Source of the DNA: Planctomycetia bacterium | Lineage (GTDB): Bacteria; Planctomycetota; Planctomycetia; Pirellulales; Thermoguttaceae | NCBI GenBank assembly: GCA_030539295.1 | Contig: JAUNSJ010000001.1 | Location: forward strand, 1-64,000 | Direction of reading: 5' to 3' | DNA length: 64,000 nucleotides | In this document: in pieces, positions 1-64,000 of the stretch | Numbering within the stretch: position 1 is the stretch's first letter | How the letters are laid out: every line of letters starts with the position of its first letter | Notes under the pieces: generated by a model | Told to the model about the DNA's origin: nothing | Database searches by the model: none | Seen by the model: the letters and a program-made list of their open reading frames with translations, nothing else | Translations under genes and position numbers: made by a program

Positions 1-257
1 TTTTTGGTGTTTCGAATTGGGGAAAATTTTAAAAAGTGGAAAAGAGTTCAAAAAAAGTTTGGCTTATAATGGTTGAGTAGAATATAACACCATATCAACA
101 ATAAGCCCTTTGCAAAAAAGACAAATATAGAGGTATTAAATGGACCGAAAAATTGGACGAGTGGAGAACTAGCGTTTTGTTAAACACCTAAACATTTGTT
201 GTAAAAAAATCCGATAAATGTGTTATAGAGATTAACCGCCTTTATAGGATAGAGATC

Positions 258-386
258 ATGAAGAAAAAGTATATTGTATCATTGAACGATGAGGAACGAG
301 TTGAATTGCGACAGATTGCAAAAGAGAATAAAGGCTCTCTGTCACGAACTATGGGTAACAGGGAGCGGAAATGGCCCCCAAAATAG
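258..386 (+). pseudogene. Short ORF (42 aa) resembling the N-terminal HTH of an IS630/Tc1-family transposase. It is truncated, so a remnant.
   Basis: Translation MKKKYIVSLNDEERVELRQIAKENKGS... matches the 'LSEEER.EL..L.' N-terminal HTH typical of IS630-family ORFs. It stops after 42 aa in an AT-rich, otherwise non-coding leader. It is not in the ORF track because it is under 60 aa. Confidence 0.3.
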
Positions 387-759
387 CAGAGTACGGCCAT
401 AAAATGAGTATATTCCATTCCGCAACCGAATACAAGGGGGTGTCTTGAAAAACGGCGAAAAAATCACAAAAATGGCGAAATAATCGAACAGATTGGATCA
501 AGGCCATACCACGGAAGACCGGCAAGGTATTGTGAGTAGTACGTGATTTGAACACAATAGGTTGCATTTGCCCGATGATTTATCAGGGTGCGTACCCAAC
601 TTGCTTGCGAGCCGGGTAGAAATAAGTTGGCACCTGCCCGACTGCTCACGGAACCCGGTTCTGTTACTAAAATGCAAAAGGGCCGGGGCGGGTATGCGTC
701 GGGCGAGTGATTCGCCCTTGGGTTGCCCTATCCGCCCTGGCTAAGTTGTTGTGGCACGA

Positions 760-2433
760 TTAGGCGTCGCTGGCGGGTGTGTCAGCCGTGTCGCTCTTTT
801 TTTCCGCCTCTTTTTGAGATTCGGCGTTCTCGAATTTGGCGAGGATTTCGGGAAGTTCGATTCCGCCAATGTCCTTCATGACCTGGAGCATAGGCGGCAG
901 TGTGCGCGACATCTGATGCAGCCAGTTGGAAGTGGCCGTGCCTTGTCCGTCAGCGTGTCCAGTGTCCCAGACAACGATTTTATCGAACTTTATATTGGAA
1001 ATTGCCTGTGCGGAGGCGGCGACGAGTTCGTCAAAATGTTCGAGCATGAGCATTTGGAAGGCTTCTTTGGCACCGCCACAGGCCTGAATAATTTCGCGGA
1101 GACCTTCACCTTTTTTGGCGAGCATTTCGAACTGTCCGCGAGCCTCGGCTTCCAATTTACAGAAGATGGCTTTGGCTTCGCCTTCGGCTTCAATACGGCG
1201 CTGCTCGGCGCGAGCTTCGGCCTCAACGATGGTGCGAGCCTTCTCCGCTTTGGCCGGGGCTTCGAGTTCGGCCCGCTGCTTGGCTTCGACTCGCTCGGCT
1301 TCGGCCAGAGCGGCTTGGGCCTGTGCCCGATGTTCCGCCTCCAAGACAGAGGCTTCCGCCTGTCGCTTGCGGGTTTCGCCGAGCTGAAACGCTTCTGCCT
1401 GTTTGACTTTAAGTTCAGCGTCGGATGTGGCAATAACGGCGCGGGAGATATTTTCGCCTTCAACGGCAGTTGCGTTGGCCTGGGCAAGCTGAATACGCAT
1501 GTCGCGTTCGGCCTGTTTGACTTCTGTCTCCTGAAGGAATCCTGCGGACTGCTCCCCGACGATCTTGACCTTTTCCAGATCGGCGAGTCGAACGGCCTGT
1601 TCCTGGTCGATTTCGGACATGCGAACGACTTTTTCACGCTCGGCTTCCCGCGTACCAATCGCCTGAACTTTAAGGGCATTGGCCACCTGAATGGCTTTGA
1701 GCTGTTCGGCTTCTGCGACGCGGGTTTCGCCCATACGTTCGTTATCGGCGACGTCGCCCCGGGCTTTTTGTATGGCTTCGGACGCTGCTTTTCGGCCTAT
1801 GGCTTCAATATACCCGGATTCGTCAGTAATATCAGTCACATTCACGTTGATTAAGACGAGTCCGATTTTGCGTAATTCCGGCTCCAGGGACATTTGTATA
1901 TTGGCGAGAAACGCTTCCCGGTCGCGGTTGATTTCCTCAATTTGCATGGAGGCGATCACCTGTCGCAACTGACCAAAAATAATATCTTCCGCCTGTTTGG
2001 AGATCTGCTGTTTGGAAAGGCCGAGCAGACGTATGGCGGCATTTTGCATAAGTTCAGGCGTGGTTCCAATGGCAATGGAGAAGACGCTGGGGACATTAAC
2101 GCGAATATTCTCCATGGAGAGGGCACCGCGTAGCGGGATTTCAATCTGCATGGGTTCCAGATTCAGATAGGCATAATCCTGCAAGAGAGGAATTATGAAT
2201 CGGGCCCCGCCGTGAATGCATTCGGCAGTCTTGCCGGACGTTCCACGACCGAAGATGACCAGGATGCGGTTGCTCGGACAGCGGCGATAGCGGGAGCTGA
2301 AAATGAGCAGCAGAACAAAGAAGATCACCACGGCCAAAATAGCCGACGTACCGACGTAAGCCTGCCAACCGGTTTTGGCGACCTCTTCCACGAGTTCCTC
2401 TTGTGCAAAGAGCCAAAAATTCGAATTCAACAT
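760..2433 (-). CDS. Flotillin / SPFH (band-7) domain membrane-scaffold protein with a long Ala/Glu-rich coiled coil.
   Basis: N-terminal TM segment (AILAVVIFFVLLLIFSSRYRRCPSN) followed by the SPFH core (RILVIFGRGTSGK...IPLLQDYAYLNLEPMQIEI) and an EA-repeat coiled coil. The ATG at 2433 is preceded by GAGGGGAG; the track's longer ORF to 2457 uses a TTG. Confidence 0.85.
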   Translation of the reverse strand: MLNSNFWLFAQEELVEEVAKTGWQAYVGTSAILAVVIFFVLLLIFSSRYRRCPSNRILVIFGRGTSGKTAECIHGGARFIIPLLQDYAYLNLEPMQIEIPLRGALSMENIRVNVPSVFSIAIGTTPELMQNAAIRLLGLSKQQISKQAEDIIFGQLRQVIASMQIEEINRDREAFLANIQMSLEPELRKIGLVLINVNVTDITDESGYIEAIGRKAASEAIQKARGDVADNERMGETRVAEAEQLKAIQVANALKVQAIGTREAEREKVVRMSEIDQEQAVRLADLEKVKIVGEQSAGFLQETEVKQAERDMRIQLAQANATAVEGENISRAVIATSDAELKVKQAEAFQLGETRKRQAEASVLEAEHRAQAQAALAEAERVEAKQRAELEAPAKAEKARTIVEAEARAEQRRIEAEGEAKAIFCKLEAEARGQFEMLAKKGEGLREIIQACGGAKEAFQMLMLEHFDELVAASAQAISNIKFDKIVVWDTGHADGQGTATSNWLHQMSRTLPPMLQVMKDIGGIELPEILAKFENAESQKEAEKKSDTADTPASDA

Positions 2434-2856
2434 TATCTCCCCTCTTTTCCTAAACAAACACCTTTTGGTGAACCATTAAAAGCACCCTGATTGCCAAAGC
2501 TCTCTTTTTTACGGGTTTAGACGGTCAAAGAGAGTGGTTAGGCGACTACATTTAACTTATTTTACCCAATTTTATTCTTGTTGTCAATAAAAATTTCAAA
2601 AAAGCGAGGTAAAAAGGGTGTCAAAATGGAAATTTTGTGGAATTCCTATTGACCGGAAATGCGTTTTGGGTTAAATTTTGACCATCTGACGTTGGAAAGT
2701 CGAAACGTCCGCAATTTCACGGGTAACCGAAGAACGAGCGAAAAGGTGGGCAAGAGAGAGCGTCCGCGCAGAATACAATGGCTGAAGAGAACGGCCCCAA
2801 GAAGAAGGCCGCAAACGTAAGCGGTGATAAACAGAGACTATAACGGAGTATTGTTA

Positions 2857-3702
2857 ATGACAATAAAATCAATCGTACTGGTGAAACAGGTGCCGGATAC
2901 GTCCAACATAACGGGCGAGGCGATGAAGGAAGACGGAACGATCAATCGAGCGGCGTTACCGACGATTTTTAATCCGGAAGATGCTCACGCGTTGGAAGCG
3001 GCATTGGACTTAAAAGATCGGTACGGAGGTACGGTCACGGTCATGACGATGGGACTGCCGAAAGCGGCGGACGTTTTGCGAGACTGTCTTTATCGAGGCG
3101 CGGACCGCGGGATTCTGCTGACAGACCGACGAGCGGCGGCAAGTGACACGTTGGCAACGAGTTACATTCTGGCACAAGCGGTTAAGACGGCAGGTGAGTT
3201 TGATTTTGTTTTCTGTGGTCGTCAGGCAATCGACGGGGATACGGCCCAGGTGGGGCCTCAATGTGCGGAAAAGCTGGGTCTTCCGCAAGTAACGTACATG
3301 GAAAAGATTGAGGAAGTCGTTGACGGTTTTGCGGTCATAAAGAGAAATATCGGGAACGGCTGGGAGCGAGTCCGTGTAAAACTTCCCACACTCGTGACGG
3401 TTGTGGAGACGGCGAACACGCCTCGTCCGTGGTCGGTCAAGAACGTTGTGCGTAATAAGCACAAGCGTGTTCCCTTGGAAGTGGGCGAAGGTGAACTGGC
3501 GCCCGGCGACCGGATTGAGCAGTGGTCGCTGGATGACGTAAGTGCGGACCTGAACCGTTGCGGACTGGCAGGCTCGCCGACGAAAGTTCATCGGATACAA
3601 TCGATTGTCCTGAAGAAGGAAGGGTTTACGGAGATTCTGGCCACGCAGGAGGGCATCAATGGTCTGATTCATGAACTTGTCCGCGATCGGACGCTAGGAT
3701 AA
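2857..3702 (+). CDS. etfB: Electron transfer flavoprotein beta subunit.
   Basis: MTIKSIVLVKQVPDTS...NPEDAHALEAALDLKDRYGG...VTVMTMG is the canonical EtfB/FixA N-terminus. The ATG at 2857 has GGAG upstream; the track ORF begins at an upstream GTG at 2824. Confidence 0.85.
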   Translation: MTIKSIVLVKQVPDTSNITGEAMKEDGTINRAALPTIFNPEDAHALEAALDLKDRYGGTVTVMTMGLPKAADVLRDCLYRGADRGILLTDRRAAASDTLATSYILAQAVKTAGEFDFVFCGRQAIDGDTAQVGPQCAEKLGLPQVTYMEKIEEVVDGFAVIKRNIGNGWERVRVKLPTLVTVVETANTPRPWSVKNVVRNKHKRVPLEVGEGELAPGDRIEQWSLDDVSADLNRCGLAGSPTKVHRIQSIVLKKEGFTEILATQEGINGLIHELVRDRTLG

Positions 3703-3790
3703 AATGAGCAAAATAAACCAGGGGCATGGCGGGTTGAAGAACCTTCAGTTTGCTTTTTTGCCTGCCCTTGTTAAGAGGAAAGAGGAAGCT

Positions 3791-4819
3791 ATGATAGAGA
3801 AGAATCCCAACGGAGAAGTCTGGGTCTTTGCGGAACAGGAAGACGGAAAACTTCAGGATGTTGTTATAGAATTGTGCGGTAAGGCACGTGACCTTGCCGA
3901 CCGACTTCAGACGAAAGTGGGCGCGGTTCTGCCGGGCCACAATGTGGAAAACGCGGCGAAAGAGCTGATTATGTGGGGAGTCGACAACGTCTATTTAATA
4001 GACGATGCCAAACTGGCGCGATTTACCAGTACGCCCTATGCGCACGTCATGACAGAAATGATCAAGAGGCATCGTCCGCAAATTGTGCTCTACGGGGCAA
4101 CGCCCTTAGGACGAGACCTGGCGCCGCGTATTGCCTCGGCCACGCGAAGTGGAATGACTGCCGACTGCACCGACTTACAGATAGACGACGTTCCAGACGC
4201 AAAGACGAAAGAGGTTTATAAAGACCTCCTGCTCCAGATACGGCCGGCGTTCGGCGGTAATATAATCGCGACAATTGTCAATCCGTTCTGGTGGCCGCAA
4301 ATGGCGACTGTGCGGGAAGGCGTAATTCCGAAGCGAGAGCCGGATATTTCGCGCCGTGGCGAGATTGTTCGTGAGATGATTCCGATCGACGATGCCATGA
4401 TGCTCGTTGAGATTATTGAGCGTCATGTACAGCCGCGGCGAGTAAATCTTAAGGGTGCGCGAATTATTGTGGCCGGGGGTGCCGGAGTTGGCAGTCGCGA
4501 CAATTTCACGAAGATCTTCGACCTGGCCGGCGCGTTAGGCGGAGCGGTCGGGGCATCCCGGGCAGCCGTCGACGGCGGTTTCGTCAGCCACGACTATCAG
4601 GTAGGACAAACCGGGACTACGGTCCGCCCTGCCCTTTACATCGCCTGTGGTATAAGCGGCGCGGTTCAACACCGGGCAGGTATGCAGGAATCTGCCAAGA
4701 TTATTGCCATTAACAGTGACCCGGACGCGCCCATCTTTTCTGTCGCTCATTATGGAATCGTTGGTGACCTGAATCAGGTGATTCCCATGATGATTAAGGC
4801 CTTCAAAAGGCGTGACTAA
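3791..4819 (+). CDS. etfA: Electron transfer flavoprotein alpha subunit.
   Basis: The C-terminal FAD-binding region (IVAGGAGVGSRDNF...ALYIACGISGAVQHRAGMQESAKIIAINSDPDAPIF) is diagnostic of EtfA/FixB. Strong RBS (GAGGAAAGAGGAAGCT) before the ATG at 3791. Confidence 0.85.
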   Translation: MIEKNPNGEVWVFAEQEDGKLQDVVIELCGKARDLADRLQTKVGAVLPGHNVENAAKELIMWGVDNVYLIDDAKLARFTSTPYAHVMTEMIKRHRPQIVLYGATPLGRDLAPRIASATRSGMTADCTDLQIDDVPDAKTKEVYKDLLLQIRPAFGGNIIATIVNPFWWPQMATVREGVIPKREPDISRRGEIVREMIPIDDAMMLVEIIERHVQPRRVNLKGARIIVAGGAGVGSRDNFTKIFDLAGALGGAVGASRAAVDGGFVSHDYQVGQTGTTVRPALYIACGISGAVQHRAGMQESAKIIAINSDPDAPIFSVAHYGIVGDLNQVIPMMIKAFKRRD

Positions 4820-4850
4820 ACGAGACTCATGATATAAAGGACCCAAACCC

Positions 4851-6584
4851 ATGCCGAATTTTTTTCAGGATAATAAGGATATACAATTTCTTTTCGACTA
4901 CTTCGATTTGAAAGAACTGGCCGAACTTCAGGAGCGTAACACGCCTAACGGTAATGCTGACTGGCTGCCCCGCGGACTCGACGATGTGGTCGATACCTAT
5001 CGGACCGTGCTGGATATTGCCGGTGGTATTGCCGGCGATACGATCGCGCCGAACTCGGAACAGGTGGACCTCGAAGGCAATACGCTGAACGAGAACCAAA
5101 CGGTAACACTGCATCCGCTGGTGCAAGAGAATCTAACAAGAATGGGCAAGGCCGACCTGCTCGGTTTTACTCTGCCGCGCAAGTACGGAGGGATCAACTG
5201 CCCGGTCCTCATCTATACAATGGCGACGGAGATGGTTGCCCGGGGCGACTGCTCTTTTATGAATATGTTCGGTCTGCAAGGGATAGCCGATACGATTTAT
5301 GCCTTTGCGTCGGAGGACATCAAGGACGAATATTTGCCGAAATTTGCCGCGGGTGAAGTGACCGGAGCGATGGTCTTAACGGAACCCGACGCCGGTAGCG
5401 ATCTTCAGGCAGTGCGTCTGCGAGCGGAGCAGGATGATTCGGGGCAGTGGCATTTAAATGGCGTCAAGCGTTTTATTACCAACGGCTGCGGCGAAGTACT
5501 TCTCGTTCTGGCGCGTAGTGAACCGTCGATTGTGGACGGTCGTGGCTTGAGTCTGTTCATAGCCGACCGTGGTCCCACAGTACGAGTGCGTCATCTGGAA
5601 TCGAAATTGGGAATTCATGGGTCGCCGACGTGCGAGCTGGTCTTTGATAATACGCCATGCCGGTTGATAGGAGAGCGTCAGCGAGGACTAATAACCTACG
5701 TTCTGGCCCTGATGAACGGCGCCCGATTGGGCGTGGCGGCGCAGGCGTTGGGCGTTGCGGAATCGGCGGCCCGGCTCGCACGCGATTACGCCGCGTCCCG
5801 AGAGCAGTTCGGGGCACCCATTGAACGTCTTGCTCCTGTGGCTGAAATGGTCGCTGATATGCAGATTATGATTGAGGCGGGTCGTGCCTTGGCTTATGAG
5901 ACGGCTCGCGTTTGCGATATTGAGAATAATTACAATCGTCTTCTCGACCGCGATAATGAGGGCCTCTCGGAGGAAGATAAGAAGGCCATGAAGCAGAAGT
6001 CGCGTGCCCTGAAAAAGCTCAACGCCATGCTCACGCCCATGAGTAAATATTATTGCGGCGAAATGAGTATAACCGTGGCGACCAATGGGATTCAGGTTCT
6101 CGGCGGAAGTGGCTATACGAAAGACTATGCGGCCGAACGCTATCTGCGAGACGCACGCATTACCACGATCTATGAAGGCACGAGCCAACTCCAAGTGGTT
6201 GCCGCCATCCGCGGTCTGACCTCTGGCGTTTTCCAGAATTACATTTCCGAATTCGAAAGTAAGAGTTATGAGGACCCGACGCTTGTGGAACTTCGCGACG
6301 TGCTCACTGGCGCGCGGGCCGAATTGGACCACGCCATTAGTACGGCCAAGGCCAACGGTGGTGCTTATATCGACCTGGTGGCCCGCAAAATCGTTGACGC
6401 CGGTATTGCCATTCTGATCGGTCACTACCTGCTCGGCCAGGCAACGAAATGCGAACGTAAGAAGAAAGTGGCTTCCTGTTTCATTCGGCGCAACCGTCCG
6501 GTGATTACCATGAACTGTCAACAGGCGGAAAGTGGGAATACACAAATTTTGGACGAGTTCGCGACCATTATCTATCGTCGTTAA
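4851..6584 (+). CDS. Acyl-CoA dehydrogenase family protein (577 aa, long form with a C-terminal extension).
   Basis: ACAD catalytic-domain motifs (GAMVLTEPDAGSDL, FITNG, GARLGVAAQALGVAESAARLARDYAASREQFG, YEGTSQLQ). It lies directly downstream of etfBA, suggesting a functional Etf/ACAD unit. Confidence 0.85.
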   Translation: MPNFFQDNKDIQFLFDYFDLKELAELQERNTPNGNADWLPRGLDDVVDTYRTVLDIAGGIAGDTIAPNSEQVDLEGNTLNENQTVTLHPLVQENLTRMGKADLLGFTLPRKYGGINCPVLIYTMATEMVARGDCSFMNMFGLQGIADTIYAFASEDIKDEYLPKFAAGEVTGAMVLTEPDAGSDLQAVRLRAEQDDSGQWHLNGVKRFITNGCGEVLLVLARSEPSIVDGRGLSLFIADRGPTVRVRHLESKLGIHGSPTCELVFDNTPCRLIGERQRGLITYVLALMNGARLGVAAQALGVAESAARLARDYAASREQFGAPIERLAPVAEMVADMQIMIEAGRALAYETARVCDIENNYNRLLDRDNEGLSEEDKKAMKQKSRALKKLNAMLTPMSKYYCGEMSITVATNGIQVLGGSGYTKDYAAERYLRDARITTIYEGTSQLQVVAAIRGLTSGVFQNYISEFESKSYEDPTLVELRDVLTGARAELDHAISTAKANGGAYIDLVARKIVDAGIAILIGHYLLGQATKCERKKKVASCFIRRNRPVITMNCQQAESGNTQILDEFATIIYRR

Positions 6585-7770
6585 CGGACCAGGCATCAGG
6601 TTCAACAGGCGACTGATTGGAGAGGGCGACGCGCTCGATTGCGACTCGCCCTCGATCAATCACACTCCAAACGGCGTGGAGGCACCAGGATTCGGTAACG
6701 TTCGGGTCAACGGCCAGGAAACGCGTCTTAAATACGAAACAGTCGGCCAACTTCTCGCAATAAAGCGGGGTATCAAGAGCCCAGAGCGACAGTAAAGCAC
6801 GTTTGAGATGCTCCTTCTTGTCGCAATCGAAACCGAGTTGCTTGAACCGAGCTGCGCACTTGGAATTCTCCGTAACTAATTGATCAAGGAAACTCTCCGG
6901 GAGCAGGAGATTTCCTTCGGCGTAATCGTCCAGAGCAGCGCGACGTTTCCAGAGCGACTGGAGTATGCGGCCGAAAAACCGCTGACGGTCGAACAGCTTT
7001 TTTCGCCCCAACAGACGTCGAAACCCGCGTGCCGGACTATAGAAAAGATTGTCGCCCGTGGAAAACCAATCGATGAGCGACGAATCTATTTCCGCCGGAA
7101 CGCAATCGGTAGGCAGAAGACACGTTATTGGCGAAACCGTTCCACTGGAAAGCGGCAGATTCAAAACTTCATTCATGCAGTAGCGGCAAACAAGCTCCAT
7201 GCCGGTAAAGGTCTCTTCGTTGCGGCTGAGAACCGGATGACATACGGAACCAACGGCCAGTACACCCCGGATTCGCGGGGAAACAGTCGCGTCGGCGATT
7301 ATGGCCGGCAGCCGACGCATGAACCGTTCCGGATAGCCGTCAACGTCATAGCCGAAATCCTCGAACAAGGCACGAAATTTTCGATAGTCCTGCTCCGAAG
7401 ACACCGCCTGAAAGCGTTCGAAGCACCAGTCGAGCACTTCGTCACCCAGCAGGGCATAAAGCCGTCGCGGAAGATGATACTTCAGCAGTCGCAAATCATC
7501 CTCTTCCAGCACAATGCGATCAAGAAAATCAGTAACCTCGTCAAGAGAGGAATTTTGTAAAGGATTCTCTGCCATAAAGTTCCGCATGCCTCCATTGCCA
7601 CGCACAGGCAACGTATCCGCCAACTCCCGTGCCGGTAAAATTTTTTGTCTTTCACCCCTGTCCCACGTCCACAGCCCTATTGTACCACGAAAACTGCCAA
7701 GAGACAAGAGAGTATCTCCTGGAGACATGCAGAGGGGATACGACATATTTCGGAAGGTTCTAAAAATCAC
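6568..7770 (-). CDS. Hypothetical protein (400 aa), no recognisable family.
   Basis: Longest ORF in this stretch. It is convergent with the ACAD gene, with a 17-nt overlap at the 3' ends. No motif recognised. Confidence 0.45.
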   Translation of the reverse strand: MIFRTFRNMSYPLCMSPGDTLLSLGSFRGTIGLWTWDRGERQKILPARELADTLPVRGNGGMRNFMAENPLQNSSLDEVTDFLDRIVLEEDDLRLLKYHLPRRLYALLGDEVLDWCFERFQAVSSEQDYRKFRALFEDFGYDVDGYPERFMRRLPAIIADATVSPRIRGVLAVGSVCHPVLSRNEETFTGMELVCRYCMNEVLNLPLSSGTVSPITCLLPTDCVPAEIDSSLIDWFSTGDNLFYSPARGFRRLLGRKKLFDRQRFFGRILQSLWKRRAALDDYAEGNLLLPESFLDQLVTENSKCAARFKQLGFDCDKKEHLKRALLSLWALDTPLYCEKLADCFVFKTRFLAVDPNVTESWCLHAVWSVIDRGRVAIERVALSNQSPVEPDAWSVNDDR

Positions 7771-8024
7771 CAGAAAAGTAAATCTACAAAATAATATTCG
7801 TATTTAAGTCGACTTATTGTATTCTTATAATACACTAGCAAAAAAGACAAGTTACCACTAAGCCGGGGTCACCAGGAGCCGAAAAACGTGCGGCCACCTG
7901 ACAAAAGGGCGCGTTTACAAAAAAAGGCACAATAAATTTCCTCGGGACCGCGGTAGAACGAAAAGAGTATTGACTTAGGCTCGCCGAGTCCGTTACACTA
8001 CAGTTTTTCTTGTATTTACAGAAA

Positions 8025-8168
8025 GAATTTTCGCAAAAAACATTCACAAATGAATGGCTGATGATTGACATGCGATTATCGGTAGAGTAAAATGGAGGTA
8101 TGAAAACTATGCGTTGTAACCGAAACACTTATTTTACCCGGCTCCGGTCGCTCGGGGGATTCCCTGCT
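8025..8168 (+). repeat. Copy 1 of a ~143-bp direct repeat carrying promoter, RBS and the first ~23 codons of an ORF.
   Basis: Near-identical to 9633..9776, with a few mismatches. Contains TTGACA (8065-8070), a 17-nt spacer, TAAAAT (8088-8093), GGAGG, then ATG. Confidence 0.85.
8065..8093 (+). promoter_or_regulatory. Sigma70-like promoter (TTGACA-N17-TAAAAT) inside repeat copy 1.
   Basis: Read directly: ttgaca tgcgattatcggtagag taaaat, followed by ggagg and ATG. Confidence 0.55.
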
Positions 8169-8438
8169 TACAGGCGACAAAACAGCTATGTAGTCTGTAT
8201 TCAGCACAGTTACGACAACGCCGTCAGTCACACGTATCGAAACGACCCCGCCGTAGCCTGCCGCAGCCAGGTTTTCGACAAATACGACACCTGCGACGAT
8301 CGCTGTAACGTCATTATGCAATTAAATTCCATAATTTCCGTGTTGCGACAAATCTGTTGCGTGCCAGACTACAGACATAGTACTATGATCGGTAAGGGCC
8401 GCGACCAAATTATGACATGGCGCAAAGGATGGAGATGA
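8100..8438 (+). CDS. Small protein (112 aa). Its N-terminus MKTMRCNRNTYFTRLRSLG is shared with the ORF at 9708.
   Basis: Starts inside repeat copy 1 and diverges after about 23 aa. Possibly a degenerate toxin-tip paralog. Confidence 0.4.
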   Translation: MKTMRCNRNTYFTRLRSLGGFPAYRRQNSYVVCIQHSYDNAVSHTYRNDPAVACRSQVFDKYDTCDDRCNVIMQLNSIISVLRQICCVPDYRHSTMIGKGRDQIMTWRKGWR

Positions 8439-9517
8439 ATATGTCAAAGAGACCAGTGGTTACACTAGTACTGCTATTTATAATTTCCTCGATCACCATA
8501 GGGTTACTATGCCATTTGTACTCATGGAAAAACAGTGGGGGTACCGTTTCGCTTGTTATACCAAATCTTTCAGAGGAGCATGAATATCAAAAACAAAAAA
8601 AACTTTTGTCGCTTCTTGGCGAGAATAATTCTCAAATTCAGAATTCCTGTTTAAACCAAACGGAATTGTCCGACAAAGAGTATGTTAAACTTCTGGACCA
8701 GACTGTCAGTGAATTTCTCGATATTACAGGGAAAATTGAGAAGCCGTTGTTTTTCGGATTTCAAGAAGATGTTTCCAGATTATCGAATAAGACTGTCGTT
8801 GAGAATGCCCGGCGGTTGCGATGCCTGTACTACGAGGCGGAAACCTTAATTTTAACGTGTATCGCTGCGAAACAGTGTAATCTGGCATGCAATGTTCTTG
8901 ACTCTCTCTTTCATTTAAACGAACAGATTGAAGTCTGTGACTGGCATTCTCTTTGTATTCTCTGTGAAACTTCGGAAACACTTTTAAAGCTGACAAAACA
9001 GGTATCGTTGGACATGACCTTGGAACAAACCGTTGTTCTTGAGGAAAATATAAAATCCTTGCAAATATTACTTTCCAAATCGTTCGGATTTTTTATCCTT
9101 TCTGAAAGAACGAAATGTCTTTGTTACGTATCAGGTATGACCAGTAGCGCGACAAGACACCTTGCCGAAACACATAAAGATTCATTCATTTCCGAAATGA
9201 AAATACTGTTACAGTGGATTAATAGCCGGTTGAAGGATTCAAATTCCGTATTTCTATTAAGTAACTTTAAACCATGTTATTCTCAAGAGGAGACACGCGA
9301 GTACTTTTTGTCGCGTGCCATGCAATTATCTCCAGAAGAATGCTTTTTATCTTCAAGATATCACCTATATAAAATCGATACAATGTACTATCGCTGCATG
9401 AATATTATTGAAGAATGCATGCTCTATACCAATAACTCTCCCTTGTTTTTTAAGAGTGTTGATAAGATGCATGAAAACCAAGAATCAGAAACAGAGCAAC
9501 TCTCTGGCAACAGGTAA
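8417..9517 (+). CDS. Hypothetical Cys-rich protein with an N-terminal TM anchor (366 aa). Candidate immunity or partner protein.
   Basis: Sits in the AT-rich island. N-terminal hydrophobic segment VVTLVLLFIISSITIGLL; the probable start is the Met at 8444. No known domain. Confidence 0.45.
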   Translation: MAQRMEMNMSKRPVVTLVLLFIISSITIGLLCHLYSWKNSGGTVSLVIPNLSEEHEYQKQKKLLSLLGENNSQIQNSCLNQTELSDKEYVKLLDQTVSEFLDITGKIEKPLFFGFQEDVSRLSNKTVVENARRLRCLYYEAETLILTCIAAKQCNLACNVLDSLFHLNEQIEVCDWHSLCILCETSETLLKLTKQVSLDMTLEQTVVLEENIKSLQILLSKSFGFFILSERTKCLCYVSGMTSSATRHLAETHKDSFISEMKILLQWINSRLKDSNSVFLLSNFKPCYSQEETREYFLSRAMQLSPEECFLSSRYHLYKIDTMYYRCMNIIEECMLYTNNSPLFFKSVDKMHENQESETEQLSGNR

Positions 9518-9632
9518 TGTACTTTGAAAAGCGGCACGACAAATAAGCAGTCTTGGTGGCAATTCGAACAACAATTTAGGGTAAACACGTACCGCATCAA
9601 GTCAATCAAAGTCCTCTTGATGTTTTTGTCAG

Positions 9633-9776
9633 GAATTTTCGCAAAAAACTTTCACAAATTGACGATTTATGATTGACATGCGATTATCGGTAGAGTAAAA
9701 TGGAGGTATGAAAATTATGCGTTGTAACCGAAACACTTATTTTACCCGGCTCCGGTCGCTCGGGAGATTCCCTGCT
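9633..9776 (+). repeat. Copy 2 of the ~143-bp promoter/leader repeat.
   Basis: Near-identical to 8025..8168. TTGACA (9673-9678), 17-nt spacer, TAAAAT (9696-9701), GGAGG, ATG at 9708. Confidence 0.85.
9673..9701 (+). promoter_or_regulatory. Sigma70-like promoter (TTGACA-N17-TAAAAT) inside repeat copy 2.
   Basis: Same sequence as copy 1. Confidence 0.55.
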
Positions 9777-10277
9777 CGGAAACGCCAAAAAAATGTCAGC
9801 ATTTGCTCCGACTGCGTCTCAGATCACGACAGCACCTTAGACGATCGCTACACCTGCGCCACATTCTACGCCCTCAACCTCCTATTCACAGACAACTTCG
9901 CAACAAAAAGAATTTCAAGTGCCCACACCTTGACGAGAACCTTCGCCGGTCAGGTCTACGATAGAGAAGCCGGCATTATGCTCTACCGAAATCGGTATTG
10001 GCCTCGGACGCTGGGGCGGTTCGTGACAAGAGAGCCAATTGGGAATCAAGGGAAAGATATTAGTATTAATCGTTACGTTGATAACGTCCCGGTGAAGTCT
10101 ATTGAGGCGTTTGGCCTTAAGCTTCCCCGTGCTTCCAATATTTTTTACCAATCCTTGACTGCTTCGCGTCAGCGTTCCTCCCCTTTGGTCAAAAAGGTAT
10201 GCTTAGCACCGGCCCTGTTTATTATTTCACGTGCAACTGGTAAATGTGTTCAATCATTTAACCGAACAAAACTGTGA
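9708..10277 (+). CDS. Small protein (189 aa) containing an RHS-repeat-associated core motif followed by a ~50-aa variable C-terminal tip. Resembles an orphan polymorphic-toxin C-terminal module.
   Basis: FAGQVYDREAGIMLYRNRYWPRTLGRFVTREPIGNQGKDISINRYVDNVPVKSIEAFGL matches the RHS core consensus (..GQ.YD.E.GL.Y.RARYYDP.LGRF.S.DPIG..GG.NLY.YV.NNPVN..DP.GL). The N-terminal ~23 aa are encoded by the repeat. Confidence 0.6.
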   Translation: MKIMRCNRNTYFTRLRSLGRFPARKRQKNVSICSDCVSDHDSTLDDRYTCATFYALNLLFTDNFATKRISSAHTLTRTFAGQVYDREAGIMLYRNRYWPRTLGRFVTREPIGNQGKDISINRYVDNVPVKSIEAFGLKLPRASNIFYQSLTASRQRSSPLVKKVCLAPALFIISRATGKCVQSFNRTKL

Positions 10278-10292
10278 AGAGAAGGAAGTATC

Positions 10293-10895
10293 ATGGAAAA
10301 CGAAACCATTGAGCTTAAGGATAAAAATGGAGTCGTCCGAATTCGAATTGGTGTGTCAGAAGACGATGTGCCGGGCATTACGTTATTCGATGCGAACGCA
10401 AAGGAACGATTATCATTAAAACTTCAAAGGTTATCATCAAAAGTTGATGATGCCGGCTCACCATCTATTTACTTTTTTGGTAAAGATGGCGAAATGGCTA
10501 TCAGGCTTTGTCACAGGCCATTTAAAATTAACGATACTGAATATAACATCTCTGATATCGAAATCAGAGATCCTCATAGAGAACGAGTCCGAATGTCTTT
10601 GACTACGGGAATTACTGACCCGGAATATTCGCAGGGAGCGATAGGAGTGTATCAAAAAAACTCACTTCCTTACGCGGGGGTGGGATATCATGAAGTGGAT
10701 GGTCATTCCGGATCGGGATGCTCCATTTATTGTACCGAGCGTGGGACAGCAGGAATTCAAGTGATTGCAACTGAAACTTCGACTGATATACAACTATGCA
10801 ATCAAACGCACATTTCGTACATAAAGGATTCCAATGACTTTTCAAACGATGAAAAGACAGATGAAAACAAGAAACCAGAGAACCCAAAAGAATAA
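10293..10895 (+). CDS. Hypothetical protein (200 aa) immediately downstream of the RHS-tip ORF. Candidate cognate immunity protein.
   Basis: Position 16 nt after the toxin-tip ORF; AT-rich codon usage like the rest of the island; no known domain. Confidence 0.4.
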   Translation: MENETIELKDKNGVVRIRIGVSEDDVPGITLFDANAKERLSLKLQRLSSKVDDAGSPSIYFFGKDGEMAIRLCHRPFKINDTEYNISDIEIRDPHRERVRMSLTTGITDPEYSQGAIGVYQKNSLPYAGVGYHEVDGHSGSGCSIYCTERGTAGIQVIATETSTDIQLCNQTHISYIKDSNDFSNDEKTDENKKPENPKE

Positions 10896-11087
10896 ACACA
10901 AAGGGCAGACAACCGTTCAAAACTCCAGATTCATATTGGAATAAAGCGAAAGAGATGGGACTAGAGCGATCATGGAAGAATACCTTTGCTCTTTTAAGTT
11001 TAATAAAGAGACAAGCAAGTGCCTGGTGACCAACGTGGTCAAACAATCGAATTCTTCCACTTAATTTATGAGTATTAGGACAGAAAT

Positions 11088-11822
11088 ATGAAATACCATT
11101 ACCCCAATATTAAGGATGTTAAGCTTGTGTTGAGATGTTTTTGTAAATATATTTTATATGCATTGTTTATCTATTTGTCATTATACTTTTTATTAACAAT
11201 GCCATTTTCGCACCAACCTCGTGACGTAAAACGTAATATGACATGCCGAGTATACATGTTCAGTTTTCATGAAAAACCTATACGTGGTCCTTTTACTATC
11301 ACTCCTTATTTTTCCACAGAAGGGACAGAGACCGCTTATTATTTTTTTGGAGTTTTGGATAAGTTGTTATACACCTCATTCACAAGACCTTTTTGGGATC
11401 AACCCAGACAGTATCCCCCTGCGACATTTTCAAATTCGTCAGCTCAACCGTGTGAGACATCTACGGTTAACATGTTTTCCGTTTACTTTTGCTTATTTTT
11501 TCCGCTCCTTCATCTCCTTGTTGTGTGTATGAAACACCATAAAAAGCCCAAGGCAATTGAAATCTTTTACGTATTGCAAATAATAGCCTTGTTTATTTTT
11601 ATAGTATGGACTTGGCATCTCTTTTTTTCGTGGAAAATGAATGGCATATTAGTGTATAACTATATGGCTTGCACTCTTACTCTATTTGGTATTCACGCGA
11701 CAAAAATATACAAACAACTATCTTGTAGCATTCCGAGTATGGCAATAAGCATCTGCCCTGTGCTCTTGGGATGTTATATTGGCATAGGCGAAATGATTTA
11801 CTTTGTTATAATTCATCTTTGA
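11088..11822 (+). CDS. Hypothetical multi-pass membrane protein (244 aa).
   Basis: Several hydrophobic segments (ILYALFIYLSLYFLL, FSVYFCLFFPLLHLLVV, VLQIIALFIFIVWTWHLFF). AT-rich; no family recognised. Confidence 0.4.
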   Translation: MKYHYPNIKDVKLVLRCFCKYILYALFIYLSLYFLLTMPFSHQPRDVKRNMTCRVYMFSFHEKPIRGPFTITPYFSTEGTETAYYFFGVLDKLLYTSFTRPFWDQPRQYPPATFSNSSAQPCETSTVNMFSVYFCLFFPLLHLLVVCMKHHKKPKAIEIFYVLQIIALFIFIVWTWHLFFSWKMNGILVYNYMACTLTLFGIHATKIYKQLSCSIPSMAISICPVLLGCYIGIGEMIYFVIIHL

Positions 11823-12288
11823 TAAAAAAGCTTCTCTACCAAAATCTGTGGGTAACATTTGGCTCCGGGCAGATCGCCAGGTGCGTGTTATCACGCCATT
11901 TCCAACGATTTACAGGAGCCAAAACCATAACTTTTTCTGGTTTTTGAAGACATCCCCCTTGTAATCGGTTAGGGAATAGAGTATACTTTTTATGAAAAGG
12001 AACAGACACTGCCAGGCAGCAACCTGTCAGGGACCGTCGAACCAACGAAGGGACCACCCTTCCGACGTACAATCGGAAGAGAATTACCAACAGTCGGGGA
12101 CGACTTTGTTGCTATCCCCTAAAGGAATCGCCAAAATGGTCGTGCTCGGCTATTTTGGGGAGCCATTTCCGCTCACTGTTATCCATAGTTCGTAACAGAG
12201 AGCCTTTTTTCTTTAATCTTTCAGGTTAGCATTTTTCCTGGAAAGTGCAATTAAATAAGAAGTTACGATATCCAATGGAGATAACACA

Positions 12289-13770
12289 ATGTTTTATGAA
12301 TTAACAAAGACGAGTCGACCAAGCCGTTTTTTTGGCGGCGTAATATGTGTTATCACGTTACTGATAGCATCTGGGCTTTTGGCTGATTCTTTAGAGTGCC
12401 CTCAGCCAGAGAGCTCTGAAACGAAAACGGAGGCTTCCCATTCACAAGTCGGGCAGGTTGCGAACGTTCGTGACCCCGATAATGCTTCTATCGATACAAA
12501 ACTTGACGAGGAAATACCTTGTCTTGGCAATTCGGGGGTTGTAGAGGTACTGTCAGTCTTGAACGGAGACATCTCCGTAGAAGAGGCATCAAAAATGGTA
12601 CTTCAGCGTAAGGAACAAGACAGGAAACTTATCGAACAATATATTGATCAAGATATCGCTTTTTCACTTTCCTTCGCAGTATCTGATACGAATGATGAGG
12701 ATATTAAAAAACTTGCTGGAGCAACGAAAATAGTATCTCTGGATCTTTGGAACTGCAGCCAGGTAACAGATAAAAGCCTGCCACAGATTGCAAAACTCAA
12801 GAGTTTAACGAGTCTTAACTTGGAGGGAACCTCAATTACTAAACAAGGTTTACTCACTCTGAATTTGCCAAATCTTCGCAAGCTGAATCTGAGCCGTCAA
12901 GGACGTTATTACGATGAAGATATGGTTTTTTTCACAAAAATGCCACTTCTTGAAGAATTAATTTTAACCAAAGCTTCCTTGACCGATAAGGGAGTTAGTA
13001 ATCTCGCAACACTTAAACATTTAAAATTTCTTGCGGTCGGGGATCGTCCGAAAATTAAAGGGAAATGTATGAAAGACATTGCCGGGATACAATCTCTGGA
13101 GCTTCTCGGTTTGGAGGGATGTTGCCATTTAAAAGATGCTGCATTTGCCGAGCTTGTTTCAATGCCACATCTCAAAGTCCTCTGTCTCAATTGGACACAA
13201 GTAGGAGAAGAGGCGTTCACTCATTTTGGTCGTTTTCACGCATTGGAGCAACTCAATGTCGATAGTCCTAATATTACGGACTCCTGTCTAAAATCGTTAA
13301 AATCTAGTTCACGGTTGCGAGTGCTGCATCTTCAGGGAGGAAAAATATCTGATAATGGACTTGCGGAATTGACCTCGTTGCCTGCTTTGAGAACACTTTG
13401 TATTACGAATTATTCTGACATTTCCGATGAAGGTATTCAGTGTCTCGCCAAGATACCAAGTATACATAGTATTCTCTTCGATTCTTGTGAAAACATTACA
13501 GAGTCCGGAATTTCACAACTACAGCAAAAAATCCCTGACTGTGAGGTGCGCGCCATAAAAACTTATTGGCGAGATGCCAAAAAAGAAGAACGTGTGATGA
13601 GTTCTTTCTTTGTTGTACTGGCAATTATTGTTACGATACCAGGTATGATTATCTATCTTGTTGGCTGGAAAGTAACAAATTATTTAAGAAGAAAACGCCT
13701 CGACAGTTGTTCCTGTGTGTCCCAGAGGGTCGAAAAAACGGCGGGAGAGAAGGAGAATGGAAAAGAGTGA
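12289..13770 (+). CDS. Leucine-rich-repeat (Cys-containing, RI-like LRR) protein with an N-terminal signal anchor and a C-terminal TM helix plus a short basic tail.
   Basis: Repeating LxxLxLxxC/N units (LNLEGTSITKQGLLTLNLPNLRKLNLS, LELLGLEGCCHLKDAAF, LRVLHLQGGKISDNGL...). N-terminal VICVITLLIASGLLA and C-terminal FFVVLAIIVTIPGMIIYLVGW hydrophobic segments. Confidence 0.6.
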   Translation: MFYELTKTSRPSRFFGGVICVITLLIASGLLADSLECPQPESSETKTEASHSQVGQVANVRDPDNASIDTKLDEEIPCLGNSGVVEVLSVLNGDISVEEASKMVLQRKEQDRKLIEQYIDQDIAFSLSFAVSDTNDEDIKKLAGATKIVSLDLWNCSQVTDKSLPQIAKLKSLTSLNLEGTSITKQGLLTLNLPNLRKLNLSRQGRYYDEDMVFFTKMPLLEELILTKASLTDKGVSNLATLKHLKFLAVGDRPKIKGKCMKDIAGIQSLELLGLEGCCHLKDAAFAELVSMPHLKVLCLNWTQVGEEAFTHFGRFHALEQLNVDSPNITDSCLKSLKSSSRLRVLHLQGGKISDNGLAELTSLPALRTLCITNYSDISDEGIQCLAKIPSIHSILFDSCENITESGISQLQQKIPDCEVRAIKTYWRDAKKEERVMSSFFVVLAIIVTIPGMIIYLVGWKVTNYLRRKRLDSCSCVSQRVEKTAGEKENGKE

Positions 13771-14481
13771 GTCGCGTTTTTTACTGTTTTTTTCAATCGT
13801 TCTTCGATTCCCCCTATGAAAAAACTTTGTGCTCTTCCATTGATGCGAAGTGCCCAATAATGGAACCAGACAATAAATTACGGCCGATTTTCAAACAATG
13901 CGAACACTTGCTTTTTCCCCGTTCAGACTGATCTTTTCGTCCTAACGCGGCAAGACACGAAAGGTGCAAATTGATGCCGACCAACTAAATATACCACATT
14001 GACCATACGAGATTCGGAAGCTGCCGGAGAGCGAAAGAATTCAGGGGCGTAAGAGAATGTCTGAGATCCAGAGGCCCAGTTTTGACACATTGATTTGGAA
14101 AGGAGAGGAAATTACGTATAATAAAATAAGAGGATGAGTGAGGATAATCGCTTCACTCCGCAGAAAAACCTGATTACAGGTTTCAAAATGGGGGTGATAT
14201 AAGACACTTGTACTGTAACAAATCCCCCTTTGGGAGAATAAGTATTACCCTTAATATCCTCTACGATACAACACCATTTTTTGTCCAATGAACCGGGGCC
14301 ACTTAACCCATACATCAGGCTCAAACAAGTGAATACCAGAAATCGAGCAAGGCGTGCTGCTTGCCCATTGGGCTGGCGTTTTTCATTCCTCACCCTAGCG
14401 TGCGGCTCCCATCCTCAAGCGAACGAGCATCTCCGGACGTAGTGGCCTAACAGTCCGAGGTTTGTAAAAGGAATAAGAAGA

Positions 14482-15150
14482 TCAAAGCCTCCGACCTGCT
14501 TTGAGAAAGAATTCATAGACAGGAACAATCCTTCGAAAATCCTTTAATACAGATTTTGCAAAATTATTACTGAATAATCGTTCGAAATTTTCACTCTCGG
14601 CGATCAGGCAAATGTCTCTTCGATTAAGCCACATTTTTATATCCTGCGGTTGGTCCGGGAAATGGTCCCGCTTATAGATTTCCTCTGAAATTTGAAAGAT
14701 TTTTTGTTTATTAAAAGCGGTCAGCGCGTTTCGTGACACCTCGTCTTTTTTTATAATTGAGTCGCGCAACGAATTCATGACGCAGGTTCCTGGCATATAA
14801 AACCCGCACCCGTAACTATACTTCTCCGGCGCAATTTCGAGAAAGAAACCTGGCAGGCTGTGGTCGTCCGAGGTATGCGAACGCATAAAGCACGACCAGA
14901 CACTGCGATGGAAAAGTGATTTATTGTAGCAATATCGCATGTCACGATAAATTCGTGAAACCATACGTTTCGGCTCGCAACAGAAACTCCGGTCAATGGT
15001 CAACATGGCCGGAGTCAGTTCCGCCAGGAACTGATACATCGGTTCCAGAACAAATCGCTCGTACCGGTCCTTGTGCTCCTGATACCACTGGCGACTGTTG
15101 TGTCGTGTATTGTCGTCCAAAAACTTTAACGTTTCGACAGAAAATGGCAT
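14482..15150 (-). CDS. DUF2461 / TIGR02453 family protein.
   Basis: MPFSVETLKFLDDNTRHNSRQWYQEHKDRYERFV...RIYRDMRY matches the TIGR02453 N-terminal signature. RBS AAGGAG lies 9 nt before the ATG at 15150. The upstream ORF extension is rejected because it would overlap the protease gene. Confidence 0.7.
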   Translation of the reverse strand: MPFSVETLKFLDDNTRHNSRQWYQEHKDRYERFVLEPMYQFLAELTPAMLTIDRSFCCEPKRMVSRIYRDMRYCYNKSLFHRSVWSCFMRSHTSDDHSLPGFFLEIAPEKYSYGCGFYMPGTCVMNSLRDSIIKKDEVSRNALTAFNKQKIFQISEEIYKRDHFPDQPQDIKMWLNRRDICLIAESENFERLFSNNFAKSVLKDFRRIVPVYEFFLKAGRRL

Positions 15151-15205
15151 ATGTACTGCTCCTTGTCTCCCCCCGGCTGATGAGGTCGGGGGGGACATCA
15201 TCAGG

Positions 15206-18200
15206 TCAGGACTCCCGAACGACATTCGCGTTGAGAATGCGTTCGATACGATTGGCCAGCTCACGCAAATGCGCCCTGGTGGCCGGGTCATATTCCACGG
15301 AGTCGTTCAGTTTCGCATTGATCTTTTCCGCGAGTCGCGACAGTACGTCGCGAGCAAGAGCGTTCAGTCTTGTGGCCGCCGGACCGGAGATACTAATTGT
15401 GCCACCACTAATGGTAAGGGAACTTCCGCCCGTCTGGTCAAGCGCGATCGCGGCCAGCCGTTCAAACCAGACGCGTTGCAAATTGCGACGCAGGGACGCA
15501 ATGGCCGGTTTGCGTGGCGTAAATGGTCCTTCGCCCATCTGGTCGAGTTCCTGAAAAATGGTATCGGTAAGCGACTGAACCATCTCCTCGACGGTAAAGA
15601 CATCCTGGTCAGGCTCAACCCGATAGGCGGCGTCGACCATACGACTGATTCGGCGTTGGGAGAAGAGAGCGGAGAGGAAGTCCGTTTGCCATTCGAGCAC
15701 GAGTCCATGAATATCAAGGTCGTATCGATTGGGAATCTCGCTCCCCCAATGCCGCCATCGATTCGGCGCCAGGTAGTTGAACAGTTCAGGTGGGAACTGA
15801 TACGCGGTGGGACTAAAGATTTCATCGCAAAGGAATTTAAAGGCTTCCCGCTGGTCAGCGGCGGCGACGACGGTAAAGGGCGGTCGCGCGTCCGGATCCC
15901 CCTTGAAGTCACGATTGACGTAGAGCCCGCCAATATACGGCAGTGCAAAAGCCACGCCTGTCCCGTGCCAGGAAAGGAGCATATTAAAGCGAGTCATAAG
16001 TTTATTATAGCTGTCGCCATCTTTTATGATTCGCTCATCGAGTCCAGGCAGGATCTGCTTGACCTGACTGGCACGCAGTTTACCATAAGCCAGGGGCGAA
16101 TTCCCGAGATCAAAAATATTCACCATGGGATCGGAACCGGTATAATAGAGATCCTCGTCGGTCGCGTAGTTGAACTGCGTTTCCGTCTGACGCGCAGCCA
16201 GTTTCTGCAGCTCGCTTCGTTCACTGTCTGTTCCTTTACCAAAATCTTTGTAGCCGTACTCGATAACCCAATAGTCATATTCACCAAGTTTAGTGGAATA
16301 ATACGGGCCTTGCTTCGTCCCCTTGAGGGATATGTTGACCGGCTGGTATTCCATAATAGAACCAACGTACCCGTATTCGGAGTCCTCGGAGAAATTATTA
16401 ATTTCGTCGAGCGAGTGAAGTGTACTCAATTTAAAGTTGTGTCGCAAGCCGAGTGTGTGACCAACCTCGTGCGTAACCGTAGAGGAAATTCCCTGCTGTA
16501 CCACTTTTTTCAACTCACGTTCGTAGTATTCCTTCGCGAGTTTTGCCTCTTTGGACTTTTCACTATCGTGGTCTTTTTTGCTCTCTTTATCTTCCTTTTT
16601 ATCTGTTTCGGAATCTTCGGAGTCTTTCTGGTCCTCGGACTTGGCGTCTTCGTCGGATTCGTCTTTGGGCTTGGATTCCTCGCCTTTGTCGACGTCGTCT
16701 TTATCGGAACTATCGTCGGACGCGGCGGCATCATCTTTCGATTCAGAGCTTTCGTCGGCGTCGGGAGTACCGTCGTTGTCCTTCTCTTGCGAGTCCGAAT
16801 TCGCTTCGTCCTCGTTTTTCTTGTCGTCCGCATCGGCAGATTCATCGTCTGCCTGACAGAGGTCGCCAGCGGCCATGGTCTCAAAGAACGTTGTCGCCAG
16901 TCCCATCTGCTGGGAGTAGAAAAGCGATTCGTTTACCGGCAAGCGAGGCTCATCATAGGGCGTATCGCTCTCATTAATCTGCATTATACGTTCGAAATCG
17001 CCTCCACCGATAAACTGTTGAGTCAAATCGCCCGGATTATACAGCTCAAAAGTTCGGTTCCAATGCGTAATAAACCCGACGTCCAGAAGAATATCGGCGT
17101 CCAGAATTTCTCCGGTGAGCGGATTAACACGGGTAGGGCCGATCGACAACCCGGCATTGGCCGTACTCCATCGAATCGTATTGTAGTTAATGTCTTCCGG
17201 GTCCCAGGTATCGTTATCTTCCTGCTGACGTACTTCAATCGCGTTGTAGAATCCGGCGCGTTCAAAAGCTTTATTCCACTCAAGGATCCCGTCGCGAATC
17301 GTTTTGCGATACTGATACGGGATTGTCTTTTCCAGCCAGAAGACAATGGGCTTCTTAGGCAGGGAGATATCCGAGGAACTCTCCAGTTTTTGAAGTTTCC
17401 AGCGATTGATATAGCGGACGAAATTGTCTTCCTCCTGATTCTTTGAGAAGTTCTTAACGACCGTATTGAAATATCCGACGCGTTCATCGGCCAAGCGTGG
17501 CTGATAGCCCGAGCCTGGCAGTTTACTGATTGAGTAATGGATATTGAGAGAGACGCCGCGGGAGTCCATGACTGTTTCCAACTTGCCGCCTCCGGAGTAC
17601 GTCGCCGCTACCTGAAGCTCCACGTTGTCTTTAAGCCCTTTGACTTTGGCCCAGGTCGAACGCTCACGGGCAAAGCTAAACCCTTGCAGGGCTTTGGAGG
17701 AGATCATGGGCAAGTCACTCATGAATATATTGCCTATATTAACGACGTCACCGCCCTTTGGCCCTTTGGCCACGATCGGAAGACTATATATAATAGAGTC
17801 CGTATAGGCTATGGCGAGTGCTTTTTCTTCCGGCGTGCCCGAATCCGCCTGATACCGATAATTGCGGCGCACAACCTGAATCCGGTCGTCCACTTTCCGA
17901 AACTGCCAAACCAAATCGCCATATTCATCCATATCCCACGACCAGCCACCAAGAAGCGGCAATTCGCCTATGCCTTTCGCAATCGACACGACGATGATAT
18001 AATCCGTGTTCAATTGGGAACCGGTCAATTCGGCGTAAAGTTCATCCTTCTTTTGGTGCAGTGGGATAAGACCCGGGATGGACGTGGCACCCGAAGCATA
18101 ATCTTCCAACGAGGGGAGTTTCGGCTCTTTAGCCTTCGAATCCTTTTCCTCTACGGTCGATTTCTCGTCTTCCGAGTCCGAATCGTCCGCCGCCCAAGAA

Positions 18201-18274
18201 CCGGGCGTCATCAGCGTAACGCCTAACAACATGACTAACGGGTACAAACAACGTTTCAGCATAAAAAGCCTCAA
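15206..18274 (-). CDS. Secreted zinc-dependent metalloprotease (HEXXH; the DUF5117/DUF4953 type common in Bacteroidota and PVC) with a ~120-aa acidic low-complexity insertion.
   Basis: Signal peptide MRLFMLKRCLYPLVMLLGVTLMTPGSWA. HEVGHTLGLRHN zinc-binding motif. A D/E/S/K-rich insert (DDESADADDKKNEDEANSDSQEKDNDG...KKDHDSEKSKEAK) is encoded at about 16520-16880. Confidence 0.8.
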   Translation of the reverse strand: MRLFMLKRCLYPLVMLLGVTLMTPGSWAADDSDSEDEKSTVEEKDSKAKEPKLPSLEDYASGATSIPGLIPLHQKKDELYAELTGSQLNTDYIIVVSIAKGIGELPLLGGWSWDMDEYGDLVWQFRKVDDRIQVVRRNYRYQADSGTPEEKALAIAYTDSIIYSLPIVAKGPKGGDVVNIGNIFMSDLPMISSKALQGFSFARERSTWAKVKGLKDNVELQVAATYSGGGKLETVMDSRGVSLNIHYSISKLPGSGYQPRLADERVGYFNTVVKNFSKNQEEDNFVRYINRWKLQKLESSSDISLPKKPIVFWLEKTIPYQYRKTIRDGILEWNKAFERAGFYNAIEVRQQEDNDTWDPEDINYNTIRWSTANAGLSIGPTRVNPLTGEILDADILLDVGFITHWNRTFELYNPGDLTQQFIGGGDFERIMQINESDTPYDEPRLPVNESLFYSQQMGLATTFFETMAAGDLCQADDESADADDKKNEDEANSDSQEKDNDGTPDADESSESKDDAAASDDSSDKDDVDKGEESKPKDESDEDAKSEDQKDSEDSETDKKEDKESKKDHDSEKSKEAKLAKEYYERELKKVVQQGISSTVTHEVGHTLGLRHNFKLSTLHSLDEINNFSEDSEYGYVGSIMEYQPVNISLKGTKQGPYYSTKLGEYDYWVIEYGYKDFGKGTDSERSELQKLAARQTETQFNYATDEDLYYTGSDPMVNIFDLGNSPLAYGKLRASQVKQILPGLDERIIKDGDSYNKLMTRFNMLLSWHGTGVAFALPYIGGLYVNRDFKGDPDARPPFTVVAAADQREAFKFLCDEIFSPTAYQFPPELFNYLAPNRWRHWGSEIPNRYDLDIHGLVLEWQTDFLSALFSQRRISRMVDAAYRVEPDQDVFTVEEMVQSLTDTIFQELDQMGEGPFTPRKPAIASLRRNLQRVWFERLAAIALDQTGGSSLTISGGTISISGPAATRLNALARDVLSRLAEKINAKLNDSVEYDPATRAHLRELANRIERILNANVVRES

Positions 18275-18805
18275 TTGTATGGGTTAAAGCAGGAACAGTT
18301 ACACAGGCAATTTTTCTTACAAATGGCCTAACTATCCTATTTTAACATTAAAATCGATTATTACCACTGCTAAAGGCGTAAAAATGCCCGTTTTTTCGAA
18401 AAAAACCAAAAATTTCCCCTCTCGACCCGTCCGAAAACGACTTGGCCTGCGGAGGTCCTACCGAAATTTAGCCCCTACTTCCTTCTCGCATCCCGAATCG
18501 CCGATAGAAACGCTCGTGACCTCCGACCCTGCTCGGTGATTCCTTTCCTGGACTCAAGGCATTTTGTTTATACCTGCACTGTTTATTTACTCTATATTAT
18601 ATAGAATTCGCATTTTAATCATTATTTCTTAAGATTCCCAGCAAGAGTAAGTAAAGTGCCAAGACAGAATAACCGATAAACCTGAAGTAAACAGTACAAT
18701 TGGTACAGCCATACTGTTTGTTGTGATTTGGTTGAACACGATTTTTTGTGTGCTAAATAGAAAAACAAGGAACCGTTCGGGCGATAACTCCCGAAAGATG
18801 ATTTC

Positions 18806-20437
18806 ATGAAGACAATAACCACATCCTGTGTAATAATATTATTATTTGTTACAATTGAATCAACCCTTGGGTTGGACCGAGACGCGGAACGTATGGCCAT
18901 AAAATCGGGATTCGTGAAAGCGGTCGCGGTTGCGGCGCCTTCTGTTGTCAGTATACAAGGGGAGAAACAGTACGACGCTGGGGAATCTCCGCGCACCTCT
19001 TCTCCCGGGCGAACCGACCAAGGGAGTTTGAATAAAGATGGAGTTACTCATATTGGTATGGGGACCGGCGTAGTCATCGACGAACGGGGGTATATTGTTA
19101 CGAACTATCATGTCGTTAAAGGTCTGCTCAAGATTCAAATAACGACGCATGACGGGACCATCTATCGCGATGTTGAATTCATACGCAATGATCTCAAAAC
19201 GGACTTGGCATTAATCAAGATCAATCCGGAGAAACCGCTCAAGAAGATCCGCATGGGCAAGCTTCGGGAAGTGGAACTGGCGGAAGACGTTATTGCCATA
19301 GGTAACCCCTTTGGATATCAAGCGTCGATTTCCCGAGGGATTGTCAGCGGCTTGCATCGTCCGCTTAAGGCAAGTGAGACGCTCTCTTACGACGACGTCA
19401 TTCAGACGGACGCGGCAATCAATCCTGGGAATTCGGGGGGGCCGCTCATCAATATCAATGGTGAGATGATCGGACTGAACGCCGCTGTTCGGGAGGGAGC
19501 GGAAAATATAGCCTTTGCCATACCGGTCGATATTGTTGCCGAAACGGTGGAAGAGATGATATCGCGGTCCGTGGCCAAGATGAAGCATCACGGTCTGAAA
19601 TTCGCTACCCTGGAGCCAGGCGAAGAGGGATATCCGGCAGAAGGCGACGGTTTCGACTGTGTGCGAGTTGAGTCGGTTGTCGCGGGCAGCCCCGCGGAGA
19701 GTGCCGGACTTGTGCCCGGCGATATCGTCCTGAACTCGAATGGTCTGGATATTCATTCATCACTGGACTTCACGTGTTCTCTCATTAACGTAACGGTCAT
19801 GGACAGCGTGAAGATGCGGATTTTACGTTCGGGCCAGGAGGAAGATGCGGTACTGGCCTTCGCGGGGACAGGGCAAGGAGAGAATGCTCTTGTCGCGTTC
19901 AAGGCAAATCGTCCGGAGACGAAAGAATCCGGGGAAGTCGTATCCGACGCGGGTTTCCAGCTCGCACAAAGCGCGCCGTCTTATGCCGCCGATGACTCGC
20001 ACGACAACACAACTCATAACGAAGCGGGAACAGCCATATCCCAAACGAACGTCAATCCGCGTGCCATTGAGGTCCGAACACGATTTGGTGTTGAAGTCTC
20101 GCCTGTTAGTGCCGAGGAATATAAACAGCTTTATCCGCACCTGACCGTCGTCTCGCTGGGTGAGTCCAAGATCTATCCGGCCGGTGGTGTTAAAGTGACC
20201 GATATTGACCCGGCCAGTATTTTTCAGGTCAAGAGTGAAAAGATTCGCGTGGATGACCTAATTTTCGGAATCGTCGTGGGCGATAAACCGGAAAACCGCT
20301 GGGGCATAACTTCTTGTGACGACCTCTATTATGTGGCCGATCGGTGGGAGGACTTTATCGCCGAAGGGAATACATCGCTACGCGTTTATCTCATTCGAGG
20401 CGAGACTCCCTACTTTCTGGACGTCGAACTTAAGTAG
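18806..20437 (+). CDS. HtrA/DegP-family (S1C) trypsin-like serine protease with a PDZ domain and an extended C-terminus.
   Basis: Catalytic triad context: GTGVVIDERGYIVTNYHVV (His), DLALIKI (Asp), GNSGGPL (Ser). PDZ-like VESVVAGSPAESAGLVPGDIVLNSNG. N-terminal signal peptide. Confidence 0.85.
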   Translation: MKTITTSCVIILLFVTIESTLGLDRDAERMAIKSGFVKAVAVAAPSVVSIQGEKQYDAGESPRTSSPGRTDQGSLNKDGVTHIGMGTGVVIDERGYIVTNYHVVKGLLKIQITTHDGTIYRDVEFIRNDLKTDLALIKINPEKPLKKIRMGKLREVELAEDVIAIGNPFGYQASISRGIVSGLHRPLKASETLSYDDVIQTDAAINPGNSGGPLININGEMIGLNAAVREGAENIAFAIPVDIVAETVEEMISRSVAKMKHHGLKFATLEPGEEGYPAEGDGFDCVRVESVVAGSPAESAGLVPGDIVLNSNGLDIHSSLDFTCSLINVTVMDSVKMRILRSGQEEDAVLAFAGTGQGENALVAFKANRPETKESGEVVSDAGFQLAQSAPSYAADDSHDNTTHNEAGTAISQTNVNPRAIEVRTRFGVEVSPVSAEEYKQLYPHLTVVSLGESKIYPAGGVKVTDIDPASIFQVKSEKIRVDDLIFGIVVGDKPENRWGITSCDDLYYVADRWEDFIAEGNTSLRVYLIRGETPYFLDVELK

Positions 20438-20463
20438 ACCGTTTCATGTAACGGACAGGTGCT

Positions 20464-22542
20464 TTATATAATGGAACCTTCCATCTCCCAAAGTGAGGCG
20501 TAAAAGGGGGATGTTTTCAGAAGCTCGTCGTGCGTACCAATACCTTCCACGACGCCGTCCTGCATGGCGATTATGCGGTCAGCCAGTCGGATGGCGGTCA
20601 GTCGATGTGTAACGATAATTGTGGTCCGGTTCCCGACGAAATCGCGAATGGCATCGTGAATGTATTGCTCGCTCCGGATATCAATTTGACTGGTCGCCTC
20701 GTCAAGTAAGAGGATCCGAGGGTCTTTCAGAATGGCGCGTGCCAAGGCAATTCGCTGGCGCTGGCCGCCGGAAAGCTGACCGCCGCCTGGCCCCACATTC
20801 GTTTCGTATCCCTGGGCCAAATCTTCCATAATAAAGTCGTGGGCATAGGCTTTTCGCGCCGCGTCAATGACCTGTTCCCGAGTCGCGTTCGGCACGCCGT
20901 AACGAATATTTTCAAAGACGGTATCGTTAAACAGGGCGGTCTCCTGTGTTACCAGACCGATCTGGTCTCGAATTTCCCGCATAGCAAGTTCAGGGAGCGG
21001 TATGCCGTCCATAAGAACGCGTCCTTCAGTCGGGTCGTAAAATCGCGGGATGAGATTGAGAAGAGTGCTCTTTCCGCAGCCACTGGGTCCGACAATGGCG
21101 ATCGTCTCACCGAATTTAAACTCGAGTGAAATATCTTTCAGGACGACTCGCTCTTTACCTTGCGTCACTGACTGAGAGGAAATGCGTGACTTCTTTCGCC
21201 ACAGGGAGGAGAAATGCCAGCGTTCTCGATCCGGGACAACGCCGCCCGGCTCATATTTCATATAGCTGTAGCTGACATGGTCGTACACGAGAGACTGGGA
21301 GAATTTGCCCAAGGTCTTCGGATGCTCCGGGTCTTTCACCGGCACTTCCCGGTCAATCATTTCATAGACCCGGTCGGCGGCGGCCACGGCACTTTGAATC
21401 TGAATAAAGAAATCGGACAGACGTCGGGCCGGATCCGCGGCACCGATTAAAAAGCCGTAGAAGAGAATCAGTGAGCCGAGGTCCAGAGGACGCGACGCCA
21501 TGGGTATGCCAAAAATCGTTGTCTTTTCATACATAACAAGATATGCGCCCACCAGGACGGCGGCGATCATCATAATCGTCCCCAAACACTCCGTGAGCGG
21601 ACTGGTAAGCGACCCGTATTTCGCGCTCTTCATACCGCGACGATAGACCGCCCTGTTCGTGTCGGAAAATTTCTTTTGCTCATAATCCTCGCGATTGAAA
21701 GCCTTTACAACGCGAATCGACCGGAACGTCTCGTCGATTCGGCTGTACATATTCACCATTTCTATCATGGAATTGCGTACGACCCGCTTTAAGGTCATGG
21801 CCATCCAGCGGATAAGAATCGCGACCAAAGGCAGAAAGAGACAGGTGAACAGGAACAGCTGCCAGCTGACAATGATCGCACCCACAATACAGGCCAGCAT
21901 TTTCATCGGCTCTCGCACCAGCTTGCCGTAGAAGAGCGAAAGCCCGTTTGACAAGGATCCCATATCGCCGGTAAAGCGGGACATGGCGTCAGAAACGCCG
22001 CGACTATTGAAGTGATTCACTTCATAATTAAGCAACTTTTCAAAAAAGACTTCCCGCAATTCGAGGGACCCCAGCTGACCGATTCGGCTTGACAAAAGTC
22101 CGTGACAAAAGGCAAAGACGCTCTTAATTAAGGTCCCGGCAACGACAAACATCATTAAATAGACGACTGTCATGAACGGGTCCGAGGGGGCATAGCGATC
22201 GACATAAGGCTTCGCCCAATGGCACCACTGAAGGACTTTTTCGGCTTGAATTCTTTTCAGCTCCACGGTTCGCGCGTCCTGCTGAACGCTCACCGCCGCC
22301 CCTGTGGCATCCTTACCTTCGAGAATATTTTCGCTCTCCTGCACCTTCTTGTCCAACCATTGACCAACTGTTTCCCCTTGAAACGAGATTTGTACCAGGG
22401 GATAGACCGCGGTTATATTACCACCCCAGCATAACGCCAGGCAAATTGCACAAAATAGCGAAAGAAAAATCGTCAGTTTATGTCGAAAGGTGACCTTTAG
22501 GGCGCGTAACAAATTTGTCATGTGGTTCGTCTCGTGATGCAA
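20464..22542 (-). CDS. ABC exporter with fused permease and ATPase (MsbA/type I exporter-like).
   Basis: N-terminal 6-TM domain. C-terminal Walker A GPSGCGKST, signature LSGGQRQRIALARA, Walker B ILLLDEATS. Confidence 0.85.
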   Translation of the reverse strand: MHHETNHMTNLLRALKVTFRHKLTIFLSLFCAICLALCWGGNITAVYPLVQISFQGETVGQWLDKKVQESENILEGKDATGAAVSVQQDARTVELKRIQAEKVLQWCHWAKPYVDRYAPSDPFMTVVYLMMFVVAGTLIKSVFAFCHGLLSSRIGQLGSLELREVFFEKLLNYEVNHFNSRGVSDAMSRFTGDMGSLSNGLSLFYGKLVREPMKMLACIVGAIIVSWQLFLFTCLFLPLVAILIRWMAMTLKRVVRNSMIEMVNMYSRIDETFRSIRVVKAFNREDYEQKKFSDTNRAVYRRGMKSAKYGSLTSPLTECLGTIMMIAAVLVGAYLVMYEKTTIFGIPMASRPLDLGSLILFYGFLIGAADPARRLSDFFIQIQSAVAAADRVYEMIDREVPVKDPEHPKTLGKFSQSLVYDHVSYSYMKYEPGGVVPDRERWHFSSLWRKKSRISSQSVTQGKERVVLKDISLEFKFGETIAIVGPSGCGKSTLLNLIPRFYDPTEGRVLMDGIPLPELAMREIRDQIGLVTQETALFNDTVFENIRYGVPNATREQVIDAARKAYAHDFIMEDLAQGYETNVGPGGGQLSGGQRQRIALARAILKDPRILLLDEATSQIDIRSEQYIHDAIRDFVGNRTTIIVTHRLTAIRLADRIIAMQDGVVEGIGTHDELLKTSPFYASLWEMEGSII

Positions 22543-22887
22543 AAATTCTCAAAAAAGCTCGCGGTTATTGAAACCTCCAACCCATATCACAAGCACCAAA
22601 GGCGAATCTCTTGGGAAGACTTTTGCCTCGTGATGCCTGTCACGGCGGTCCGACCAGCTCGTTTGACAACCTCTTTATTGTAAGGTGGTTAAAATACGCA
22701 TAGCAGGGAACGTTATGCAGCCAGTTCAGTCGCATAAGTAGTCCCCACGGATAAAACATTTCGCCTATTATACCAATTTTCCCGAGATGAGGAAAGGTCA
22801 CTTTTTTAGCGGTCAGACTCGCAAAAGACGATTAAAAACGTCATTAGAAATAGATTGTGTAACGCAAAAAACAGAACCACAAGCGTT

Positions 22888-22947
22888 AAAAGACAATCAC
22901 CGCGTTTCTTAACATCTGAAATGCTGAAAAATGCGGTGACTGTCTTT
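22888..22947 (-). terminator. Long imperfect hairpin (14-bp stem, ~30-nt loop) followed on the minus strand by TTTT. A possible terminator for the DUF386 gene.
   Basis: AAGACAaTCACCGC ... GCGGTGAcTGTCTT is read directly. The long loop makes it atypical for an intrinsic terminator. Confidence 0.25.
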
Positions 22948-23000
22948 TAAGTGTTAGGGAAAGGCCCCGGCAGACGTCGTGTGTGCCGGATGGGGAAGAA

Positions 23001-23612
23001 TTATTCTTCGATCAGGCATTTCACGACGAGCTTAACGACTTTACATGGTTCGCCCAGCGCCAGACTCGGAGCGTGCACGTCGTTAGGGGCGAAAATGGCC
23101 AGGTCGCCCGCGTGAACTTCCAGACGGCCAGCTGTCTTTGCGCCGGTCTTGAGGAACGGCATGGCGGAAACCGAATAGAAGGCAGCCTCCTTTTCCGGGT
23201 CATATTCCATCGTGACGGGAATTTCATCGGTCAGCGGAATGACGCCAATGAGTTCCTCGCCTTCGAGCACGAACTGTATGTCGATGTATTTCCGGTGCGA
23301 CTCCAGTACCGTTTCATCGCTTACCGGACTCGTTGTGTACTCCATCTTGTTGACGTAAACCTTGTCGCCGTCGATATCAGTGCGTCCCAAGGGGAGCGCG
23401 GCCAAGTCGGTCTTCTTAAGGAAATCGATACCCTTACGAACCGTTTCCGGATAGGCGGCCAATTTTGGACATTCGAGCGAAGTTTTTTCAAGAGAAGCGA
23501 AATAGGCCGGTTTCTCCCGTGCCGATTCTTTTTGACGCGAGCAGCAAGTCGTCTGCCCAAACGCTGTCTGCATCATGGAAAGGCCCAAAATAATAAAGAG
23601 TGTTTTGTACAT
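23001..23612 (-). CDS. Secreted YhcH/YjgK/YiaL (DUF386, EbgC/NanQ-like) family protein.
   Basis: Signal peptide MYKTLFIILGLSMMQTAFG. Conserved ESHRKYIDIQFVLEGEE and GDLAIFAPNDVHAP blocks typical of DUF386 cupin-like sugar-related proteins. Confidence 0.6.
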   Translation of the reverse strand: MYKTLFIILGLSMMQTAFGQTTCCSRQKESAREKPAYFASLEKTSLECPKLAAYPETVRKGIDFLKKTDLAALPLGRTDIDGDKVYVNKMEYTTSPVSDETVLESHRKYIDIQFVLEGEELIGVIPLTDEIPVTMEYDPEKEAAFYSVSAMPFLKTGAKTAGRLEVHAGDLAIFAPNDVHAPSLALGEPCKVVKLVVKCLIEE

Positions 23613-23746
23613 ACTTGTGTTCCTCTGTCTTGGTTCGTGAACTCGGAGGGATAACGGCGCCGCGTTTCACCTTGAAAAACGGCTTAATAACCGAAATCCT
23701 TCCACATTTCTCTATTTTACACGCTTTTCCCTTTCGTGTCAACACC

Positions 23747-26170
23747 CTAAGGAATGGGATAAAATTCTTCGGTGTATTGAACGGTGCGAACGCGAAGCGA
23801 GGAGGACCAAGGTTCCGCGGCACGTAATGTAACCGTATAAGTTCCCTCCGGCAGTACAGTTACATTACCGACAACGTTTGAATACGAGCCACCGGTCAAC
23901 GGCAGACCGAACTGGGCCAGCGGTTCTCCCGGACGATAAAACGCGTATTGCCCGGACGAAAGTATGGCCTCGGATTCCAGAAGGTTGCCTTCGACTTCCA
24001 GAGAAGGCCGCGTAAGAGCCGGACCTTGTCCCGCTTCATAGTCGCCATTCACCTGAACATCGAAACCAATAGCGGTATTGGGTGTTTTAACCACCAGTTC
24101 GAAGGCGAATTCGTTCGTGTTCGACGCCGGTACGTCCTGCCAAAGGTCGTAGATTATGCGTTGGAATCCTCTTTGCCCCGCTTTTTCCGTCAGATGAAAA
24201 TCGCGTCGGTAATCCAACAACGCGTTTCTTTCCTCTTCTGTCTTCTTATGGAAAAGAACCGGGTCGATCCGCATGCGGTCACGCATCTCCTGAGACACAA
24301 CGCCGCTGACCCGAAGCTCATCATACTGCTTAATCATATCGAGAATTTCTCCGGTAAACGGATGAGCGTGGGCCGCGTCGACCGACATCTGAAGCGACAT
24401 GGAGGAATCGTAAGCGATCGTCTTATTCAATATATATTCATACATATCCGGCGTTGCCCTCTTGTCGTAGGCGTAATACCAGCCAATATCGAGCGGGAGA
24501 TGATTCAGTTTAAAATAGTCGAAACTGCCACTTCGCTCTTCCAGATAGGCACGCAGGTCGTCGTGGCCATCGGCCGAGGCGTTGCGAGCCATGAGGTGCC
24601 AGGCCCATGGGGTTGTACTACTCCCCTGATAGAGAATATCCTTATTCGTAATGCGATCGGCAAATGTTTTTTGCAGCAGGGCACTGTAATACCACCAATC
24701 GTCGGCATCTTCCGGTCGCTGAAGCAGCTCGGAGCCATCGAAATAGATCATTTGGGCGTCGACTTCGTTCGCCGTTCGGGCAAGAGCGTCGGCCACCTCT
24801 CCGGAAAGAGAAGAATTCAGGTCGTGCATGAAATAGCCATAAGCGCGAACGAGATGGTCAATGGGTGTTTGCGCGGTGTGGGGCGAGGCGGCCGTGCCGT
24901 ACTGCCCCCGGCGACAGCCGCTAAACCCGTACGGTTCCTCCAGAGAGACCGACTCGTAAAGTATCAATTCATCGTCAATCCAAAGCGTACGTCCGGCGTC
25001 CATATAAGGGTTTGTCTCTTCGGTGGGGAATCCGGTCGGTGCGGTTGCGGTCGGAATGAAGTCGGCGTCGACAGTAATCTCTTGCGCAAGCGGAATTTGC
25101 GCACCTTTAACCAGACGTTTATCGGGAACAGGCGTCAGCCACGAGTCGTTCACGTCGATGGATGCCCCCAGGAAATGCAGTCCCGATTTTATGCCGTGGT
25201 CGCGAAATTTGTTCATAACCCGCTTAAGACTGGCCACACCATCGGGATAGTATTCCGTGTTGACCTCGTAGTGGCCGTGTGATTTCGCCCAGGTACAAAG
25301 CAGCAGAATCATTTTAAAGCCGCCTCGTTCCGCCAGAGCCAAGGCATCGTCAAATTGCGACTCCTTGAAATATGTCAAAAAGAAGTAGGATTGTCGTATT
25401 TCCGGTGAAATTTTATTCCAAACGCCACCTAATTTCGGGGACGGCAGACCGGCCGCCTCTTCCATGAGCGGGACAACCCGTTCCCAATCCGAAGTCGTCG
25501 AAATGACCAGAGCGGCCGTGGCGGGAGCGAGGCCATGTCGAGCCACCGTATCCAAGGCAAGGACAGGAAATTCCGGGGTCCCGCCCGTTGTTCGACCACG
25601 AACATGAACATTCACGGTCGCCGGCATGACCGAGACGATCTTTTCGTCGGTTTCGATTGTATTGATGAGAGGCGCGTATTCCGCCTCGGCAGGGACCGGT
25701 ATCTGAAGTACAACTGCTTTCGATATATCCTGTTGCGACTCCAGCTTTTGCAGATGAAACAGCAGAAAACTGTCGCCAAGCGTAACCTTGTATTCCGCAA
25801 TGGAGCCATCGCTATACGTCACAACGAGCTGATTCTCCTCCTGGCATTCAACTTTGGCGGGAAGAAGAACCGTACCGTCTGTCAATTCCAGCTGGAATGC
25901 GGGCAAGTCGCCTCCGGGCCAGGCGGTACCGTCGGCAAAGGTCACGGTCGGTATCCCCTGCCCTGTCATGGAGACCGTAGCACCGCCCAGCGACCAGCTT
26001 ATCGAATCTCCCGCGAGAACGCAATTACAGGCAGCGGTTAATAAAACGACAAAAGCCGTCGTAAAACAGAGCGATTTCTTTACGAAGCCGCCTTTTGCAA
26101 AGCAGGACTGAACTTTTGAACACCCGCTAACCTTGGTGTGGCAACAGGTTGAGATCTGAACTTGAGTCAT
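23747..26170 (-). CDS. Large secreted protein, putative glycoside hydrolase-like (TIM-barrel-type). Family not assigned.
   Basis: Signal peptide after the Met at 26170 (KKSLCFTTAFVVLLTAACNCVLAG). ~800 aa with aromatic/acid-rich blocks typical of CAZymes. Adjacent to other secreted carbohydrate-active genes. No family-diagnostic motif recognised. Confidence 0.4.
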   Translation of the reverse strand: MTQVQISTCCHTKVSGCSKVQSCFAKGGFVKKSLCFTTAFVVLLTAACNCVLAGDSISWSLGGATVSMTGQGIPTVTFADGTAWPGGDLPAFQLELTDGTVLLPAKVECQEENQLVVTYSDGSIAEYKVTLGDSFLLFHLQKLESQQDISKAVVLQIPVPAEAEYAPLINTIETDEKIVSVMPATVNVHVRGRTTGGTPEFPVLALDTVARHGLAPATAALVISTTSDWERVVPLMEEAAGLPSPKLGGVWNKISPEIRQSYFFLTYFKESQFDDALALAERGGFKMILLLCTWAKSHGHYEVNTEYYPDGVASLKRVMNKFRDHGIKSGLHFLGASIDVNDSWLTPVPDKRLVKGAQIPLAQEITVDADFIPTATAPTGFPTEETNPYMDAGRTLWIDDELILYESVSLEEPYGFSGCRRGQYGTAASPHTAQTPIDHLVRAYGYFMHDLNSSLSGEVADALARTANEVDAQMIYFDGSELLQRPEDADDWWYYSALLQKTFADRITNKDILYQGSSTTPWAWHLMARNASADGHDDLRAYLEERSGSFDYFKLNHLPLDIGWYYAYDKRATPDMYEYILNKTIAYDSSMSLQMSVDAAHAHPFTGEILDMIKQYDELRVSGVVSQEMRDRMRIDPVLFHKKTEEERNALLDYRRDFHLTEKAGQRGFQRIIYDLWQDVPASNTNEFAFELVVKTPNTAIGFDVQVNGDYEAGQGPALTRPSLEVEGNLLESEAILSSGQYAFYRPGEPLAQFGLPLTGGSYSNVVGNVTVLPEGTYTVTLRAAEPWSSSLRVRTVQYTEEFYPIP

Positions 26171-26633
26171 TGTTTTCTCCCTTGTGTGTTTCTTTGGCAG
26201 GAAGTCCCGACATCGCGCGGGACCCGAAAATTGGATACCCGCAAGTATACAGGAACCGCAGGGAGGCGTCAATTGCGAAATTTCGTCAAAGAGCTTGGAA
26301 ATTTGCTCAAATGAAGTTGGTTGTCAGGCGTCAGACCACGCCCTCTTCACAGGTCCCACCCCAGTAACGACGAAAACGGGCCCCCAGCACCGCCAAATTG
26401 CAATTGATTCGCCATTTACCCATCATCGCCATTCACCGGCGGCCTGTAAGGGCAACACAGGCCCACAACAAAAGGCAACGTCGCTGATGGACTGTCACTT
26501 CCGGCCGCATTTTACACATTCAAGGCCAATCCGACCTGGCGAGGAAAAAGAATGACGCTGAATAGCTCGCGTATGATGGTTTTCGCGAACCGGAGTATGT
26601 GATTTCATTACTTCCCAAACACTGGAACCTGGG

Positions 26634-28715
26634 TTAGGTATCGCCGCACTTTACAAGGACGATATCCCAAGGAGCCAGCGTCGGTAGAATGAACCGGCGA
26701 TAGGGACCGTCCGCTTCGACCGCTTGAAGTTTTACTTCCCGGGAGTCACGAAAACAGGCAGTCACTACATCGCGTTCCGTGCGAAGAATAATGGAAAGAT
26801 TTTCGGCAGGGTCGAACGTTGTATTAACGATGACAAGACCACCGCTGCCCTGTTCCGATTGCCGAACCCAGAGATGTGCGCGGTGAAACGAGTCGATCCA
26901 GGCGGGAAGTCGGTCGCGGGAGAGCCATCGCATGATTCGCTTGATCTGGTCCGATTTCGGTTTACTGAAAAAATGATTCCACGGATGATAACCGTTAACA
27001 CAGATCCGGCCGCCCAGTGAATTCTCAAAAATACCAAGCGACATTTGCGCCGTAAGGTCACCTTGATAGTCAACGATTGAAGAGAGGATTTCCGTTTTGT
27101 CGTCCGTCTTTTTGAGGGCAATAGCAGGGTCATGCCAAAAGGACTGCCGGCCGTCCCGGTCGCGCCCGGCATTATTAGCGTTGAGCGGATGGTCCGTGTA
27201 ACGTTCAATGGCGTCCACGGCTATGGTGTCCCCGTATTCCATCCCGACCAGGTCCCGCACGTTAAAATGACTGGGAGAATTCAAAAGGCCAATGGTATCG
27301 TTATCGGTATAGACGCCTTGTGAGAGATAGTTAAGAACATCTTCCCGCGTCTCTGTATTGAGGAAATTTCTCGACAATAAAAAGACATGACTCCTACCGG
27401 GGTCGTATGAGAATGGAATACCAATTTCGGCCAGGTCAAGCGCAAGCCAGCGTATGGGGTTCCCTTTGGGATTTTTACCATCGGTCGGTTTCCATGCGGG
27501 GCAGACGCCTTGAGCCGGATTCCGAGCGAGCGTTCGAACCATTTCATCGTAAAACGGCCGCCACTGATACAAGGTGGCCAGAAGAGGCTCGAAGTCGTCC
27601 AACGGTTCGTGATTCATCGTTAAAACATTAAAGGCCGCCCCGGTGCAGCCTGCGGCAATGTGACACGCGGCTTCCAGAGCGGTGATATGTTTGGATTTTT
27701 GCAGTCGTTCGTAGGGGAAATTTTCGATCTCCGATTGAATCACGAAGATGTCAGGTGGTAACATGGCAATCTGGCGACCAATTTCATGTGATTTGGCGGT
27801 CATGCCGCCGCCTCCGGAGATTGGGTCCTGTCGGTAGAAACCGCCCCCGGGACGCCAGTACACAGGCACGGAGTTTTCACCGGCCAGCGTTCTGGCCCAG
27901 CGAGCGAACGCGTAACCTTCTGAATAACGTTCACCTGTCATAAAGCCAAGCGGGAGGCTCGGACGCACTGCGTGTACTGTCTTTTCAATTTCTATAAAAA
28001 TATTATTTATAACTTCATTTGAGAAATCGACTGTTTGCGCACGTATTTCGTATTCCGTTTGACGATGGGCAAGTTCTTCACGTGTCATTTGCCTTTTTGC
28101 GAATGCGTTAAACAATTTCATGCAAGAATCGCAAAAACAGATATCACCCGTACTGTGTCCCACGCGAACATCATCGTCGATCCAGATGTAGTCCGGGTCG
28201 GCTTCGGCAAGAGCCGTATATATTTTATGAATGCGCTGCCGAAACCTGTCATTATTAGGGCACAGGGTCGCCGGACAGGGCAGCCCGGTCGTCAAACCGA
28301 TCCCGCGTTGAAATTCCGGGCCGATCGAATGAGGTAAATCTTCCGGAATCTGACCGATAGTACATAAAATATTAATTCCCGCACGATATCCAAATTCTCG
28401 GCATCGTAACATGCGTTCTCTTAATATTTCGCAACGCCGCACCAATTCATCGTCCGGAATGGGCGTGTGTGTCGTTTGTGTAAAGAATGTGATTTCGTCC
28501 GTAACGCCTTTATATTTTTCAAAAAGTTGCAAAAGTTCCTCAAAACGGACCTCGTCCTGCCACAGGACCGGACTAACGCGAAAAGAAATAGACGCCTTCG
28601 TCAGAACGGGGGCTTCCGCGGAACTCGCTAATACGCAAAATAAAAAAATCGGGACACTAAACAGACTCGAGAGTCGGCTGACAAAGTTCTTCGGCATGGA
28701 GGCATTCCTTATCAT
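26634..28715 (-). CDS. Secreted hypothetical protein (693 aa), possibly carbohydrate-active.
   Basis: N-terminal signal peptide (LSSLFSVPIFLFCVLASSAEA). No recognisable catalytic motif. Genomic context is CAZyme-rich. Confidence 0.4.
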   Translation of the reverse strand: MIRNASMPKNFVSRLSSLFSVPIFLFCVLASSAEAPVLTKASISFRVSPVLWQDEVRFEELLQLFEKYKGVTDEITFFTQTTHTPIPDDELVRRCEILRERMLRCREFGYRAGINILCTIGQIPEDLPHSIGPEFQRGIGLTTGLPCPATLCPNNDRFRQRIHKIYTALAEADPDYIWIDDDVRVGHSTGDICFCDSCMKLFNAFAKRQMTREELAHRQTEYEIRAQTVDFSNEVINNIFIEIEKTVHAVRPSLPLGFMTGERYSEGYAFARWARTLAGENSVPVYWRPGGGFYRQDPISGGGGMTAKSHEIGRQIAMLPPDIFVIQSEIENFPYERLQKSKHITALEAACHIAAGCTGAAFNVLTMNHEPLDDFEPLLATLYQWRPFYDEMVRTLARNPAQGVCPAWKPTDGKNPKGNPIRWLALDLAEIGIPFSYDPGRSHVFLLSRNFLNTETREDVLNYLSQGVYTDNDTIGLLNSPSHFNVRDLVGMEYGDTIAVDAIERYTDHPLNANNAGRDRDGRQSFWHDPAIALKKTDDKTEILSSIVDYQGDLTAQMSLGIFENSLGGRICVNGYHPWNHFFSKPKSDQIKRIMRWLSRDRLPAWIDSFHRAHLWVRQSEQGSGGLVIVNTTFDPAENLSIILRTERDVVTACFRDSREVKLQAVEADGPYRRFILPTLAPWDIVLVKCGDT

Positions 28716-28815
28716 TCAAATGTAAAGTTTCAGGCGGGAAAGAACAGAGATATTATTAACAATAACGAAAGGCGGACCCGACATTTTACGACCGGTCCGC
28801 CTTTGAACATCGCTT

Positions 28816-29970
28816 TTATTCAAGGGGAGGCGCCATGAAATGGAACAGGTCAATCGGCCAACCGGAGAACCCTTCGAAACCTTCCGGTATGGTCTGCTTG
28901 TACTGAAGGTAAACTTTATTGTGACCTTTCAGTTCGTATTGTATGGGAACATCGGCCTCTTCACTAAAGACTTTACACCCCATAAGCGAGCAATCTTCGA
29001 ATGCAACTTTGTATTTTTCGCCGCCGTTGGCACTGCGGATAATCCCGGTACAGGGAGTGCCGCCCGGCTGTGAAAAATTATTAACGATGAGTCGGCAATT
29101 TTTCAGACTGACGTAGGTACATGCGGGGTACGCATCGCAGTTGTTTTCAATGGCATTATCGGGCGAAACGAGAGTGCAATCTTCGAGATAGAAATCGGGG
29201 TATTCCGGCAGGGTTGAATTGAAAGCGCGCAGGAAGGCGGCGCCGGCATCGCCCCAGGTATCGAGAGACGCGGCCCAAGTGCGACGAAAGACCGTAGGTT
29301 CGTCCGGTCTGGCGTGCGGATTCGCCGGATCGTCGGCAGCAAAAGCCACGCCTATACCAAAGGCGCGTCCGATACTAATGCAATCTTCCACGACGACCGT
29401 AAAGGGACCTGTATCGTCCAGACAGTCCCAGAAGAGGCCGGCGTCGCTTCCTGTCACATAGAGTCGTCGCACAATCCAACGATCCCACCCCAAACTGGAG
29501 AAGGTTTCGTCGGTGTGCGAGGTCGTCCACCCCTGCGTATAGGCACGAATGGAACTGTACCAGTCGTAAGACTGATATCCCTTTTCCGGGTCGCTTGAGT
29601 CAAGAACGACCCATCCCACGGCACCGGAGCCGTACTTACCATCGAAGTCACCAACCAGTTCATTATAAGCGTCTTTGGCTCCTTTGTGACTGGGGTACAA
29701 ATTTGCTTCCATATAGGTATCCGGTCGAACAACAATGCGGTATCCACCTTTATCGTCAGGAATGGACAGCAGCGCTTTCTGGACAGACTTATAGGCCGTC
29801 TGCCAGCTCTTACCATCGGAATCGTCGCCCAATTTCGATACGTAAATATTGACTTTTGCCTCGTCGGCACCCATATGCTCGTTCGGGGCAAAAGACTCTT
29901 CGGCAAACGTTGTAAGAGTCGCACTCACGAACAGAGCCAGCGTCGCTAAAAGCAACCATCGTAACTTCAT
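28816..29970 (-). CDS. Secreted right-handed parallel beta-helix (pectin-lyase-fold, DUF1565-like) protein.
   Basis: Signal peptide MKLRWLLLATLALFVSATLTTFA. N-terminal IYVSKLGDDSDGKSWQTAYKSVQKALLSIPDDKGGYRIVVRPDTY matches the 'YVSP.GSD.NDGS...P..TIQ.A.....GDTI.L..GTY' entry motif of beta-helix proteins. Confidence 0.55.
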   Translation of the reverse strand: MKLRWLLLATLALFVSATLTTFAEESFAPNEHMGADEAKVNIYVSKLGDDSDGKSWQTAYKSVQKALLSIPDDKGGYRIVVRPDTYMEANLYPSHKGAKDAYNELVGDFDGKYGSGAVGWVVLDSSDPEKGYQSYDWYSSIRAYTQGWTTSHTDETFSSLGWDRWIVRRLYVTGSDAGLFWDCLDDTGPFTVVVEDCISIGRAFGIGVAFAADDPANPHARPDEPTVFRRTWAASLDTWGDAGAAFLRAFNSTLPEYPDFYLEDCTLVSPDNAIENNCDAYPACTYVSLKNCRLIVNNFSQPGGTPCTGIIRSANGGEKYKVAFEDCSLMGCKVFSEEADVPIQYELKGHNKVYLQYKQTIPEGFEGFSGWPIDLFHFMAPPLE

Positions 29971-30003
29971 AAAAATACACTCCTCATTGCGTTTTTTGTT
30001 AAC

Positions 30004-30408
30004 TTATTTTGCGGGATAGGGAACTTCAAAATCGAAGGTCTTTGTCCCGGAATCTACCTTGCACGTTGTTGTAAATTTTTCGTCGATTAAAGAGACAGGT
30101 TGCATCATGGGGCTTCCGCTCGGCCCTTTCACCTTACTCTCCTTCGTTTCTGTTGCACCGTCGACTCGAACGACATATTCGCCCGGAGGCAGACCGTCGC
30201 CAAGGTCCATCGAACCGAGAACATATTGCCCCTGCTCGTTCAGCGGGCCACGTGCCATGAAAGAATCTGTCGAAAAGGTAACAGTTCCCTTAGTGAGCGG
30301 CTTACCGTCGGGAAAGGTCACTTTCCCTGACAGAGGTACGTACCCTTTACCGCAGCCCATTGCGGCCAACAGTATAACAGTACACAAGACAATGACCATT
30401 TTTTTCAT
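30004..30408 (-). CDS. Small lipoprotein with a carboxypeptidase-regulatory-like (Ig-like) domain.
   Basis: Lipobox LLAAMGCGKG, then LSGKVTFPDGKPLTKGTVTF. This small lipoprotein type commonly sits beside DUF1559 genes in Planctomycetes. Confidence 0.6.
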   Translation of the reverse strand: MKKMVIVLCTVILLAAMGCGKGYVPLSGKVTFPDGKPLTKGTVTFSTDSFMARGPLNEQGQYVLGSMDLGDGLPPGEYVVRVDGATETKESKVKGPSGSPMMQPVSLIDEKFTTTCKVDSGTKTFDFEVPYPAK

Positions 30409-30467
30409 AATTTTTTCCTTTACTTTCTACTTAAACAATTTATTCATAAACAAATAATTTTCACACA

Positions 30468-31589
30468 CTAGGGAATAGCCGCGGAGAAACCATCGTCGAC
30501 GCAGCCCAGTCGTCGGAAAACACTCCAGTCCTTCTCGGGCGGGGTCCCGGCACCATTTGTGTAGCGGGCAACGCCCGTAGGCGTGGTCATGGAAAGTGGG
30601 CGAACAGCGCCGTCAGCCATAAGGAAATTAATCACGCCTGCATGCCAACTGCCCCAGGCTCCCTCCAGGTCAACGGGCTCTTCCCGCATCTGTCTGAAAC
30701 TACCCGCCAAGTCGCGTGCAGAGGTTCGGGCACCCCGGTCGCCAGTAACCAAAATGGAACAGTCATCCGTGTATTTAGAAATACCAGTTCCCCACGAGGA
30801 ATCGGATCCGCCGCACTTGTCGACCCAACCGAGCGCGATATGTTTTTCGCCCAGGACAATTTGATTGGAGGTACCGTCTTTTATATAGGAAAACGTGTCG
30901 CGAGGCATCCAGCCCTTAACCCCGGAACTTGCCGTATGACTGGCAACGCGGAACGGTCCCTGCTGCTGCACGGCCCAATAAGGGGTGTAGTTATCCCACC
31001 AGCTCGGAGCGCCACCATCTTCCGTGCCGCAGACCATGGCGTAGTCGCCTTGCGGTCCGTAGCTGCCATTGCCACTTAGCGGGCCGTCGTCGTAGCTCTC
31101 GGCAACGGTTGCGGGATAATGGGAGCCACCGCCGCGTCGCGTGGGACAGCGATACGCACTGATATTGTATCCTTTGCGCAGGTCGTCGGTCATGGACGCA
31201 TTGCACCAGAAATTCGCATTGGTCAGCTGGTCCTGGAAATCGTTCGTTCGGGTTTTGAGGTCGTCGTAAAGGGAAACCTGCTCCAGGTAGGGATAGATTA
31301 ACCCAAAGAAACTGACGCGTCTGCGGCCAGGCTCACCCGATTCATTACCCAGTCCGGTGCCACTATTCTCGCCCACACTCGAAGGGGGGAGGCCCTTATG
31401 CGCATCGTGGAAATTGTGGATCGCGATCCCGATCTGTTTGAGATTGTTGGTGCACTGCATACGTCGAGCCGCCTCGCGGGCCGCCTGAACCGCAGGGAGT
31501 AGCAAGGCGATTAGAATCCCAATAATCGCAATGACCACCAAGAGTTCAACCAACGTAAACCCACGCTCACTTTTTTTCATTTTCATCAT
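30468..31589 (-). CDS. DUF1559 protein with a prepilin-type N-terminal cleavage/methylation domain (type II pseudopilin-like).
   Basis: [62 protein letters not shown] is the hallmark N-terminus of the DUF1559 family. Confidence 0.9.
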
Positions 31590-31625
31590 GATATTTTCCT
31601 CCTCTATGCATTTATTTGTATTTCG

Positions 31626-32675
31626 TTAGGGAACGGTAACCGTAAAGCCATCGTTGACACAACCCAGGCGTCTAAAGACGCTCCAGTCGGCTTGATCCGG
31701 CGTGCCCTCATCCTTATAATAATGTCGCACACCGGTCGGTGTGGTCATGGATAAGGCACGAACGGAGCCATCGGCCAGCAGGAAATTAATCACGCCCGAG
31801 TGCTCACTGGACCAGGACCCGTCGTTCTGAAAAGGTTCTTCACGCATACGGAATCCGGCCGCGTAGTCGCCCGTCGTGGCCGCCGCTCCGTGACCCCCGG
31901 TCACAAAGATGGAGCAGTCGACAGGATTCGCCGCGCCGCAACGATTAATCTGATTCGAGGGGATATGTTTCTCGCCCAGGATGACCTGATTTGACGTGCC
32001 ATCCATGAGCCAGGCAAAGGTATCGCGAGGCCGCCATCCGACCACGCTCGCGGTCGATATGTCATGAACCGCAACGCGAAACGCCGAGTTACAGACACTG
32101 GCCCAGTAGGGAGTGTAATGATCCCACCAGCGAGGCGGATTGTTGTCAACCATGCCGCCAACGATGGCATAATCGCCTTGCGGGCCATAGCTACCCACGT
32201 CGTAAGACCCCGCTGTGTCGTCGTAGCCGGACTCCGTTGATTGACCAGGCAAATACATTTCCGCACTGCGGCGTGACGGGCACCGATAGCCGGCTATATT
32301 GTAGCCGCGCCGCATTTCGTTTGTCATTGAGGCATTAAACCAGAAATTCGCGTTCGTCAAAAGATTTTGAAAATTCGCCGTACGAGTCCGAAGGTCGTCG
32401 TAGAGATTTGTCTGTTCCATATAGGGAAGGATAATCACAAAAAAGCTGGCTCGTTTACGCCCCGCTTCCGTACTTTCATTTCCCAGGCCAGTACCACTGT
32501 TCTCGCCAACGCATGAAGGCGGAAGTCCGTTGCGAACGTCATGGAAATTGTGGACGGCCAACCCAATCTGCTTGAGATTGTTCGTACACTCCATGCGTCG
32601 GGCCGCTTCGCGCGCTGCCTGGACCGCCGGTAAAAGCAGCGCGATTAAGATCCCGATAATCGCAATCACTACCAA
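31626..32675 (-). CDS. Second DUF1559 / prepilin-type N-terminal methylation protein. A tandem paralog (about 65% identical to 30468..31589) whose 5' end is disrupted by a C10/G10 homopolymer.
   Basis: The ORF as called starts inside the pilin TM helix ([10 protein letters not shown]...). In the same frame upstream it reads ...[18 protein letters not shown] with no start codon. A well-placed ATG with AAAAGGAGA RBS at 32782 is out of frame by 1 nt across the homopolymer at 32724-32733. Confidence 0.8.
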
Positions 32676-32723
32676 AAGTTCAACCAGGGTAAACGCTAAA
32701 ATCTTCTTTAGAGAGAAAAAACT

Positions 32724-32733
32724 CCCCCCCCCC
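32724..32733 (-). repeat. Homopolymeric C10 (G10 on the coding strand) tract between the RBS/ATG (32782) and the prepilin motif of the second DUF1559 gene.
   Basis: Read directly: actcccccccccc gcag. One extra G would fuse [16 protein letters not shown] to ...[27 protein letters not shown]. Confidence 0.7.
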
Positions 32734-33244
32734 GCAGTTTGCCTAACTCAATCGTTTTACACTTTCCAAGTTTTGTTGTCATGTCTCTGTCTCCTTTTCA
32801 AGGTGAAATTGAAAGTAAATTTTCGTGTGTTCACAAGCACATTTTGGCCGCACTGCTGCCAAGTTTCGTTTGTTTCGTTACGTTTTCATTTTGATTCTCC
32901 TCACAAGTCAAAAGTTTTCATGTTGACGAGAGACAAGTTTTTTCGTTGTCTCGGGCCTCGTTAAATTCAATCTTCTCACATTATAATACAATCGAAAGAA
33001 GATGTCAAACCAATTTTGCGAAAAATCGACCCTAATTTTGCGCAATTTTTTAGGGGTTAAATTGGGTACTCGTCCTTGTTTTTACGAGGTTTTCGTATAT
33101 TTTCGGGAGTGAGTCATAAAATCTGGGGCCATAAATTTTTTGTGAGCCCGAGGGCCGCGACCGACAAGGCAAAATCCACGCATCTGGCAATGAACTTGCC
33201 ACGGGGTGAATTCCGGGGCAAGTCCATTTCGGTAAAACGCAAAG

Positions 33245-36200
33245 TTACCGGGCGTTAATGATTATGTTCTTCAGGAGTCGTTCCCCGGCAGGACTGACGC
33301 CAAGGGACTCACGAATGAGAAACGTTGAGATAATGACGTTTCCCTTGCCGTGTTCATATGTTGCCAGCATGAGTCCGGATTCATAATCCTGGGACGCCTT
33401 AATTGCTCCTGCAATCGCTTGACCCGGCGCAACGGTATCCTTTAGGCAGGTATCCGGAATGATTTCACGGTAATATTGGTTGTCCATAAGACCCCCGGCA
33501 GGCATACCGTCGAAGAAGGGATGAAGTTTTGACCATTCATCCTTCTGGTACAACCAGCTGTAGATACCGCCAAAGGTGCCTTTATCGGTCATAAAGAGCT
33601 TGTTGGCAGCTTCATTCTGGAAATATTCGTGGCACAGAAAAACGACCGTAGCACCGTTGCGAACGGCGGTATCCAGTAGCGCCGGGTCACAGTCCGCACG
33701 CTCTGCGCCTTTGGTTACCAGAATCAAAGAATCTTTGGAAAGCTTATCGGCAGCGGCCGGACTTGCCTGAATTCCATTTGCATTACACCAATCAAGAAAA
33801 TCTTTATCTTCATTCCAGATTAAGACAGGGTTTTGAACGACTGGCATGTCCTTTTGATCCGTAACGAAGAACTTCACTTCGCCACCGGCGGGTGCGCCTC
33901 CTTTTTCCAGGGTCACGACGTAGCGATAGGTCCCCCCTGCGAAATCAAAAGCGATATCGTCAGAAAAACAAAGTTTTGCGAAAGGAGGTTCCTTGACGCC
34001 CGGCGCGTCTATTGTAACGGTAAACGGCTTTGCAAAAACTTTTTTGCCACGTTCGTCAAAGATTTCGGCACGTGCGGGGTAGTCGCCCGGGGCAAGCATA
34101 TCCTCGTTCGAAATGACCGCTTCCAGGTGGAGATTTTTTCCACGGTATAAATGAATCGGCTCGGCGAAAACAGACCAGCGAAGAGGTGCCCAGGCGTCAA
34201 AAACAGCGTCAATAGTGCCAGGCTTCATTTCACGGAAAGGCGTTGTTAATCCTTCACCCGTTAAAACGTGGTCAATACCCCCGGTCAGGCTGTGTCCAAC
34301 GATATTTGGATTCGACCGAATCGCGTTTAAACCGATGGATCGCTGTCCAGCCATTTTACTTATGCTCTGGGCAAAGAAATCTTCCGGCCGGTCGAACGCT
34401 TCTTCCAATCGCCATTTATCCCAGTCGAGCATGTATTTATCGAGCTGCTTTTGGTAGTATTTGGCGTCGAAGAGATGCTCCGACTTGTACTGTTCAAAAA
34501 AACGAACGGTGCGAATCAGATCGACGGCGCTACCAATGCCATATTCGGTAAGAAATAACGGTTGGTCGCTATTCGTGAGATAACCCTGATTTGTGCGCAA
34601 AAAGTTAACAATATCCGCAGTATGAGGGACACGCTGATAGGGATGCTGGTCCTGAACGAGGTCCTCCCAGACAAGAGAATCGGGATTCGACAGCGTACCC
34701 GGCGCGGCCTTGCCACTGCCTGAACGATTCAAATCGTATTGTGCCCACTTTGTAACGTCCGGAGTCTCGGATCCGGGAAGAACGCCATAAGTCCAAGCGG
34801 CCCCTTCGAGCGGAACAGACGAAAAATCATCCGCAACGCTCCACTTTTTACCGTTTAGCAGCAGGGTTGCGGCAAGGCCTGTCGTATCGCCGCCGTAATT
34901 CCTGTTACCGGAACCGACGATGAAATCCAGTGTATCGCCTTTTGTAACGGTCAGTCCCTTCTTCTCGAAAGAAACCGAGTTCTCCTGACCATTCAGGTTA
35001 ATAAAAGAATCAAATATCGGCCTGCCCTGGAGAAAAACGTGAACATCGGTGGTGGCCCGCTCCGCGTAGCCTTCGAAAGAGGCGGTCAAGTCGAGCGTGC
35101 CACTGTCCGGGGCCGTCCAGCGAACCACGGAATATTCGTTATTTTTGCCAGGGTGCAATGCAACGGAGTTCGCCGGCCAGGTAATGCCAAGAGTGCCGAT
35201 TTGATCGGAAGTTGGATTCTTTCCGACGAAGGGGTCCTGCTCCTGACCTGACCAACGCTGTATTCTCTTGTCCATCCCGCCGCCGGACCAGGTGTCCCAG
35301 CGACCACTATTGAGCAGCACCATACGACTGGAATCGAGCTGGCGTACAAAGGGGAGCGAGTCGACGGCAAAACGGAAAATGACCGAGTGGGCCTGTATTT
35401 CATTGAGGAGTCCCCAAATGACGATACTGGGGTGATTTCTATCCCGCTTAATCAAGTCGCCAAGACCACTGTGCCATCGGACGCTGGCGTTGGGCGAATC
35501 CTGCATATCGTGGGACGTATAAGGTTCATTATAAACCATGAGCCCTATTTCATCGCAGTAGTCGAGTTGTTCCGGATACGAACCGCCCCAAATGAAGCGA
35601 ACCATGTTGAATCCCATTGTCTTAAGATTAAGGAGGTCGCGTCGCCAGAGGTCCGGGTCGTGCGGGAACTGCAGGCCGATGGGGTAATTATTGACGGTGT
35701 GCGTACTCTTAATGTAGATGCGTTTGCCATTGAGTCGGAAGTATCCGTTTTCGAAGCGGAAATCGCGAAATCCGAACCGGGCGGATTTTTCAGAAAATGT
35801 GTTATTGTCAGGGGTTACAAGCCTAACCGTCGCGCGATACAAGGCAGGGGAATTCAACTCCCACAAGCGCGGATTGTTTACCTTTGCCGTCATTTCAATT
35901 GTGGAAAGGCCCTGCTCGCATGGGCATGAATTGGTCACGGAAATCACCGTATCGCCGCTGCGGCCATCGCTAATACAAAGCTCAAGTTGATTTTGCGTAA
36001 CTGTCGCGGAAGCGTTGTTGACAGTAATACGAACCTTGACCGTGCCATCGATACGAGCGTCGACATAAACATCGTCCAGATAGACTGCCGGAACCGCTTC
36101 AAGTCGGACGGAACCTGTTATGCCGCCATGGTTTATGCTGCCGCCGGCGTAGACGAAGGGCATTTTCTTGCAGCGACGTGGCGTCTGGTCAAAGACAATT

Positions 36201-36667
36201 CCGTCGATCGGTTCGTTTATCGGATTCAAAACGCGAACGGCCAGGAAATTATTTCCGTTGCGGTTAAGGGCCTCGGTTACGTCAAAGACGAAAGGCGTTT
36301 CGCCTCCTTCATGCTTACCGAGCAGCGTTCCATTAAGCCAGAATTCGCCGTAATAATCGACCTGGTCAAAATGGAGAAGATAGCGGCCTCCCTGCTGAAA
36401 CGTCGCGGGCACCTCGAACTGGCGCCAGTACCAGACCAGTCCGTTGTAGTCCGGGAAGGTCCCTTGTAGAATCCACGGGACTTTACACGCAACAGCGTCG
36501 GCAGCAACTTCGCAGTTCCAGTTCTTGTCGCGTCCGGAATTATCCGGGTCCCTGGCGATGTGCCAAGAGCCGTCGAGAGACAATTGGTCCGTGGCGGCGG
36601 GCAAAGGGGCGGTCGCGAGCAAGCAGGACAGTAAAAGGAACCAAAAACCAAGATTCTTTCTGTGCAT
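33245..36667 (-). CDS. Secreted glycoside hydrolase family 2 (beta-galactosidase/beta-mannosidase-like) protein with C-terminal accessory domains (1,140 aa).
   Basis: Signal peptide. GH2 sugar-binding domain (WYWRQFEVP...YLLHFDQVDYYGEFWLNGTLLGKHEGGETPFVFDVT). TIM-barrel motif NHPSIVIWGLLNEI with the catalytic Glu. Confidence 0.8.
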   Translation of the reverse strand: MHRKNLGFWFLLLSCLLATAPLPAATDQLSLDGSWHIARDPDNSGRDKNWNCEVAADAVACKVPWILQGTFPDYNGLVWYWRQFEVPATFQQGGRYLLHFDQVDYYGEFWLNGTLLGKHEGGETPFVFDVTEALNRNGNNFLAVRVLNPINEPIDGIVFDQTPRRCKKMPFVYAGGSINHGGITGSVRLEAVPAVYLDDVYVDARIDGTVKVRITVNNASATVTQNQLELCISDGRSGDTVISVTNSCPCEQGLSTIEMTAKVNNPRLWELNSPALYRATVRLVTPDNNTFSEKSARFGFRDFRFENGYFRLNGKRIYIKSTHTVNNYPIGLQFPHDPDLWRRDLLNLKTMGFNMVRFIWGGSYPEQLDYCDEIGLMVYNEPYTSHDMQDSPNASVRWHSGLGDLIKRDRNHPSIVIWGLLNEIQAHSVIFRFAVDSLPFVRQLDSSRMVLLNSGRWDTWSGGGMDKRIQRWSGQEQDPFVGKNPTSDQIGTLGITWPANSVALHPGKNNEYSVVRWTAPDSGTLDLTASFEGYAERATTDVHVFLQGRPIFDSFINLNGQENSVSFEKKGLTVTKGDTLDFIVGSGNRNYGGDTTGLAATLLLNGKKWSVADDFSSVPLEGAAWTYGVLPGSETPDVTKWAQYDLNRSGSGKAAPGTLSNPDSLVWEDLVQDQHPYQRVPHTADIVNFLRTNQGYLTNSDQPLFLTEYGIGSAVDLIRTVRFFEQYKSEHLFDAKYYQKQLDKYMLDWDKWRLEEAFDRPEDFFAQSISKMAGQRSIGLNAIRSNPNIVGHSLTGGIDHVLTGEGLTTPFREMKPGTIDAVFDAWAPLRWSVFAEPIHLYRGKNLHLEAVISNEDMLAPGDYPARAEIFDERGKKVFAKPFTVTIDAPGVKEPPFAKLCFSDDIAFDFAGGTYRYVVTLEKGGAPAGGEVKFFVTDQKDMPVVQNPVLIWNEDKDFLDWCNANGIQASPAAADKLSKDSLILVTKGAERADCDPALLDTAVRNGATVVFLCHEYFQNEAANKLFMTDKGTFGGIYSWLYQKDEWSKLHPFFDGMPAGGLMDNQYYREIIPDTCLKDTVAPGQAIAGAIKASQDYESGLMLATYEHGKGNVIISTFLIRESLGVSPAGERLLKNIIINAR

Positions 36668-36765
36668 TGAATTAAACCTCCTTATTAGTTTTTTAGTTTA
36701 AAAACACTTCCTTTTCAGGAACAATAGTGACATTATACCAAGCGGCGTCGGGCAAGTCAATTAAA

Positions 36766-36803
36766 TATTGCGCAATTTCGCCCCTAAAATAGCGCAATAT
36801 TTT
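36766..36803. promoter_or_regulatory. Two palindromic ATTGCGCAAT-type sites about 22 bp apart in the divergent GH2/CheBR intergenic region. Candidate operator.
   Basis: AATATTGCGCAATttcgcccctaaaaTAGCGCAATATT. The first half is a perfect 10-bp palindrome; the second has one mismatch. A related TTTTGCGCAATTTT lies at 33034-33047 on the other side of the GH2 gene. Confidence 0.3.
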
Positions 36804-37257
36804 GTCTTGTTTTTCGTCTTTAAGTGCTTGTTATACATTAGGATACATTGACTTTTGAGAGACGACAGATAGGTCAGGGAATCATCTGTCGGCATCGTGC
36901 CGGTTCGGTTTTGGTCCCGGAGCTGCGGTGTTCTTGCGGAGGAGTCGTGGAGTCCGCATAAAGGTACGGGTGCCGAAAAAACGCGGAAAAAACAATAGAA
37001 TATCGAAAATTTTTTGAATTACAGGGAATAAAGAACTTGACATAGAAACACGCGGCAAGTATAATGGAGATGTCAAGGTGGGGACCAGCATTGACAGCGT
37101 AATATGCCAGGAACAGATCGGACGGGGGAATTGTTTCCGAATGCTCAGAGTCCTGATACTCTACTGTCATATTTATTGGAATTCCACTTTCTGCTGTCAA
37201 TCACAGGAATATTAAGATCGCTACACGGAGCTGGATCGGGTTCCGTGCCATTGGGTC

Positions 37258-38268
37258 ATGTTAACGTGTAACGACACGTTAAGAAACAGCATTAAGGAGC
37301 GTATGATGGACGAGTCGCGAGACAAAAAAGTAACACCAGAAGACGGTGGCAACACGAACGAGAGCACGAATGACGCCTCGAATGAGACCAATTCGGGAGA
37401 GCACAGCCGAGGATCCAATGGGACCGTCTACGAGAACCTGGAAAGCAGCGGAATGAATAAGAACCACGCGGAATTTCCGATTGTTGGTATTGGGGCGTCG
37501 GCTGGTGGTCTGGAAGCATTGCAGGAATTTTTCGACAATATGATCTCGGACCCGGGCGCGGCCTTTGTGGTCATCCAGCACCTGTCTCCTGACTACAAGA
37601 GTTTTATGGGTGAGTTACTGGGCCGCCATACGACGATTCCCATTCACGTGGTCACAGACAAGATGAAGATTGAGGTCAACCACATCTATCTGATTCCTCC
37701 TAAAATGAATATGACCATTCGCGGCGGCGTACTTTACTTGAAAGAGATCATCGGTCGCAGTCTTAACCTGCCCATTGATATTTTCTTCCGTTCGCTGGCG
37801 GAGGACCAGCAGAGTAACGCGGTCGGTATTATTCTTTCCGGAACGGGTTCGGACGGAACTCTTGGTATCCGCGCGATTAAGGAGTTTGGCGGCGTAACCA
37901 TGGTGCAGGATGACCAGTCGGCGAAGTTCGATGGCATGCCACGCAGTTCCATCTCGACCGGCATGGTCGACCTGATCCTGTCGCCCGACGATCTGGCTAA
38001 AGAGCTGGCCAATTACATTAAGCACCCGATTATTAACCACACCAGCCCGGTGGAAGACCAGTTATTGCAGAACCAAAGCCTGTACAACAAGGTCATTGCG
38101 ATTCTGCACGAGGCCAAAAATGTCGACTTTTCGACCTATAAGCAGAATACCATCGTGCGGCGTTTGGAGAAACGAATTTCGATCAACCGGTTCGTCAAGG
38201 TAATCGATTACGTTTCCTACCTGGCCGCCACGCCAAAGGAAATTATGCCCTGTTTAACGACCTGTTGA
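37258..38268 (+). CDS. CheB-type methylesterase domain: the N-terminal part of a CheB-CheR fusion that is interrupted by a frameshift.
   Basis: CheB_methylest motifs (VGIGASAGGLEALQEFF, AFVVIQHLSPDY, HIYLIPP). Ends ...[20 protein letters not shown], exactly where the CheR_N consensus (..[16 protein letters not shown]) continues in another frame. Confidence 0.75.
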   Translation: MLTCNDTLRNSIKERMMDESRDKKVTPEDGGNTNESTNDASNETNSGEHSRGSNGTVYENLESSGMNKNHAEFPIVGIGASAGGLEALQEFFDNMISDPGAAFVVIQHLSPDYKSFMGELLGRHTTIPIHVVTDKMKIEVNHIYLIPPKMNMTIRGGVLYLKEIIGRSLNLPIDIFFRSLAEDQQSNAVGIILSGTGSDGTLGIRAIKEFGGVTMVQDDQSAKFDGMPRSSISTGMVDLILSPDDLAKELANYIKHPIINHTSPVEDQLLQNQSLYNKVIAILHEAKNVDFSTYKQNTIVRRLEKRISINRFVKVIDYVSYLAATPKEIMPCLTTC

Positions 38269-39971
38269 TTGGCGTTACGCGGTTCTTTCGAGACGAGAAA
38301 GTTTTCGAGGTTTTAGCCGATTCCATACTCCCGGCCATCTTTGAGAAGCATACGGACAAGAGCGAGATTCGCGTCTGGGTCCCCGGCTGTTCCACCGGAG
38401 AAGAGGCGTACACCATCGCCATGCTGATTAAAGACTATATGCTTCGCAATAATATACTGAATGATGTAAAAATCTTTGCGACGGATATTGACGAAGATTC
38501 CTTGAGTTATGCGAGTTCCGGATTCTATCCGAGCAATATTTCGGCCGACGTCCCCCAAAAATACCTGGTCAAATATTTTGTGCGACACGATAATGGTTAC
38601 CAGATAAACGACAACATACGTCGCATGATTATTTTTGCGCGGCACAATGTCATCGACGAGCCGCCGTTCTCGAAGCTGGACATGGTCTCGTGCCGCAACC
38701 TCCTGATTTACATCGACTTGGAAACCCAGTTACAGATTCTCTCGACGTTCCATGTCTGCCTGAAGCCGGACGGTATTTTGTTCCTCGGCTCCAGCGAATC
38801 TCTCGGCAAACTGGCCGACGGATTTGATATTCTCGACAGTAAGGCAAAGATATTCAAGAAGAGGAATCGGTTCAAACCGGAGTTTTATCCCTCTTCCTCA
38901 ATCAGTGTCCCGCTGCATCGGAACAGGACGGACCTGTCACTTCAGAACGCGGGCAAGCTCATGAAGCAGGGGAGTCGTCACTTGAGCTATGTGTTCGAGG
39001 ATATTGTGAACTCGTTTCTGCCACCGTCGGTGATTATTGATTCGAATTACAATCTTTTATACTTTATTCGTAACGCCGGTGATTTCCTCCAAATACCGCA
39101 AGGGGAAATGACCATCAATCTGCTCCGCATGCTGCCGAAAGAAATAGGGGTAGCCGTTTCCAGCGTTATACGCAGGGCAGAAAAGAAGAATGGTGAAATT
39201 ATTTCGATGGAAATCGTCACCATGAAGCAGCAGATTAACATAACGTGCAAACGAATTGTAACCGTGGACGATGATTTCCCCTGTTACTACATTAGTTTTG
39301 CCGAAGTTCATGTTTCCGACGCGGTTAAGATTGACGAAAAGACGTTACCGCTGGACATAAGCAATCAGTATCAGGAACGCATTGAGGAACTGGAACGCGA
39401 GATTCAGCATAAGAACGAGAGTCTTCAGGCAACGGTTGAGGAGCTGGAAACCAGTAACGAAGAGTTGCAGTCGAGCAATGAGGAATTGATCGCCAGTAAC
39501 GAAGAGTTGCAAAGTACGAACGAAGAATTGCAGTCGGTCAATGAGGAACTGTACACGGTCAACGCGGAGCACTTGCGCAAAATCGAGGAAATGACCGAGC
39601 TGAATGCCGACTATGACAACCTCCTGAACAATACGCAAATCGGGACGCTCTTCCTTGACAAGGACCTGGTCATCCGTAAGGTAAGCTCCGTTGCCAGCAA
39701 CATAACCAACATTATCCAAAACGATATTGGTCGTCCGCTACACCACCTGGCACTAAGCACGCTGTACCCTGATTTCATCAAAGACGTGGACCATGTCAAC
39801 GAAACGTTGCAAAGTATAGAGCGTGAGTTACCCTATCGGAATAAGGTTTACTTTATGCGGATCGTGCCCTATCGTACGAAGGAGAAGGCAGTAAAAGGAA
39901 TCATAATCACTTTTATTGAATTCACCGCGTTAAAGGAAGCCGTGAATGCGGCCAGTTCGGAAACGCCCTGA
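38265..39971 (+). CDS. CheR-type SAM methyltransferase, NEEL-heptad coiled coil and C-terminal PAS domain: the C-terminal part of the CheB-CheR fusion.
   Basis: [17 protein letters not shown]...[21 protein letters not shown] (CheR). [37 protein letters not shown] repeats. PAS-like C-terminus. The frame is open upstream to about 38150 and reads ...[13 protein letters not shown]. Confidence 0.8.
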
Positions 39972-40344
39972 TTCGAGGAAACGCCCTGCCTGAAGAATGG
40001 GGAGCAGGCGACTGCCCGACACGGAAACGTGCTCCCCTTTTACCGAATGGCGAGCCGGCAAAGCGACTGTTTGCGTGTACCTCAATTCGTGGTGTACTCG
40101 AGCTGTGTTCGGCGGAAAACGGCTCCGAGGCCTGTGTTCTTCCTTGCCGGTCCCCCTGTCGCAAGAAGAAAAAACGACTATACTATAATTGTTACGTATT
40201 GTGTCAGGAAGGTCGTTCGGAACTGCCATTTACGTGGTTGTATCCGAGCGTCCTGTAGCGACCTGACCAAGGACATGTTTTTCCCGGCGGTCCTGCCCGA
40301 TTACCCTGTAATCCGACCAGCCAGAGGCCCGCAACGGGAAACAA

Positions 40345-42450
40345 TTGAAGAGAGGCGGCAAACCGAGTCGAGTCATGAGTCCATTAATGAAAATTATGAA
40401 GCTCATTGGCCATGAGAATTTATGGCTGGCGGGGAAACTATTGAAAACGCGAAACAAAATTCCACAAATCTTTTCGTTCCGTTCGACCACGAGCAGCACG
40501 AACGGAATCTGCGGACCAGTGTGTCTGTTCACTATGGCTTTCTCCCTCTGCTTTGTGCCAAACCTTTATGCGTCCGGGGGAAGTTTTGTCGGAGTATCAT
40601 CTGTGGCAAACGTGGTTCTTGGTTTGGCCGTACTCTATCTTGCGTTTCTTGGCATCAAGCAGAGACTGAAAATCAAATCCCTTTTGAGGGTTAAGAAGGT
40701 CATTGAGTCTATTCCGTTGCAGTGTGGAGTCTGTGACGCCACTGGGAATCTCTATTTCTACAAGGATATCGGCGAAACGGAAACCGACCACAATCCCCGA
40801 ACCATCAAAGACCTGTACATTGAGCTGTACCAGGAGTTGGATTCGGTCTTACCCTCCGTGTTCGAATCCCAAAGTCCGAAATCGCTTGAGTTTGATTCCT
40901 TCTCCAAGCGATATAAAATCAACATAAGTCTTTTACCAGATGGCAGTTATGGAGTGCCGACAGCGTTATGGACGGTGCACGATATCAGTGACTTGGCCAA
41001 CGCGTATGCCGAGCGGCTGAAGATATTCAATCTGTTATTGAGTACACTCGGCTCCATTGGTGACGCGGTTATATCGACCAATTGCGATGGTGAAATTTCC
41101 CTGATCAATCCCTCGGCCTTACACATGGTCGGCTTGTCAGAATCGGAAATTCTGGGTAAATCGTTCAACGATTACTTCCAGATCGCTGGAGAAGAAGGCG
41201 AGTCGCTCATAGCGCAAGTCGTGCGAACGCGGAGAAGTTACCCGTTACACACCTCGGTAAAAATTCGGAATCGTGACACACTTTTCATTGATGGTTTGAT
41301 AACTCCGATTTTTACGGACAATCTCATAACCGGGGTGGTTCTTTATTTTCACGACACAACAGACTTGGTGCAGCAGGGTCAGAAGTTGCAACTGGCGTTG
41401 AACTTTGCGCAAATTTCGGATCGGGCTAAGAGTGATTTCCTGGCAACGGTCAGCCACGAATTCCGAAGTTCTGTCAATATAATTATGGGCTACTGCGACC
41501 TGATCGCGATCGGCGGACAAAGCGACCAGCGAACCTGTTTTGAGAGTATACGACGGGAAGCGGAAAAACTCTTGCTCATGTTCAACGATATTTTGGACGT
41601 CTCGAAAGACGACGAGAGCACGGAACTTAAGCCTGTCCCGGTAAACTTTAAAGAGTTCACCCGGGAAATTCAGAGAATCTTCAGTAAGACATCAAAGAGT
41701 AAAAAAATTTCTCTCGCTGTACAGCAGGAGACGTCTGTGCCTGTGATTCTCTCGGATTATAAGGCATTGCGGCAAATCATTATGCAGCTGCTGACCCAGG
41801 CCTATTCTCTGGCCATTGGCGATTCCATTCTGCTGACCATAAAATGGGTACAAAGAAATCTTGTCATGGAGATTATTGTGGATACGCGCAATGTGCGAAT
41901 CAAGCAGGACAAGAATCTTTCGATTTTCAAGCGTCTCTGCGAACGACTTAACGGGACACTGAATTTGAGTCAAACGCCGAACCATCTGTCCTTTGAGATC
42001 GTTTTAAACAAGCCGGAAATCGTCCACGACACGAAGACGTCGCTTCTGCCGGTACTTGCCATGCAAAAAGACAAGCCGAAAAAAGACGTTATTCTGCTCG
42101 TCGACGACATAGCCATTAACTTAAAGGTGCTTGCCTCGCTGCTGAAGAAGTACAATATAGAGAGTGTCCCGTGTACGACGGCGCACGCGGCCATGGAGGA
42201 GATCAACAAGTACACGCCCAAGGCCATCTTTATGGACTTGTGGATGCCCGACATTAGCGGCGACGAACTGGCGAACGTTCTGCAGAGCAATCCGGAGACG
42301 GCGTGCATACCGCGAATCCTCATAACAGCGGACACACAACTGGATAAAAGGTTTGAGGATCTTTTTATGTACATTATGTACAAACCACTGAATCCGAAGG
42401 AACTGCAAAAGGCGTTAACGCTCATGGAAGAAACGGGAACAAGAGAATAA
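40345..42450 (+). CDS. Hybrid sensor histidine kinase / response regulator (TM + PAS + HisKA + HATPase + REC).
   Basis: TM segments near the N-terminus. H-box ATVSHEFRSSVNIIMGYCDLI. C-terminal receiver VILLVDDIAINLKVL...FMDLWMPDISGDELA. Confidence 0.85.
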   Translation: MKRGGKPSRVMSPLMKIMKLIGHENLWLAGKLLKTRNKIPQIFSFRSTTSSTNGICGPVCLFTMAFSLCFVPNLYASGGSFVGVSSVANVVLGLAVLYLAFLGIKQRLKIKSLLRVKKVIESIPLQCGVCDATGNLYFYKDIGETETDHNPRTIKDLYIELYQELDSVLPSVFESQSPKSLEFDSFSKRYKINISLLPDGSYGVPTALWTVHDISDLANAYAERLKIFNLLLSTLGSIGDAVISTNCDGEISLINPSALHMVGLSESEILGKSFNDYFQIAGEEGESLIAQVVRTRRSYPLHTSVKIRNRDTLFIDGLITPIFTDNLITGVVLYFHDTTDLVQQGQKLQLALNFAQISDRAKSDFLATVSHEFRSSVNIIMGYCDLIAIGGQSDQRTCFESIRREAEKLLLMFNDILDVSKDDESTELKPVPVNFKEFTREIQRIFSKTSKSKKISLAVQQETSVPVILSDYKALRQIIMQLLTQAYSLAIGDSILLTIKWVQRNLVMEIIVDTRNVRIKQDKNLSIFKRLCERLNGTLNLSQTPNHLSFEIVLNKPEIVHDTKTSLLPVLAMQKDKPKKDVILLVDDIAINLKVLASLLKKYNIESVPCTTAHAAMEEINKYTPKAIFMDLWMPDISGDELANVLQSNPETACIPRILITADTQLDKRFEDLFMYIMYKPLNPKELQKALTLMEETGTRE

Positions 42451-42462
42451 AGCGACGTTGAA

Positions 42463-43677
42463 ATGAGTGCTGCACAAGAGGATCATTCGAAAGACAACAA
42501 TGCGATAACGCTCGAAACCGGCAACACGATGTCGTGGGTGCGAGAGAAGAATTTCTTTCCGCTCATGTCGCAATGTGAGTTTCCGATAATGGCCAGTATG
42601 GCCGAGACGGTCGAGGTCGGTGTGGAACCGGGCGCGGCGTCGCAGACTATTTCTGGTGCCGCAAGTTCCTTTCTTGAGCGGAGTTCCTACTCACTCATGA
42701 GTTACGATACGGAATTGCCAAAGATAGGCGGTCTTTATCAGTTCCGAGAGAGCGTGGGAACCGGCGGATTCAGTTGTATATACAAGGCCTATGACGTCGT
42801 TTTGCAGCGCGACGTGGCGATAAAAACCTTGAGTGAGGAATATTGCTCAAAGTATGTCAGTCGGAACGCGTTCATTGCGGAAGCCAACGTGACCGCTTCT
42901 CTTGACCACCCGAATATCATTCCGATTCATGGTTTGTATACGGATGAGAATAACCAGCTTCATTTGGTCATGAAGTTGATTGAAGGGAAGAATCTTCGCG
43001 AAATCCTGACACAGAAGATTAAGGACTATGAGAGCAAGTCGCGCCGGGAAATTGTGCGAGAGGAACGTGCCAATCTTATTAACCGTCTGGAAATCTTTTT
43101 GAAAATTTGCGACGCGGTTGCCTATGCGCATAACAAGAAGATTCTTCACCGGGATATTAAGCCGGAAAACATTATGGTCAGTAGCTATAACGAGGTGTAC
43201 GTTATGGACTGGGGCATCTCCGAAGCGAGAGAAGTCAGATCGCAGCAGAAGAAAAAGACTGTTTTGGGTACGCTGCAGTATTTAGCGCCGGAGATTATCG
43301 CGAACGCGCCCTACGACAGTCGTTCCGACATCTACTCTCTCGGCGTCCTGCTCTTCTATCTGGTTTATCTCTATCGCCCCTTTCCGGAACAGTGCAGCTC
43401 GAAAGAAATTTGCAAAGTAAAGAACAGTCTCAAACCGCTCATCACAACGCATACTTTTGGCGTTAATGTTCCGCATGAACTGGGCAACATCGTGCGTAAG
43501 GCTATGGCTCTTTCGCCCAAAGACCGCTATCAGACGGTGCAGGCCCTGGCCGATGACGTCCATCGTGTCCTTCGGGGCGATTCCCTCTACGGCTCCATGT
43601 TCGGACGGGTCCTGAAATTCTTTGGTGTTCCGGTTTCGCCTGACTTGGCCGGTCACGCATCCCCGGGGCAACAGTAG
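42463..43677 (+). CDS. Hanks-type serine/threonine protein kinase.
   Basis: ATP-binding region (FRESVGTGGFSCIYKAYD...VAIK). Catalytic loop HRDIKPENIMV, DWGIS. Activation segment GTLQYLAPE. Confidence 0.85.
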   Translation: MSAAQEDHSKDNNAITLETGNTMSWVREKNFFPLMSQCEFPIMASMAETVEVGVEPGAASQTISGAASSFLERSSYSLMSYDTELPKIGGLYQFRESVGTGGFSCIYKAYDVVLQRDVAIKTLSEEYCSKYVSRNAFIAEANVTASLDHPNIIPIHGLYTDENNQLHLVMKLIEGKNLREILTQKIKDYESKSRREIVREERANLINRLEIFLKICDAVAYAHNKKILHRDIKPENIMVSSYNEVYVMDWGISEAREVRSQQKKKTVLGTLQYLAPEIIANAPYDSRSDIYSLGVLLFYLVYLYRPFPEQCSSKEICKVKNSLKPLITTHTFGVNVPHELGNIVRKAMALSPKDRYQTVQALADDVHRVLRGDSLYGSMFGRVLKFFGVPVSPDLAGHASPGQQ

Positions 43678-43732
43678 AGCAACTGGCAACCGGCAAGCCG
43701 GCCATGCAAAACGGTTTAAACCGAAAAGCGAA

Positions 43733-44050
43733 TCAGTTATTCAGGTGCGCGCTTAATTTTTCCAGCTCGGCAACGCAAAGGGCACACGGCTCCTCGTCAC
43801 AGGCTTCCGCCGCATCCTGTAGTTGTAAGGACACCATTCGAACGGGTTCTGCACCAATATTGCTCGAACTTCCTTTAAGCGTGTGAGCAAGAATCCGCAA
43901 GGCAAAAAAATCTCTTTTTTCAAAGGCCTTTTGCATATTTGCAAGCGACTGTGTAAACAGCAAGACATAATCACGCACAAGCTCGTCGATGAGTTCCTGC
44001 TCGTCGATTTCGAGTGAGTTGCGGATATATTCTTCAATAATCTTTTTCAT
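43733..44050 (-). CDS. Hpt (histidine phosphotransfer) domain protein.
   Basis: RILAHTLKGSSSNIGA carries the conserved H..KGS phospho-accepting motif. 105 aa. Confidence 0.8.
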   Translation of the reverse strand: MKKIIEEYIRNSLEIDEQELIDELVRDYVLLFTQSLANMQKAFEKRDFFALRILAHTLKGSSSNIGAEPVRMVSLQLQDAAEACDEEPCALCVAELEKLSAHLNN

Positions 44051-44109
44051 AATGAATCAATTCCCCCCGATACCATAGGATAAAAGTAACCATAAAGATT
44101 CTTTTGCAA

Positions 44110-45780
44110 TCACATGGATTCGAATAATTTTCTGATTTTTTTAATGTTAATGGGTTTGATTATGGTTCCAGCGAAGTAACTCATATCGAAGTTATTCTCC
44201 CGTTCCACATCGGCGGTAACGGCATAGATTGGAATATCGTTGTAGTCGGAATTCTGTCGGATGGTGCGGGCAAGCTCCTCGCCACTCATTTCGGGCATCC
44301 ACAAGTCCGTCATAATGAAGTCGTAACGATTTTTTTTGAGGAGTTCAAGAGCTTCCTTGGCGGAAGAGGCGAGTGTAGAAGAACAATTCATAAGCTTGTT
44401 AATGGAATCCAGGACCTTCAGGTTCATTACAACATCGTCGACCAAAAGACAGGTTCGCTGCGGAATGGATTTTGGGGCCGGGGCATGTTCGTCGGGCGGG
44501 TCCAGCCGGACGAGTATGTGAGAAATATCCAGAGGGATTTGAACCCGCATTGAGTCCAGCGGATGAAGCCAGGAGATCTCGCCGTTAACGAGTTTGATAA
44601 TCTGTCGCGCGAGAAAGAGTCCCAAGCCTTCGCAGTTTCTCATTGCAGACTGATTCCGGAACGGCATGTTCAAGCTGCTTTCGCCGGAAAAGATATCCTT
44701 TCCAGTGAACTCCAGAACGAGGAACCCGCTACTGGCTTCATTTTCGACATAGCGCCCGGTTATAACGACCGTGCCACGGGTCGCGTTCCCCGCCGCATAA
44801 CTCAGTATGGAATAGATGATTTGGCGTAATCGCAACTGATCGGTCCATAAAATGGGTATTTTTTCAACTTCGTTTCGAATCAGAATGTTTTTGTCTTTAT
44901 TGGCCCCCTGTACGAGCAAGACGACCTCGTCGCAAATTTTGCAAACATCGACGTTTTCGTTTCGCAACGGTATGGTCCCGGTTTCCAAAGAGGAAAGGTC
45001 GAGCACTTCTTCAACGAGCGTATGAAGCATCTTCCCTGACAATTTTATGGTATCGATATAGTCCTCCATGACGTTTCGGCTTATACCATCTTTATAGTCG
45101 ATAAGGTCAATAAATCCGAGGATTGTGGTCAGAGGTGTGCAAATCTCGTGACTCACCGTGGTCAGGAACAAGGACTTCTGACGGTCATTTTTTTCAGCGT
45201 TTTCTTTAGCGAGCACGAGCTGCGATTCCAGCCGCTTTTGCATGGAAATATCGCTTATTGCCAGACGAAACTGTCGCAGCCCGGCTTTACAGGCCCCTGC
45301 CGTTATCATGACGTACTGTGGAGCCCCGAAACGATTATAGAGTTTTATTTCCAGGGGGACCGGCACTCCGGTTTTCGCCAACATTCTGCAAAAGAGATAG
45401 AACGAGTTTTGAAATTCAGGGCAGACGAATTCGTCGAAACAGTGCCCTTTATACTGCATGTCCTGCAGGTGCGAGGGAACGTATTTGTCAATAAAAGTCC
45501 GATTCAGCCTTTCGATGGTCCCTTTCTCGTCGATGATCACATAGCCAACCGGAGCATTCTCGAACAATTCGATAAATTCCTCACGCGATTCCGAAAGTTC
45601 CTTTTCAGAACGTTCCAGCTCCCTGTTCTGATGCTCCAGCTCAATGTGATAAATACTCAGCTCTTGTATAAGATCACGGACATTATTCCCCTGTTCATTA
45701 ATGGCAACGCTGTTATCCACGGAGTCCAGGAGTCGAACAGCCATTTCCCGAAGTTTTTCTATAGGATTATTTTCGCTCAT
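44110..45780 (-). CDS. Hybrid sensor histidine kinase / response regulator with an N-terminal PAS domain.
   Basis: H-box FLTTVSHEICTPLTTILGFIDLI. HATPase (LGLFLARQIIKLVNGEI). C-terminal REC (CLLVDDVVMNLKVL...MTDLWMPEMSGEELA). Start overlaps the upstream gene (ATGA at 45777-45780). Confidence 0.85.
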   Translation of the reverse strand: MSENNPIEKLREMAVRLLDSVDNSVAINEQGNNVRDLIQELSIYHIELEHQNRELERSEKELSESREEFIELFENAPVGYVIIDEKGTIERLNRTFIDKYVPSHLQDMQYKGHCFDEFVCPEFQNSFYLFCRMLAKTGVPVPLEIKLYNRFGAPQYVMITAGACKAGLRQFRLAISDISMQKRLESQLVLAKENAEKNDRQKSLFLTTVSHEICTPLTTILGFIDLIDYKDGISRNVMEDYIDTIKLSGKMLHTLVEEVLDLSSLETGTIPLRNENVDVCKICDEVVLLVQGANKDKNILIRNEVEKIPILWTDQLRLRQIIYSILSYAAGNATRGTVVITGRYVENEASSGFLVLEFTGKDIFSGESSLNMPFRNQSAMRNCEGLGLFLARQIIKLVNGEISWLHPLDSMRVQIPLDISHILVRLDPPDEHAPAPKSIPQRTCLLVDDVVMNLKVLDSINKLMNCSSTLASSAKEALELLKKNRYDFIMTDLWMPEMSGEELARTIRQNSDYNDIPIYAVTADVERENNFDMSYFAGTIIKPINIKKIRKLFESM

Positions 45781-48605
45781 GATACTTTTCCAAAAATGCT
45801 ATTGTATAGTAGTTCGCGTGAAATCGGTTTTTCCATAATCCGGTCGAACAGTGAGGCGTCATAGGCAGTCCGATCGTGCTCGGCCGTAACAACGGCAATG
45901 CGTACGGAAGCAAATTGCGGGTTCGCACGAATGGCTCTGGCCACCTCTTCTCCGTTCATGTCAGGCATAACGAGGTCAGTCAGGACGATATTGAAATTGC
46001 CGTTTATCAACATGTCAAGGGCCATTTTTCCGGAAGTCGCTGTATCGTGGCTGATCTGCATATTTTTAAGCATATTAGACAGGATTTTCAGACTTAAAGG
46101 CACATCGTCGACCACGAGCACCCGAGGCACATCATTAGGCGGGCAGAGACCTTTCGCGCCGAGACCGGCATGTTCGGAATCGTCGGTAACGCTCTGCGAC
46201 TGCATCTTGATTTTTGGTATTGTCAAGAGGAACGTAGAGCCTGTGCCGAGCGTACTGTTAAGTGAAATTGAGCCGCCCATTTGTGTTAACATCTTCTTGA
46301 CAATAGGCAGACCGAGTCCGGTTCCATTGTTCGTGGAATTGGTACCGCGCATTCGGGTTAACTGGACAAAGGGTTCAAAGAGTCGTTCGCAGTCTTTCGG
46401 GTCGACGCCTATACCGGTATCAGCGACGGTGACGGTTAAGGTCCCTTCGTCATCTCCGGTTTTTTGAAAGTCCATAACAACGGAAATACCGCCTACGTTG
46501 GTGAACTTAATGGCATTACCGACCAAATTAAAGAGGATCTGTCGCATTCGCTGCTGGTCGATAAAGAGATCGGGCACATCTTCTGCGTCGAACGAGAGTC
46601 TTAAATTCTTCTGCCGGGCATTGTGACTGAAGATCGAGCCGATTTCCTGACAAAACTCGGTCATATTCGTAATTTCCGGAACGAAGACGGCCTGTCCTGC
46701 TTCCAGTTTGGACAGGTCAAGAATATCGTTAATGAGAATGAGTAGCGAGTTCCCGGCGAAGGAGATATTCGAGAGATAATCATGTTGAGTCACCGGATCC
46801 AGCTTCGTATTACTCAGCAGGTCGGCAAACCCGATAACGGCGTTCAGAGGCGTTCTGATTTCATGACTCATTGAGGCCAGAAAGAAACTTTTGGCCAAAT
46901 TCGCCGACTGCGCTTCATTTAAAGCAACTTCAAGTTTCTGAACGATTTGCCTGTTCGATATTGCCAGTTCTATTATATGGCTGATCATTTCCAGGAGTCG
47001 CATTTCGTTATCGGAAAGTTGTTTTTGCTCGCGATACTGTGTAATAAAACCGACACTACCCCACGGTTTTCCGTTGACGAGAATATAATTGACGTGGACC
47101 CAGCGCACGTCGAATTCCTTGTATTTTTGCAAGAGGCCGGGGACATACGTTTCGGCTTGGAGACGCTGTTCTTCCTGGCTGAAATCGCATTCGAACACCT
47201 CTCCGCGTTTGGCGTTTATCAAGGCTTTGTACCAAGCCTTATCCTGGGACTCCTCCTGTAAGAACCGGATTCCTTCAAAGATGGATTCCTCATTTTCCGG
47301 AAGGTAGGTTGCGAAGAGTCGAACGGATTGTGTCTGTTCGTCGATGCCGGAGACATAAGCGCGGGTAAAGCCGAGATAGTCACAAATAATTTTCAGGACA
47401 TTATTAATGCCCACTTCCAAATTATCGTTCATATAGAGAATTTCGAAAGCGGAGGAAATAATTTTGCGTATTTCAGAAAGAATGAAGAGCTCGGACGCCT
47501 CGTAGGTCATGCCGATTAAAACCGAGTGTCCGTTCTCGTTTTTCGCGGGAACTTTGATGGATTCCAAACGGCGTAAGGCACCCGAGTTATCCTGTATGAT
47601 TTCAGAGAATTTTAATGCGGTGCCGATTGCCATAACCTGGGAATCGTGCTCCCAGGCCGTCTTTATATCGACGTCGCGAAAAAAGATATCCCGATCCGTC
47701 TTGCCAATAATACGATCTTTATCGCAAAGAAAAAAATCGGCCAGACGCTGATTGCATTGCAGGTATCGAAAGCCATCGTCGGCATCTTTTACGTAAAATA
47801 TCGCCGGAATCACATTGACAACCTTATCCCACATTTCCTGAATGGCTTCTTTTTGTGAGACGACGTTATAAAAGGAAGTGACGTCCTGAATCAGTCCAAT
47901 AATGACGTCAGAGGCGTCGCTTTTCTTCTGAAAAAAACTGCGATGGTAGCAGGTCACACCGTCCTTGACAACCCGGTAGACAATAACAGCCCGTTTGAGC
48001 CGCCCGGATATGACATCCCGGTAGCTTTGCTCGACCAGGGAGACATCTTCCGGGAGAACCCAGTTTTCTGACGGGACTACCTTACCGTTGCAAGTGGGCC
48101 AAAATTGGGGAAGACGGGTTGAACCTGTTAAATCGCCGGTTGTGTAATTGATCTGAAAGAAGACAACTTTCGCAATCTCCGCGGCAAAGTCTGAATAATC
48201 AACTGCGTCCAGCTTGCTATTGCCAAGGGAGCAATCGTCGCCCAGGTCGTGAATGACCAGAACGGCACCGGTGGTTTGGCCGCTCGAATTGAGCATGGGT
48301 GAGACGTTGAGATGGACAGGCTGGCGTGATGGCCCGCGTGGCGTGACCAATTCGGTTGCCGCTTGAACGGAGGCTCCTGTTGCCAGTGCGTGGAGGAGAG
48401 GGGATTCCCGCGTCTGGTCCTCTTGCGGGCTGCTAAAATTAAAGACTTGACTGTACAGCTGTCCCAAAGCCACTTGCGACTCGACCTTAAGCATTCTTTC
48501 GGCCGCCGGATTCAGCATGGTAATTCGACCATCTTTATCCACGCTGACCACGCCGTCGCACATGGCATCCAGCGTTAGGCGAAAGAGCGATTCGTTCTTC
48601 GTCAT
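45777..48605 (-). CDS. Large hybrid sensor histidine kinase / response regulator with multiple PAS/GAF-like sensor domains (942 aa).
   Basis: H-box FFLASMSHEIRTPLNAVIGFADLL. HATPase G-boxes (GTGLGLPIV). C-terminal REC VLVVDDVPLSLKIL...LTDLVMPDMNGEEVA. Confidence 0.85.
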   Translation of the reverse strand: MTKNESLFRLTLDAMCDGVVSVDKDGRITMLNPAAERMLKVESQVALGQLYSQVFNFSSPQEDQTRESPLLHALATGASVQAATELVTPRGPSRQPVHLNVSPMLNSSGQTTGAVLVIHDLGDDCSLGNSKLDAVDYSDFAAEIAKVVFFQINYTTGDLTGSTRLPQFWPTCNGKVVPSENWVLPEDVSLVEQSYRDVISGRLKRAVIVYRVVKDGVTCYHRSFFQKKSDASDVIIGLIQDVTSFYNVVSQKEAIQEMWDKVVNVIPAIFYVKDADDGFRYLQCNQRLADFFLCDKDRIIGKTDRDIFFRDVDIKTAWEHDSQVMAIGTALKFSEIIQDNSGALRRLESIKVPAKNENGHSVLIGMTYEASELFILSEIRKIISSAFEILYMNDNLEVGINNVLKIICDYLGFTRAYVSGIDEQTQSVRLFATYLPENEESIFEGIRFLQEESQDKAWYKALINAKRGEVFECDFSQEEQRLQAETYVPGLLQKYKEFDVRWVHVNYILVNGKPWGSVGFITQYREQKQLSDNEMRLLEMISHIIELAISNRQIVQKLEVALNEAQSANLAKSFFLASMSHEIRTPLNAVIGFADLLSNTKLDPVTQHDYLSNISFAGNSLLILINDILDLSKLEAGQAVFVPEITNMTEFCQEIGSIFSHNARQKNLRLSFDAEDVPDLFIDQQRMRQILFNLVGNAIKFTNVGGISVVMDFQKTGDDEGTLTVTVADTGIGVDPKDCERLFEPFVQLTRMRGTNSTNNGTGLGLPIVKKMLTQMGGSISLNSTLGTGSTFLLTIPKIKMQSQSVTDDSEHAGLGAKGLCPPNDVPRVLVVDDVPLSLKILSNMLKNMQISHDTATSGKMALDMLINGNFNIVLTDLVMPDMNGEEVARAIRANPQFASVRIAVVTAEHDRTAYDASLFDRIMEKPISRELLYNSIFGKVS

Positions 48606-49297
48606 TCTTCGCGAGCTTTCTTTCGTTCACTAAGGTGTCCCGCTTAGCAGACAAAAAGGGCTTGGTTCACTGCAGTTCCCGTTTTGGTTCTATGCAGCTT
48701 ATTGCCAAAAATCCCCCCGTGTCTATTGCCTCTCAAGAACACAATGATATTTACTTCCATTCGGGTCGAATGATCCGCTGCGGTCTGGTACGTCAGCAAG
48801 ACTATTTTCCCGAACAATCCCTATTATACAATACTTTTTCCTTCATGGAAGTCCTCAACCCGGTTTTTGTGCTTATTTTCTTTACGCACCTACCCTTTTG
48901 AATAGAGGCGTGTTTCACGATTCCTGCCGCTTTTTCCCGCATGCTCACTTCTCCCTGGCGTGTCGGGCGTAACATCGTCTGTCAACAAAGCCCTAAAGTA
49001 CCACCTGCGTTTTATGCAGGAAGAACGGCTATTTTACGCAACAGCAACGCCTATTTTATTCAATAATCAATTTATTGCCATAAATTGTCAGTGGACACCC
49101 GGGTTTAGAGCACCAGAAAATACCGAAAAAGTTCGTGTATTTATTTGACAATCGCTTGCCAAAAACCAAGGTTGTGGTACGATTTGAGCATAGGGGAAAG
49201 GCTGCGGTCCGACTTTTCCCCCATGTCCACTGAACGTTAAATTTTGCACAAGACCTTACTTTAACACACTTTACAAAGAGCAGGAAAACACATACCC

Positions 49298-50260
49298 TTG
49301 ATTACATTGATCGTCGCCATCGCTGTTGCCATGGTTGTTTCGTTCCTTTGTTCGGTCATGGAAGCAGCTTTATTGAGCCTCAATCCGGGCAAATTAGCGT
49401 TGATTTCACAACGGCGTCCCCGACTTGGGAAGATCTGTAACGAGTTCAAGAACGACATAGAGAAGCCGATTGCGGTCATTCTCATTCTTAATACGGCAGC
49501 CCATACATTTGGTGCGGCCATTGCCGGCGCGCAATTTGACGCGTTGTTCGGGAGTCGATATATTTGGCTTTTTTCTTTAGCTTTCACGGTCGTTATGGTC
49601 CAGTATACGGAAATCCTGCCGAAAACGCTGGGCGTTCGGTTTAATACATTTGTCCTGACGACAACGGCTGTCGTGCTGAAATATGCCGTTTGGCTCTTGA
49701 GCCCGATTATCGCGCTGGTGCATATTATCAATAGTCCCTTTGAGGGAAGGCCTGACGCGAAGGGCGGGTCCGGCGAAGTCACGCTGGAGGAACTCTCTGC
49801 CTTGGCCACGATTGCCAGACAAGGGGAGTATATTACCCCTACGCAGGAGTGGCTTCTGCAAAAGATACCCTATTTGCGGGAAAAGCCTGTCGGTGAACTC
49901 ATGGTTCCGCTTGCAGAAATGAAATGCCTTGCGACGGACATGACCCGGGAAGAGATTCTCGGGATCATGCAAACAAACCTTCACTCACGCTATCCTGTTC
50001 GTTCGGGTAAGGGGAACAATGGCAACGACTTCGTGGGTATCATGGAAATCAGGCAGATTCTTTTTCTGGAAGACGAAAACTGGCAACGTTTTATAAAACC
50101 CGTCGCGTTTATTCAAGAAGCGGAATCGCAACTTCATATTGCCGAGAACATTGTGAACCTCGATTCCAAGCTGCTTCTGGTTCAAAACGTTAACAAGGAA
50201 GTCGTGGGAATGTTGACCACCAATAATTTGATTATGAAGTTGTTTAAGTCGGCACCTTAA
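49298..50260 (+). CDS. CNNM/DUF21 transmembrane domain plus tandem CBS-domain protein (hemolysin-family/CorC-like divalent cation transporter). TTG start.
   Basis: MITLIVAIAVAMVVSFLCSVMEAALLSLNPGKLALI... is typical of the DUF21 N-terminus. CBS-like C-terminal half. The ORF track's start codon is TTG. Confidence 0.7.
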   Translation: MITLIVAIAVAMVVSFLCSVMEAALLSLNPGKLALISQRRPRLGKICNEFKNDIEKPIAVILILNTAAHTFGAAIAGAQFDALFGSRYIWLFSLAFTVVMVQYTEILPKTLGVRFNTFVLTTTAVVLKYAVWLLSPIIALVHIINSPFEGRPDAKGGSGEVTLEELSALATIARQGEYITPTQEWLLQKIPYLREKPVGELMVPLAEMKCLATDMTREEILGIMQTNLHSRYPVRSGKGNNGNDFVGIMEIRQILFLEDENWQRFIKPVAFIQEAESQLHIAENIVNLDSKLLLVQNVNKEVVGMLTTNNLIMKLFKSAP

Positions 50261-50514
50261 TACAAACCTATCTATTTTATCTATTATTCCCATTTTTTAT
50301 TTCTCGCATAAAAATTATCCCTTTTTTGCGAGGTACTGCGATTAAAATTCCCCTAAAATGTCTCAAAACAGCAGAAGTCCTCTAAACGCTACTGCCGATA
50401 TATTCGATAAGAATGCCCGTTAGATTAGAACCGCTTGGTCGAACCAGACGTGCAGGTTCCCGTATGCCTGTTTGGCCATGGATTTTTATCGCACTTTCCC
50501 ATGAAAGAGCCACT

Positions 50515-53500
50515 ATGAAAAAATCGACAATAGAAAAAGCGTCCAAAGTTCGTCGCAAGGGTACGCCAATTGGGCAACGTGGCAAGATGGCTATTACAAT
50601 GGCGTTGGCTGCGGTACTATTCGGAGCGGGCAATGCCTGGGCCGAGGATGGTTATCTTATCAAAAACGATGATGAGACCACGCATTATGCCTCGCTTTTC
50701 GAGGCCAATCCGAGCGACGGCGACTTAGTCATCGTCGCTGGCGGTAATGTGGAAGGCGGGGGCGCGATAGAATACACCTCCAGTACCTCCCCGGCCAGCA
50801 ACATAACCCTTCGATCGGACGACGATAACGTGGTTCGGAAAATCGACGCGGGCGGTACCGCACGGCTATTCTATTCCGATGTATCAGAATTTGCCCTGAC
50901 GCTCAACATTGCCAACCTGGAATTCACCAACGGGAACGGCACTTCCGGCGGATTGATTTACACACCAAGCTCCGGTGCGGTTACCATCAACGGCAGTAAT
51001 GCGTTTTTCACGAACAGCCATGCTTACGGCGGGGGAGTCCTATCCGCTGGTGTGGTCAATATTAGCGGTTCTAATACGTTTACCAATAACGTGGCAGAGC
51101 ATTCTATCGGTGTGCAGGGCGGCGCGATTTACGCCAGCAGTAATATTGTGCTTGAAGGAAAGCAATCCACGGCGATCTTCTCCGGAAATACTGTTACTGT
51201 AGGTTCAACCACTCATAGAAACGATATTTACGCGGAAAATAACATTACCATAAAGGACGGCGGACGATACAGCTTCGACGGTGGAATCACCACGGGGAAA
51301 GATTTTGACACCTTCACGATCCAGGACGGTTCCAACGTTATCTTTGGCACAAACAGTATTACGACTATTCAGGGAAAGACGCTTCTGGACAACGCCCATC
51401 TCACGATTCAAGGTTCCGATAGCACCACGTTTGACGTCGGCAGGCTGGAAATTGGGAAAGACAGCCAGAACTCCATCGTGTTTGAAAGCACGTATTCCAA
51501 CGAGGGGAGGACCGTCATGGAAGGCGAGAACCTTGTCTCCGCTCTGACCCAGGGCAACATGCAAATGTTCGTAAAAACCACTAAAGGCGACTTCGCGTAT
51601 ATTCGCGAAATTAGCGGCACGCAAGTCATCGTCAACGCCGTGGAAGAAGGAACGAGCACGTTCAATCTCGTGCGGGGCAAGGGTTTGGTCGAGGATTCTC
51701 AAATATACTATTTCGTTGGCTGGTCCAAAACCTTTGGCGGTCACTACTATAGTGCAACCCCGTCAGGAACGAAAACGATTCTGCCCGGCGATCGGATTGT
51801 TGTAACCGCAGACGGATACATGGGAACCTCCGAATTACCGAAATTCGGAGAAGACTTCGCCCTGTCGATTCAATCCAATACGAACGAAGTACGTACGATT
51901 ACCGCGGAGACCAAAACAGTCACGAAGGGTTACGGAAAAATCCTGACCGGTTACGGAAAAATCACGTTGAACCTTAGCCAGATTAAATTCGACAACGACG
52001 ATGTATCGAATACGGGTGCGTTTATCGTTTCAAATAGCGTCGTGGTGAACGGTTCGGGCGAGTTTGCCAATAATGATTCAAGCGGAGATAGCGGCGGCGC
52101 GATTACAGCAGACGATGCCGTTGAGCTGAACGGAACGATTCAATTTATGGGCGAAAAGGCGCAGACCGGACTGGCGTTCACAAATAACCGAGCAACCAGC
52201 GGCGGGGCAATTTCCGGCAATAGCGTAACGATTTCAGGTTCCAATCTTTATGTGTACGACGGAAAGAAAACGTATGCCAACACGTTCACGGGCAACGAGA
52301 TTAGCGGCGGCAGCGGCGGGGCCGTTTATGCCAGTGCCAGCGTAAGTCTTTCCGGCTCCAACCTGTTTGATAAAAACGTCTCAGAGAGCGATGGCGGCGC
52401 GATTTATTCCGGAGGAACCGTCTCGGTCTCCGGCGAAAACAAGTTCACCGATAATAAAGCGAGTACCGGGCAAGGCGGCGCGATTTGGGCTGCGAGCAAT
52501 GTGACTTTTTCCGACACGGACTCCACAACAACCTTCGCTGGAAACACAGCCAACGGCGTTAAAAACGACGTGTTCTCCCAGAACGGCAATATTACCTTTA
52601 GCGGCGGTACGTACATTCTCGGCGGCGGTTTGGTCGCGGACGGTAACCCTGACGACAAGAACAGTGGTATTATAAATGTCACCGGAGGAGCCTACGTTAA
52701 TCTTGAGGATGGAACCATATCCTCCGCCAGGAATTTGGTGATTGATAATAACGCGACGCTGGACATTGACCTGAACGCGAACAACAAGGTATCGGCACTC
52801 AACGCGGTGGACGTTGCCGACGGCGCGACCGAATTGTTCTTATCCGGAACCGGCTCGATAAACGAAGGCAATATGGATGTGTACCTTGAAAAAACCGACG
52901 GCATGACCAACGGTTACTACCTCGTCGCAGCCGGCAATTTTTCCGGGAACGATACCAGCAACGTGACACACAATAGCTGGGATTTCGCCGCAAGCCGCAT
53001 TTCCGCAACGGATACGGGACTCTATCTGGGCGTTCTGCTCAATGGGGGCGCTGTCCTGCGCAGCGACGCCAGCGGAACACTGAACGCGGCCGATACATTT
53101 GACGCCGTGTTCGAAGACGGCTTGGGCGCAGTGGCTACTGGCAATGTGATTACGATTAGCAATGACGTTCATGCGGAAAACGCCATTAATCTGAACGCAG
53201 ATGTCAATGAACTGACGATTCAGTCCGATGATTCGGCACAACGGCGAACCATTACGGCCACAGGCATTACCGGTCACCGATTCTTAAACTTTGAAGGGGA
53301 CTGCACGGTCAATACGACGAATATCATATTCGAGAACAGTGGAACTGATCTCGTCCAAGGCGGCGCGATTTTCTCGAACGGTAACCTGACGATCAATGGA
53401 ACTACGGAATTTAAGAATAACCAGGCTGAACTCGGCGGCGCGATTTACGCCGTAGGAAATGTCACGTTTGCCGAAGGATCCCATATAGATTTCAGCGGCA

Positions 53501-55206
53501 ATACAATGGGAAGCGGCGAGAACGAGACTCCGAACGACTTGTACGTTGCGCCCACACTCGGTGGTTCCAGCGTTATTACCATCGAAAAAGATGCGATCGT
53601 CAACTTCCACGGTGGTATCGATTGCGGAGCTGTTGGAAATACGTCGCTTGTCATTGACCAAGGTGCTCATGTTACGTTCAGCGACGACGCGACTGTCAAT
53701 ATCAGCGGCGAAATGCATATCAACTCGTCCGATGTGACCTTCGGTGACGACGTCGTGATGGATTTCCAAAACGGGGTCATCGCTGGCGTGAACGTTTCGC
53801 AGTCGTTGAGTGGGAATGTTTCGATTGCCAAAGAGCTGGGCGCGACGTTTGACCTTGAGAATAACAGTAACAGTTCTATTGACCTGCGAGACGCGAGTAA
53901 CGTAACGATCTCGGAGGATGTGGCCGTGAAAATCTACGATGACAACGGTAACGTGCTGTCCGCCAAAGATTTCAAGGGAAAACTTCCCGCCTCGGGCAAT
54001 ACGTGGACGCTGATTTACGGGAAAAACGACGCCCTGGCAAACGTGGGCGGCGAGGATGTCTACGAATCGCTCCTGTACAAAGTCCAACTTGGGCTGGACG
54101 GTCAGAACTTCGTGATAAAATCCGAAAAGAAAGATCTGCAACCCAGCGCGATAGAGCGCAACGCGGAAGCCGCGAGACAATTGTTCGGTGACGAGATTTT
54201 CGATGTTAAAACAGAAGACGAAGCAAGACTGGTCGTCAGCGGAGCCACCGGAGAAATCTATGCCTCGACGGCCAACGCTCAAGTTCAGCGACTGAATTAT
54301 CTCAATACGATGCTCGTAAACCGGCTCCTTGGCCATGAGGATTCGCAAGCGCGGGTCGAGTCAACGGTTCGAGGTCAGTGTGCCGAGCATTGCCCGGCTG
54401 CAAATCTCTGGGCCAGTGGTTACGGAATCGGTGGCTTTACGGACATGGACGGTTCTTACGTTGCCGGCTACGACTACAAAGCAGGCGGCATGCTCGCCGG
54501 GGCCGATTGGCAAGGAGCCAACGCGCAATGGGGACTCTTTTGTGGATATGGGCAGACCGGTATCGACGCGGCCAATGCCGATGTCCATTCGAAAGATACC
54601 ACGCTCGGTGGCTACCTCCTCTGGGACAGTCGGCTCGGAGGTGGGTATACGACTCTCCTTGGCAACGTTTCCTTGAGCGATGTCTCCGGAACCCGAACGA
54701 TTTCCGCCGACTCGTACGCGAACAAGTTCGATGCCCGACAGTCGTCCTGCTATCTGGAAAAGGGTTGGAAGTACGAGAATAACCTTGGAGTCATGGTTAA
54801 TCCTTATGGCGTTTTGCAATATATAGGCTACAACGCAGACGCTACGGGCGATGATGTCCTTGCCATCGACGAAGTCAACTACGATTCCTTGCGTACGAAA
54901 GCCGGAGTGCGTTTGGACCGGAATTTCTGCCGCAACGGGAATCTGTGGACGCTTTCCTCCGGGTTCGCCTGGAATCATGAACTGCTTGACACGAGTGCCA
55001 ATTTCATTGCCACAACCAACTTCGGAGGACAGCCAGTGGCGGCAACAATCTTCGGAAACGAGGCCGGCCGCGACTGGTTCGAATACACCGCGGGCGCGAA
55101 AGTGGCTTTGACAGAAAACGTCACGCTCTCCGGCGATTATTTCCTCTTCGTCAATAAGCGATCGACCCTCAATGCCGGTATGGGCACGCTAACCTGGCGT
55201 TACTAA
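50515..55206 (+). CDS. Giant autotransporter adhesin with Chlamydia-Pmp-type passenger repeats (GGAI / FxxN) and a C-terminal autotransporter beta-barrel.
   Basis: Signal region MKKSTIEK...MAITMALAAVLFGAGNAWA. At least 8 GGAI(Y/W/F/S) repeats with FTNN/FTDN/FKNN/FDKN motifs. C-terminal beta-barrel (LWASGYGIGGF...GMGTLTWRY, terminal aromatic). The 50413 start is probably upstream of the real one. Confidence 0.85.
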   Translation: MKKSTIEKASKVRRKGTPIGQRGKMAITMALAAVLFGAGNAWAEDGYLIKNDDETTHYASLFEANPSDGDLVIVAGGNVEGGGAIEYTSSTSPASNITLRSDDDNVVRKIDAGGTARLFYSDVSEFALTLNIANLEFTNGNGTSGGLIYTPSSGAVTINGSNAFFTNSHAYGGGVLSAGVVNISGSNTFTNNVAEHSIGVQGGAIYASSNIVLEGKQSTAIFSGNTVTVGSTTHRNDIYAENNITIKDGGRYSFDGGITTGKDFDTFTIQDGSNVIFGTNSITTIQGKTLLDNAHLTIQGSDSTTFDVGRLEIGKDSQNSIVFESTYSNEGRTVMEGENLVSALTQGNMQMFVKTTKGDFAYIREISGTQVIVNAVEEGTSTFNLVRGKGLVEDSQIYYFVGWSKTFGGHYYSATPSGTKTILPGDRIVVTADGYMGTSELPKFGEDFALSIQSNTNEVRTITAETKTVTKGYGKILTGYGKITLNLSQIKFDNDDVSNTGAFIVSNSVVVNGSGEFANNDSSGDSGGAITADDAVELNGTIQFMGEKAQTGLAFTNNRATSGGAISGNSVTISGSNLYVYDGKKTYANTFTGNEISGGSGGAVYASASVSLSGSNLFDKNVSESDGGAIYSGGTVSVSGENKFTDNKASTGQGGAIWAASNVTFSDTDSTTTFAGNTANGVKNDVFSQNGNITFSGGTYILGGGLVADGNPDDKNSGIINVTGGAYVNLEDGTISSARNLVIDNNATLDIDLNANNKVSALNAVDVADGATELFLSGTGSINEGNMDVYLEKTDGMTNGYYLVAAGNFSGNDTSNVTHNSWDFAASRISATDTGLYLGVLLNGGAVLRSDASGTLNAADTFDAVFEDGLGAVATGNVITISNDVHAENAINLNADVNELTIQSDDSAQRRTITATGITGHRFLNFEGDCTVNTTNIIFENSGTDLVQGGAIFSNGNLTINGTTEFKNNQAELGGAIYAVGNVTFAEGSHIDFSGNTMGSGENETPNDLYVAPTLGGSSVITIEKDAIVNFHGGIDCGAVGNTSLVIDQGAHVTFSDDATVNISGEMHINSSDVTFGDDVVMDFQNGVIAGVNVSQSLSGNVSIAKELGATFDLENNSNSSIDLRDASNVTISEDVAVKIYDDNGNVLSAKDFKGKLPASGNTWTLIYGKNDALANVGGEDVYESLLYKVQLGLDGQNFVIKSEKKDLQPSAIERNAEAARQLFGDEIFDVKTEDEARLVVSGATGEIYASTANAQVQRLNYLNTMLVNRLLGHEDSQARVESTVRGQCAEHCPAANLWASGYGIGGFTDMDGSYVAGYDYKAGGMLAGADWQGANAQWGLFCGYGQTGIDAANADVHSKDTTLGGYLLWDSRLGGGYTTLLGNVSLSDVSGTRTISADSYANKFDARQSSCYLEKGWKYENNLGVMVNPYGVLQYIGYNADATGDDVLAIDEVNYDSLRTKAGVRLDRNFCRNGNLWTLSSGFAWNHELLDTSANFIATTNFGGQPVAATIFGNEAGRDWFEYTAGAKVALTENVTLSGDYFLFVNKRSTLNAGMGTLTWRY

Positions 55207-55435
55207 AGTCGCGAAGCATCTTGCGTACTGCAAAGACAGAGAGACAAGCGAAAAATGAAGGGGAGGCAGAAGAGGAGTCCCGACTAGAACGAAGGTGTGA
55301 CGCGGCGAAGGAGCACTTCCGTGAAGGCCCCTTCCCTCTTTTCGCGGCGACACGACAGGGTGATGACTCCTTTTGCCACCCGCGCAAATGGAACAAATTC
55401 AAAACCGACAAAAATTTTTTGCGTTTTTTCCGAAA

Positions 55436-56686
55436 TTATTTGCGTGCCAAGGAGGTTCGTATCTCCAGCAGAGGCTGCCCGGTTTCCCGTGCGATTCGAC
55501 GCAATTCTTCATATTCCGGCTTGAATCGCTGCTTACCATCAGGCAAAACGACGGTTTTTCCCTCGACCGGTCCGAAATTTGTTTCGATAATTTCTTTAGA
55601 GCGTTTTAATTCATAGCGATCGGTCGGACGCACGCGGAGGCCAATGGCGGGGGTCTCTTCGAAGAGGAGTCTGGCAACCTGTTCCGCGTTTTCCGGGTCA
55701 CACAGAACGCCCAGAAGGAATCCGGGGCGCTGTTTTTTCATCATGATGGGCGTCGTCCAGATATCGCGTGCGCCTAAGGCAGTTAGCCGTTCCCAGACGA
55801 AGCCGACCAGTTCGCCGTCGCAATCGTCGAGATTGGTCTCTACTATACACAGAGGCGTTTTGGAGACGTTCGGCGTGTCGATAAAAAGGGGTTGTTGGCT
55901 TCCATGAGGAGTGGAAAAAGCGTCGTCAGGAGAGTTTTGAGCATGACAGGCAACGGGATCCATCAGAAAAAGCGTGAGGACGTTCGCCTGTTCCGCAAGG
56001 TCGCGGCCGCCGGCACCGACTCCGTTTGTCTGCACAACCGCCAGAGGCATACTGCCGTAACTTGTGGCGTAGTGGGTTGTTAAAACAGCACCAGTGGGCG
56101 TTGCCAGTTCGAAAGGAATCTCTGTTCCGAAGCTGGGAACCCCTTTGAGTAACTCCGCCGTGGCCGGCGCGGGTATGGAACAGAGGCCATGTGCCATTTG
56201 CAGGGTCCCTGTTCCGGTTGCTATTGGCGAGGCAAGAATTTGCGAGACGCCTTTGTTCGCCTTGAGCCATTCAAAAGCGGCAACTCCGCAGAGAATGTCG
56301 GCAATGGAATCGGCGGCGCCGACCTCATGGAAGTGAATTTCGTCCGGAGTTTTCCCGTGGACATGAGCCTCGGCCGCGGCAAGCTTCTGAAAAACGGCGC
56401 TCGATTGCTCTTTGGCGGGTTCCGAAAGAGAAGAGCGACCAATGATCGTAAGAATATCGGCCAAATGGCGGTGAGCGTGCTCGTGGGGGAGCTGCACATC
56501 GACCTTGCAGGCGCGAAACGCACCGCGAATGACCTCTTGTCGGGTGAGCGTGAGTCCGGAAATGCCCAGGGAAGCAACAATATTCTGGAGTAATGAAAAT
56601 GGGACACCTAAATCAACAAATGCTCCAAGAAACATGTCGCCGCTGACCCCATGGGATGCGTCAATATATAAAATCGCTTCTTTCAT
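55436..56686 (-). CDS. larC: LarC-family (DUF111/TIGR00299) nickel-insertion protein.
   Basis: MKEAILYIDASHGVSGDMFLGAFVDLGVP matches the LarC N-terminus (M..LYLDCFSGISGDM.LGAL.DLG). The start at 56686 was chosen over the 601-aa ORF extension, which runs antisense into the next gene and its promoter. Confidence 0.75.
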   Translation of the reverse strand: MKEAILYIDASHGVSGDMFLGAFVDLGVPFSLLQNIVASLGISGLTLTRQEVIRGAFRACKVDVQLPHEHAHRHLADILTIIGRSSLSEPAKEQSSAVFQKLAAAEAHVHGKTPDEIHFHEVGAADSIADILCGVAAFEWLKANKGVSQILASPIATGTGTLQMAHGLCSIPAPATAELLKGVPSFGTEIPFELATPTGAVLTTHYATSYGSMPLAVVQTNGVGAGGRDLAEQANVLTLFLMDPVACHAQNSPDDAFSTPHGSQQPLFIDTPNVSKTPLCIVETNLDDCDGELVGFVWERLTALGARDIWTTPIMMKKQRPGFLLGVLCDPENAEQVARLLFEETPAIGLRVRPTDRYELKRSKEIIETNFGPVEGKTVVLPDGKQRFKPEYEELRRIARETGQPLLEIRTSLARK

Positions 56687-56710
56687 GATAAACTTCTCTT
56701 TAACCTTAAC

Positions 56711-56739
56711 TTGACAAAACTTGTTTTCGGAGATATAAT
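56711..56739 (+). promoter_or_regulatory. Perfect consensus sigma70 promoter (TTGACA-N17-TATAAT).
   Basis: ttgaca aaacttgttttcggaga tataat, read directly, 39 nt upstream of the ATG at 56778. Confidence 0.6.
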
Positions 56740-56777
56740 GTCGGGAGTCGTATTTTATTTTACGCGAAATCGAGGCC

Positions 56778-58403
56778 TTGACAATGACACCAGAAGAAAA
56801 AAATGAGAAACCGGACCATTGGATGTTTCTATCGGAATCCCTGGATGGTTTTAATACGGATGAGAACACGATGAGAACAGAGCAAGACAAGCAAGAGACG
56901 GAAACCCCACAAGAGCAGCAACCGCGGCGTCGTGGCCGCCCCCGCAAACGCCCTTTAGAGGCAGCCGAGCCGACCGCCGAGACACCGAAACGTCGCGGCC
57001 GTAAGCGGAAAGTCCGTGAGGAATCCGAGCAGCTTCCGCTTGAGGCAATCGTCCCGGGCGGAGAGCAGGAGACCCGCGTTGACTTGACCATTGGCGATGT
57101 GGACACGATCCAAAAGCCACGGCGGCGCGGGCGCCGCCCGGCCAGTGAACGAGTGGAGCAAAAGGCACCTGCCGCGGACCCCTGGACCGTTTTGGCCTCG
57201 CAAATTGGTGAAATAGGAACGGCTCCGGCCAAACCGGCCACACCCCCAATTCAGAGTATTCTTCCGGAAATTCCTGTCGTTGCCCCGGCACCAGGCGACC
57301 CAGCCCTGGAGGTCTTTTTTGCCGGTGACGAAGAACCATTGGAAATCGACTGGGGAAAGCCTCCGGTCAAGAGCGAATCTGTTACGGTCGTAGAGGAGTC
57401 TGCCCCGAGCTTTGCCCCTGCGCGGCCAGCACAACCGGAATTGGTCAAGCCAACATTAGACCCGGCGATACTCTTTACCGCGGGCGATGAAGAACCCCTG
57501 ACGATCGACTGGGGGCGTTCGCCCAAAAAGGCAGCGAAACCGGAAGCCCCTGCGGAACCGGTGGCCAGAGCAGAAGAAACAATGGTGGAACCTGGCGTGA
57601 CCGAGACGGACCGTGGTCGTCGAGACTTTCCCGCGAGAGACCGTGGCGAGCGTAACGAGCGTAACGACCGCGGCGAGCGACGTGGCCGCCGTGACCGCAA
57701 TGATCGAAGTGACCGCAATGATCGTCGTGACCGTGACCGGGGCGAGGGACGTGGCGAGCGGCAGGAGCGGGATGATCGGTCACGTTCTTCGCAACCTTCT
57801 CTTCTCCCGACGGATGACGAGCAACTGATGCGTGATGTTCCTGTTGACGTGTTAGAATCCGCGAATACGCGTGGCCGGCGAGGCAATCGGAACCGTCCAG
57901 AGGAACGAGAGCAGCCTGTTGCCAATAGGGAAACTGTCGTTAACCTTGAAAAGGAGAGTCCATTTTCGTTTGAGGAGCCGGCGGATCGTCCGCAGGGGCG
58001 TGACGCAGGCGAGCGAGGACGGGGACGGCGTCGAGGCGGTCGTGATACGCGACGGGATGACCTTCGGAAGGAAGAGCCGATACAGACGCGAGATAAAACG
58101 GCCGACAGTTCGGACCAATCGTTTTTTAAATTCGCCAGCGACGAAGAGTTTGCCTGGCCGGCGATTTCGGAAGACGCGGAAGTGGTTCGAGACGAGCGTT
58201 CGCGGAGCCGCGAGCCACGACGCGACCGCAGTCGTAGTCGAGACGAAGGCGCAGCGAAGGAATCCGCTCCGGAATCACGAGGACGCGGCGGGAGTCGTTC
58301 GCCAGCGGAACCGCGTCCGGAACGGCCCGGCTTGAGTTGGGATGACGCTATTCTGAACGTTGTCCAGTTCAATCTCGACCGCCATGGGAACAGAAAAAAA
58401 TAA
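56778..58403 (+). CDS. Highly charged, probably disordered protein with AT-hook-like RGRP motifs, two copies of an 18-aa AGDEEPL(E/T)IDWG repeat, and an Arg/Asp/Glu-rich (RD/RE repeat) tail.
   Basis: PRRRGRPRKRP and KRRGRKRK (AT-hook-like). FFAGDEEPLEIDWGKPP and LFTAGDEEPLTIDWGRSP. DRGRRDFPARDRGERNERNDRGERRGRRDRNDRSDRNDRRDRDRGEGRGERQERDDR. This frame was chosen over the overlapping antisense ORFs because of the promoter and start context. Confidence 0.5.
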   Translation: MTMTPEEKNEKPDHWMFLSESLDGFNTDENTMRTEQDKQETETPQEQQPRRRGRPRKRPLEAAEPTAETPKRRGRKRKVREESEQLPLEAIVPGGEQETRVDLTIGDVDTIQKPRRRGRRPASERVEQKAPAADPWTVLASQIGEIGTAPAKPATPPIQSILPEIPVVAPAPGDPALEVFFAGDEEPLEIDWGKPPVKSESVTVVEESAPSFAPARPAQPELVKPTLDPAILFTAGDEEPLTIDWGRSPKKAAKPEAPAEPVARAEETMVEPGVTETDRGRRDFPARDRGERNERNDRGERRGRRDRNDRSDRNDRRDRDRGEGRGERQERDDRSRSSQPSLLPTDDEQLMRDVPVDVLESANTRGRRGNRNRPEEREQPVANRETVVNLEKESPFSFEEPADRPQGRDAGERGRGRRRGGRDTRRDDLRKEEPIQTRDKTADSSDQSFFKFASDEEFAWPAISEDAEVVRDERSRSREPRRDRSRSRDEGAAKESAPESRGRGGSRSPAEPRPERPGLSWDDAILNVVQFNLDRHGNRKK

Positions 58404-58673
58404 GGCGCAACGAGTCGCCTTGGTCGTATGCAACAAGCCGAATAATCGTTCTGGTTATCCGGCTTGTTGCTTTTGTGTCTGTCTTGTAACTGCGCGCAAT
58501 TCGTCGCATGTCTGAATGAGGTGAACTTCCCGATACGGCGCTGAGACTGAAAAAAACGGAGGCTGCCTCTTAAAAATCTGCACCTTCCCGCTCCGTGGCG
58601 TCGCGACGGGGTAGACTCGGTTTGTTGCTGTCTGCGGCGTGGCGTCTATGCGGTAGTCAGGCTCGCTCATGGC

Positions 58674-59021
58674 GTGAGACAGGCAAAGTCGGGTAAGGAC
58701 AGATATATTAGCGACTTGGGAGACCTCTTTATGAAATTGGCCATTTATGACAATCAGGACGATCTTTGTGATACGCTGGAGGTAGCGACGTCACGGCCGG
58801 ACCAGGTACCGGCCATGTCGATTATGGCGGACCGCATTTGGCAAGTACTGCGTCGGCGCGGCCAATTGAGTATAAGCGGGCTGGCCCGTGAGATCGGCGC
58901 CCCTCGCGATTATGTTATGGAGGGGCTCGGCTGGCTCGGCTGCGAAGGCCGGATAACGGTGCACGAAGAGGCACGGGTTCGAGTCGTAACCCTCCGCCCG
59001 CAAGAGTATTCCGTGGAATAA
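58674..59021 (+). CDS. Small putative winged-helix DNA-binding protein.
   Basis: ADRIWQVLRRRGQLSISGLAREIGAPRDYVMEGLGWLGCEGRI resembles a wHTH recognition helix followed by a wing. The true start may be an internal Met (58734 or 58815). Confidence 0.35.
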   Translation: MRQAKSGKDRYISDLGDLFMKLAIYDNQDDLCDTLEVATSRPDQVPAMSIMADRIWQVLRRRGQLSISGLAREIGAPRDYVMEGLGWLGCEGRITVHEEARVRVVTLRPQEYSVE

Positions 59022-59182
59022 ACAGACCGCCTGTTTTCTTTTTCTCAAGTTCACGTTGACACGGACGGAAAGAGCATGTATAATCTTTTCGTGGTGACTG
59101 CTGTCGGGCAGAGCTGGTCAAGAGGCGGCTCGACAGAAAAACCGAAAGCTGAAACCGTGACAACAAGAACAAAGGAGAAAAG

Positions 59183-59950
59183 ATGAAAAAGACACTCAAG
59201 CGAAGTTGCTGGCTGCTGGCCGTTTTGGTCCTGCTGACAAGTCAGGCGATTCTGAGCGCCCAAGAGCAACCTCTGCCGCCGACAGTCGTACCCGCCAATA
59301 AGATGGATGTGCAGTGGTGGAAAGAACGGCACGAAGCGAACAAAGCGCGAATTGCGCAGGGGAACGTCGACCTCCTGCTCGTTGGCGACTCAATCACCCA
59401 CGGTTGGGATGGGGTTGGCACCAAGGTGCAGGAATACTACTACGGCGACCGGAATTTTGTGAATATGGGTTTTGGAGGGGACCAGACGCAACATGTACTC
59501 TGGCGACTCAACGATGCGCCCATGGACAAAATCGAGCCGAAAGCCGCCATGCTGCTAATCGGCATCAACAATCTTTGGGGCGACTGGGAGAACTGCTCCG
59601 AAAACGTTGCGCTCGGGATAAAGGCCTGTGTTGACAAACTTCAAAGCCTGTATCCGGACATAAAAATCCTGGTCCTGGATATTTTCCCAACGCACGAGAC
59701 GGCCGACTCGGCAGTCAGACCGCGAGCGGCAGCCACCAACGCCCTTCTGCCGGAACTGCTGAAGGATTATAAAAACGTCACCATTATGGACATTAACCAT
59801 CTCTGGCTCGATGAAAACGGCAAGATGCCTAAAGAACTTATGAACGACTTCGTTCACCCGACGGAATACGGCTATAAACTTTGGGGCGCCGAAGTTGAAC
59901 CGGTCATCGCCAAAATGCTCGGCGACGAACCGAAAGCGAAAATGGAATAA
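59183..59950 (+). CDS. Secreted SGNH/GDSL-family hydrolase (PAF-acetylhydrolase-like esterase).
   Basis: Signal peptide. LLVGDSITHGW (GDS(L) block I). GFGGDQT (block II). GINN (block III). DFVHPT (block V, DxxH). Confidence 0.75.
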   Translation: MKKTLKRSCWLLAVLVLLTSQAILSAQEQPLPPTVVPANKMDVQWWKERHEANKARIAQGNVDLLLVGDSITHGWDGVGTKVQEYYYGDRNFVNMGFGGDQTQHVLWRLNDAPMDKIEPKAAMLLIGINNLWGDWENCSENVALGIKACVDKLQSLYPDIKILVLDIFPTHETADSAVRPRAAATNALLPELLKDYKNVTIMDINHLWLDENGKMPKELMNDFVHPTEYGYKLWGAEVEPVIAKMLGDEPKAKME

Positions 59951-59983
59951 TTCGCGGTCGTTGTTATCTGCGTCGATAGTCAA

Positions 59984-60031
59984 GCGGAGTGTGGCGAAAG
60001 GAATGGCTTTTCGTTGATACTCCGCTTTTTA
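59984..60031. terminator. Hairpin plus T-run between the convergent SGNH-hydrolase and rlmKL genes. Candidate bidirectional terminator.
   Basis: GCGGAGT ... ACTCCGC followed by TTTTTAT. The loop of about 28 nt has a nested cgaaagg/cttttcg stem. Confidence 0.35.
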
Positions 60032-62476
60032 TAGTGTGCTCGGCGATTCCTCTTGTCGAACGGTCATTCGCCAACAGCGATGGATCCTCTTATTGCGAAA
60101 ATCGTCCGGAACGGTCTGTTTACTGATTTCCCGTATGGCGTAGAGGTCGGTCAAGGCCTCTTCATTGAGTTTAAAGCGACGGAAGTTATTCGAGAAGAAG
60201 ACGACGCCGCCGGGCTTCATGCGAGTTGCCAGGAGCCGTAAAAGTTCGACGTGCCGACGCTGCACGTCCCAATCGCTTTCCGTCGATTTACTATTAGAGA
60301 AAGTAGGTGGATCGCAGACGCACAGGTCGAACTCGCTGCGGTCAATCCCGTAAAAGATGGCCGGCCCTTTCGGGCCAGAGGGGGAGATTGACCGTGGGTC
60401 CGGATTTGTTGCGGCGACCGCACGTTTGGCAGGGGGAAGTGTTTGAAGAAAACGAAGGACGTCGGCCTTAATATAACGATGGTCGCCGCGAGCGCGGTGG
60501 TCAAAGCCATTGGCTTCCATATTGGCACGGGCCCAATCGAGGTAGTTGGGCGAGAGGTCAACGGAAACGGAGGAGTTTGCCCCACCGTCAGCCGCATAAC
60601 AGGTAAAGGCCCCGGAATAGCAAAAGAGGTTCAGAAAACGTTTCCCGGCCGCTGCTCGACGGACCATCTCACGCGTCTGACGATGGTCGAGAAAGAGACC
60701 GGTATCGAGATAATCGGTCATATTGCAGAGGAATTTCAATCCCCCTTCCTGGACCGTCACGATGCGATTGGACTGACTCAACTTCTCGTACTGACTTTCC
60801 CCTCGCTGCCGGGCACGACTCTTAAGAAAAATATTGCCCGGTTCAATTCCGAGGACGTCACCAGCTTTTTCCACCATGAGGTCGAGCCAAAGCCGATGAA
60901 CCGGCGCGGTACGCTGGTCGGGCCGTTCGTACTCCGCGATATGCAAATATTTACCTTCAAAGATATCAATGGCCAGGGGAACTTCCGGGAAGTCACGGTC
61001 GTACAGTCGATAACAGGTAATGCCACGTTTGGGATAACGTCGTAAATGATGAGCACGATTCGTAAGGCATTTTGCGAACTCTTCCGCCTGATATTTCGCG
61101 TAGTCGTCGAGGCCGGCGAAAACCGGCGTCAGACGGGGTGCGGTTGGCGTGGGGTCGGAAGACGCGTGAACCTCCGCGGGGGTCCCCTGCCCTGCGGTTG
61201 GGGACTCTTGCTCCCGGTCCGCGTTCGGGGCGGGCGCCGGTAGTCGGCCCGGTTTTGGACCGAGAAACTGGAAGTAAGTGCATTCCAGGCGTCCATTGTA
61301 GAGCTTGCGCCGACGCGTCGCCTGCTGCCCGATACGCCCTTCAAAATCATTCCACGAAGTGTAGATAAAATGGCTCCAGGTGGGAAGTTTCGACAGGACC
61401 GCCGGCATGGAATCGTAAAGAGGACGATACTGCTCGTGGTCGCCCACGCGGTCGCCGTAGGGTGGGTTGCAAATCACACAGCCAAAGGGACGAGAGTCGG
61501 TCAAGTCCTTAAAGTCGCGCTGGACAAAGGTTATGTCGTCGGCGACGCCAGCCAGTCGCGCATGATATTCGGCCAGGCGGAGCGCCTCGGCGTCGATGTC
61601 GGAGCCGGTAATTTTCATGGTGAGTGAGGGAAGAATGGCTGCGGTCGCCTCGTCGCGAACTTCCTGCCAGTGAGAGGAAGGCATGCAGGGCCAGGCTTGC
61701 GCGGCGAATTCCCGTTTTAAGCCAGGCGCTATATGACGAGCGAGCATGGCGGCTTCGATGGGTATGGTCCCGGAAGCACAAAAGGGGTCGATCAGAGGTC
61801 GATCGGGCGTCCAGACCGAGAGTTGCACCAAGGCACTGGCAAGCGTTTCGCGTAATGGAACCGCGACGTTCATGAGTCGATATCCACGGCGGTGGAGGCC
61901 GCGCCCGGTCGTATCGAGAGTAATCATGGCACGATCTTTAAGGAGCGAAATTTCGACGGTATAGGCCGGTCCGTCTTCCGCAAGTCGAGCTACATGAAAG
62001 GCTTTCGTAAGACGATTGACAATGGCCTTCTTTACTGTGCGTTGGAGTGCCGGGACGCTGGTAATCGTAGAACGAACGGAGCGACCTTCAACGAGAATGG
62101 CCGCGTCGAGGGGCATCCAGTTTTCCCAGTCAATGGCCTCGGCCGCGTGAAACAGGGCGTCGAAATCGTTCGAAACGTCGAATTTCGCGAGCTGGACAAG
62201 GACCTTACCGGCCGTCCGAAGCCAGATATTCGCCCGGGCTATATCGCGAAAAGACCCGGAAAAGAAGGTTCGACCCGTCCCGTCTTCCGAATTCTTCGGG
62301 GCGTATCCCAGTTGTTTCAGTTCCCGCGCGACCACCGATTCGAGTCCCATGGTTGACGTGGCAATCAATGTAAGTGGGCCTGTTATCGGGAGATGTGAAC
62401 TATTCACTCCGACTTGAGCTGGGAAGTGAATGGTCTGTTCCGGGTGTTTATCGTTCGAAAATGAGCCTGTTGTCAT
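60029..62476 (-). CDS. rlmL: Bifunctional 23S rRNA methyltransferase RlmKL (THUMP + m2G2445 MTase fused to m7G2069 MTase), with a Pro/Ala-rich linker insertion.
   Basis: THUMP/N-terminal LIATSTMGLESVVARELKQLGY. MTase motifs DPFCASGTIPIEAAM and VICNPPYGDRVG. Second Rossmann MTase in the C-terminal half. The N-terminus is probably about 30 aa shorter than the ORF. Confidence 0.75.
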   Translation of the reverse strand: MTTGSFSNDKHPEQTIHFPAQVGVNSSHLPITGPLTLIATSTMGLESVVARELKQLGYAPKNSEDGTGRTFFSGSFRDIARANIWLRTAGKVLVQLAKFDVSNDFDALFHAAEAIDWENWMPLDAAILVEGRSVRSTITSVPALQRTVKKAIVNRLTKAFHVARLAEDGPAYTVEISLLKDRAMITLDTTGRGLHRRGYRLMNVAVPLRETLASALVQLSVWTPDRPLIDPFCASGTIPIEAAMLARHIAPGLKREFAAQAWPCMPSSHWQEVRDEATAAILPSLTMKITGSDIDAEALRLAEYHARLAGVADDITFVQRDFKDLTDSRPFGCVICNPPYGDRVGDHEQYRPLYDSMPAVLSKLPTWSHFIYTSWNDFEGRIGQQATRRRKLYNGRLECTYFQFLGPKPGRLPAPAPNADREQESPTAGQGTPAEVHASSDPTPTAPRLTPVFAGLDDYAKYQAEEFAKCLTNRAHHLRRYPKRGITCYRLYDRDFPEVPLAIDIFEGKYLHIAEYERPDQRTAPVHRLWLDLMVEKAGDVLGIEPGNIFLKSRARQRGESQYEKLSQSNRIVTVQEGGLKFLCNMTDYLDTGLFLDHRQTREMVRRAAAGKRFLNLFCYSGAFTCYAADGGANSSVSVDLSPNYLDWARANMEANGFDHRARGDHRYIKADVLRFLQTLPPAKRAVAATNPDPRSISPSGPKGPAIFYGIDRSEFDLCVCDPPTFSNSKSTESDWDVQRRHVELLRLLATRMKPGGVVFFSNNFRRFKLNEEALTDLYAIREISKQTVPDDFRNKRIHRCWRMTVRQEESPSTL

Positions 62477-62854
62477 GCAAGTTGCCTGGTTATGGGATTA
62501 GGTTAAGGTCGACAATAGGACAACACAGTTCCTGTTGCTCTTGCCTCCTTGATGCTCGTTGGAGAAATGCCGCGTTTGCAGTTTTCATGTATCATTGTAC
62601 CAGAAATTCTTCCTTTATCAACAAGGCGGAAGAGATTACCTCGAAAGACAACCGAGCGACAAATTTAACGCACTCTTGACGTCGCGGCGAGGAGGGCTTA
62701 TAATAATAGTTACCGAAGAAAAAATTATATTATGCGGTCAACAATCATTTTCCAGCGTTCGTGCCTGATTCCAATTAAGAATCAGGCTAACCGGGGCATA
62801 ATAGGGCGTGAAAATGAGTACAAGTGAAACATCAGAAAGTAGGGAGTCTGCGAA

Positions 62855-63871
62855 GTGAGAAAGAAAATTCGCTTTTCGGTCGCTTTTTTGCTAATGACAG
62901 GCGTTCTATTGTGGGTATTATGGGAAAATAGGGAAGAACTAAAAGCTCGGTTCATCGCAGCGCCGGCTCCCTTGTCGCTCTCCGGGAACGTCGATGACCG
63001 ACAGGTCAATCTTGCCTTTACGATTGCCGAACGAGTCGCCACAATCCACGTGGAGGAAGGAGATTTTGTTCATAAGGGTGACCTGCTGGGAACACTGGAG
63101 ACGACACGAATTGAGAACCGAATCGCCGAAGCGGAAGCGGTCGTAAACGGTGCGCAAGCGTCGCTGGATAAAGCGGTTAACGGATATCGCAAGGAAGAAA
63201 TTGGCATGGCGGAAGCCGCTGTTGAAATCGTTAAGGCACAAATCAAGGCGGCGGAAAATCAATTCAAACGGAGCCAGAAACTGGTTGCGACCAGTGCCGT
63301 CTCGGAACAGGATACGGAAGACGCGGAAGCCAATTACAAGAAGCTCTTGGCCGAACTTGATCTTGCGCAAACAAACCTGAACCGAATGCTTACGGGGACA
63401 CGCGACGAAGATGTGGCTGCTGCCCGGGCCAACCTGGCACAGGCAACAGCGGCTCTGGCGATCCAACAGCAGAATCTGACCGATACAAAGCTTTATGCCC
63501 CGCAAGACGGAATTATCCGTAATCGTATCCTGGAACCGGGTGAAATGGCCACGCCGCAGACGACCGCGCTGACCTTGGCCATTGTTTCGCCTAAATGGAT
63601 TCGCGTTTATCTGTCCGAACCTCTTCTGCCGAAGATAAAATCAGGTGACAAGGTCAGGATAACAGTGGACGGTCTGCCGGAAAAAGCTTTTGACGGTTGG
63701 GTGGGGTTCATTTCGCCCAGCGCGGAATTTACTCCCAAGAACGTGGAAACGAGAGAATTGCGAACGTCGCTGGTCTATGAAGTTCGTGTCTACGCAGAAG
63801 ATCCGGAAAACATACTCAAACTCGGGGCACCGGCAACCGTAACGTTTCCAGATATAGTGGTAGAACCATGA
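62855..63871 (+). CDS. HlyD-family membrane fusion protein (periplasmic adaptor of an ABC-type efflux system).
   Basis: N-terminal TM anchor. Biotin-lipoyl-like HVEEGDFVHKGDLLGTLE. Long coiled-coil hairpin. Beta-barrel VRITVDGLPEKAFDGWVGFISP. Stop overlaps the next start (ATGA). Confidence 0.8.
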   Translation: MRKKIRFSVAFLLMTGVLLWVLWENREELKARFIAAPAPLSLSGNVDDRQVNLAFTIAERVATIHVEEGDFVHKGDLLGTLETTRIENRIAEAEAVVNGAQASLDKAVNGYRKEEIGMAEAAVEIVKAQIKAAENQFKRSQKLVATSAVSEQDTEDAEANYKKLLAELDLAQTNLNRMLTGTRDEDVAAARANLAQATAALAIQQQNLTDTKLYAPQDGIIRNRILEPGEMATPQTTALTLAIVSPKWIRVYLSEPLLPKIKSGDKVRITVDGLPEKAFDGWVGFISPSAEFTPKNVETRELRTSLVYEVRVYAEDPENILKLGAPATVTFPDIVVEP

Positions 63872-64000
63872 ATTTAATTGATTGCAAGCACTTGACCAAA
63901 ACGTTTAAGGAAGGGCGTGAGACGATTACGGCGGTCGCAGACGTCTCCTTTACGTTGGCCCCAGGTCAACTTGCCGGACTTCTCGGTCCGGACGGTGCCG
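63868..64000 (+). CDS. ABC transporter ATP-binding protein, 5' end only (runs off the window).
   Basis: MNLIDCKHLTKTFKEGRETITAVADVSFTLAPGQLAGLLGPDGA is an ABC ATPase N-terminus leading into Walker A. Confidence 0.75.
   Translation, partial: MNLIDCKHLTKTFKEGRETITAVADVSFTLAPGQLAGLLGPDGA

Follow-up and report, generated by a model that had tools for sequence, protein, structure and literature searches.

Arrays of orphan rhs-CT/rhsI and cdiA-CT/cdiI modules in Enterobacteria consist of tandem, 5'-truncated fragments, each with a conserved part and a variable tip and each with a small gene behind it; they lie in compositionally atypical DNA, and the upstream sequence kept varies between members (PMC3150448, PMC3967940). 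Classical orphans of this kind generally have no initiation signals of their own and are cotranscribed from the main gene (PMC3150448). In Salmonella, an internal rhs promoter (P2), located in core-encoding DNA just 5' of the PxxxxDPxGL motif, is conserved and repeated upstream of at least 50 different toxins, in main as well as orphan genes; expression from P2 was shown by 5'-RACE and reporters, and the Rhs-CT/RhsI pairs are type-II toxin-antitoxin-like modules (Starsta et al. 2020, PMC7043789). For RhsA of P. protegens, which has an Rhs/TcC aspartyl autoprotease core, release of the tip requires the Asp residues of the catalytic dyad (PMC8765631). Finally, a canonical orphan array from a related planctomycete (L004; GCA_965347715.1) comprises tandem Rhs fragments of about 250 to 464 aa; behind each lies a small ORF, whose product often carries a membrane anchor at its N terminus.

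The locus described here, from an uncultured Planctomycetia MAG (locus tags Q4G68_), was analyzed as part of a 64-kb stretch of DNA (the window) and resembles the enterobacterial arrays in truncation, in the combination of a conserved part with a variable tip, in downstream small genes, tandem order and atypical composition, and in the varying extent of upstream sequence. It departs from them in four ways: the window, about 8 kb of which lies 5' of the cassettes, holds no full-length rhs gene, as the initial annotation had stated; the local copies share the 5' end of the cassette, rather than core-encoding DNA; each cassette has an ATG of its own, along with a promoter-like site; and the toxin parts are visibly degraded. 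Our preferred reading, to which we assign a probability of about 0.65, is that of a decaying array of two orphan (i.e., 5'-truncated) rhs C-terminal cassettes in a low-GC island. This island spans positions 7800 to 14500 (GC content of 36 to 44%, versus 51 to 56% on both sides), and all cassette features given below lie on the forward strand. Rhs-derived parts have a genome-like GC content of 0.49 to 0.55, whereas the tails, the tip and the downstream genes (ORF366, ORF200, ORF244 and the gene for an LRR protein) are at 0.35 to 0.44, a split that fits Rhs cassettes. No other Rhs-like sequence was present in the window, its two fragments being only 112 and 189 aa long and without a shell match, and no recombinase or mobile-element gene was seen near the cassettes; the flanking ORFs had no family match, and the large ORFs of the window were unrelated.

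Both cassettes are headed by a direct repeat of 158 nt (positions 8025 to 8182 and 9633 to 9790, 1608 bp apart), the copies of which are 90.5% identical in a pairwise comparison. Identity amounts to 93.1% over the repeat core (8025 to 8169; 145 nt) and to 97.2% over a subtract of 108 nt (8062 to 8169), set within an 81%-identical flank, and drops to 44% (8000 to 8024) and 39% (8170 to 8200) just outside the core. Two blocks (8062 to 8106 and 8109 to 8156) do not differ at all between the copies, and each of these has exactly two matches in the window, versus none in 100 shuffles. The reported two-copy repeat is thus real, and the contigs of an independent Logan assembly (SRR24915786) break within it, as a true repeat predicts. 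Its two leaders differ by three substitutions, all three of which change an amino acid. Leader-peptide relatives were not found in GTDB species-representative genomes or JGI metagenomes, the repeat had no match in Rfam at E values of up to 1, and the fold z-scores of the first 83 nt of the copies (0.71 and 0.09) did not indicate an unusually stable RNA structure. On the basis of about 10 variable sites, the 97% tract would most likely be the trace of a recent gene conversion or recombination event involving both copies and not of a special constraint on the leader.

In cassette 2, ORF189 (positions 9708 to 10277) comprises the leader, the last part of an Rhs shell, an Rhs-associated core and a 52-aa tip and is, as initially proposed, a 5'-truncated Rhs fragment. 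The presence of the core stands by the match of residues 73 to 136 (nt 9924 to 10115) to TIGR03696 (Rhs_assc_core; E = 7.7e-11; 42.3 bits, against a curated cutoff of 32.5 bits), although the Pfam RHS match on which the initial annotation had staked this assignment was not obtained. Models of YD repeats or shell (PF05593, TIGR01643 and PF25023) gave no match to ORF189 either. Residues 78 to 136 can be aligned to the C-terminal core in Rhs proteins of known structure (PDB 7q97, 8qja and 7pq5), and planctomycete Rhs fragments align to positions 9831 to 10139 of copy 2, the homology being followed, as in known orphan modules, by the low-GC tip. The aligned residues fall into the Rhs/TcC core region (as in RhsA of P. 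protegens; PMC8765631), which lies at the C terminus of the cocoon and contains the catalytic dyad and the cleavage motif; in ORF189, however, the dyad is Glu/Glu, and there is neither a cocoon nor an N-terminal delivery domain. Specifically, the catalytic Asp positions are occupied by Glu109 and Glu133, within the motifs REPIG and PVKSIEAFGL (the latter in place of PxxxxDPxG[WLF]), while Asp is kept at both positions in all four of the closest homologs and in the aligned solved Rhs cores. Since the exchange of Asp for Glu is conservative, some protease activity might be retained. Compared with a paralog elsewhere in the MAG (see below), ORF189 misses about 127 codons; the roughly 90 aa of shell that are left make a cocoon impossible. 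The tip itself (10122 to 10277; GC3 of 0.35) had no homolog and no domain, and its codon-usage score in its own frame (-0.255) is no better than that in one alternative frame (-0.221).

Cassette 1 contains ORF112 (positions 8100 to 8438), which the initial annotation had called unrelated. ORF112 matched no family, including TIGR03696 and the YD-repeat and shell models. However, its positions 8100 to 8303 are homologous, in frame, to residues 1 to 68 of the Rhs-fragment paralog Q4G68_09825 (49% identity; E = 1e-15), and the same relationship was found at an E value of 6e-8 in a search of 1.8 billion proteins. ORF112 is, then, a leader with a 5' remnant of an Rhs shell (GC content of 0.55 over 8171 to 8303), extended by a low-GC tail (0.42 over 8304 to 8440), and the cassette has neither an Rhs core nor a tip. 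The reading frame of ORF112 outscores its other two frames and stays open up to the start of ORF366, its stop lying 2 nt before the ATG annotated for the latter at position 8441, so that some translation or coupling may still be selected.

The paralog Q4G68_09825 (P0009; MDO5554050.1) is a third, more diverged member of the family in the same MAG and consists of the same leader, about 150 aa of Rhs shell and a frameshifted core. Its residues 64 to 180 are similar to the shell of an Rhs orphan from a planctomycete (E = 6e-16), and its residues 184 to 230 match, in a shifted frame, the core-encoding DNA of copy 2 at positions 9880 to 10020 (57% identity; E = 5e-11); TIGR03696 itself gave no match to this protein. 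While copy 1 corresponds to the 68 5' codons of Q4G68_09825, copy 2 corresponds to its 3' shell and core. Because the paralog spans leader, shell and core, the repeat is best seen as the part still common to two differently deleted cassettes, and the alignments show leader, shell and core to be one ancestral cassette, of which the window copies keep complementary parts. The earlier description of the repeat as a discrete promoter-leader module placed before unrelated tips is not supported. Nor is the leader better conserved than the rest: counted over the alignment of ORF112 with the paralog, 15 of 28 residues are identical in the leader and 18 of 40 in the remainder.

In the scenario that we propose, the family, with at least three paralogs, would go back to a unit in which an AT-rich upstream stretch with a sigma70 promoter preceded the ATG of a leader of about 27 codons. 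An Rhs shell of about 150 aa would have come next, then the Rhs-associated core and a variable tip, with at least one small gene downstream. Copy 1 has lost everything from about shell codon 69 to the end of the tip and copy 2 about 127 shell codons right after the leader, and these differing deletions left the cassette 5' end, i.e., the repeat of 145 to 158 bp, as the only DNA still common to both. Judged by their sequences, all three copies are defective, and no intact member of the family is known. The supposed functional tips look nonfunctional, given the Glu dyad, the length of just 52 aa, the lack of annotation for ORF189 and ORF112 and the frameshift in the third paralog.

The four ORFs have the sizes originally described (112, 366, 189 and 200 aa), and two of them occupy the position of immunity genes. 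ORF366, in cassette 1, is open from position 8417 to 9517 and is annotated in the MAG as a protein of 358 aa (Q4G68_00030; 8441 to 9517) with one predicted transmembrane segment (residues 2 to 29), forming an N-terminal membrane anchor; its GC content is 0.38. It matched no family and, among 5.8 billion proteins, only itself, and its structure model (pLDDT of 38) was unusable. ORF200 (Q4G68_00035; positions 10293 to 10895) follows ORF189 closely and has a start codon and a ribosome-binding site of its own. Two homologs (P0006 and P0007; 48 to 51% identity) start at the same Met; none of the homologs found elsewhere adjoins an Rhs gene, no family was matched, and the structure model (pLDDT of 36) was again unusable. 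Because the locus tags are consecutive, the MAG has no annotated gene between ORF366 and ORF200, and the sequences of ORF112 and ORF189 were absent from a collection of 15 billion proteins. Cassette 2 possibly includes ORF244 (positions 11088 to 11822; 244 aa; GC content of 0.35), a multipass membrane protein with about four hydrophobic regions and no family match, which adjoins ORF200 on an independent Logan contig as well. Plausibly, ORF366, ORF200 and ORF244 are retained orphan immunity genes. It is their position that suggests this role, including the one initially given to ORF200, since the homologs of ORF200 are unlinked to Rhs genes and ORF366 has none.

As described before, both repeat copies contain the promoter-like site TTGACA-17-TAAAAT (positions 8065 to 8093 and 9673 to 9701; identical in both copies and matching the consensus at 11 of 12 positions), directly followed by GGAGG, a T and the ATG. 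In copy 1, the GGAGG occupies positions 8094 to 8098, after the -10 box and ahead of the predicted start codon at position 8100. With only 6 nt from the end of the -10 box to the ATG, promoter and GGAGG cannot both serve this start codon, contrary to what had been proposed: transcription would start at the A of the ATG or a neighboring nucleotide, the GGAGG would not be transcribed from that promoter, and the mRNA would be leaderless. The window contains 10 TTGACA-17-TATAAT sites matching at 11 or more of 12 positions, where 0.87 would be expected, and the remaining 8 are all located upstream (44 to 310 nt) of co-oriented long ORFs. Such near-consensus sigma70-type sites are therefore very likely a genuine promoter type in this genome, and from this enrichment and placement we predict that the cassette promoter is probably active as well. 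Since the toxin parts are defective, its present role, if any, would be to read through the remnant into ORF366 and, in cassette 2, into ORF200 and ORF244. More generally, promoters of this Planctomycetia MAG are strikingly canonical (TTGACA-17-TATAAT).

The initial annotation had considered this arrangement undescribed, but in Salmonella a conserved promoter had already been shown to recur in front of over 50 different Rhs tips and to drive autonomous expression of toxin and immunity genes (PMC7043789). As with P2, a repeated sequence with a promoter, here a predicted one, precedes differing Rhs tips and would permit expression without a full-length gene. Unlike P2, the site reported here lies upstream of all Rhs-derived coding sequence (in copy 2, it precedes the ATG, with about 220 nt between it and the core); a scan of the core-encoding DNA of ORF189 found no site matching at 10 or more of 12 positions, and the sole match within ORF189 (9 of 12; positions 9885 to 9913) lies just 5' of the core. 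Moreover, the Salmonella tips are toxic, whereas those found here look defective, and the promoter is a prediction from sequence. The L004 array, which belongs to the closest Rhs-core family (50 to 53% identity to ORF189), differs in other ways: unlike the window copies, the L004 fragments have 300 nt of core DNA in common (79 to 88% identity); they keep both catalytic Asp residues and recognizable toxin domains (e.g., PLA2G12), neither of which ORF189 has, and lack the near-consensus promoter found upstream of the window cassettes. In summary, we see in the locus an ordinary orphan-rhs/immunity island in decay, with some variant features, and not a new mode of tip expression.

Several other readings were weighed against that of decay. 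Functional, autonomous mini-toxin/antitoxin modules similar to the internally expressed Salmonella Rhs-CT/RhsI pairs, in which ORF189 is made in the cell and neutralized by ORF200 or ORF244, and in which a Glu-Glu variant core releases the 52-aa tip or acts uncleaved, correspond to the initial annotation and are in our view unlikely. The near-consensus promoter, of the type that marks real genes in the window, the ATG at an ideal distance for a transcription start, an intact ORF189 that passes the Rhs-core model, a gene with its own ribosome-binding site closely downstream and the experiments showing that orphan Rhs tips can be expressed autonomously (PMC7043789) would all suit such modules; but the loss of both Asp residues kept in the four homologs, the short tip without homolog, domain or convincing codon usage, a shell too small for a cocoon, the absence of an intact member (copy 1 being coreless and tipless and the third paralog frameshifted) and the occurrence of ORF200 homologs without Rhs partners all speak against them.

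Alternatively, the repeat might mainly be a recombination handle, i.e., a homology patch for the capture or swapping of tip/immunity cassettes, in the role that core-encoding DNA has in classical rhs orphan arrays; a single crossover with incoming or circular DNA that carries the module would yield an insert bounded by direct repeats. Indeed, the segment between the direct repeats, with ORF366 in it, is compositionally foreign, the 97% tract in its 81% flank, with similarity lost abruptly beyond, is a pattern that recombination leaves, and recombination at shared sequence is thought to make orphan arrays grow (PMC3150448). We nevertheless regard this as quite unlikely, as the third paralog shows that the ancestral homology ran far past the module, so that deletions alone explain the short shared length, and as there are only two local copies in the 64-kb window and no recombinase or mobile-element gene nearby. 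More speculative still is the idea that Rhs C-terminal cassettes of Planctomycetia may have become self-contained units, with their own strong promoter firing at the ATG to give leaderless mRNA and a fixed 5' boundary acting as homology patch, for which a full-length rhs gene is not needed; if true, the module would be both expression signal and recombination site, and the two cassettes of the window would be worn representatives of a system that is still intact at other places in this genome or in related ones. The end of an IS or a MITE with an outward-facing promoter, a fate for the repeat that the initial annotation itself had named as refuting its proposal and to which a short, promoter-bearing repeat with an AT-rich 5' half might point, is largely refuted and very improbable, for the repeat has no terminal inverted repeats or target duplications, fades at both edges without a recognizable element end, occurs just twice in 64 kb, gave no exact match with a 26-nt core probe in GTDB species-representative genomes or JGI metagenomes and has as its 3' half an in-frame ORF start, with paralog homology running 45 codons past the repeat.

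Decay of orphan rhs cassettes thus being the preferred reading, the module looked like a designed unit because two different deletions had removed everything else that the cassettes once shared. This calls for caution in reading repeats, since the deletions behind the module became visible only through a third, diverged paralog. The placement of the cassette promoter leads to a testable prediction of leaderless mRNA. The importance of the locus is modest: it shows the decay of orphan Rhs cassettes in a little-studied phylum, in a pattern in which the toxin part is deleted or inactivated while the promoter remains intact, along with downstream genes that may be protective.

A direct repeat heads the two cassettes of the window (8025 to 8182 and 9633 to 9790; 158 nt, 90.5% identity) and includes two blocks, of 45 and 48 nt, that are perfectly identical between the copies; each block matched exactly twice in the window and never in 100 shuffles. 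Identity is uneven along the repeat, amounting to 81% over 8025 to 8061 and 97.2% over 8062 to 8169, and the 25 to 31 nt adjoining 8025 to 8169 reach no more than 44% and 39%. In the independent Logan assembly of SRR24915786, contig breaks fall inside the repeat, as expected of a real repeat in a de Bruijn assembly. The two-copy repeat described in the initial annotation was thereby confirmed, and the open reading frames (ORFs) of both cassettes matched its description: ORF112 (8100 to 8438) and ORF366 (8417 to 9517) in cassette 1, ORF189 (9708 to 10277) and ORF200 (10293 to 10895) in cassette 2. Exact searches with a 26-nt piece of the repeat, and searches with leader-peptide patterns, gave no match in GTDB species-representative genomes and JGI metagenomes, collections that do not include the source MAG. 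With no Rfam match in the repeat region and likewise no RNA-structure signal, we rejected a structured RNA or riboswitch.

The RHS core proposed for ORF189 (189 aa) had no match in Pfam, an outcome that the initial annotation, taken to the letter, had counted as refuting, but model TIGR03696 (Rhs repeat-associated core) recognized residues 73 to 136 with 42.3 bits, against a curated cutoff of 32.5 (E = 7.7e-11), and ORF189 also aligns to solved Rhs proteins (among them 8qja, 7q97, and 7pq5) at their C-terminal core. Among 5.8 billion proteins it has only four relatives, all of them short fragments of Rhs proteins that come from Planctomycetia and metagenomes, and both ORF112 and ORF189 are absent from a 15-billion-protein collection. 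As the consecutive locus tags of ORF366 and ORF200 (Q4G68_00030 and Q4G68_00035) indicate, ORF189 was left unannotated in the MAG. These low tag numbers, with some six genes ahead of position 10000, suggest that the window probably begins at or close to the start of its 358-kb MAG contig. Pfam and NCBIfam gave no match for ORF112, ORF366, ORF200, ORF244, an upstream 400-aa ORF, or the two ORF200 homologs discussed below (P0006 and P0007). A tblastn search of the window with the four relatives of ORF189 revealed nothing else that resembles Rhs, and none of its large ORFs is related to Rhs (met-zincin, GH2 glycosidase, autotransporter, histidine kinases, RlmL, and ABC transporter); the window, about 8 kb of which lies upstream of the cassettes, thus holds no full-length rhs gene, as had been stated. 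A 1,597-aa protein (50413 to 55206, plus strand) combines an autotransporter beta-domain with a Chlamydia polymorphic-membrane-protein repeat, which fits membership in the Planctomycetes-Verrucomicrobia-Chlamydiae group.

What the repeat represents became apparent from a third, diverged paralog. An exhaustive HMMER search with ORF112 returned one meaningful match (E = 6e-8), P0009 (MDO5554050.1; Q4G68_09825), which is encoded on another contig of the same MAG and starts with the same leader as the window cassettes (MKTTHHSHNTFFSRLWSLGRFSAHKRRN...). Its residues 1 to 68 match window positions 8100 to 8303, read in the frame of ORF112, with 49% identity (E = 1e-15); residues 64 to 180 constitute an Rhs shell, with a BLASTP match to a planctomycete orphan (E = 6e-16); and the C-terminal residues 184 to 230 match copy-2 core DNA at 9880 to 10020 (57% identity, E = 5e-11), one frame off from that of ORF189. 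Judged by these three alignments, Q4G68_09825 follows the cassette colinearly from the leader through the core, yet is frameshifted, just past DRYNYNAF (DRYTCATF in ORF189). Beyond the repeat, ORF112 and ORF189 show only a marginal likeness to each other (protein, p = 0.06; DNA, p = 0.03), and their relationship is established only via P0009. The ancestral unit would have consisted of leader, a shell of about 150 aa, core, and tip; copy 1 retains the leader and the first ~68 codons, followed by a low-GC tail (GC content of 0.55 before 8303 and 0.42 after), and copy 2 has the leader and resumes ~127 codons further along the ancestral unit. The module of 145 to 158 bp is, then, the intersection of two different deletions. 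Since the colinearity of P0009 shows one ancestral cassette, the idea of a promoter/leader unit grafted onto unrelated tips had to be abandoned.

Nor is any special constraint on the leader peptide indicated, since it is no more conserved than the shell after it (15 of 28 and 18 of 40 residues identical between ORF112 and P0009, respectively, by our own count from the alignment) and the leaders of the two window copies differ by three substitutions, all of which change the amino acid. That the leader or the stretch upstream of it is itself diverged Rhs-shell coding sequence was unsupported: FSQKTF resembles FVSKTF, at the start of a 464-aa orphan on a related planctomycete contig (L004), no more than shuffled sequences do (p = 0.27 to 0.59), and the P0009 leader fared similarly against the N terminus of that orphan (p = 0.34). 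The second ORF112 match, P0010, is a proline-rich protein of 517 aa with five internal repeats (like ...VMEKYVTGxNKSAVVMRRIRD...); matched via summed repeats (E = 4e-6 over five stretches, 32% identity), it was treated as spurious and is probably a repeat-inflated chance match.

Tip release by RhsA of Pseudomonas protegens needs both aspartates of an aspartyl-protease dyad (PMC8765631). Both positions are glutamate in ORF189 (REPIG and IEAFGL), whereas aspartate is kept in all four of its closest homologs. The ORF189 tip is only 52 aa long, has a poor codon score, and yielded no homologs or domains in Pfam, NCBIfam, or the 5.8-billion-protein search; copy 1 is missing core and tip altogether, and none of the three paralogs can form a cocoon. 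On these grounds, together with the frameshift in the third paralog, we read the toxin parts of all three as decayed. Functional, autonomous toxin-antitoxin-like modules, for which the promoter-like site and downstream gene of each cassette would provide the elements, are an unlikely reading beside such features. A tract of 97% identity inside a flank of 81% suggests, from few sites, that the neighboring copies recently underwent gene conversion or recombined with each other. Exchange of this sort would also suit a recombination handle for cassette capture, a role that, set against the single ancestral cassette, we regard as somewhat less likely still. A MITE or IS end, which would likewise recur as a repeat, was rejected as highly improbable, there being no terminal inverted repeats at the repeat.

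Both repeat copies carry TTGACA-17-TAAAAT (11 of 12 consensus positions), with GGAGG, T, and ATG coming directly after it. When the window was scanned for TTGACA-(16-18)-TATAAT at a threshold of at least 11/12, 10 sites emerged, every one with a 17-nt spacer, against 0.87 in shuffles. The eight outside the repeat, four of which are perfect (TTGACA-17-TATAAT), all lie 44 to 310 nt upstream of co-oriented long ORFs, on the minus strand (2559 to 2587, 23714 to 23742, 32980 to 33008, and 36732 to 36760) or the plus strand (37037 to 37065, 56711 to 56739, 59056 to 59084, and 62676 to 62704). In view of this excess and placement, such sites are very likely genuine promoters in this organism, and the one in the module is probably a real promoter as well; the promoters used by this Planctomycetia MAG appear to be very canonical. 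In each copy, the gap between the -10 hexamer (last base 8093 or 9701) and the ATG (first base 8100 or 9708) measures 6 nt. GGAGG lies inside it and would therefore not be transcribed from the predicted promoter of the module, and the predicted start is the A of the ATG (the seventh base, a purine), which would yield a leaderless mRNA. Of the promoter, GGAGG, and ATG originally proposed, the near-consensus site is thus present, but GGAGG falls outside the predicted transcript.

The ATG of ORF366 (annotated as 358 aa from 8441; MDO5552120.1) lies 2 nt past the ORF112 stop; its product, with one predicted N-terminal membrane anchor, had no homologs in the protein search. ORF200 (MDO5552121.1) is in frame with ORF189, separated from it by TGA and five codons. 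We rejected a single gene split by an in-frame TGA, because P0006 and P0007 (48 to 51% identity) share the start methionine of ORF200 and similarity begins only ~15 nt upstream of its ATG; by this comparison, ORF200 is a separate gene. P0006 and P0007 neighbor housekeeping genes or small ORFs, and no Rhs fragments adjoin them; ORF366 and ORF200 are putative immunity genes, by position and low GC content. Structure models of ORF200 (three-sequence alignment; pLDDT 36) and ORF366 (single sequence; pLDDT 38) were unusable. The cassettes lie in a low-GC island (~7800 to 14500; 36 to 44% GC versus 51 to 56% around it) that additionally encodes a multipass membrane protein (ORF244, 244 aa; 11088 to 11822) and a leucine-rich-repeat protein bearing hydrophobic segments at both termini (493 aa; 12289 to 13770). 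In metagenome contigs (L005, 10001 to 10839, and L006 to L010), P0006 (169 aa) is accompanied by a 62-aa ORF, located downstream on the same strand in L005 and L006 (L007 has a 57-aa ORF there); in L008 to L010 (partly cut in L010), the ORF sits on the opposite strand, directly upstream. Assuming this to be the same gene across contigs, the neighborhood could be rearranging or invertible.

As a rule, classical orphans have no initiation signals and are cotranscribed from the main gene; orphan immunity genes are expressed (PMC3150448). L004 carries a classical array: 300 nt of core DNA are common to its tandem Rhs fragments (79 to 88% identity), each of which is followed by a small, often membrane-anchored ORF, and the consensus promoter is absent; a PLA2G12-like (phospholipase A2) domain (PF06951) forms the end of one fragment (320 aa; 1285 to 2247). 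Contrary to the initial annotation, a conserved promoter heading different tips has been described, in Salmonella (PMC7043789). The window cassettes differ from such promoter-headed tips in that all Rhs-derived sequence lies downstream of the promoter, which sits directly on the ATG, and in that the window lacks a main rhs gene. The original observation was confirmed, and its interpretation is supported in part. The best explanation, to which we assign a probability of roughly 65%, is a decaying orphan-rhs/immunity array in which two different deletions spared the shared 5' end; the module promoter would now, at most, drive the downstream genes. An isolated planctomycete Rhs fragment (P0003, 292 aa; L003, 9956 to 10879) adjoins housekeeping genes, with no full-length rhs gene within 10 kb upstream and with Rhs homology beginning 45 nt ahead of its annotated start. 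The window cassettes, in summary, are a known kind of locus with some variant features, and this planctomycete group may commonly carry orphan Rhs fragments that stand alone.

Follow-up and report, generated by a model that had tools for sequence, protein, structure and literature searches.

A run of ten G residues in the leader-coding region of a DUF1559 gene from an uncultured planctomycete is probably a slipped-strand (contingency) tract for translational phase variation of a prepilin-like protein, with the assembled allele at the OFF length. The DNA analyzed was a 64,000-nt stretch (the window), and the tract lies on its minus strand at 32724..32733, reading as C10 on the plus strand, where the initial annotation had located it. 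The slipped-strand reading, also put forward there, is supported by tracts at the same place in related genes, by the occurrence of both ON and OFF alleles and by the intact bodies of the OFF alleles. In total, more than 130 different DUF1559 genes have a G9–G25 run in the leader; approximately 70% are in frame and 20%–30% are out of frame.

On the coding strand the tract reads G10, and no other G/C homopolymer in the window exceeds 7 nt; the runners-up are two G7 runs (15188 and 19435), and approximately 0.1 G/C runs of 10 nt or longer are expected in the window under an iid model. The GC content of the window is 50.1%, slightly below the 52% or so first estimated. All features of the locus are on the minus strand. 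Approximately 200 nt 5' of the ATG, a putative promoter, TTGACA-17 nt-TATAAT (32980..33008), matches 12/12 positions of the sigma-70 consensus; it is identified by consensus match, and the promoter rules of planctomycetes are poorly known. The Shine-Dalgarno (SD) sequence AAGGAGA (32790..32796) is separated by a 7-nt spacer from the ATG at 32782-32780, and most homologues with a tract have an SD of this type before their leader ATG. The 5' part of the prepilin leader (32734..32782), recognized by homology to the leader of a paralogue, encodes 16 amino acids and contributes the C of an Arg codon. On the other side of the tract, the 3' part of the leader (32694..32723, 10 amino acids) is in the frame of the body, resembles the leaders of intact homologues and ends at a predicted prepilin-peptidase site, A|F. 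The mature DUF1559 pseudopilin-like protein (31626..32693) is intact to its stop codon and carries a C-terminal H-X9-DG motif.

The gene is followed by a tandem DUF1559 paralogue (30468..31589), which is 63% identical, has no tract and has a short 10-amino-acid leader before |FTLVELL. Next to it is a small lipoprotein-like partner of 134 amino acids (30004..30408) with a weak CarboxypepD_reg-like match (E = 2e-4, below the Pfam cut-off). Many related loci have such a gene after DUF1559: the partner is similar to its counterpart in locus L001, and a gene of 131–139 amino acids lies 3' of the DUF1559 gene in L001, L082, L083, L084, L208 and L209. A GH2 gene also neighbors the DUF1559 locus of the window. 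Exact-match protein searches with the two DUF1559 products of the window found no entry, and the same organism was instead reached by way of the 134-amino-acid and GH2 genes.

The sequence bears out the description of an ATG at 32782 with a strong SD 7 nt upstream and an ORF that terminates after G10: read as assembled, translation from this ATG covers 24 codons (32708..32782). When the tract was varied in silico from G8 to G13, G11 gave a protein of 385 amino acids and G8 one of 384 (one Gly fewer), and the other lengths led to a stop after 24–34 codons. One extra G thus restores the frame, as had been claimed, but the loss of two nucleotides does so equally well. The body ORF had also been described as lacking a start codon; a TTG (32675) and a GTG (32669) do exist, although both are inside the TM helix. 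The NCBI product, MDO5552133.1 (347 amino acids), starts from GTG 32669 with MIAIIG and has neither leader nor cleavage motif. A paralogue from the same MAG (P0048/MDO5553853.1) has a long in-frame leader with interrupted Gs and no homopolymer, and the window leader is homologous to it in nucleotides and peptide from the start codon through FTLVELL. Because of this homologous in-frame leader, the upstream ATG at 32782 is, judging from the sequence, the true translation start. Location of the tract in a promoter spacer was considered and rejected, as the SD and ATG are both upstream of the tract; almost no gene has a start codon in the interval from the tract to the FTLVELL motif. Against the switch reading, three other paralogues of the source MAG have no tract, and the window holds this one tract alone.

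Restoring the frame also restores the expected family signatures. The repaired protein matches PF07596 (DUF1559/SBP_bac_10) over residues 55–348 with 144.2 bits (cut-off 23.3) and TIGR04294 (H-X9-DG) over residues 324–345 with 30.3 bits (cut-off 19). Matches to PF07963 (23.4 bits, cut-off 21.2) and TIGR02532 (19.1 bits, cut-off 16.3) appear only once the tract is brought into frame. The repaired protein has the (G/A)FTLxE methylation motif and the hydrophobic helix; position −1 of the predicted prepilin-peptidase site is Ala (..KKILA|FTLVELL) versus the canonical Gly, and Ala at this position is common among the listed homologues.

The initial annotation had also suggested a homopolymer check at the 5' ends of further DUF1559 paralogues, and this check proved informative, with leader tracts found recurrently. 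The unselected sample comprised 81 loci (456 kb; 84 DUF1559 N-termini) among the matches listed, the best of which was 36% identical. In these listed loci, 4/4 G/C runs of at least 10 nt are on the coding strand and inside DUF1559 leaders (L001, G10, ON; L002, G11, ON; L003, G12, OFF; L008, G12, ON). The leaders of L002 and L003 are near-identical yet carry G11 and G12, respectively. Peptides of three or more glycines in the leaders of the unselected loci listed are encoded by pure G runs in 4/4 cases, whereas GGG makes up 14.6% of Gly codons in gene bodies. Among the best 120 homologues, 28/111 complete leaders have a GGG peptide, a per-residue frequency approximately 19-fold above that of the bodies. 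In 3/3 homologues whose annotated Met start lies within the TM helix, a G tract is found immediately upstream. L082 (G12) and L083 (G8) have a clear out-of-frame ATG, and L084 (G16, near the contig end) has a weak TTG start alone; the contigs of all three begin approximately 100 nt upstream of their genes.

A metagenome scan with a pattern that required G9 or longer identified at least 125 tract sites (G9–G25) on at least 120 contigs. Among the matches listed, 72/125 sites have an in-frame upstream ATG (ON) and 32/125 are OFF, with the ORF from the upstream ATG entering the tract and stopping, a ratio that is not an unbiased estimate because the pattern selected for runs of G9 or more. The listed OFF sites divide into 22 strict cases and 10 in which an SD-less TTG or GTG alone is in frame, and 28/32 have an SD before the upstream ATG. 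Contig-end sites account for 15/125 of the listed matches, and in 26/125 no more than 60 nt separate the tract from a contig end. The position of the tract is constant: it follows the start codon and precedes the (G/A)FTLVELL cleavage motif. Of the complete OFF bodies among the matches listed, 24/26 are full length (median 368 amino acids, compared with 370 for ON), and the OFF alleles require shifts in both directions (df 1 and df 2 are both common). The tract-bearing contigs listed (594 kb) contain 125 leader tracts versus 10 other runs of at least 9 nt, and one of those 10 is a clear exception to the pattern of one family and one position.

Pairwise nucleotide identity among the tract genes listed does not exceed 75%, so the uninterrupted tract has been kept across deep divergence. 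Tandem paralogues in L125 have near-identical leaders with tracts of G13 (ON) and G12 (OFF). A conserved 10-nt element, xTGTTAAAWT, is directly 5' of the tract and is read in two to three frames across genes, and the leader peptide context NVK[LMI]GGGG is recurrent, with a Gly count of 2–8. An all-against-all blastn of the 125 listed metagenome sites and the earlier loci returned no gene represented by two tract lengths and no near-identical pairs, the maximum identity being approximately 75%. Likewise, no single-locus length polymorphism was found as Gly-count or truncation variants in 90% protein clusters, which were tiny. Elsewhere in the family, an R-to-G change lengthens the tract in P0132/P0133, and an approximately 87%-identical relative has an interrupted tract, G9-T-GG.

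The location of the tract suggests how such a switch might work. The leader lies between the SD and ATG on one side and A|FTLVELL on the other, and it would be cut away at maturation; we infer that the prepilin peptidase performs the predicted cleavage. With the leader removed in this way, tract changes of 3n nucleotides would leave the mature protein unaltered, and changes of ±1 or ±2 would disconnect the body from its start codon and turn synthesis off or on. At the OFF length, G10, translation from the ATG would end after 24 codons, and a gain of one G or a loss of two would yield the 385- or 384-amino-acid pseudopilin. Each cell lineage would then express a stochastic, heritable and reversible subset of pseudopilin-like surface or periplasmic proteins. 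We infer that switching takes place within populations at a useful rate, and the selective agent may be phage, protist grazing or host factors.

The G10 call is reproduced in an independent assembly, the Logan assembly of run SRR24915786, which matches at 100% identity across 10,088 nt, the tract included, although the two assemblies probably derive from the same reads. The tract of L208/L209 is likewise the same in the ENA and JGI assemblies. An artefact of long-read homopolymer calling was rejected: the tract-bearing MAGs and contigs come from MEGAHIT, SPAdes and JGI assemblies (contig names k119/k141/NODE), built on Illumina reads where documented. Because Illumina reads carry more indel errors once a G run reaches 10 nt, a share of the OFF calls could reflect errors in the consensus. 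Among the source assemblies, several are MAGs of uncultured Planctomycetes from termite guts; for the Hervé termite-gut set, to which L084 belongs, sequencing on Illumina HiSeq is documented (PMC7024585).

A plain assembly error was the alternative that the initial annotation itself had raised. In that case the true length would be G11 (or G8) and the gene intact and ON, with a tract that might still be hypermutable. The sequence comes from a MAG, long G runs are known to raise indel error rates, and the 26/125 listed tracts near a contig end, together with the starts of the L082–L084 contigs close to their genes, indicate that assemblers struggle at tracts. However, agreement of the Logan assembly weakens this explanation for the window locus, as does the concordance at L208/L209 more generally; no other broken long ORFs were seen in the 64-kb window, and an OFF fraction of approximately 20%–30% across many independent Illumina assemblies, with shifts needed in both directions, exceeds what sporadic error would be expected to produce. 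We consider a length error unlikely, while leaving it a small but real share of the probability. Decay of the gene after a one-off frameshift, to which reversible switching would be irrelevant, appears highly improbable. Loss of one copy would be cheap because the genome has many DUF1559 paralogues, including the adjoining one, but the 356-codon body is free of other lesions and its family motifs all score above the curated cut-offs. Tract length is the only defect, the SD, ATG and consensus promoter being intact; OFF homologues also have full-length bodies in nearly all listed complete cases, and a G10 tract is expected to revert at high frequency through established slipped-strand mutagenesis.

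Two further explanations do without a switch. Programmed recoding, by RNA-polymerase slippage or ribosomal −1 frameshifting, would yield some full-length protein whatever the tract length and let the tract tune the level of expression. The window allele does require a −1 shift, G GGG GGG formally matches the X XXY YYZ slippery pattern, and transcriptional slippage at long homopolymers is possible, being established for A/T runs. Counting against recoding, RNA polymerase slips less readily on G/C runs than on A/T runs, and most alleles are plainly in frame, with tract lengths that span 9 to 25. Since both +1 and −1 corrections are required among OFF alleles, a single programmed ribosomal frameshift was rejected as the general mechanism; recoding as a whole is very unlikely. 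A poly-Gly segment might instead be useful in a long prepilin leader, with the homopolymer as a by-product. The recurrent NVK[LMI]GGGG context would suit this, and the approximately 70% of alleles in frame would also fit a functional leader with occasional errors. Against it, the Gly runs use GGG exclusively, well beyond its share of Gly codons elsewhere, the number of glycines varies, and the conserved nucleotides 5' of the tract are read in different frames in different genes. Moreover, the out-of-frame alleles have intact bodies, and many family members, including the neighboring paralogue, manage with leaders of 5–10 amino acids and no Gly runs. We give this last explanation scarcely any weight.

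Slipped-strand switching of a leader has close parallels in known systems. Neisseria pilC1 and pilC2 contain a genic G(9-20) tract (PMC5953494). As in the planctomycete genes, a G run of approximately 9–20 nt is found in the 5' coding region of a pilus-related gene, and in Neisseria frameshifts switch translation. Jonsson et al. reportedly placed the pilC tract in the signal-peptide-coding part in 1991, where in-frame changes spare the mature protein. The systems differ in that PilC, a tip adhesin and retraction antagonist, carries a Sec signal peptide and occurs in one to two copies in a pathogen, whereas the planctomycete DUF1559 proteins have a class III (prepilin-peptidase) leader, many paralogues in uncultured bacteria, some from termite guts, and a putative switch. 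Campylobacter jejuni, Helicobacter pylori and Haemophilus influenzae have over-represented G/C tracts of approximately 8–13 nt in genes for surface structures, with mixed ON and OFF states in consensus sequences. Those loci belong to many classes (glycosyltransferases, restriction-modification systems and outer-membrane proteins), whereas nearly all tracts found here share one family and one position. Neisseria Opa genes carry 7–21 copies of a CTTCT repeat (PMC5953494). Like the DUF1559 genes, opa is a multi-copy family with a repeat in the leader-coding region of each copy, giving combinatorial stochastic expression in the case of opa; unlike them, the repeat is a pentanucleotide (CTCTT/CTTCT) and the products are outer-membrane beta-barrel adhesins.

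Contingency loci had been thought undescribed in PVC bacteria, but this does not hold: in the Chlamydiaceae, several pmp members have long poly-G tracts whose reading frame was intact in one sequencing effort but shifted in another (PMC3323650). The pmp genes resemble the present case as a large paralogous family, there of surface proteins, with poly-G tracts in the PVC superphylum. They differ from it in that Pmps are autotransporters of obligate intracellular pathogens in the Chlamydiota, and their tract is not tied to a prepilin leader. In the literature searched, no contingency loci were found described in Planctomycetota, and no connection between DUF1559 and phase variation was found, DUF1559 itself being seldom mentioned there. 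The slipped-strand mechanism is therefore classical, as Neisseria pilC and Chlamydiaceae pmp illustrate, and it is the phylum and gene family that are new; the poly-G leader habit in uncultured Planctomycetes is apparently undescribed. There are also practical consequences, as annotation pipelines systematically mis-start such genes inside the TM helix (P0001, P0014, P0033 and P0035) and assemblies tend to break at tracts.

DUF1559 is among the most expanded and least understood planctomycete protein families. Leader switches in dozens to hundreds of genes would imply that the proteins are individually dispensable, probably exposed and under fluctuating or frequency-dependent selection, and the slipped-strand reading, if true, would mean that contingency loci also occur in an uncultured lineage of non-pathogenic gut symbionts. 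For a wider version of this reading the arguments seem to us evenly balanced: a large fraction of DUF1559 genes across the lineage may each have their own poly-G switch together with xTGTTAAAWT, so that every cell draws a different, heritable yet reversible subset of pseudopilins in a combinatorial lottery. In a bolder form, xTGTTAAAWT would itself act as a DNA or RNA element, for instance one that sets slippage or initiation. If the lottery is real, Planctomycetota would gain its first contingency-locus system and DUF1559 a first functional handle, and these proteins would have to be either exposed to an enemy under frequency-dependent selection, such as phage, or matched to substrates that fluctuate.

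The C10/G10 run that the initial annotation described at the start of the second DUF1559 pseudopilin-like gene is at 32724–32733 (G10 on the − strand, C10 on the + strand). No other G/C homopolymer in the 64-kb window (GC content 50.1%) exceeds 7 nt, and under an iid model ~0.1 runs of at least 10 nt would be expected there. The − strand carries a Shine-Dalgarno sequence, AAGGAGA (32796–32790), 7 nt before the ATG at 32782, and the order from this region is ATGACAACAAAACTTGGAAAGTGTAAAACGATTGAGTTAGGCAAACTGC-G10-AGTTTTTTCTCTCTAAAGAAGATTTTAGCG-TTTACCCTGGTTGAACTT. In silico translation from the ATG ended after 24 residues, confirming the out-of-frame start, and the window copy is OFF in the present assembly (ATG out of frame with the mature DUF1559 body). 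One extra G restores the frame, as proposed (G11, 385 aa), and so does G8, with one Gly fewer. The repaired protein scores above the curated thresholds of PF07596 (DUF1559), PF07963 (N_methyl), TIGR02532, and TIGR04294 (H-X9-DG). In the body frame there is a TGA 15 nt upstream of G10 and no ATG, GTG, or TTG from there to TTG 32675 and GTG 32669. The ORF was said to have no start codon; this holds as far as the TM helix but not within it, where both of these codons lie and where NCBI starts its 347-aa product (MDO5552133.1, GTG 32669). A 12/12 match to the sigma-70 consensus (TTGACA-17-TATAAT; 32980–33008, −) lies ~200 nt before the ATG, within the 460-nt stretch that separates the tract gene from its upstream neighbour.

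A paralogue, P0048 (MDO5553853.1), belongs to the same accession series as the window's product and is also present in Logan, a second assembly of the run carrying the window's sequence (SRR24915786). Its 29-aa leader, VTKRFNAREKLDLGGLRYGDLGRLKKILA followed by FTLVELL, is in frame, and its Gs are interrupted (CTGCGGTATGGGGATTTAGGG). Because its alignment with the window leader begins at the start codon, continues through CTGCGG, and reaches the cleavage motif, ATG 32782 can be taken as the real start of the tract gene. The window leader is 89 nt versus 87 nt in P0048; therefore, tract length is the sole defect of the window gene.

Downstream of the tract gene lie a tandem DUF1559 paralogue (30468–31589, −; 63% identical, short leader, no tract) and a 134-aa lipoprotein-like gene (30004–30408, −), and a GH2 glycosidase is located upstream. 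Lipoprotein-like genes of 131–139 aa, with a weak CarboxypepD_reg-like match, regularly follow DUF1559 genes (also L001:5552–5947, L082:1340–1741, L083:1337–1732, L084:1431–1841, and L208:1443–1859 on contigs with homologues). The pair adjoins glycoside hydrolases (GH2, GH106), which hints that pseudopilin, small partner, and glycosidase form one module. Beyond GH2, at 37258–42450 (+), are a CheB/CheR methylesterase-methyltransferase pair and a PAS/HisKA/response-regulator hybrid kinase, unrelated to the tract.

The suggested check of homopolymers at the 5′ ends of other DUF1559 genes revealed that tracts recur. Among the 120 best homologues, 9 had a truncated N terminus, and 28 of the 111 complete leaders contained GGG or longer (e.g., VKLGGGG, NLGGGR, and MLIWGGGRR), a ~19-fold enrichment over bodies per residue. 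An unselected DNA sample comprised 80 genome-contig loci and a partly syntenic ENA contig, L001 (456 kb, 84 DUF1559 N termini). It contained four G/C runs of at least 10 nt, every one of them on the coding strand, after a start codon and before (G/A)FTLVELL: L001 (G10, ON), L002 (G11, ON), L003 (G12, OFF), and L008 (G12, ON). A pure G run encoded every leader GGG+ peptide in this sample, and no G tract was found in the cultured planctomycetes it included. Three of three homologues annotated with a Met start inside the helix had a G tract just upstream: L082 (G12, MKKLLENVKIGGGGLSVLF then stop) and L083 (G8, MKRCVKMGGAT then stop) had a clear out-of-frame ATG, and L084 (G16, near a contig end) had only a weak TTG start.

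A metagenome scan for G9, then 9–39 nt, then FTLVEL matched at least 120 contigs, and the matches listed contained 125 tract sites (G9–G25). Among these, 72 had an upstream ATG in frame, in most cases preceded by AAGGAGA; 32 were OFF, and 15 were at contig ends. At OFF sites, the upstream ATG ORF enters the tract and then stops (e.g., MKTNVKLGGGGRSV then stop), and the body frame resumes within the tract. A Shine-Dalgarno sequence preceded this ORF in 28 of the 32; 22 lacked any in-frame upstream start, and 10 had only a TTG or GTG without a Shine-Dalgarno sequence. Bodies were full length in 24 of 26 OFF genes among the matches listed (median 368 aa versus 370 aa for ON genes). Near-identical leaders differed in tract length, both between L002 (G11, ON) and L003 (G12, OFF) and between the tandem paralogues of L125 (G13, ON; G12, OFF). 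Nucleotide identity among tract genes was at most ~75%, pointing to more than 130 different tract genes rather than copies of one. Bystander DUF1559 genes on the selected contigs had a tract in 4 of 9 cases.

The accession of WRMR01, one of the tract-bearing MAGs, falls in the range assigned to the termite-gut MAGs that Hervé et al. 2020 obtained by Illumina HiSeq sequencing (PMC7024585). Contig names of the JAIT/JAIS MAGs are of the MEGAHIT k119 type. ENA k141 contigs (ERZ272573xx series) and JGI Ga0123353 contigs share 99.9% identity and agree in tract sequence (L208, ENA ERZ27257304, versus L209, JGI termite series Ga0123353, 3300010167); L001 and L083 therefore probably stem from re-assembly of samples like those of the JGI termite series.

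Within the 10–16 nt immediately 5′ of the tract, an element, xTGT(T/C)AA(A/T)(A/T)T(A/G), directly abuts the G run in 79 of 103 sites (L086–L205, among the matches listed; e.g., L133, L121, L130, and L167). Its predominant reading is N-V-K-[LMI], but M-L-x-W and the third frame also occur; therefore, it is conserved at the nucleotide level or the frame has been reset repeatedly. In AAAATA/ATTA variants, TAA and TAG close the two other frames just before the tract; AAAATG variants provide ATG in two frames. The window has only a diverged version (GGCAAACTGC). Runs of A7–A11, possibly a second slippery run, often occur a few nt upstream of the element or in the leader (L084:1–75; upstream regions of L132, L151, and L096). 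Contigs start or end within ~60–140 nt of the tract in L082–L084 and in 26 of 125 sites of L086–L205 among the matches listed, with ~1–2 of 125 expected by chance (contigs ~5 kb). Assemblies break at tracts, owing either to mixed tract lengths in the population or to poor read-through of poly-G by Illumina sequencing. At a contig end, L094:15–57 has G10 and G25 separated by 8 nt, upstream of a DUF1559 gene; a very long or heterogeneous tract may have been misassembled there. Point changes at the edge of or inside tracts of close relatives show tract growth and decay: AGG to GGG lengthens the tract between P0132 and P0133 (L106 gene), and in the comparison of L208/L209 with L117, which are 87% identical, an interrupted G9-T-GG stands against G9. 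At L196:8090, a G12 in the N terminus of a non-DUF1559 secreted protein (MEHVRLGGGGEYSVCLGLVLFMLLACSAKAQ...) suggests that the same organisms extend poly-G within the leader to further exported proteins.

As originally suggested, the best-supported reading is translational phase variation by slipped-strand switching within the leader-coding region. The data show the anatomy of the locus, the enrichment and recurrence of leader tracts, both ON and OFF alleles whose bodies are intact, and tract-length differences between closely related leaders. Prepilin peptidase is predicted to remove the leader (the −1 residue is Ala in the window, as in many homologues); therefore, tract-length changes of 3n would leave the mature protein unaltered, and other changes would turn pseudopilin synthesis off or on. 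Leader cleavage, actual switching in populations and its rate, and the selective agent are inferred.

A read or consensus error at the window locus is improbable, though it deserves some weight: Logan used a different assembler but probably the same reads, leaving both assemblies open to systematic read error. Against this, the Logan contigs bearing the adjacent genes match the window at 100% identity over 10,088 and 5,056 nt, and one passes through the tract and also has G10. The feature is real and non-random. A fixed pseudogene is unlikely, as the rest of the window gene and the OFF homologues are intact. As the OFF alleles call for shifts in either direction, programmed recoding is an unlikely general mechanism. 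Poly-Gly acting purely at the peptide level is also unlikely: the codons are exclusively GGG (only 14.6% of Gly codons in bodies), Gly number is not constant, and the nucleotides upstream of the tract are read in several frames.

The same slipped-strand mechanism operates in classical contingency loci. The closest match to the DUF1559 leader tracts is Neisseria pilC, whose tract Jonsson et al. reportedly located in the signal-peptide region in 1991. The opa family, with repeats in the leader, is a multi-copy analogue. The pilC tract is genic, G(9–20) (PMC5953494). The view that PVC bacteria have no described contingency loci was too strong because Chlamydiaceae pmp genes, in the same superphylum, have long poly-G tracts whose frame differs between sequencing efforts (PMC3323650). 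No report linking phase variation or homopolymers to Planctomycetota or DUF1559 was found in the literature searched, including papers that mention DUF1559. The finding is best regarded as a new member of a well-known class of switch, with both the phylum and the target family being new, and its family-wide scale makes it of real interest for planctomycete biology and annotation practice.

Follow-up and report, generated by a model that had tools for sequence, protein, structure and literature searches.

Six clustered signalling genes in a Planctomycetia metagenome-assembled genome (MAG) are a genuine, lineage-specific elaboration of a module that is known but has remained unstudied. The cluster occupies positions 37258-48605 of the window (the whole 64-kb stretch of DNA analysed here) and is made up of three conserved sub-modules: HK7 followed by HK6 (and, in relatives, by CheBR), HK3 followed by STK, and Hpt. 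Every domain named in the original prediction was detected using Pfam, in the order CheB_methylest+CheR_N, CheR+PAS_10, PAS+HisKA+REC, Pkinase, Hpt, HisKA+REC and PASx2+HisKA+HATPase_c+REC. The three REC domains found by Pfam among the large ORFs of the 64 kb all lie inside this island of ~11 kb, and no other REC gene was found among those ORFs. Neither a six-frame phmmer search with E. coli Tar, CheW and CheA nor Pfam analysis of the large ORFs identified an MCP, CheA or CheW within the 64 kb, in agreement with the prediction that these are missing. The island is flanked by a GH2 glycosidase and a CNNM protein, which are unrelated to the signalling genes.

Table 1. Features of the signalling island (window coordinates).
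Feature	Position	Strand	Evidence
Promoter-like site 5′ of cheBR (putative), TTGACA-17-TATAAT	37037..37065	+	Consensus scan, 12/12 matches
cheBR 5′ part: low-complexity N-terminus, CheB methylesterase, all-alpha CheR_N	37258..38268	+	CheB_methylest 9e-56, CheR_N 3.5e-8
cheBR frameshift site, between CheR_N and CheR catalytic domain	38238..38268	+	Comparison with L002, L004
cheBR 3′ part: CheR SAM-dependent methyltransferase, PAS-like domain, long helix, PAS_10	38265..39971	+	CheR 3.7e-57, PAS_10 3.1e-21
Six-heptad segment, candidate intrinsic methyl-accepting	39438..39563	+	Inside predicted 92-residue helix
HK3: two N-terminal hydrophobic segments, conserved cytoplasmic region, PAS, HisKA His357, CA-like, REC Asp617	40387..42450	+	
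STK: Hanks-type Ser/Thr kinase, soluble, single domain	42463..43677	+	Pfam Pkinase 5.4e-50
Hpt: single-domain, His56 in AHTLKG	43733..44050	-	Pfam Hpt 5.7e-11
HK6: N-terminal coil, PAS, HisKA His211, divergent CA, REC Asp492	44110..45780	-	HisKA+REC (Pfam)
HK7: cytoplasmic multi-PAS hybrid histidine kinase	45777..48605	-	PASx2+HisKA+HATPase_c+REC

The receiver-bearing proteins and a proposed relay

HK7 is the only protein of the island that looks ATP-competent. Among the three histidine kinase-type proteins it alone contains N, G1, F and G2 boxes, with His581, an N box at 697, the G1 motif DTGIG at 729, the G2 motif GTGLGL and receiver Asp877. The CA domain of HK6 lacks the G1 Asp, and its HATPase_c score falls below threshold (17.5 bits versus a cut-off of 26.4). 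A family search recovered ~20 orthologues of HK6 (40-66% identity), followed by a steep fall in score to ordinary hybrid kinases, and none of these orthologues had a Pfam HATPase_c match. When 18 members were aligned, the G1 Asp was missing from all of them and the H-box His was replaced by Gln in four, while the DD and D residues of the receiver were invariant. HK6 retains an invariant Asn (within GNAT), and its close relatives also have a G2-like GLGL, so residual nucleotide binding by HK6 is possible. A profile of HK6 run against the PDB matched the DHp and CA domains of solved kinases, including RetS (~1e-27) and DivL (2e-18).

HK3 likewise gave no HATPase_c match with Pfam, and its CA-like region lacks the N, G1 and G2 boxes. 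Its family (n=11) contains no HATPase_c match, the His is replaced by Tyr in 2/11 members, and the receiver motifs are kept in the 10 members that cover this region. The same boxes are missing from the HK3 and HK6 orthologues in L002. Both families are small and specific to Planctomycetia, and both are named "response regulator" by PGAP. HK3 and HK6 are therefore best described as HisKA, a degenerate CA domain and a receiver, with probable loss of ATP binding. The "three hybrid kinases" proposed originally thus become, by their boxes and PGAP naming, one kinase (HK7) and two receiver-bearing pseudo-kinases (HK3 and HK6). Because the H-box His is kept in the window genome, HK3 and HK6 could still be phosphotransferases or phosphatases rather than scaffolds, presumably resembling the HK-like phosphotransferases ChpT and Spo0B.

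STK begins 12 nt after HK3 and has Lys121, the HRD Asp231 and a DWG motif at 249 (D249), all of which are conserved in the orthologues from L002 and L005; adjacency of HK3 and STK was observed in four genomes. On the other strand, the stop codon of HK7 and the start codon of HK6 share an ATGA, as originally described. A single plus-strand operon, however, was not borne out. The mechanical ORF of HK3 starts at 40345 but its probable start is 40387, leaving ~415 nt downstream of cheBR, and given this gap HK3-STK is probably a separate transcription unit. Hpt closes the minus-strand unit and runs towards STK; its orthologues in L002, L176 and L179 all conserve His56.

On balance we lean, though only slightly, towards a lineage-specific Planctomycetia signalling neighbourhood in which HK7 would relay through Hpt to the receivers of HK6 and/or HK3. 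After autophosphorylation, HK7 would phosphorylate its own receiver, which would donate the phosphoryl group to Hpt; Hpt in turn would supply the receiver of HK6, that of HK3 or both. HK6 and HK3 would serve as response regulators that have a pseudo-kinase scaffold for an "output", comparable to DivL or RetS, with HK6 talking to the CheBR methylation module and the membrane-anchored HK3 talking to STK. HK6 would be translationally coupled to HK7, and in relatives CheBR follows directly, presumably in the same operon. The direction of phosphotransfer and the two couplings (HK6-CheBR and HK3-STK) are what we infer from this arrangement. No classical response regulator was found in the 64-kb window; the earlier suggestion that the terminal regulator is not encoded here nevertheless need not hold, because the receivers of HK3 and HK6 are candidate acceptors and these proteins may be the terminal ones.

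CheBR: partners, candidate methylation helix and frameshift

Hundreds of database proteins share 54-87% identity with CheBR and are named in JGI annotations as CheB/CheR fusions ([quoted passage not shown], which we take to be KEGG K13924). CheBR-PAS is thus a very large, annotated but uncharacterised family; the searchable literature contained gene lists and no functional study of the CheBR-PAS_10 family. The CheB triad S81/H108/D199 aligns with S164/H190/D286 of E. coli CheB, residue mapping to E. coli CheR found R9/E47/D74/R144 conserved, and solved CheR and CheB structures gave strong matches. Pfam detected no receiver domain in the CheB part, and none of the NCBIfam CheB and CheR models came near its cut-off.

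An MCP or CheW was found near CheBR in only 1 of 80 metagenomic loci, consistent with the proposed absence of a genetic tie to MCP, CheA or CheW. Of the metagenomic loci, 57 extend 1.5 kb or more downstream of CheBR, and in these a histidine kinase was fused to CheBR in 5, directly downstream in 19, directly upstream in 1 and within 8 kb in 6; in L085, L086 and L088 a PAS-containing kinase lies directly 3′ of CheBR. HATPase_c was detected in 26/60 downstream ORFs and PAS in 29/60, and an N-terminal [IVL]EL[EQ]xQNxEL motif was present in 33/60, compared with 54/8563 ORFs overall. HK6 contains this motif (IELEHQNREL at aa 46) and, judged by sequence, belongs to the class of CheBR partners. These observations suggest that PAS-kinases, and not chemoreceptors, are the working partners of the CheBR family.

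In an AF2 model of P0001 (an intact CheBR, 87% identical to the window copy), the PAS-like domain and PAS_10 are joined by a single unbroken helix, which carries about six repeats of the heptad pattern EE-x-x-[AST][AST]-N. This helix is the best-conserved 35-residue stretch of CheBR, exceeding the catalytic motifs, and is present in 129/132 full-length family proteins (collected with a query lacking the helix). Substitutions of the Glu residues are rare and mostly to Gln. The pattern and its spacing are the same as those of the E. coli Tar methylation sites; the corresponding regular expression matched only the four known sites in Tar, and runs of at least three matches occurred in no other ORF among 8563. 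This likeness to Tar makes the helix a candidate intrinsic methyl-acceptor, and a built-in chemoreceptor-like methylation helix may explain how CheBR functions without chemoreceptors.

We put forward, tentatively and as somewhat less than probable, that CheBR-PAS is a self-contained methyl-accepting module in which its own CheR and CheB act on the EE helix, either in cis or between the subunits of a dimer. The methylation state, read by the PAS domains on either side of the helix, would tune the IELExQNxEL-PAS partner, usually a histidine kinase and in the window the pseudo-kinase/receiver HK6. If correct, chemoreceptor-style adaptation or memory would have been moved onto ordinary two-component signalling without MCP, CheA or CheW, and self-methylating CheBR modules would exist in thousands of bacterial lineages. 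We give roughly equal weight for and against the view that the helix does no more than link two PAS domains, as a structural coiled coil or a signalling helix, and is no substrate for methylation. The unbroken helix of the AF2 model agrees with such a role, heptads that each place Asn at a and Leu at d would suit an in-register parallel dimer, and the related QNEEL-containing N-terminal helix of the partners might simply pair with it. The conservation above that of the catalytic motifs, the near-constant presence in full-length proteins, the Tar-identical spacing with no comparable run elsewhere and the bias towards Gln all argue against a solely structural helix.

In the window genome, however, the CheB/CheR-PAS fusion of the original prediction is not intact: all of its domains are encoded, but in two frames. 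A 1-nt deletion at ~38244-38246 (ATTAT in the window versus ATTAAC in relatives) divides cheBR into two ORFs. ORF1, which begins at 37306 in the Logan gene call, terminates at a TGA that results from the frameshift, and this stop overlaps the first TTG of ORF2 (TTGA, 38265-38268). The identical deletion is present in Logan contig L001, an independent assembly of SRR24915786, while cheBR is intact in relatives at 81-87% identity. As its sequence reads, the window cheBR is a member of the family by descent rather than an intact fusion. Moreover, cheBR lies directly 3′ of HK6 in L002, L176 and L177, the window being the sole exception. Having moved away from HK7-HK6 and been frameshifted, cheBR therefore either has no activity or is made as two polypeptides, and the methylation arm may be dead in this genome.

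This raises the alternative, which we consider a serious one though rather short of even, that cheBR became a pseudogene after separation from HK7-HK6, and that the island, if working, is purely a His-Asp/Ser-Thr network. The placement of the deletion ahead of the CheR catalytic domain, its presence in both assemblies, the intact gene in all close relatives, the unique loss of the position next to HK6 and the absence of an obvious Shine-Dalgarno sequence before ORF2 are all consistent with decay. Against this, neither half contains any further stop and none of the catalytic residues checked has been lost, indicating that the lesion is recent or tolerated. The TTGA overlap would permit termination-reinitiation, a consensus promoter-like site lies 5′ of the gene, and the deletion may be a consensus error common to both assemblies.

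Recurrence of the neighbourhood

The six-gene set was found again, in rearranged form, in relatives whose proteins are 49-64% identical. L002/L003 contain all six genes (Hpt> <STK <HK3 HK7> HK6> CheBR>), with CheBR 87% identical and the remaining proteins 49-60% identical to those of the window. Five are present in L179 (<HK6 <HK7 HK3> STK> <Hpt, up to the contig end) and four in L176 (<Hpt HK7> HK6> CheBR>). Thus HK7, HK6, HK3, STK and Hpt are kept within ~11-12 kb in the window, L002/L003 and L179 despite rearrangement and different flanks. Because the same set clusters in other genomes, the adjacency is more than chance and not a one-off.

The island is nonetheless not a single indivisible unit, as its sub-modules are split in several genomes. 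L177 (HK7> HK6> CheBR> CheBR>) lacks Hpt, HK3 and STK; pairs of the HK7-HK6 type occur without the remaining genes in L171 (from the MAG of the window itself), L173 and L174; and in MAG GCA_964652875 the HK3-STK pair (L005) is on a different contig from the Hpt-HK7-HK6-CheBR group (L176). Gene order and strands also differ between the window and L002, and with order varying among genomes, co-transcription patterns are not conserved. The split sub-modules and the differences in order and strand from L002 would fit a fortuitous accumulation of independent two-component and kinase genes, with no functional link, in a signalling-rich planctomycete genome. We consider this improbable, given that five genes stay together in three genomes although the orthologues are only 49-64% identical, and that 11 kb holds all the REC domains of the 64-kb window. 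The claim that the system had not been described stands for the combination of genes but not for its core, as CheBR-PAS genes paired with a PAS-kinase gene are very common among annotated sequences.

Least probable of all, and in our judgement very unlikely, is that CheBR is a classical adaptation enzyme serving ordinary MCPs encoded elsewhere, the island merely adjoining a stray chemotaxis gene: its conserved CheB triad, CheR SAM-binding and catalytic residues and strong matches to solved structures would allow this, as would an MCP search covering 64 kb of the window genome, but CheBR loci almost never have an MCP or CheW nearby, about half have a fused or adjacent PAS-kinase or PAS-output partner, the receiver through which CheA controls canonical CheB is missing, the NCBIfam CheB and CheR models are all far from cut-off, and many close homologues carry the labels Bacteroidales or Bacteroidetes, groups that to our knowledge generally lack flagellar chemotaxis systems.

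Comparison with known systems

The window gene has the CheB_methylest-CheR_N-CheR-PAS_10 architecture of the CheB/CheR fusion proteins with PAS_10 but, unlike the family, is split by a frameshift. With the Che pathways (MCP-CheW-CheA with CheR/CheB) it shares homologous methyltransferase and methylesterase domains with catalytic residues kept, together with the heptad-spaced EE-xx-[AST][AST] units of the Tar methylation helix. It differs in that its CheB has no receiver and its partners are PAS-histidine kinases or GGDEF, EAL and HD-GYP proteins, and the 64 kb do not encode the MCP, CheA and CheW that accompany CheR/CheB in such pathways.

Like the Hanks-type kinases tied to two-component proteins, STK has a complete kinase domain, its VAIK Lys and HRD Asp included, but it carries DWG rather than DFG and has no sensor, PASTA or transmembrane domain. 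In common with multistep phosphorelays (ArcB, BarA, TorS, RcsC), the island encodes a complete hybrid kinase, HK7, whose best NCBIfam similarities are to TorS, BarA and ArcB (all sub-threshold), and nearby a free Hpt with the HxxKG histidine. In contrast to these relays it has no DNA-binding or other classical output regulator, the candidate acceptors being receivers fused to pseudo-kinases.

Finally, HK3 and HK6 resemble DivL (His to Tyr) and RetS in keeping a DHp/CA-like fold without the ATP-binding residues, and the catalytic His is dispensable within their families, being replaced in 4/18 HK6 and 2/11 HK3 members. This likeness reflects the general histidine kinase fold rather than orthology, and HK3 and HK6 add to it a C-terminal receiver.

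Gene content and arrangement of the island

Pfam recovered all of the domains that the original prediction had named, including those of three HisKA + REC proteins (HK3, HK6 and HK7), a Hanks-type Ser/Thr kinase (STK) and a single-domain phosphotransfer protein (Hpt). The HK7 stop codon overlaps the HK6 start as ATGA, and HK3 is separated from STK by 12 nt. The predicted absence of MCP, CheA and CheW holds for the 64-kb window, where none was detected by Pfam on the other large ORFs or by six-frame phmmer with E. coli Tar, CheW and CheA as queries. Searches by Pfam on large ORFs and six-frame phmmer likewise found no REC domain across the 64 kb outside HK3, HK6 and HK7.

Signalling ORFs of the island and their domains
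Feature	Coordinates	Strand	Source
CheB_methylest+CheR_N	37258-38268	+	Pfam
CheR+PAS_10	38265-39971	+	Pfam
HK3, PAS+HisKA+REC	ORF from 40345, probable start 40387, end 42450	+	Pfam
STK, Pkinase	42463-43677	+	Pfam
Hpt	43733-44050	-	Pfam
HK6, HisKA+REC	44110-45780	-	Pfam
HK7, PAS+HisKA+HATPase_c+REC	45777-48605	-	Pfam

The window proteins correspond to MDO5552134-148, on a 358-kb contig of an NCBI MAG labelled Planctomycetia bacterium, and flanking genes for DUF1559/N_methyl proteins and a PMP-type autotransporter are consistent with that taxonomy. From position 32580 onward the window is 100% identical to the Logan assembly of SRR24915786. Rfam gave no match within the window, no NCBIfam model scored above its own cut-off for any of the seven proteins, and a terminator scan performed no better than shuffles, with no clear terminator between the convergent STK and Hpt genes. 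Divergent promoter-like sites lie between a GH2 gene and the CheB/CheR fusion gene (cheBR), one a perfect TTGACA-17-TATAAT (37037-37065, plus strand), the other with 11/12 matches and an extended -10 TG (36760-36732, minus strand).

GC content at 8001-14000 of the window is 0.39-0.42, compared with about 0.50 elsewhere, and this segment was possibly acquired horizontally; its ORFs at 8417-11822 have no Pfam match and 12289-13770 encodes an LRR protein. Three large minus-strand ORFs of 841, 693 and 384 aa (23747-26272, 26634-28715 and 28816-29970) match no Pfam family at E<=1e-5, and a 1597-aa autotransporter with faint Chlam_PMP repeats (50413-55206, plus strand) is encoded just past the CNNM gene flanking the island.

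The proposal that the island forms one unit was supported in part. It recurs as a neighbourhood in two ENA metagenomes (L002 and L003) in the order Hpt> <STK <HK3 HK7> HK6> CheBR>, with 87% identity to the window for CheBR and only 49-60% for the other proteins, and a different contig from one of these samples (L179) reads <HK6 <HK7 HK3> STK> <Hpt, stopping at the HK6 stop codon. However, its sub-modules are also found apart: GCA_964652875 carries <Hpt HK7> HK6> CheBR> on one contig (L176) and its HK3-STK pair on another (L005), two loci (L177 and L178) read HK7> HK6> CheBR> CheBR> without Hpt, HK3 or STK, and HK7-type->HK6-type pairs stand alone in L171, L173 and L174, the first from the same MAG as the window. 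These arrangements indicate that the stable pieces are HK7->HK6(->CheBR), HK3->STK and Hpt, which are often, but not always, together. STK was a poor synteny query, since its search of genome contigs returned mostly generic kinases (33-40% identical) and one true relative, that of L005 (60%).

In L171 (GCA_030539035.1 JAUNSU010000031, 2650-13437) an SBP_bac_3-multi-PAS hybrid kinase precedes an HK6-like protein with 41% identity to HK6. This paralogous module lacks CheBR and is followed by an RVT_1 reverse-transcriptase gene; its large kinase is split by the gene calls into two ORFs (2084 and 367 aa) and may also be frameshifted. The HK6 orthologue in L176 (9765-11503) is called as 82-aa and 500-aa ORFs, suggesting that a further signalling gene of the clade is frameshifted. 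L004 (9632-15315) and L177 (11473-16795) each have CheBR paralogues in tandem, with about 64-80% identity to the protein of the window; in L004 a stand-alone receiver with 64% identity to that of HK6 lies before them.

ATP-binding motifs of HK3, HK6 and HK7

Rather than the three hybrid kinases originally described, the motifs of the CA domain indicate one kinase and two pseudo-kinases. HK7 alone has the N box, G1 (DTGIG), F box and G2 (GTGLGL), while the G1 Asp is missing from HK6 (FTGKD) and both G1 and G2 are entirely missing from HK3, with the same losses in the L002 orthologues of HK3 and HK6. The HK6 family consists of about 20 proteins of 40-66% identity from Planctomycetia and Thermoguttaceae, none with a Pfam HATPase_c match; the next matches, at abruptly lower scores, are ordinary hybrid kinases. 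None of the 18 aligned members has the G1 Asp, and four have Gln in place of the H-box His; the receiver DD and D are invariant. The HK3 family (11 members) behaves in the same way, with His changed to Tyr, as in DivL, in two members. When searched as a profile, the HK6 family still matches the DHp and CA domains of solved kinases, RetS and DivL included, and PGAP names both families 'response regulator'.

Hydrophobic, probably membrane-spanning segments were found only in HK3 among the island proteins. Relatives of HK7 (L171, L174, L176 and L177) are 1600-2080 aa long, with a periplasmic SBP_bac_3 domain at the N-terminus. In the window, HK7 has 942 aa, begins directly with PAS, lacks any hydrophobic segment and appears to have lost this extracytoplasmic sensor.

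The CheB/CheR fusion family

The domains of the predicted CheB/CheR-PAS fusion are present, but not in a single intact polypeptide, as CheB+CheR_N and CheR+PAS_10 are in different reading frames. Intact relatives of 867-886 aa (P0001, 87% identical, and P0005, 81%) read through the site, as a 24-residue segment; their ATTAAC is ATTAT in the window, a 1-nt deletion at about 38244-38246, after which the first ORF runs to a TGA overlapping a TTG (TTGA, 38265-38268). A homopolymer sequencing error is unlikely, because the AA->A change has a substitution beside it and two assemblies agree on the sequence. The CheB triad (S81/H108/D199) and the SAM-binding and catalytic residues of CheR are all kept, and therefore the lesion is either recent, or tolerated via reinitiation, or an error common to both assemblies. 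The window gene is a family member by descent, not an intact one, and among the cases compared it is the sole frameshifted copy and the only one not directly downstream of HK6.

A first metagenome scan with P0001 alone gave no matches and was repeated successfully with an alignment (A1). Since A1 picked loci via the heptad motif described below, motif-conservation figures derived from it were circular and were replaced using a motif-free query. With CheB+CheR_N only, 7309 of 1.84 billion cluster representatives matched at E<=1e-30, the best 150 being mostly multidomain proteins of 800-1800 aa. JGI annotates CheBR homologues, many of them from Bacteroidales, as 'two-component system, chemotaxis family, CheB/CheR fusion protein', and MCP or CheW was nearby in 1/80 metagenomic CheBR loci. 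A histidine kinase was fused to CheBR in 5, immediately downstream in 19, immediately upstream in 1 and within 8 kb in 6 of the 57 loci with enough downstream sequence. Among 60 immediate downstream ORFs, Pfam identified PAS (29), HATPase_c (26), HisKA or HisKA_3 (25), REC (13), GGDEF (3), EAL (2) and HD-GYP (2).

An N-terminal motif, [IVL]EL[EQ]xQNxEL, precedes PAS in 33 of these 60 ORFs, at residues 42-129 (42-68 in 28 of the 33), and occurs in only 54 of the 8563 ORFs of all fetched loci. HK6 carries it as IELEHQNREL at residue 46; HK3 and HK7 do not. Because of this motif, and in agreement with its operon position in relatives, HK6 is by sequence the local member of the CheBR-partner class. 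A Vicinamibacterales MAG (L079, 2984-17160) independently places CheBR-HK beside an STK: its CheBR, a distant one (36-45% identity), precedes an HK-REC partner, and the two adjoin another hybrid kinase and an unrelated Ser/Thr kinase of 788 aa.

Between a PAS-like domain and PAS_10, CheBR contains six consecutive heptads of the form EE-x-x-[AST][AST]-N (42 residues, 39438-39563). AF2 modelled the region of P0001 as one 92-residue helix (segment pLDDT about 80-88); inter-domain geometry was left unused owing to an overall pTM of 0.37, and no solved structure covers this part of CheBR. Across 22 aligned homologues (52-83% identity) the heptads are invariant and no other invariant run of the protein is as long, and with a query lacking the helix at least three, usually six, were present in 129/132 proteins of at least 800 aa. 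At the twelve EE positions Glu is found in 93-100%, with Gln in roughly half of the few exceptions. The pattern [EQ][EQ]xx[ASTG][ASTG] matches four consecutive CheBR heptads and, in E. coli Tar, only its four known methylation sites (295, 302, 309 and 491), of which those in MH1 are likewise 7 residues apart. Runs of at least three heptad-spaced matches among the 8563 ORFs were confined to CheBR proteins (76), the sole MCP in the set having a run of two. These features tentatively suggest that the helix could be an intrinsic methyl-acceptor throughout the family. The competing reading, a purely structural coiled coil, is favoured by Asn at position a and Leu at position d. The N-terminal helix of the partner was rejected as a methylation target, its EELRRx unit lacking the small-small residues of the consensus.

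A predicted relay and its relation to known systems

In the mechanism that we propose as the most likely, the PAS domains of HK7 would sense cytoplasmic signals and HK7 would autophosphorylate at His581, passing phosphate to Asp877 and then to His56 of Hpt, from which it would reach the receivers of HK6 (Asp492) and/or HK3 (Asp617). HK6 may link the relay and CheBR in either direction, and the probably membrane-anchored HK3, translationally linked to STK, may connect the relay with Ser/Thr phosphorylation. The terminal regulators, originally thought not to be encoded here, would then be HK3 and HK6 themselves. The testable statements are that HK7 is the one protein predicted to make phosphate, that HK3 and HK6 are predicted receiver-controlled scaffolds, that HK6 belongs to the CheBR-partner class, and that the candidate receptor-like methylation helix of the family offers six defined sites for Glu methyl esters.

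To our knowledge, few 'chemotaxis' genes are annotated as widely as CheB/CheR fusions in organisms and loci without chemoreceptors. The searchable literature yielded no functional study of these fusions, K13924, the heptad peptide, the partner motif or orphan CheR/CheB domains, nor an experimental account of a methylation target of the fusions. If the methylation-helix reading is true of the family, methylation-based adaptation would reach beyond chemotaxis to general two-component signalling, which would be of considerably higher interest than the island itself. The importance is smaller for the window, because its combination is lineage-restricted and its cheBR copy is broken.

The view that this is not a described system is correct for the exact combination, which is limited to a Planctomycetia clade, but the combination elaborates a very common gene pair. 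As MCP, CheA and CheW are absent from the 64 kb, the island is not a Che pathway. It is the same in kind as hybrid-kinase/Hpt phosphorelays, and HK3 and HK6 resemble pseudo-kinases of the DivL/RetS type in kind, without being their orthologues.

Follow-up and report, generated by a model that had tools for sequence, protein, structure and literature searches.

The window, a 64,000-nt stretch of DNA, comes from a Planctomycetia MAG, which agrees with the PVC origin proposed in the initial annotation. The locus contains a gene for a disordered protein and, divergent from it, the gene for LarC (Table 1). The LarC ORF carries a 185-codon 5' over-extension. Downstream of the disordered-protein gene lie a DUF2582 winged-helix gene and then a GDSL lipase gene. 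The disordered-protein gene is real and monocistronic, being equipped with a promoter, a ribosome-binding site and a terminator of its own.

Table 1. Features of the disordered-protein locus, in coordinates of the window.
Feature	Position	Strand	Details
LarC, nickel-pincer cofactor nickel insertion protein (divergent neighbour)	55436..56686	-	Pfam PF01969, E 3.4e-125
Sigma-70-type promoter	56711..56739	+	TTGACA (56711-56716), 17-nt spacer, TATAAT (56734-56739); agrees with the consensus definition
Ribosome-binding site (Shine-Dalgarno), GAGG	56772..56775	+	8 nt before ATG 56784; read from the sequence
Disordered protein CDS, 539 aa	56784..58403 (including stop)	+	NCBI MDO5552145.1, Q4G68_00155; orthologues align in the same frame
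N-terminal conserved motif, residues 1-23	56784..56852	+	W13 and S19-L20, W..L[AS]ESL; alignments A1, A3
Basic cluster 1, residues 47-57	56922..56954	+	PRRRGRPRKRP, canonical AT-hook; GRP core flanked by Arg/Lys
Basic cluster 2, residues 69-78	56988..57017	+	KRRGRKRKVR
Basic cluster 3, residues 111-119	57114..57140	+	KPRRRGRRP; aligns with KPKKKVKK, RPKKKIKK and KPSRGRRKK in orthologues
Conserved island, residues 132-145	57177..57218	+	DPWTVLASQIGEIG; DPvxxlvSQIexI in orthologues
Antisense ORF, 373 aa	57251..58372	-	Judged not to be a gene; no Pfam match
Peptide motif copy 1, residues 175-196	57306..57371	+	LEVFFAGDEEPLEIDWGKPPVK; conserved in L051, L052 and the start of L053/L061
Peptide motif copy 2, residues 229-248	57468..57527	+	ILFTAGDEEPLTIDWGRSPK; second copy also in L052 (FFADTDDTIVIRWG)
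Alternating Arg/Asp/Glu tract, residues 276-333	57609..57782	+	23 R, 0 K, 18 D+E
Second Arg-rich tract, residues 401-430	57984..58073	+	RGG-like segment GERGRGRRRGGRD
Third mixed-charge tract, residues 465-512	58176..58319	+	RSRSR and RGRGG segments
C-terminal conserved helix and basic tail, residues 516-539	58329..58400	+	GLSWDDAILNVVQFNLDRHGNRKK; BLASTP 1e-8 to L052, 6e-4 to L051
Intrinsic terminator	58430..58478	+	11-bp GC-rich stem with inner stem, then UUUUGUGU; from folding

The plus-strand ORF spans 56778/56784 to 58403. Its product had been given as 541 aa, but 539 aa is preferred, because both the public annotation and the alignment of the orthologue N-termini (MTPEEKNEKP versus MTKDKNEQKP) favour ATG 56784 as the most likely start. 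The strand and frame first claimed hold: the coding frame has the top codon log-likelihood among the six frames, the public annotation places the gene on the plus strand, and conservation among the orthologues runs in the plus frame. The antisense ORFs pointed out earlier also exist (373, 162, 159 and 102 aa). They are by-products of composition, because the reverse complement of GAN/CGN-rich codons is stop-free. Although these long stop-free frames could suggest that the 373-aa ORF, or nothing at all, is expressed in place of the plus ORF, this is extremely unlikely: the 373-aa frame scores poorly by codon usage and has no family match, the orthologues keep the peptide motifs, the start and the C-terminus in the plus frame, and the conserved promoter is oriented in the plus direction.

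The exact TTGACA-17-TATAAT promoter reported upstream of the gene is present, and transcription would start near position 56746. Two claims attached to this promoter do not hold here, namely that such a sequence is rare in any genome and that an exact match by itself signals very strong transcription. Specifically, the window holds four exact and six one-mismatch copies, versus 0.21 expected, and all ten of these matches (at most one mismatch, 64 kb) lie upstream of ORFs. The other genes driven by an exact copy encode a DUF1559 protein, a CheB/CheR fusion and a GDSL lipase. In this genome, promoters close to the consensus are the rule. Because ordinary genes share the exact consensus, an exact match alone is no mark of exceptional expression and does not establish high abundance of the disordered protein. 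Codon usage of the gene shows no clear bias of highly expressed genes, with CGT mildly enriched and with the ribosomal-protein reference set absent from the window. No description of a Planctomycete promoter consensus was found in the literature. Just past the stop codon, a hairpin at 58430-58470 followed by UUUU has the features of an intrinsic terminator, with a minimum free energy (MFE) of -34.2 kcal/mol and z = -5.58 (0 of 200 shuffles as stable).

The protein is a polyampholyte of 61 kDa with a calculated pI of 5.5. It is rich in Arg (15.2%), Glu (12.6%), Pro (10.2%) and Asp (8.5%), and contains two His, no Cys and no Tyr. The charged-residue fraction is 0.41 over the whole protein, and the net charge is about 0, slightly negative. 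AlphaFold predicts helices only at residues 292-319 (low-confidence) and 519-535, with a mean pLDDT of 41.8 and no predicted fold, consistent with the disorder proposed initially. The protein sequence has neither a signal peptide nor a transmembrane segment. Scans with Pfam, NCBIfam, PDB sequences and profiles, Rfam and a tRNA search gave zero matches, so that the protein has no recognisable domain; the earlier statement was that it has no enzymatic one.

Three AT-hook-like clusters had been described in the N-terminal part. All three peptides are present (residues 47-57, 69-76 and 112-119), but only PRRRGRPRKRP is canonical, while the other two are without the GRP core. A search for the AT-hook profile (Pfam PF02178, SMART SM00384) gave no Pfam match at E <= 10, which is a weak negative, since the model is very short and the HMMER filters may drop it. 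Among the relatives, RGRPRK of cluster 1 is identical in L053 (KRGRPRK) and degenerate in L061 (KRSRPAKK), and L051 and L052 have K-rich clusters where the window protein has RGRP. The GRP core is missing from two of the five family members.

The duplicated peptide and the Arg/Asp/Glu-rich tract of about 60 residues are where they had been seen. The two peptide copies, FFAGDEEPLEIDWGKPP (residues 178-194) and LFTAGDEEPLTIDWGRSP (residues 230-247), are 74% identical in DNA over 43 nt, with many synonymous differences (GAC/GAT, CCA/CCC, TTG/CTG, GGA/GGG). Copy 1 is further supported by matches to the relatives (BLASTP 3e-7 and 3e-5; hhalign E 1.6e-5). In the PDB, the motif peptide weakly matched the tail at the C-terminus of human BRX1 (E about 1-4) and a blade repeat of Photorhabdus 8q82_A (E 0.31 as a sum over repeats that contribute 1-2 bits apiece). 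A profile of five motif instances missed both, and both were attributed to chance. The tract at residues 276-333 has a charged fraction of 0.71 and a kappa of 0.02, and its DNA holds 9- and 18-nt tandem repeats. Arginine-enriched mixed-charge domains are defined by a 60-residue window with a charged fraction of at least 0.7, a positive/negative ratio of 1 +/- 0.3 and Arg as the basic residue (10.1101/771592). Windows starting at residues 273-274 (273-333) fall within this definition, with a charged fraction of 0.70 and a ratio of 1.21; the corresponding tracts of the orthologues, at 0.58 and 0.67, are below the published threshold. For an RS domain (Ser+Arg of at least 0.6 over 60 residues), the richest stretch examined, residues 465-512, contains 13 R and 8 S, about 0.44 and below that level when counted on its 48 residues instead of the published window of 60.

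Exhaustive sequence searches returned the query protein alone. Specifically, nothing else came up among 5.8 billion proteins in word-indexed searches, whether the query was the full protein or its low-complexity-masked form (E <= 10), nor among 1.84 billion representatives in an exhaustive phmmer search. Back-translated pattern scans of GTDB genomes with the protein and of JGI metagenomes with alignment A1, and a degenerate DNA pattern for SWDD[AT]I..VV..N, retrieved no relatives. No description of such a protein was found in the literature. Synteny with the divergent LarC gene, by contrast, yielded four orthologues, of which two are full-length and the other two N-terminal fragments, located in L051, L052, L053/L054 and L061. 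Their identity is about 25%, and colinear BLASTP matches link the window protein to these positional orthologues (L052, 1e-8 and 3e-7; L051, 3e-5 and 6e-4; L053, 3e-5). The LarC neighbours P0003, P0010, P0016, P0017, P0062 and P0014 are without a family member, and none of the LarC loci retrieved from GTDB (identity at most 40%) carries one. L034 contains an Arg-rich ORF of 559 aa, but this was dismissed as an antisense artefact because the genome is high in GC and the ORF overlaps another of 822 aa.

The five lineages (two of them represented by N-terminal fragments) share one order of modules: the N-terminal motif, two or three basic clusters of either the RGRP AT-hook or the Lys-rich type, a short island resembling a helix, the FF..D(E)EPLxIxWG peptide in two copies, a tract in which Arg/Lys alternates with Asp/Glu, and the C-terminal helix SWDDAI..VV..N..H..RK. 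Across about 600 kb of loci, the family motifs, including the C-terminal one, are confined to the orthologue genes. The charged fraction is steady among the orthologues (0.41-0.44), and the R/K ratio varies widely, broadly tracking GC content. The promoter is exact in L051, L052 and L053/L054 and has one mismatch in L061, so that, with the window, four of the five lineages have the exact consensus. Each relative's locus has just one exact promoter copy, that of the orthologue. Because the promoter is kept across lineages although the proteins are only ~25% identical, it is functionally meaningful. The protein is not a lone oddity: it belongs to a LarC-adjacent, previously undescribed family with several conserved short peptide motifs, whose members known so far all come from one small clade of Planctomycetes that are Thermoguttaceae-like and include at least one of gut origin. 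The conserved short motifs argue for specific partners, not only bulk charge effects. We consider this descriptive part, namely a real gene, a disordered product, and a conserved family and promoter, to be very likely correct.

Judged from its sequence, the protein probably binds DNA or RNA and recruits partners. As the best explanation, held tentatively, we propose that it is an abundant, multivalent nucleic-acid-binding scaffold associated with the nucleoid or with RNP. In this mechanism, the protein would be produced in large amounts, and the basic clusters would anchor it to nucleic acid, the DNA minor groove being somewhat likelier than RNA. The well-mixed Arg/acid tract would make weak multivalent contacts with itself and with nucleic acid, and the conserved aromatic-acidic peptides and the terminal helices would dock one or more specific folded partners. 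Anchoring, multivalent contacts and docking combined would give a nucleoid- or RNP-associated scaffold. The earlier idea of a nucleoid or RNA-condensate scaffold is plausible and fits this anatomy. The identity of RGRPRK between the window protein and L053, and the K-rich clusters that replace RGRP hooks in L051/L052, speak for nucleic-acid binding in the proposed mechanism. The kappa of 0.02, indicating well-mixed charges, counts against the mechanism, as it would be expected to favour expanded chains over strong self-association. The slightly negative net charge is unlike that of classical nucleoid proteins and also counts against a scaffold.

The protein could instead be centred on RNA, by chaperoning it, by taking part in ribosome assembly or associating with ribosomes, or by scaffolding an RNP condensate as the C-terminal region of RNase E does, minus the nuclease, and not be a DNA or nucleoid protein. 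RGG-like (GERGRGRRRGGRD, SRGRGGSRS) and RSRSR segments occur, the Arg-rich mixed-charge tract falls within the definition used for nuclear-speckle proteins, RNase E scaffolds likewise join short sites for client binding to a disordered, charged region (PMC13405055), and the protein is acidic overall, as is the BR-body scaffold (PMC13616956). However, the RGG and RS segments are unconserved in L051 and L052, the best-conserved basic element is the AT-hook or Lys-rich cluster, which is classically DNA-binding, and Pfam detects no S1, KH, RRM or nuclease domain. We regard an RNA-centred role as rather unlikely. That the protein is a hydrophilin or LEA-like stress protein, or a generic macromolecular crowder, abundant and disordered without a specific ligand, is very improbable. 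Its extreme hydrophilicity (charged fraction 0.41, no Cys or Tyr), the strong promoter and terminator, and the detection of homologues only in a narrow clade would suit such a protein, but several short islands, among them the Trp/Phe peptides and the C-terminal helix, stay conserved at an overall identity of about 25%, which argues for specific binding partners and not for bulk physical chemistry.

Two further explanations take the neighbouring genes as the guide. In two relatives the next gene downstream on the same strand is yajC, in the order IDP-yajC-secDF in L051 and IDP-yajC in L052, with no terminator-like site reported in between, which would suit an accessory of the protein-export machinery. 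This is very improbable, as 91 and 148 nt separate the gene from yajC, the window gene has its own strong terminator and is followed by other genes than yajC, and the protein lacks a signal peptide and a transmembrane segment. The head-to-head arrangement with larC holds throughout the five lineages (five of five), and the predicted promoters of the two genes overlap within the intergenic stretch of 97 nt, as they also do in L053. A functional tie to LarC and to the synthesis of the nickel-pincer cofactor, where the protein might for instance buffer metal as an acidic chain or be a regulator whose gene shares the divergent promoter region, is nevertheless highly unlikely: two His and no Cys make a poor set of nickel ligands, LarC genes of similar divergence elsewhere have no such neighbour, and the adjacency may be merely gene order inherited within the clade.

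Most known bacterial disordered scaffolds are tails of enzymes, for example RNase E, and to our knowledge dedicated, fully disordered scaffold proteins are still rare among bacteria. The present family is a compact set of modules, with alternation of AT-hook and Lys-rich clusters, a duplicated aromatic-acidic peptide, an Arg/Asp/Glu tract and a terminal helix, behind an exact consensus promoter kept across deep divergence. If the protein is indeed a nucleoid or RNP organiser, it bears on how nucleic acid is compacted or compartmentalised in PVC bacteria. The family also carries a methodological caution, as a protein that is an orphan by exhaustive sequence search had relatives that were exposed through gene order. 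The dense near-consensus promoters could render promoter prediction unusually reliable for this lineage.

The protein is reminiscent of HMGA and of the HMGA-like C-terminal domain of Myxococcus xanthus CarD, which are likewise unfolded and combine a basic RGRP element with acidic segments. Its RGRPRK is presumably identical to hook 1 of HMGA1. Among CarD orthologues, Lys-rich H1-like clusters can take the place of RGRP hooks (PMC4374960), and the present family makes the same exchange. It differs in several respects: the protein has one canonical hook instead of three or four, and so falls outside the definition; it has no CarD_TRCF RNA-polymerase-binding domain (Pfam); it is much longer and net acidic, with extra conserved peptides and a large mixed-charge tract; and no sequence homology is detectable.

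The tract at residues 273-333, in which all 23 basic residues are Arg, resembles the arginine-enriched mixed-charge domains of nuclear-speckle proteins (RD/RE repeats, U1-70K-type). Arg-rich mixed-charge tracts drive condensation (10.1101/771592), and that of the arginine-enriched domains depends on length (Greig et al., 10.1101/771592). Unlike the speckle proteins, the present one is bacterial and has no RRM, and the tracts of its orthologues are more Lys/Asn-rich. The alternation of Arg-rich segments and short conserved peptides along a charged disordered chain appears analogous to the scaffold region of RNase E, which organises the degradosome and BR-bodies through Arg-rich nucleic-acid-binding segments and short client-recruiting peptides (PMC13405055). 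Unlike RNase E, the protein stands alone, with no S1 and RNase E/G catalytic domain (Pfam, NCBIfam) and no membrane-targeting helix.

Lys-rich clusters of the relatives, such as KPKKKVKK, recall H1-like proteins, namely chlamydial Hc1/Hc2 and the N-terminal domain of Streptomyces DdbA, and the organism belongs to the PVC bacteria. A strong promoter would be in keeping with an abundant architectural protein (DdbA, PMC3643593). Hc1, Hc2 and DdbA are small and strongly basic, whereas the present family is net-neutral to acidic and four to five times longer, with no sequence match to them. Speculatively, and with low likelihood, the protein may be a stand-alone bacterial counterpart of eukaryotic HMGA or of the mixed-charge speckle proteins, an abundant disordered organiser that would condense with DNA or RNA and, via its two conserved FF..DEEPLxIxWG peptides and the terminal helix, draw a core machine into a compartment without a membrane, in a Planctomycete clade associated with the gut. 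The core machine could be, among others, the sliding clamp, RNA polymerase or ribosomal particles; the LxIxW core of FF..DEEPLxIxWG presumably resembles the hexapeptide motifs that bind the clamp.

The gene divergent from that of LarC, the nickel-pincer cofactor nickel insertion protein, is real. It is a self-contained transcription unit, because a promoter and a GAGG sequence 8 nt 5' of ATG 56784 precede its ORF, while a long hairpin followed by UUUU (z = −5.58 versus shuffles) lies directly 3' of its stop codon. The TTGACA-17-TATAAT promoter is present exactly as the initial annotation described it, and all the peptides quoted there are found in the product. The 541-aa length given there corresponds to a mechanical ORF of 541 codons from TTG 56778, which does exist, but the public annotation (MDO5552145.1, Q4G68_00155, from a Planctomycetia MAG) starts at ATG 56784 and gives 539 aa. 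The latter start is backed by the N-termini of orthologues (MTKDKNEQKP and MTKEKNQDD versus MTPEEKNEKP in the window protein).

A mis-called strand, with the 373-aa antisense ORF as the true gene, is effectively excluded. Antisense ORFs of 373, 162, 159, and 102 aa exist within the gene, as previously noted, because its dominant GAN and CGN codons give stop-free reverse complements. By codon log-likelihood trained on 26 confident window genes, the plus frame is top over the whole gene and nearly all 300-nt sub-windows, while the frame of the 373-aa ORF scores poorly. Comparison with colinear orthologues settles the frame as plus. The mechanical ORF of LarC extends 185 codons upstream of the true ATG at 56686, into the antisense strand of this gene, which creates a risk of annotating LarC, wrongly, as a 601-aa protein.

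Judged by sequence searches, the window protein belongs to no curated family. Pfam, NCBIfam, and PDB give no match for it or its orthologues, in line with the earlier view that it has no enzymatic domain. Word-indexed searches of 5.8 billion proteins, unmasked or with low-complexity tracts masked (E ≤ 10), and an exhaustive phmmer search of 1.84 billion representatives retrieved only the protein itself, and scanning GTDB genomes and JGI metagenomes with patterns retrieved no relatives. The nearest homologue of the adjoining, well-conserved LarC has 48% identity, indicating that the lineage is poorly sampled and that a fast-evolving disordered protein is expected to fall below detection at such a distance.

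We therefore read the LarC-divergent neighbours on contigs carrying the closest LarC homologues. These are proteins of 519 aa (locus L051) and 412 aa (L052), both without a Pfam match, and N-terminal fragments cut by the contig end at L053/L054 (a Thermoguttaceae MAG) and L061. Overall identity to the window protein is only 15–28%, and the proteins are colinear. Specifically, they have in common an N-terminal W..L[AS]ESL island, basic clusters at matching positions, a DPvxxlvSQIexI island, an Arg/Lys–Asp/Glu(/Asn) tract, and a C-terminal PSWDDAIxxVVxxNLxKHxxRK. The aromatic-acidic peptide SLExFFxxD(E)EPLxIxWGxSPxK occurs twice in the window protein and L052, and as one clear copy plus a degenerate DFDW in L051. 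Pairwise BLASTP of the window protein gives 1e-8 and 3e-7 against L052, 3e-5 and 6e-4 against L051, and 3e-5 against L053; hhalign gives E = 1.6e-5. A regular-expression search with the two strongest motifs finds only family genes in ~600 kb of fetched loci read in six frames, and nothing elsewhere in the whole window. L052 also has the peptide duplication, and the two window copies have 74% DNA identity across 43 nt, with many of their differences synonymous; the duplication is thus ancient and preserved as peptide sequence. A resemblance of the first copy to the C-terminal tail of human BRX1 (DPTADVFVTPAEEKPIEIQWVKPEPK) was rejected as chance (E about 1–4); a profile built from five motif instances failed to retrieve it.

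Other LarC loci of similar divergence are without such a neighbour, so the synteny is clade-limited, and orthologues were found only beside LarC at the four loci. The family is conserved and modular, was previously undescribed, and is restricted to a clade; its members are disordered proteins whose genes share a conserved consensus promoter. The source sample of L052 (SRR8986148, logan) is a tortoise-faeces metagenome, and a LarC homologue of the same cluster, P0124, has an accession from the series of the window MAG, which together hint that the clade is gut-associated.

Coordinates of promoters, genes, and other features (promoter match, TTGACA-N17-TATAAT with at most one mismatch)
Locus	Feature	Position	Detail
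Window	Promoter match	2559-2587	
Window	158-nt direct repeat, copy 1	8025-8182	
Window	Promoter match	8065-8093	
Window	158-nt direct repeat, copy 2	9633-9790	
Window	Promoter match	9673-9701	
Window	Promoter match	23714-23742	
Window	Promoter match	32980-33008	
Window	Promoter match	36732-36760	
Window	Promoter match	37037-37065	
Window	1597-aa protein gene	50413-55206 (+)	
Window	LarC mechanical ORF	55436-57241 (−)	
Window	Intergenic region	56687-56783	
Window	Promoter match, disordered-protein gene	56711-56739	TTGACA 56711-56716; TATAAT 56734-56739
Window	Predicted LarC promoter	56784->56757 (−)	TTGTCA-16-TAAAAT
Window	Aromatic-acidic peptide, first copy	57306-57371	Residues 175-196
Window	Terminal hairpin	58430-58470	
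Window	DUF2582 protein gene	58731-59021 (+)	
Window	Promoter match	59056-59084	
Window	Promoter match	62676-62704	
L051	Orthologue, yajC, fused secDF	3600-5622	Same strand
L051	Orthologue promoter	5770->5742	Exact
L052	Orthologue, yajC	344-2102	Same strand
L052	Orthologue promoter	2325->2297	Exact
L053	Similar overlap of −10 elements	595-650	
L053/L054	Orthologue promoter	650->622	Exact
L061	Orthologue promoter		TTGACC-17-TATAAT, one mismatch

The exact promoter had been regarded as rare in any genome, which does not hold here, and an exact copy does not on its own single out an exceptional gene. The window contains four exact and six one-mismatch copies (0.21 expected), all ten located 7–324 nt upstream of a same-strand ORF. 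The other exact copies precede genes for a DUF1559 protein, a CheB/CheR fusion, and a GDSL lipase, and the ordinary genes behind the ten matches also include those for a GH2 glycosidase and an HlyD-like protein. Such a remarkable density of near-consensus promoters appears to characterise whole genomes of the lineage. Two of the matches, identical over 29 nt, lie in a direct repeat (91% identity) that also spans the start of each of two ORFs (N-termini MK[TI]MRCNRNTYFTRLRSLG). Rfam and tRNA scans of the repeat gave no match; a duplicated leader, an unrecognised RNA, and a small gene are all possible readings.

In each of L051, L052, and L053/L054, the sole exact consensus copy is the promoter of the orthologue. 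Spacers and 5' leaders are unrelated, while the two hexamers and their spacing are retained as the protein falls to ~25% identity. This retention is good evidence of a promoter that is used and selectively maintained; high expression would fit but is not proven by it. The predicted LarC promoter faces the consensus promoter, with inferred start sites a few nt apart, so RNA polymerase binding at the two should be mutually exclusive, and transcriptional interference is possible. In L053 the −10 elements of the two promoters overlap in a similar way.

Composition (R 15.2%, E 12.6%, P 10.2%, D 8.5%; no Cys, no Tyr) and structure prediction indicate a disordered product of 61 kDa, with pI 5.5, charged fraction 0.41 (0.41–0.44 among full-length orthologues), and net charge per residue −0.02. 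Single-sequence AlphaFold gives a mean pLDDT of 41.8 and pTM of 0.18; beyond a low-confidence helix at 292–319, in the RD/RE tract, and a helix at 519–535, in the conserved C-terminus, it predicts no secondary structure. Arg:Lys is 15:4 in the window protein (gene GC 60%) versus 8:15 in L052 (GC 44%), and R/(R+K) is 0.78, above the 0.52 of other window genes. Of the AT-hook clusters listed by the initial annotation, the first is canonical, and the AT-hook core definition applies only once. Its RGRPRK is identical in L053 and degenerate in L061, with Lys-rich clusters instead in L051 and L052. The main RD/RE tract (23 Arg, 0 Lys, 18 Asp+Glu) alternates near-perfectly (kappa 0.02) and falls narrowly within the published mixed-charge-domain definition, which holds in the window lineage only, the tracts of orthologues lying below it. 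The tract grows by slippage, as short tandem DNA repeats within it (9 and 18 nt) reveal.

Non-specific DNA binding of the minor-groove type is classically signalled by basic clusters, AT-hook or Lys-rich, at conserved positions. The basic clusters would thus contact nucleic acid, DNA somewhat more likely than RNA, although an RNA- or RNP-specific role is a rival reading. HMGA-like and H1-like domains are reported as interchangeable in the CarD literature (reference 5 in PMC4374960). The Arg-rich mixed-charge tract may provide cohesive multivalent contacts, as such tracts do in eukaryotic speckle proteins (10.1101/771592), and charged disordered regions with short client-binding peptides organise bacterial RNP bodies (PMC13405055). 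The aromatic-acidic peptides and terminal helix would dock specific partners; their strong conservation points to such partners, which counts against the rival of a generic hydrophilin. Together, these elements favour, tentatively and by analogy, an abundant nucleic-acid-associated scaffold, with DNA the somewhat likelier ligand.

Two further rivals come from the neighbourhood. The orthologue is followed by yajC in L051 and L052 (gaps of 91 and 148 nt, with no terminator-like site reported), and this gene order, in these two loci only, would suggest a link to YajC-SecDF; in the window, however, the gene has a strong terminator and then unrelated genes. A link to LarC and nickel is at odds with a protein that has only two His and lacks Cys. 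The gene directly 3' of the terminator codes for a small DUF2582 winged-helix protein and has no counterpart in the relatives' loci. On the other side of LarC lies the gene for the 1597-aa protein, in which an autotransporter beta-domain is accompanied by faint repeats of the chlamydial polymorphic-membrane-protein type, features that are, to our knowledge, unusual outside Chlamydiae.

The finding is more structured than the initial annotation could see. It does not open a new category, since AT-hooks and charged tracts are already known from disordered proteins that bind nucleic acids; should the protein turn out to organise condensates or the nucleoid on its own and to serve a defined client, its interest would rise considerably. 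The window protein does not fit the definitions of HMGA/CarD, the RS domain, or RNase E, but its mode of action would resemble that of an HMGA/CarD-type protein or a mixed-charge scaffold.
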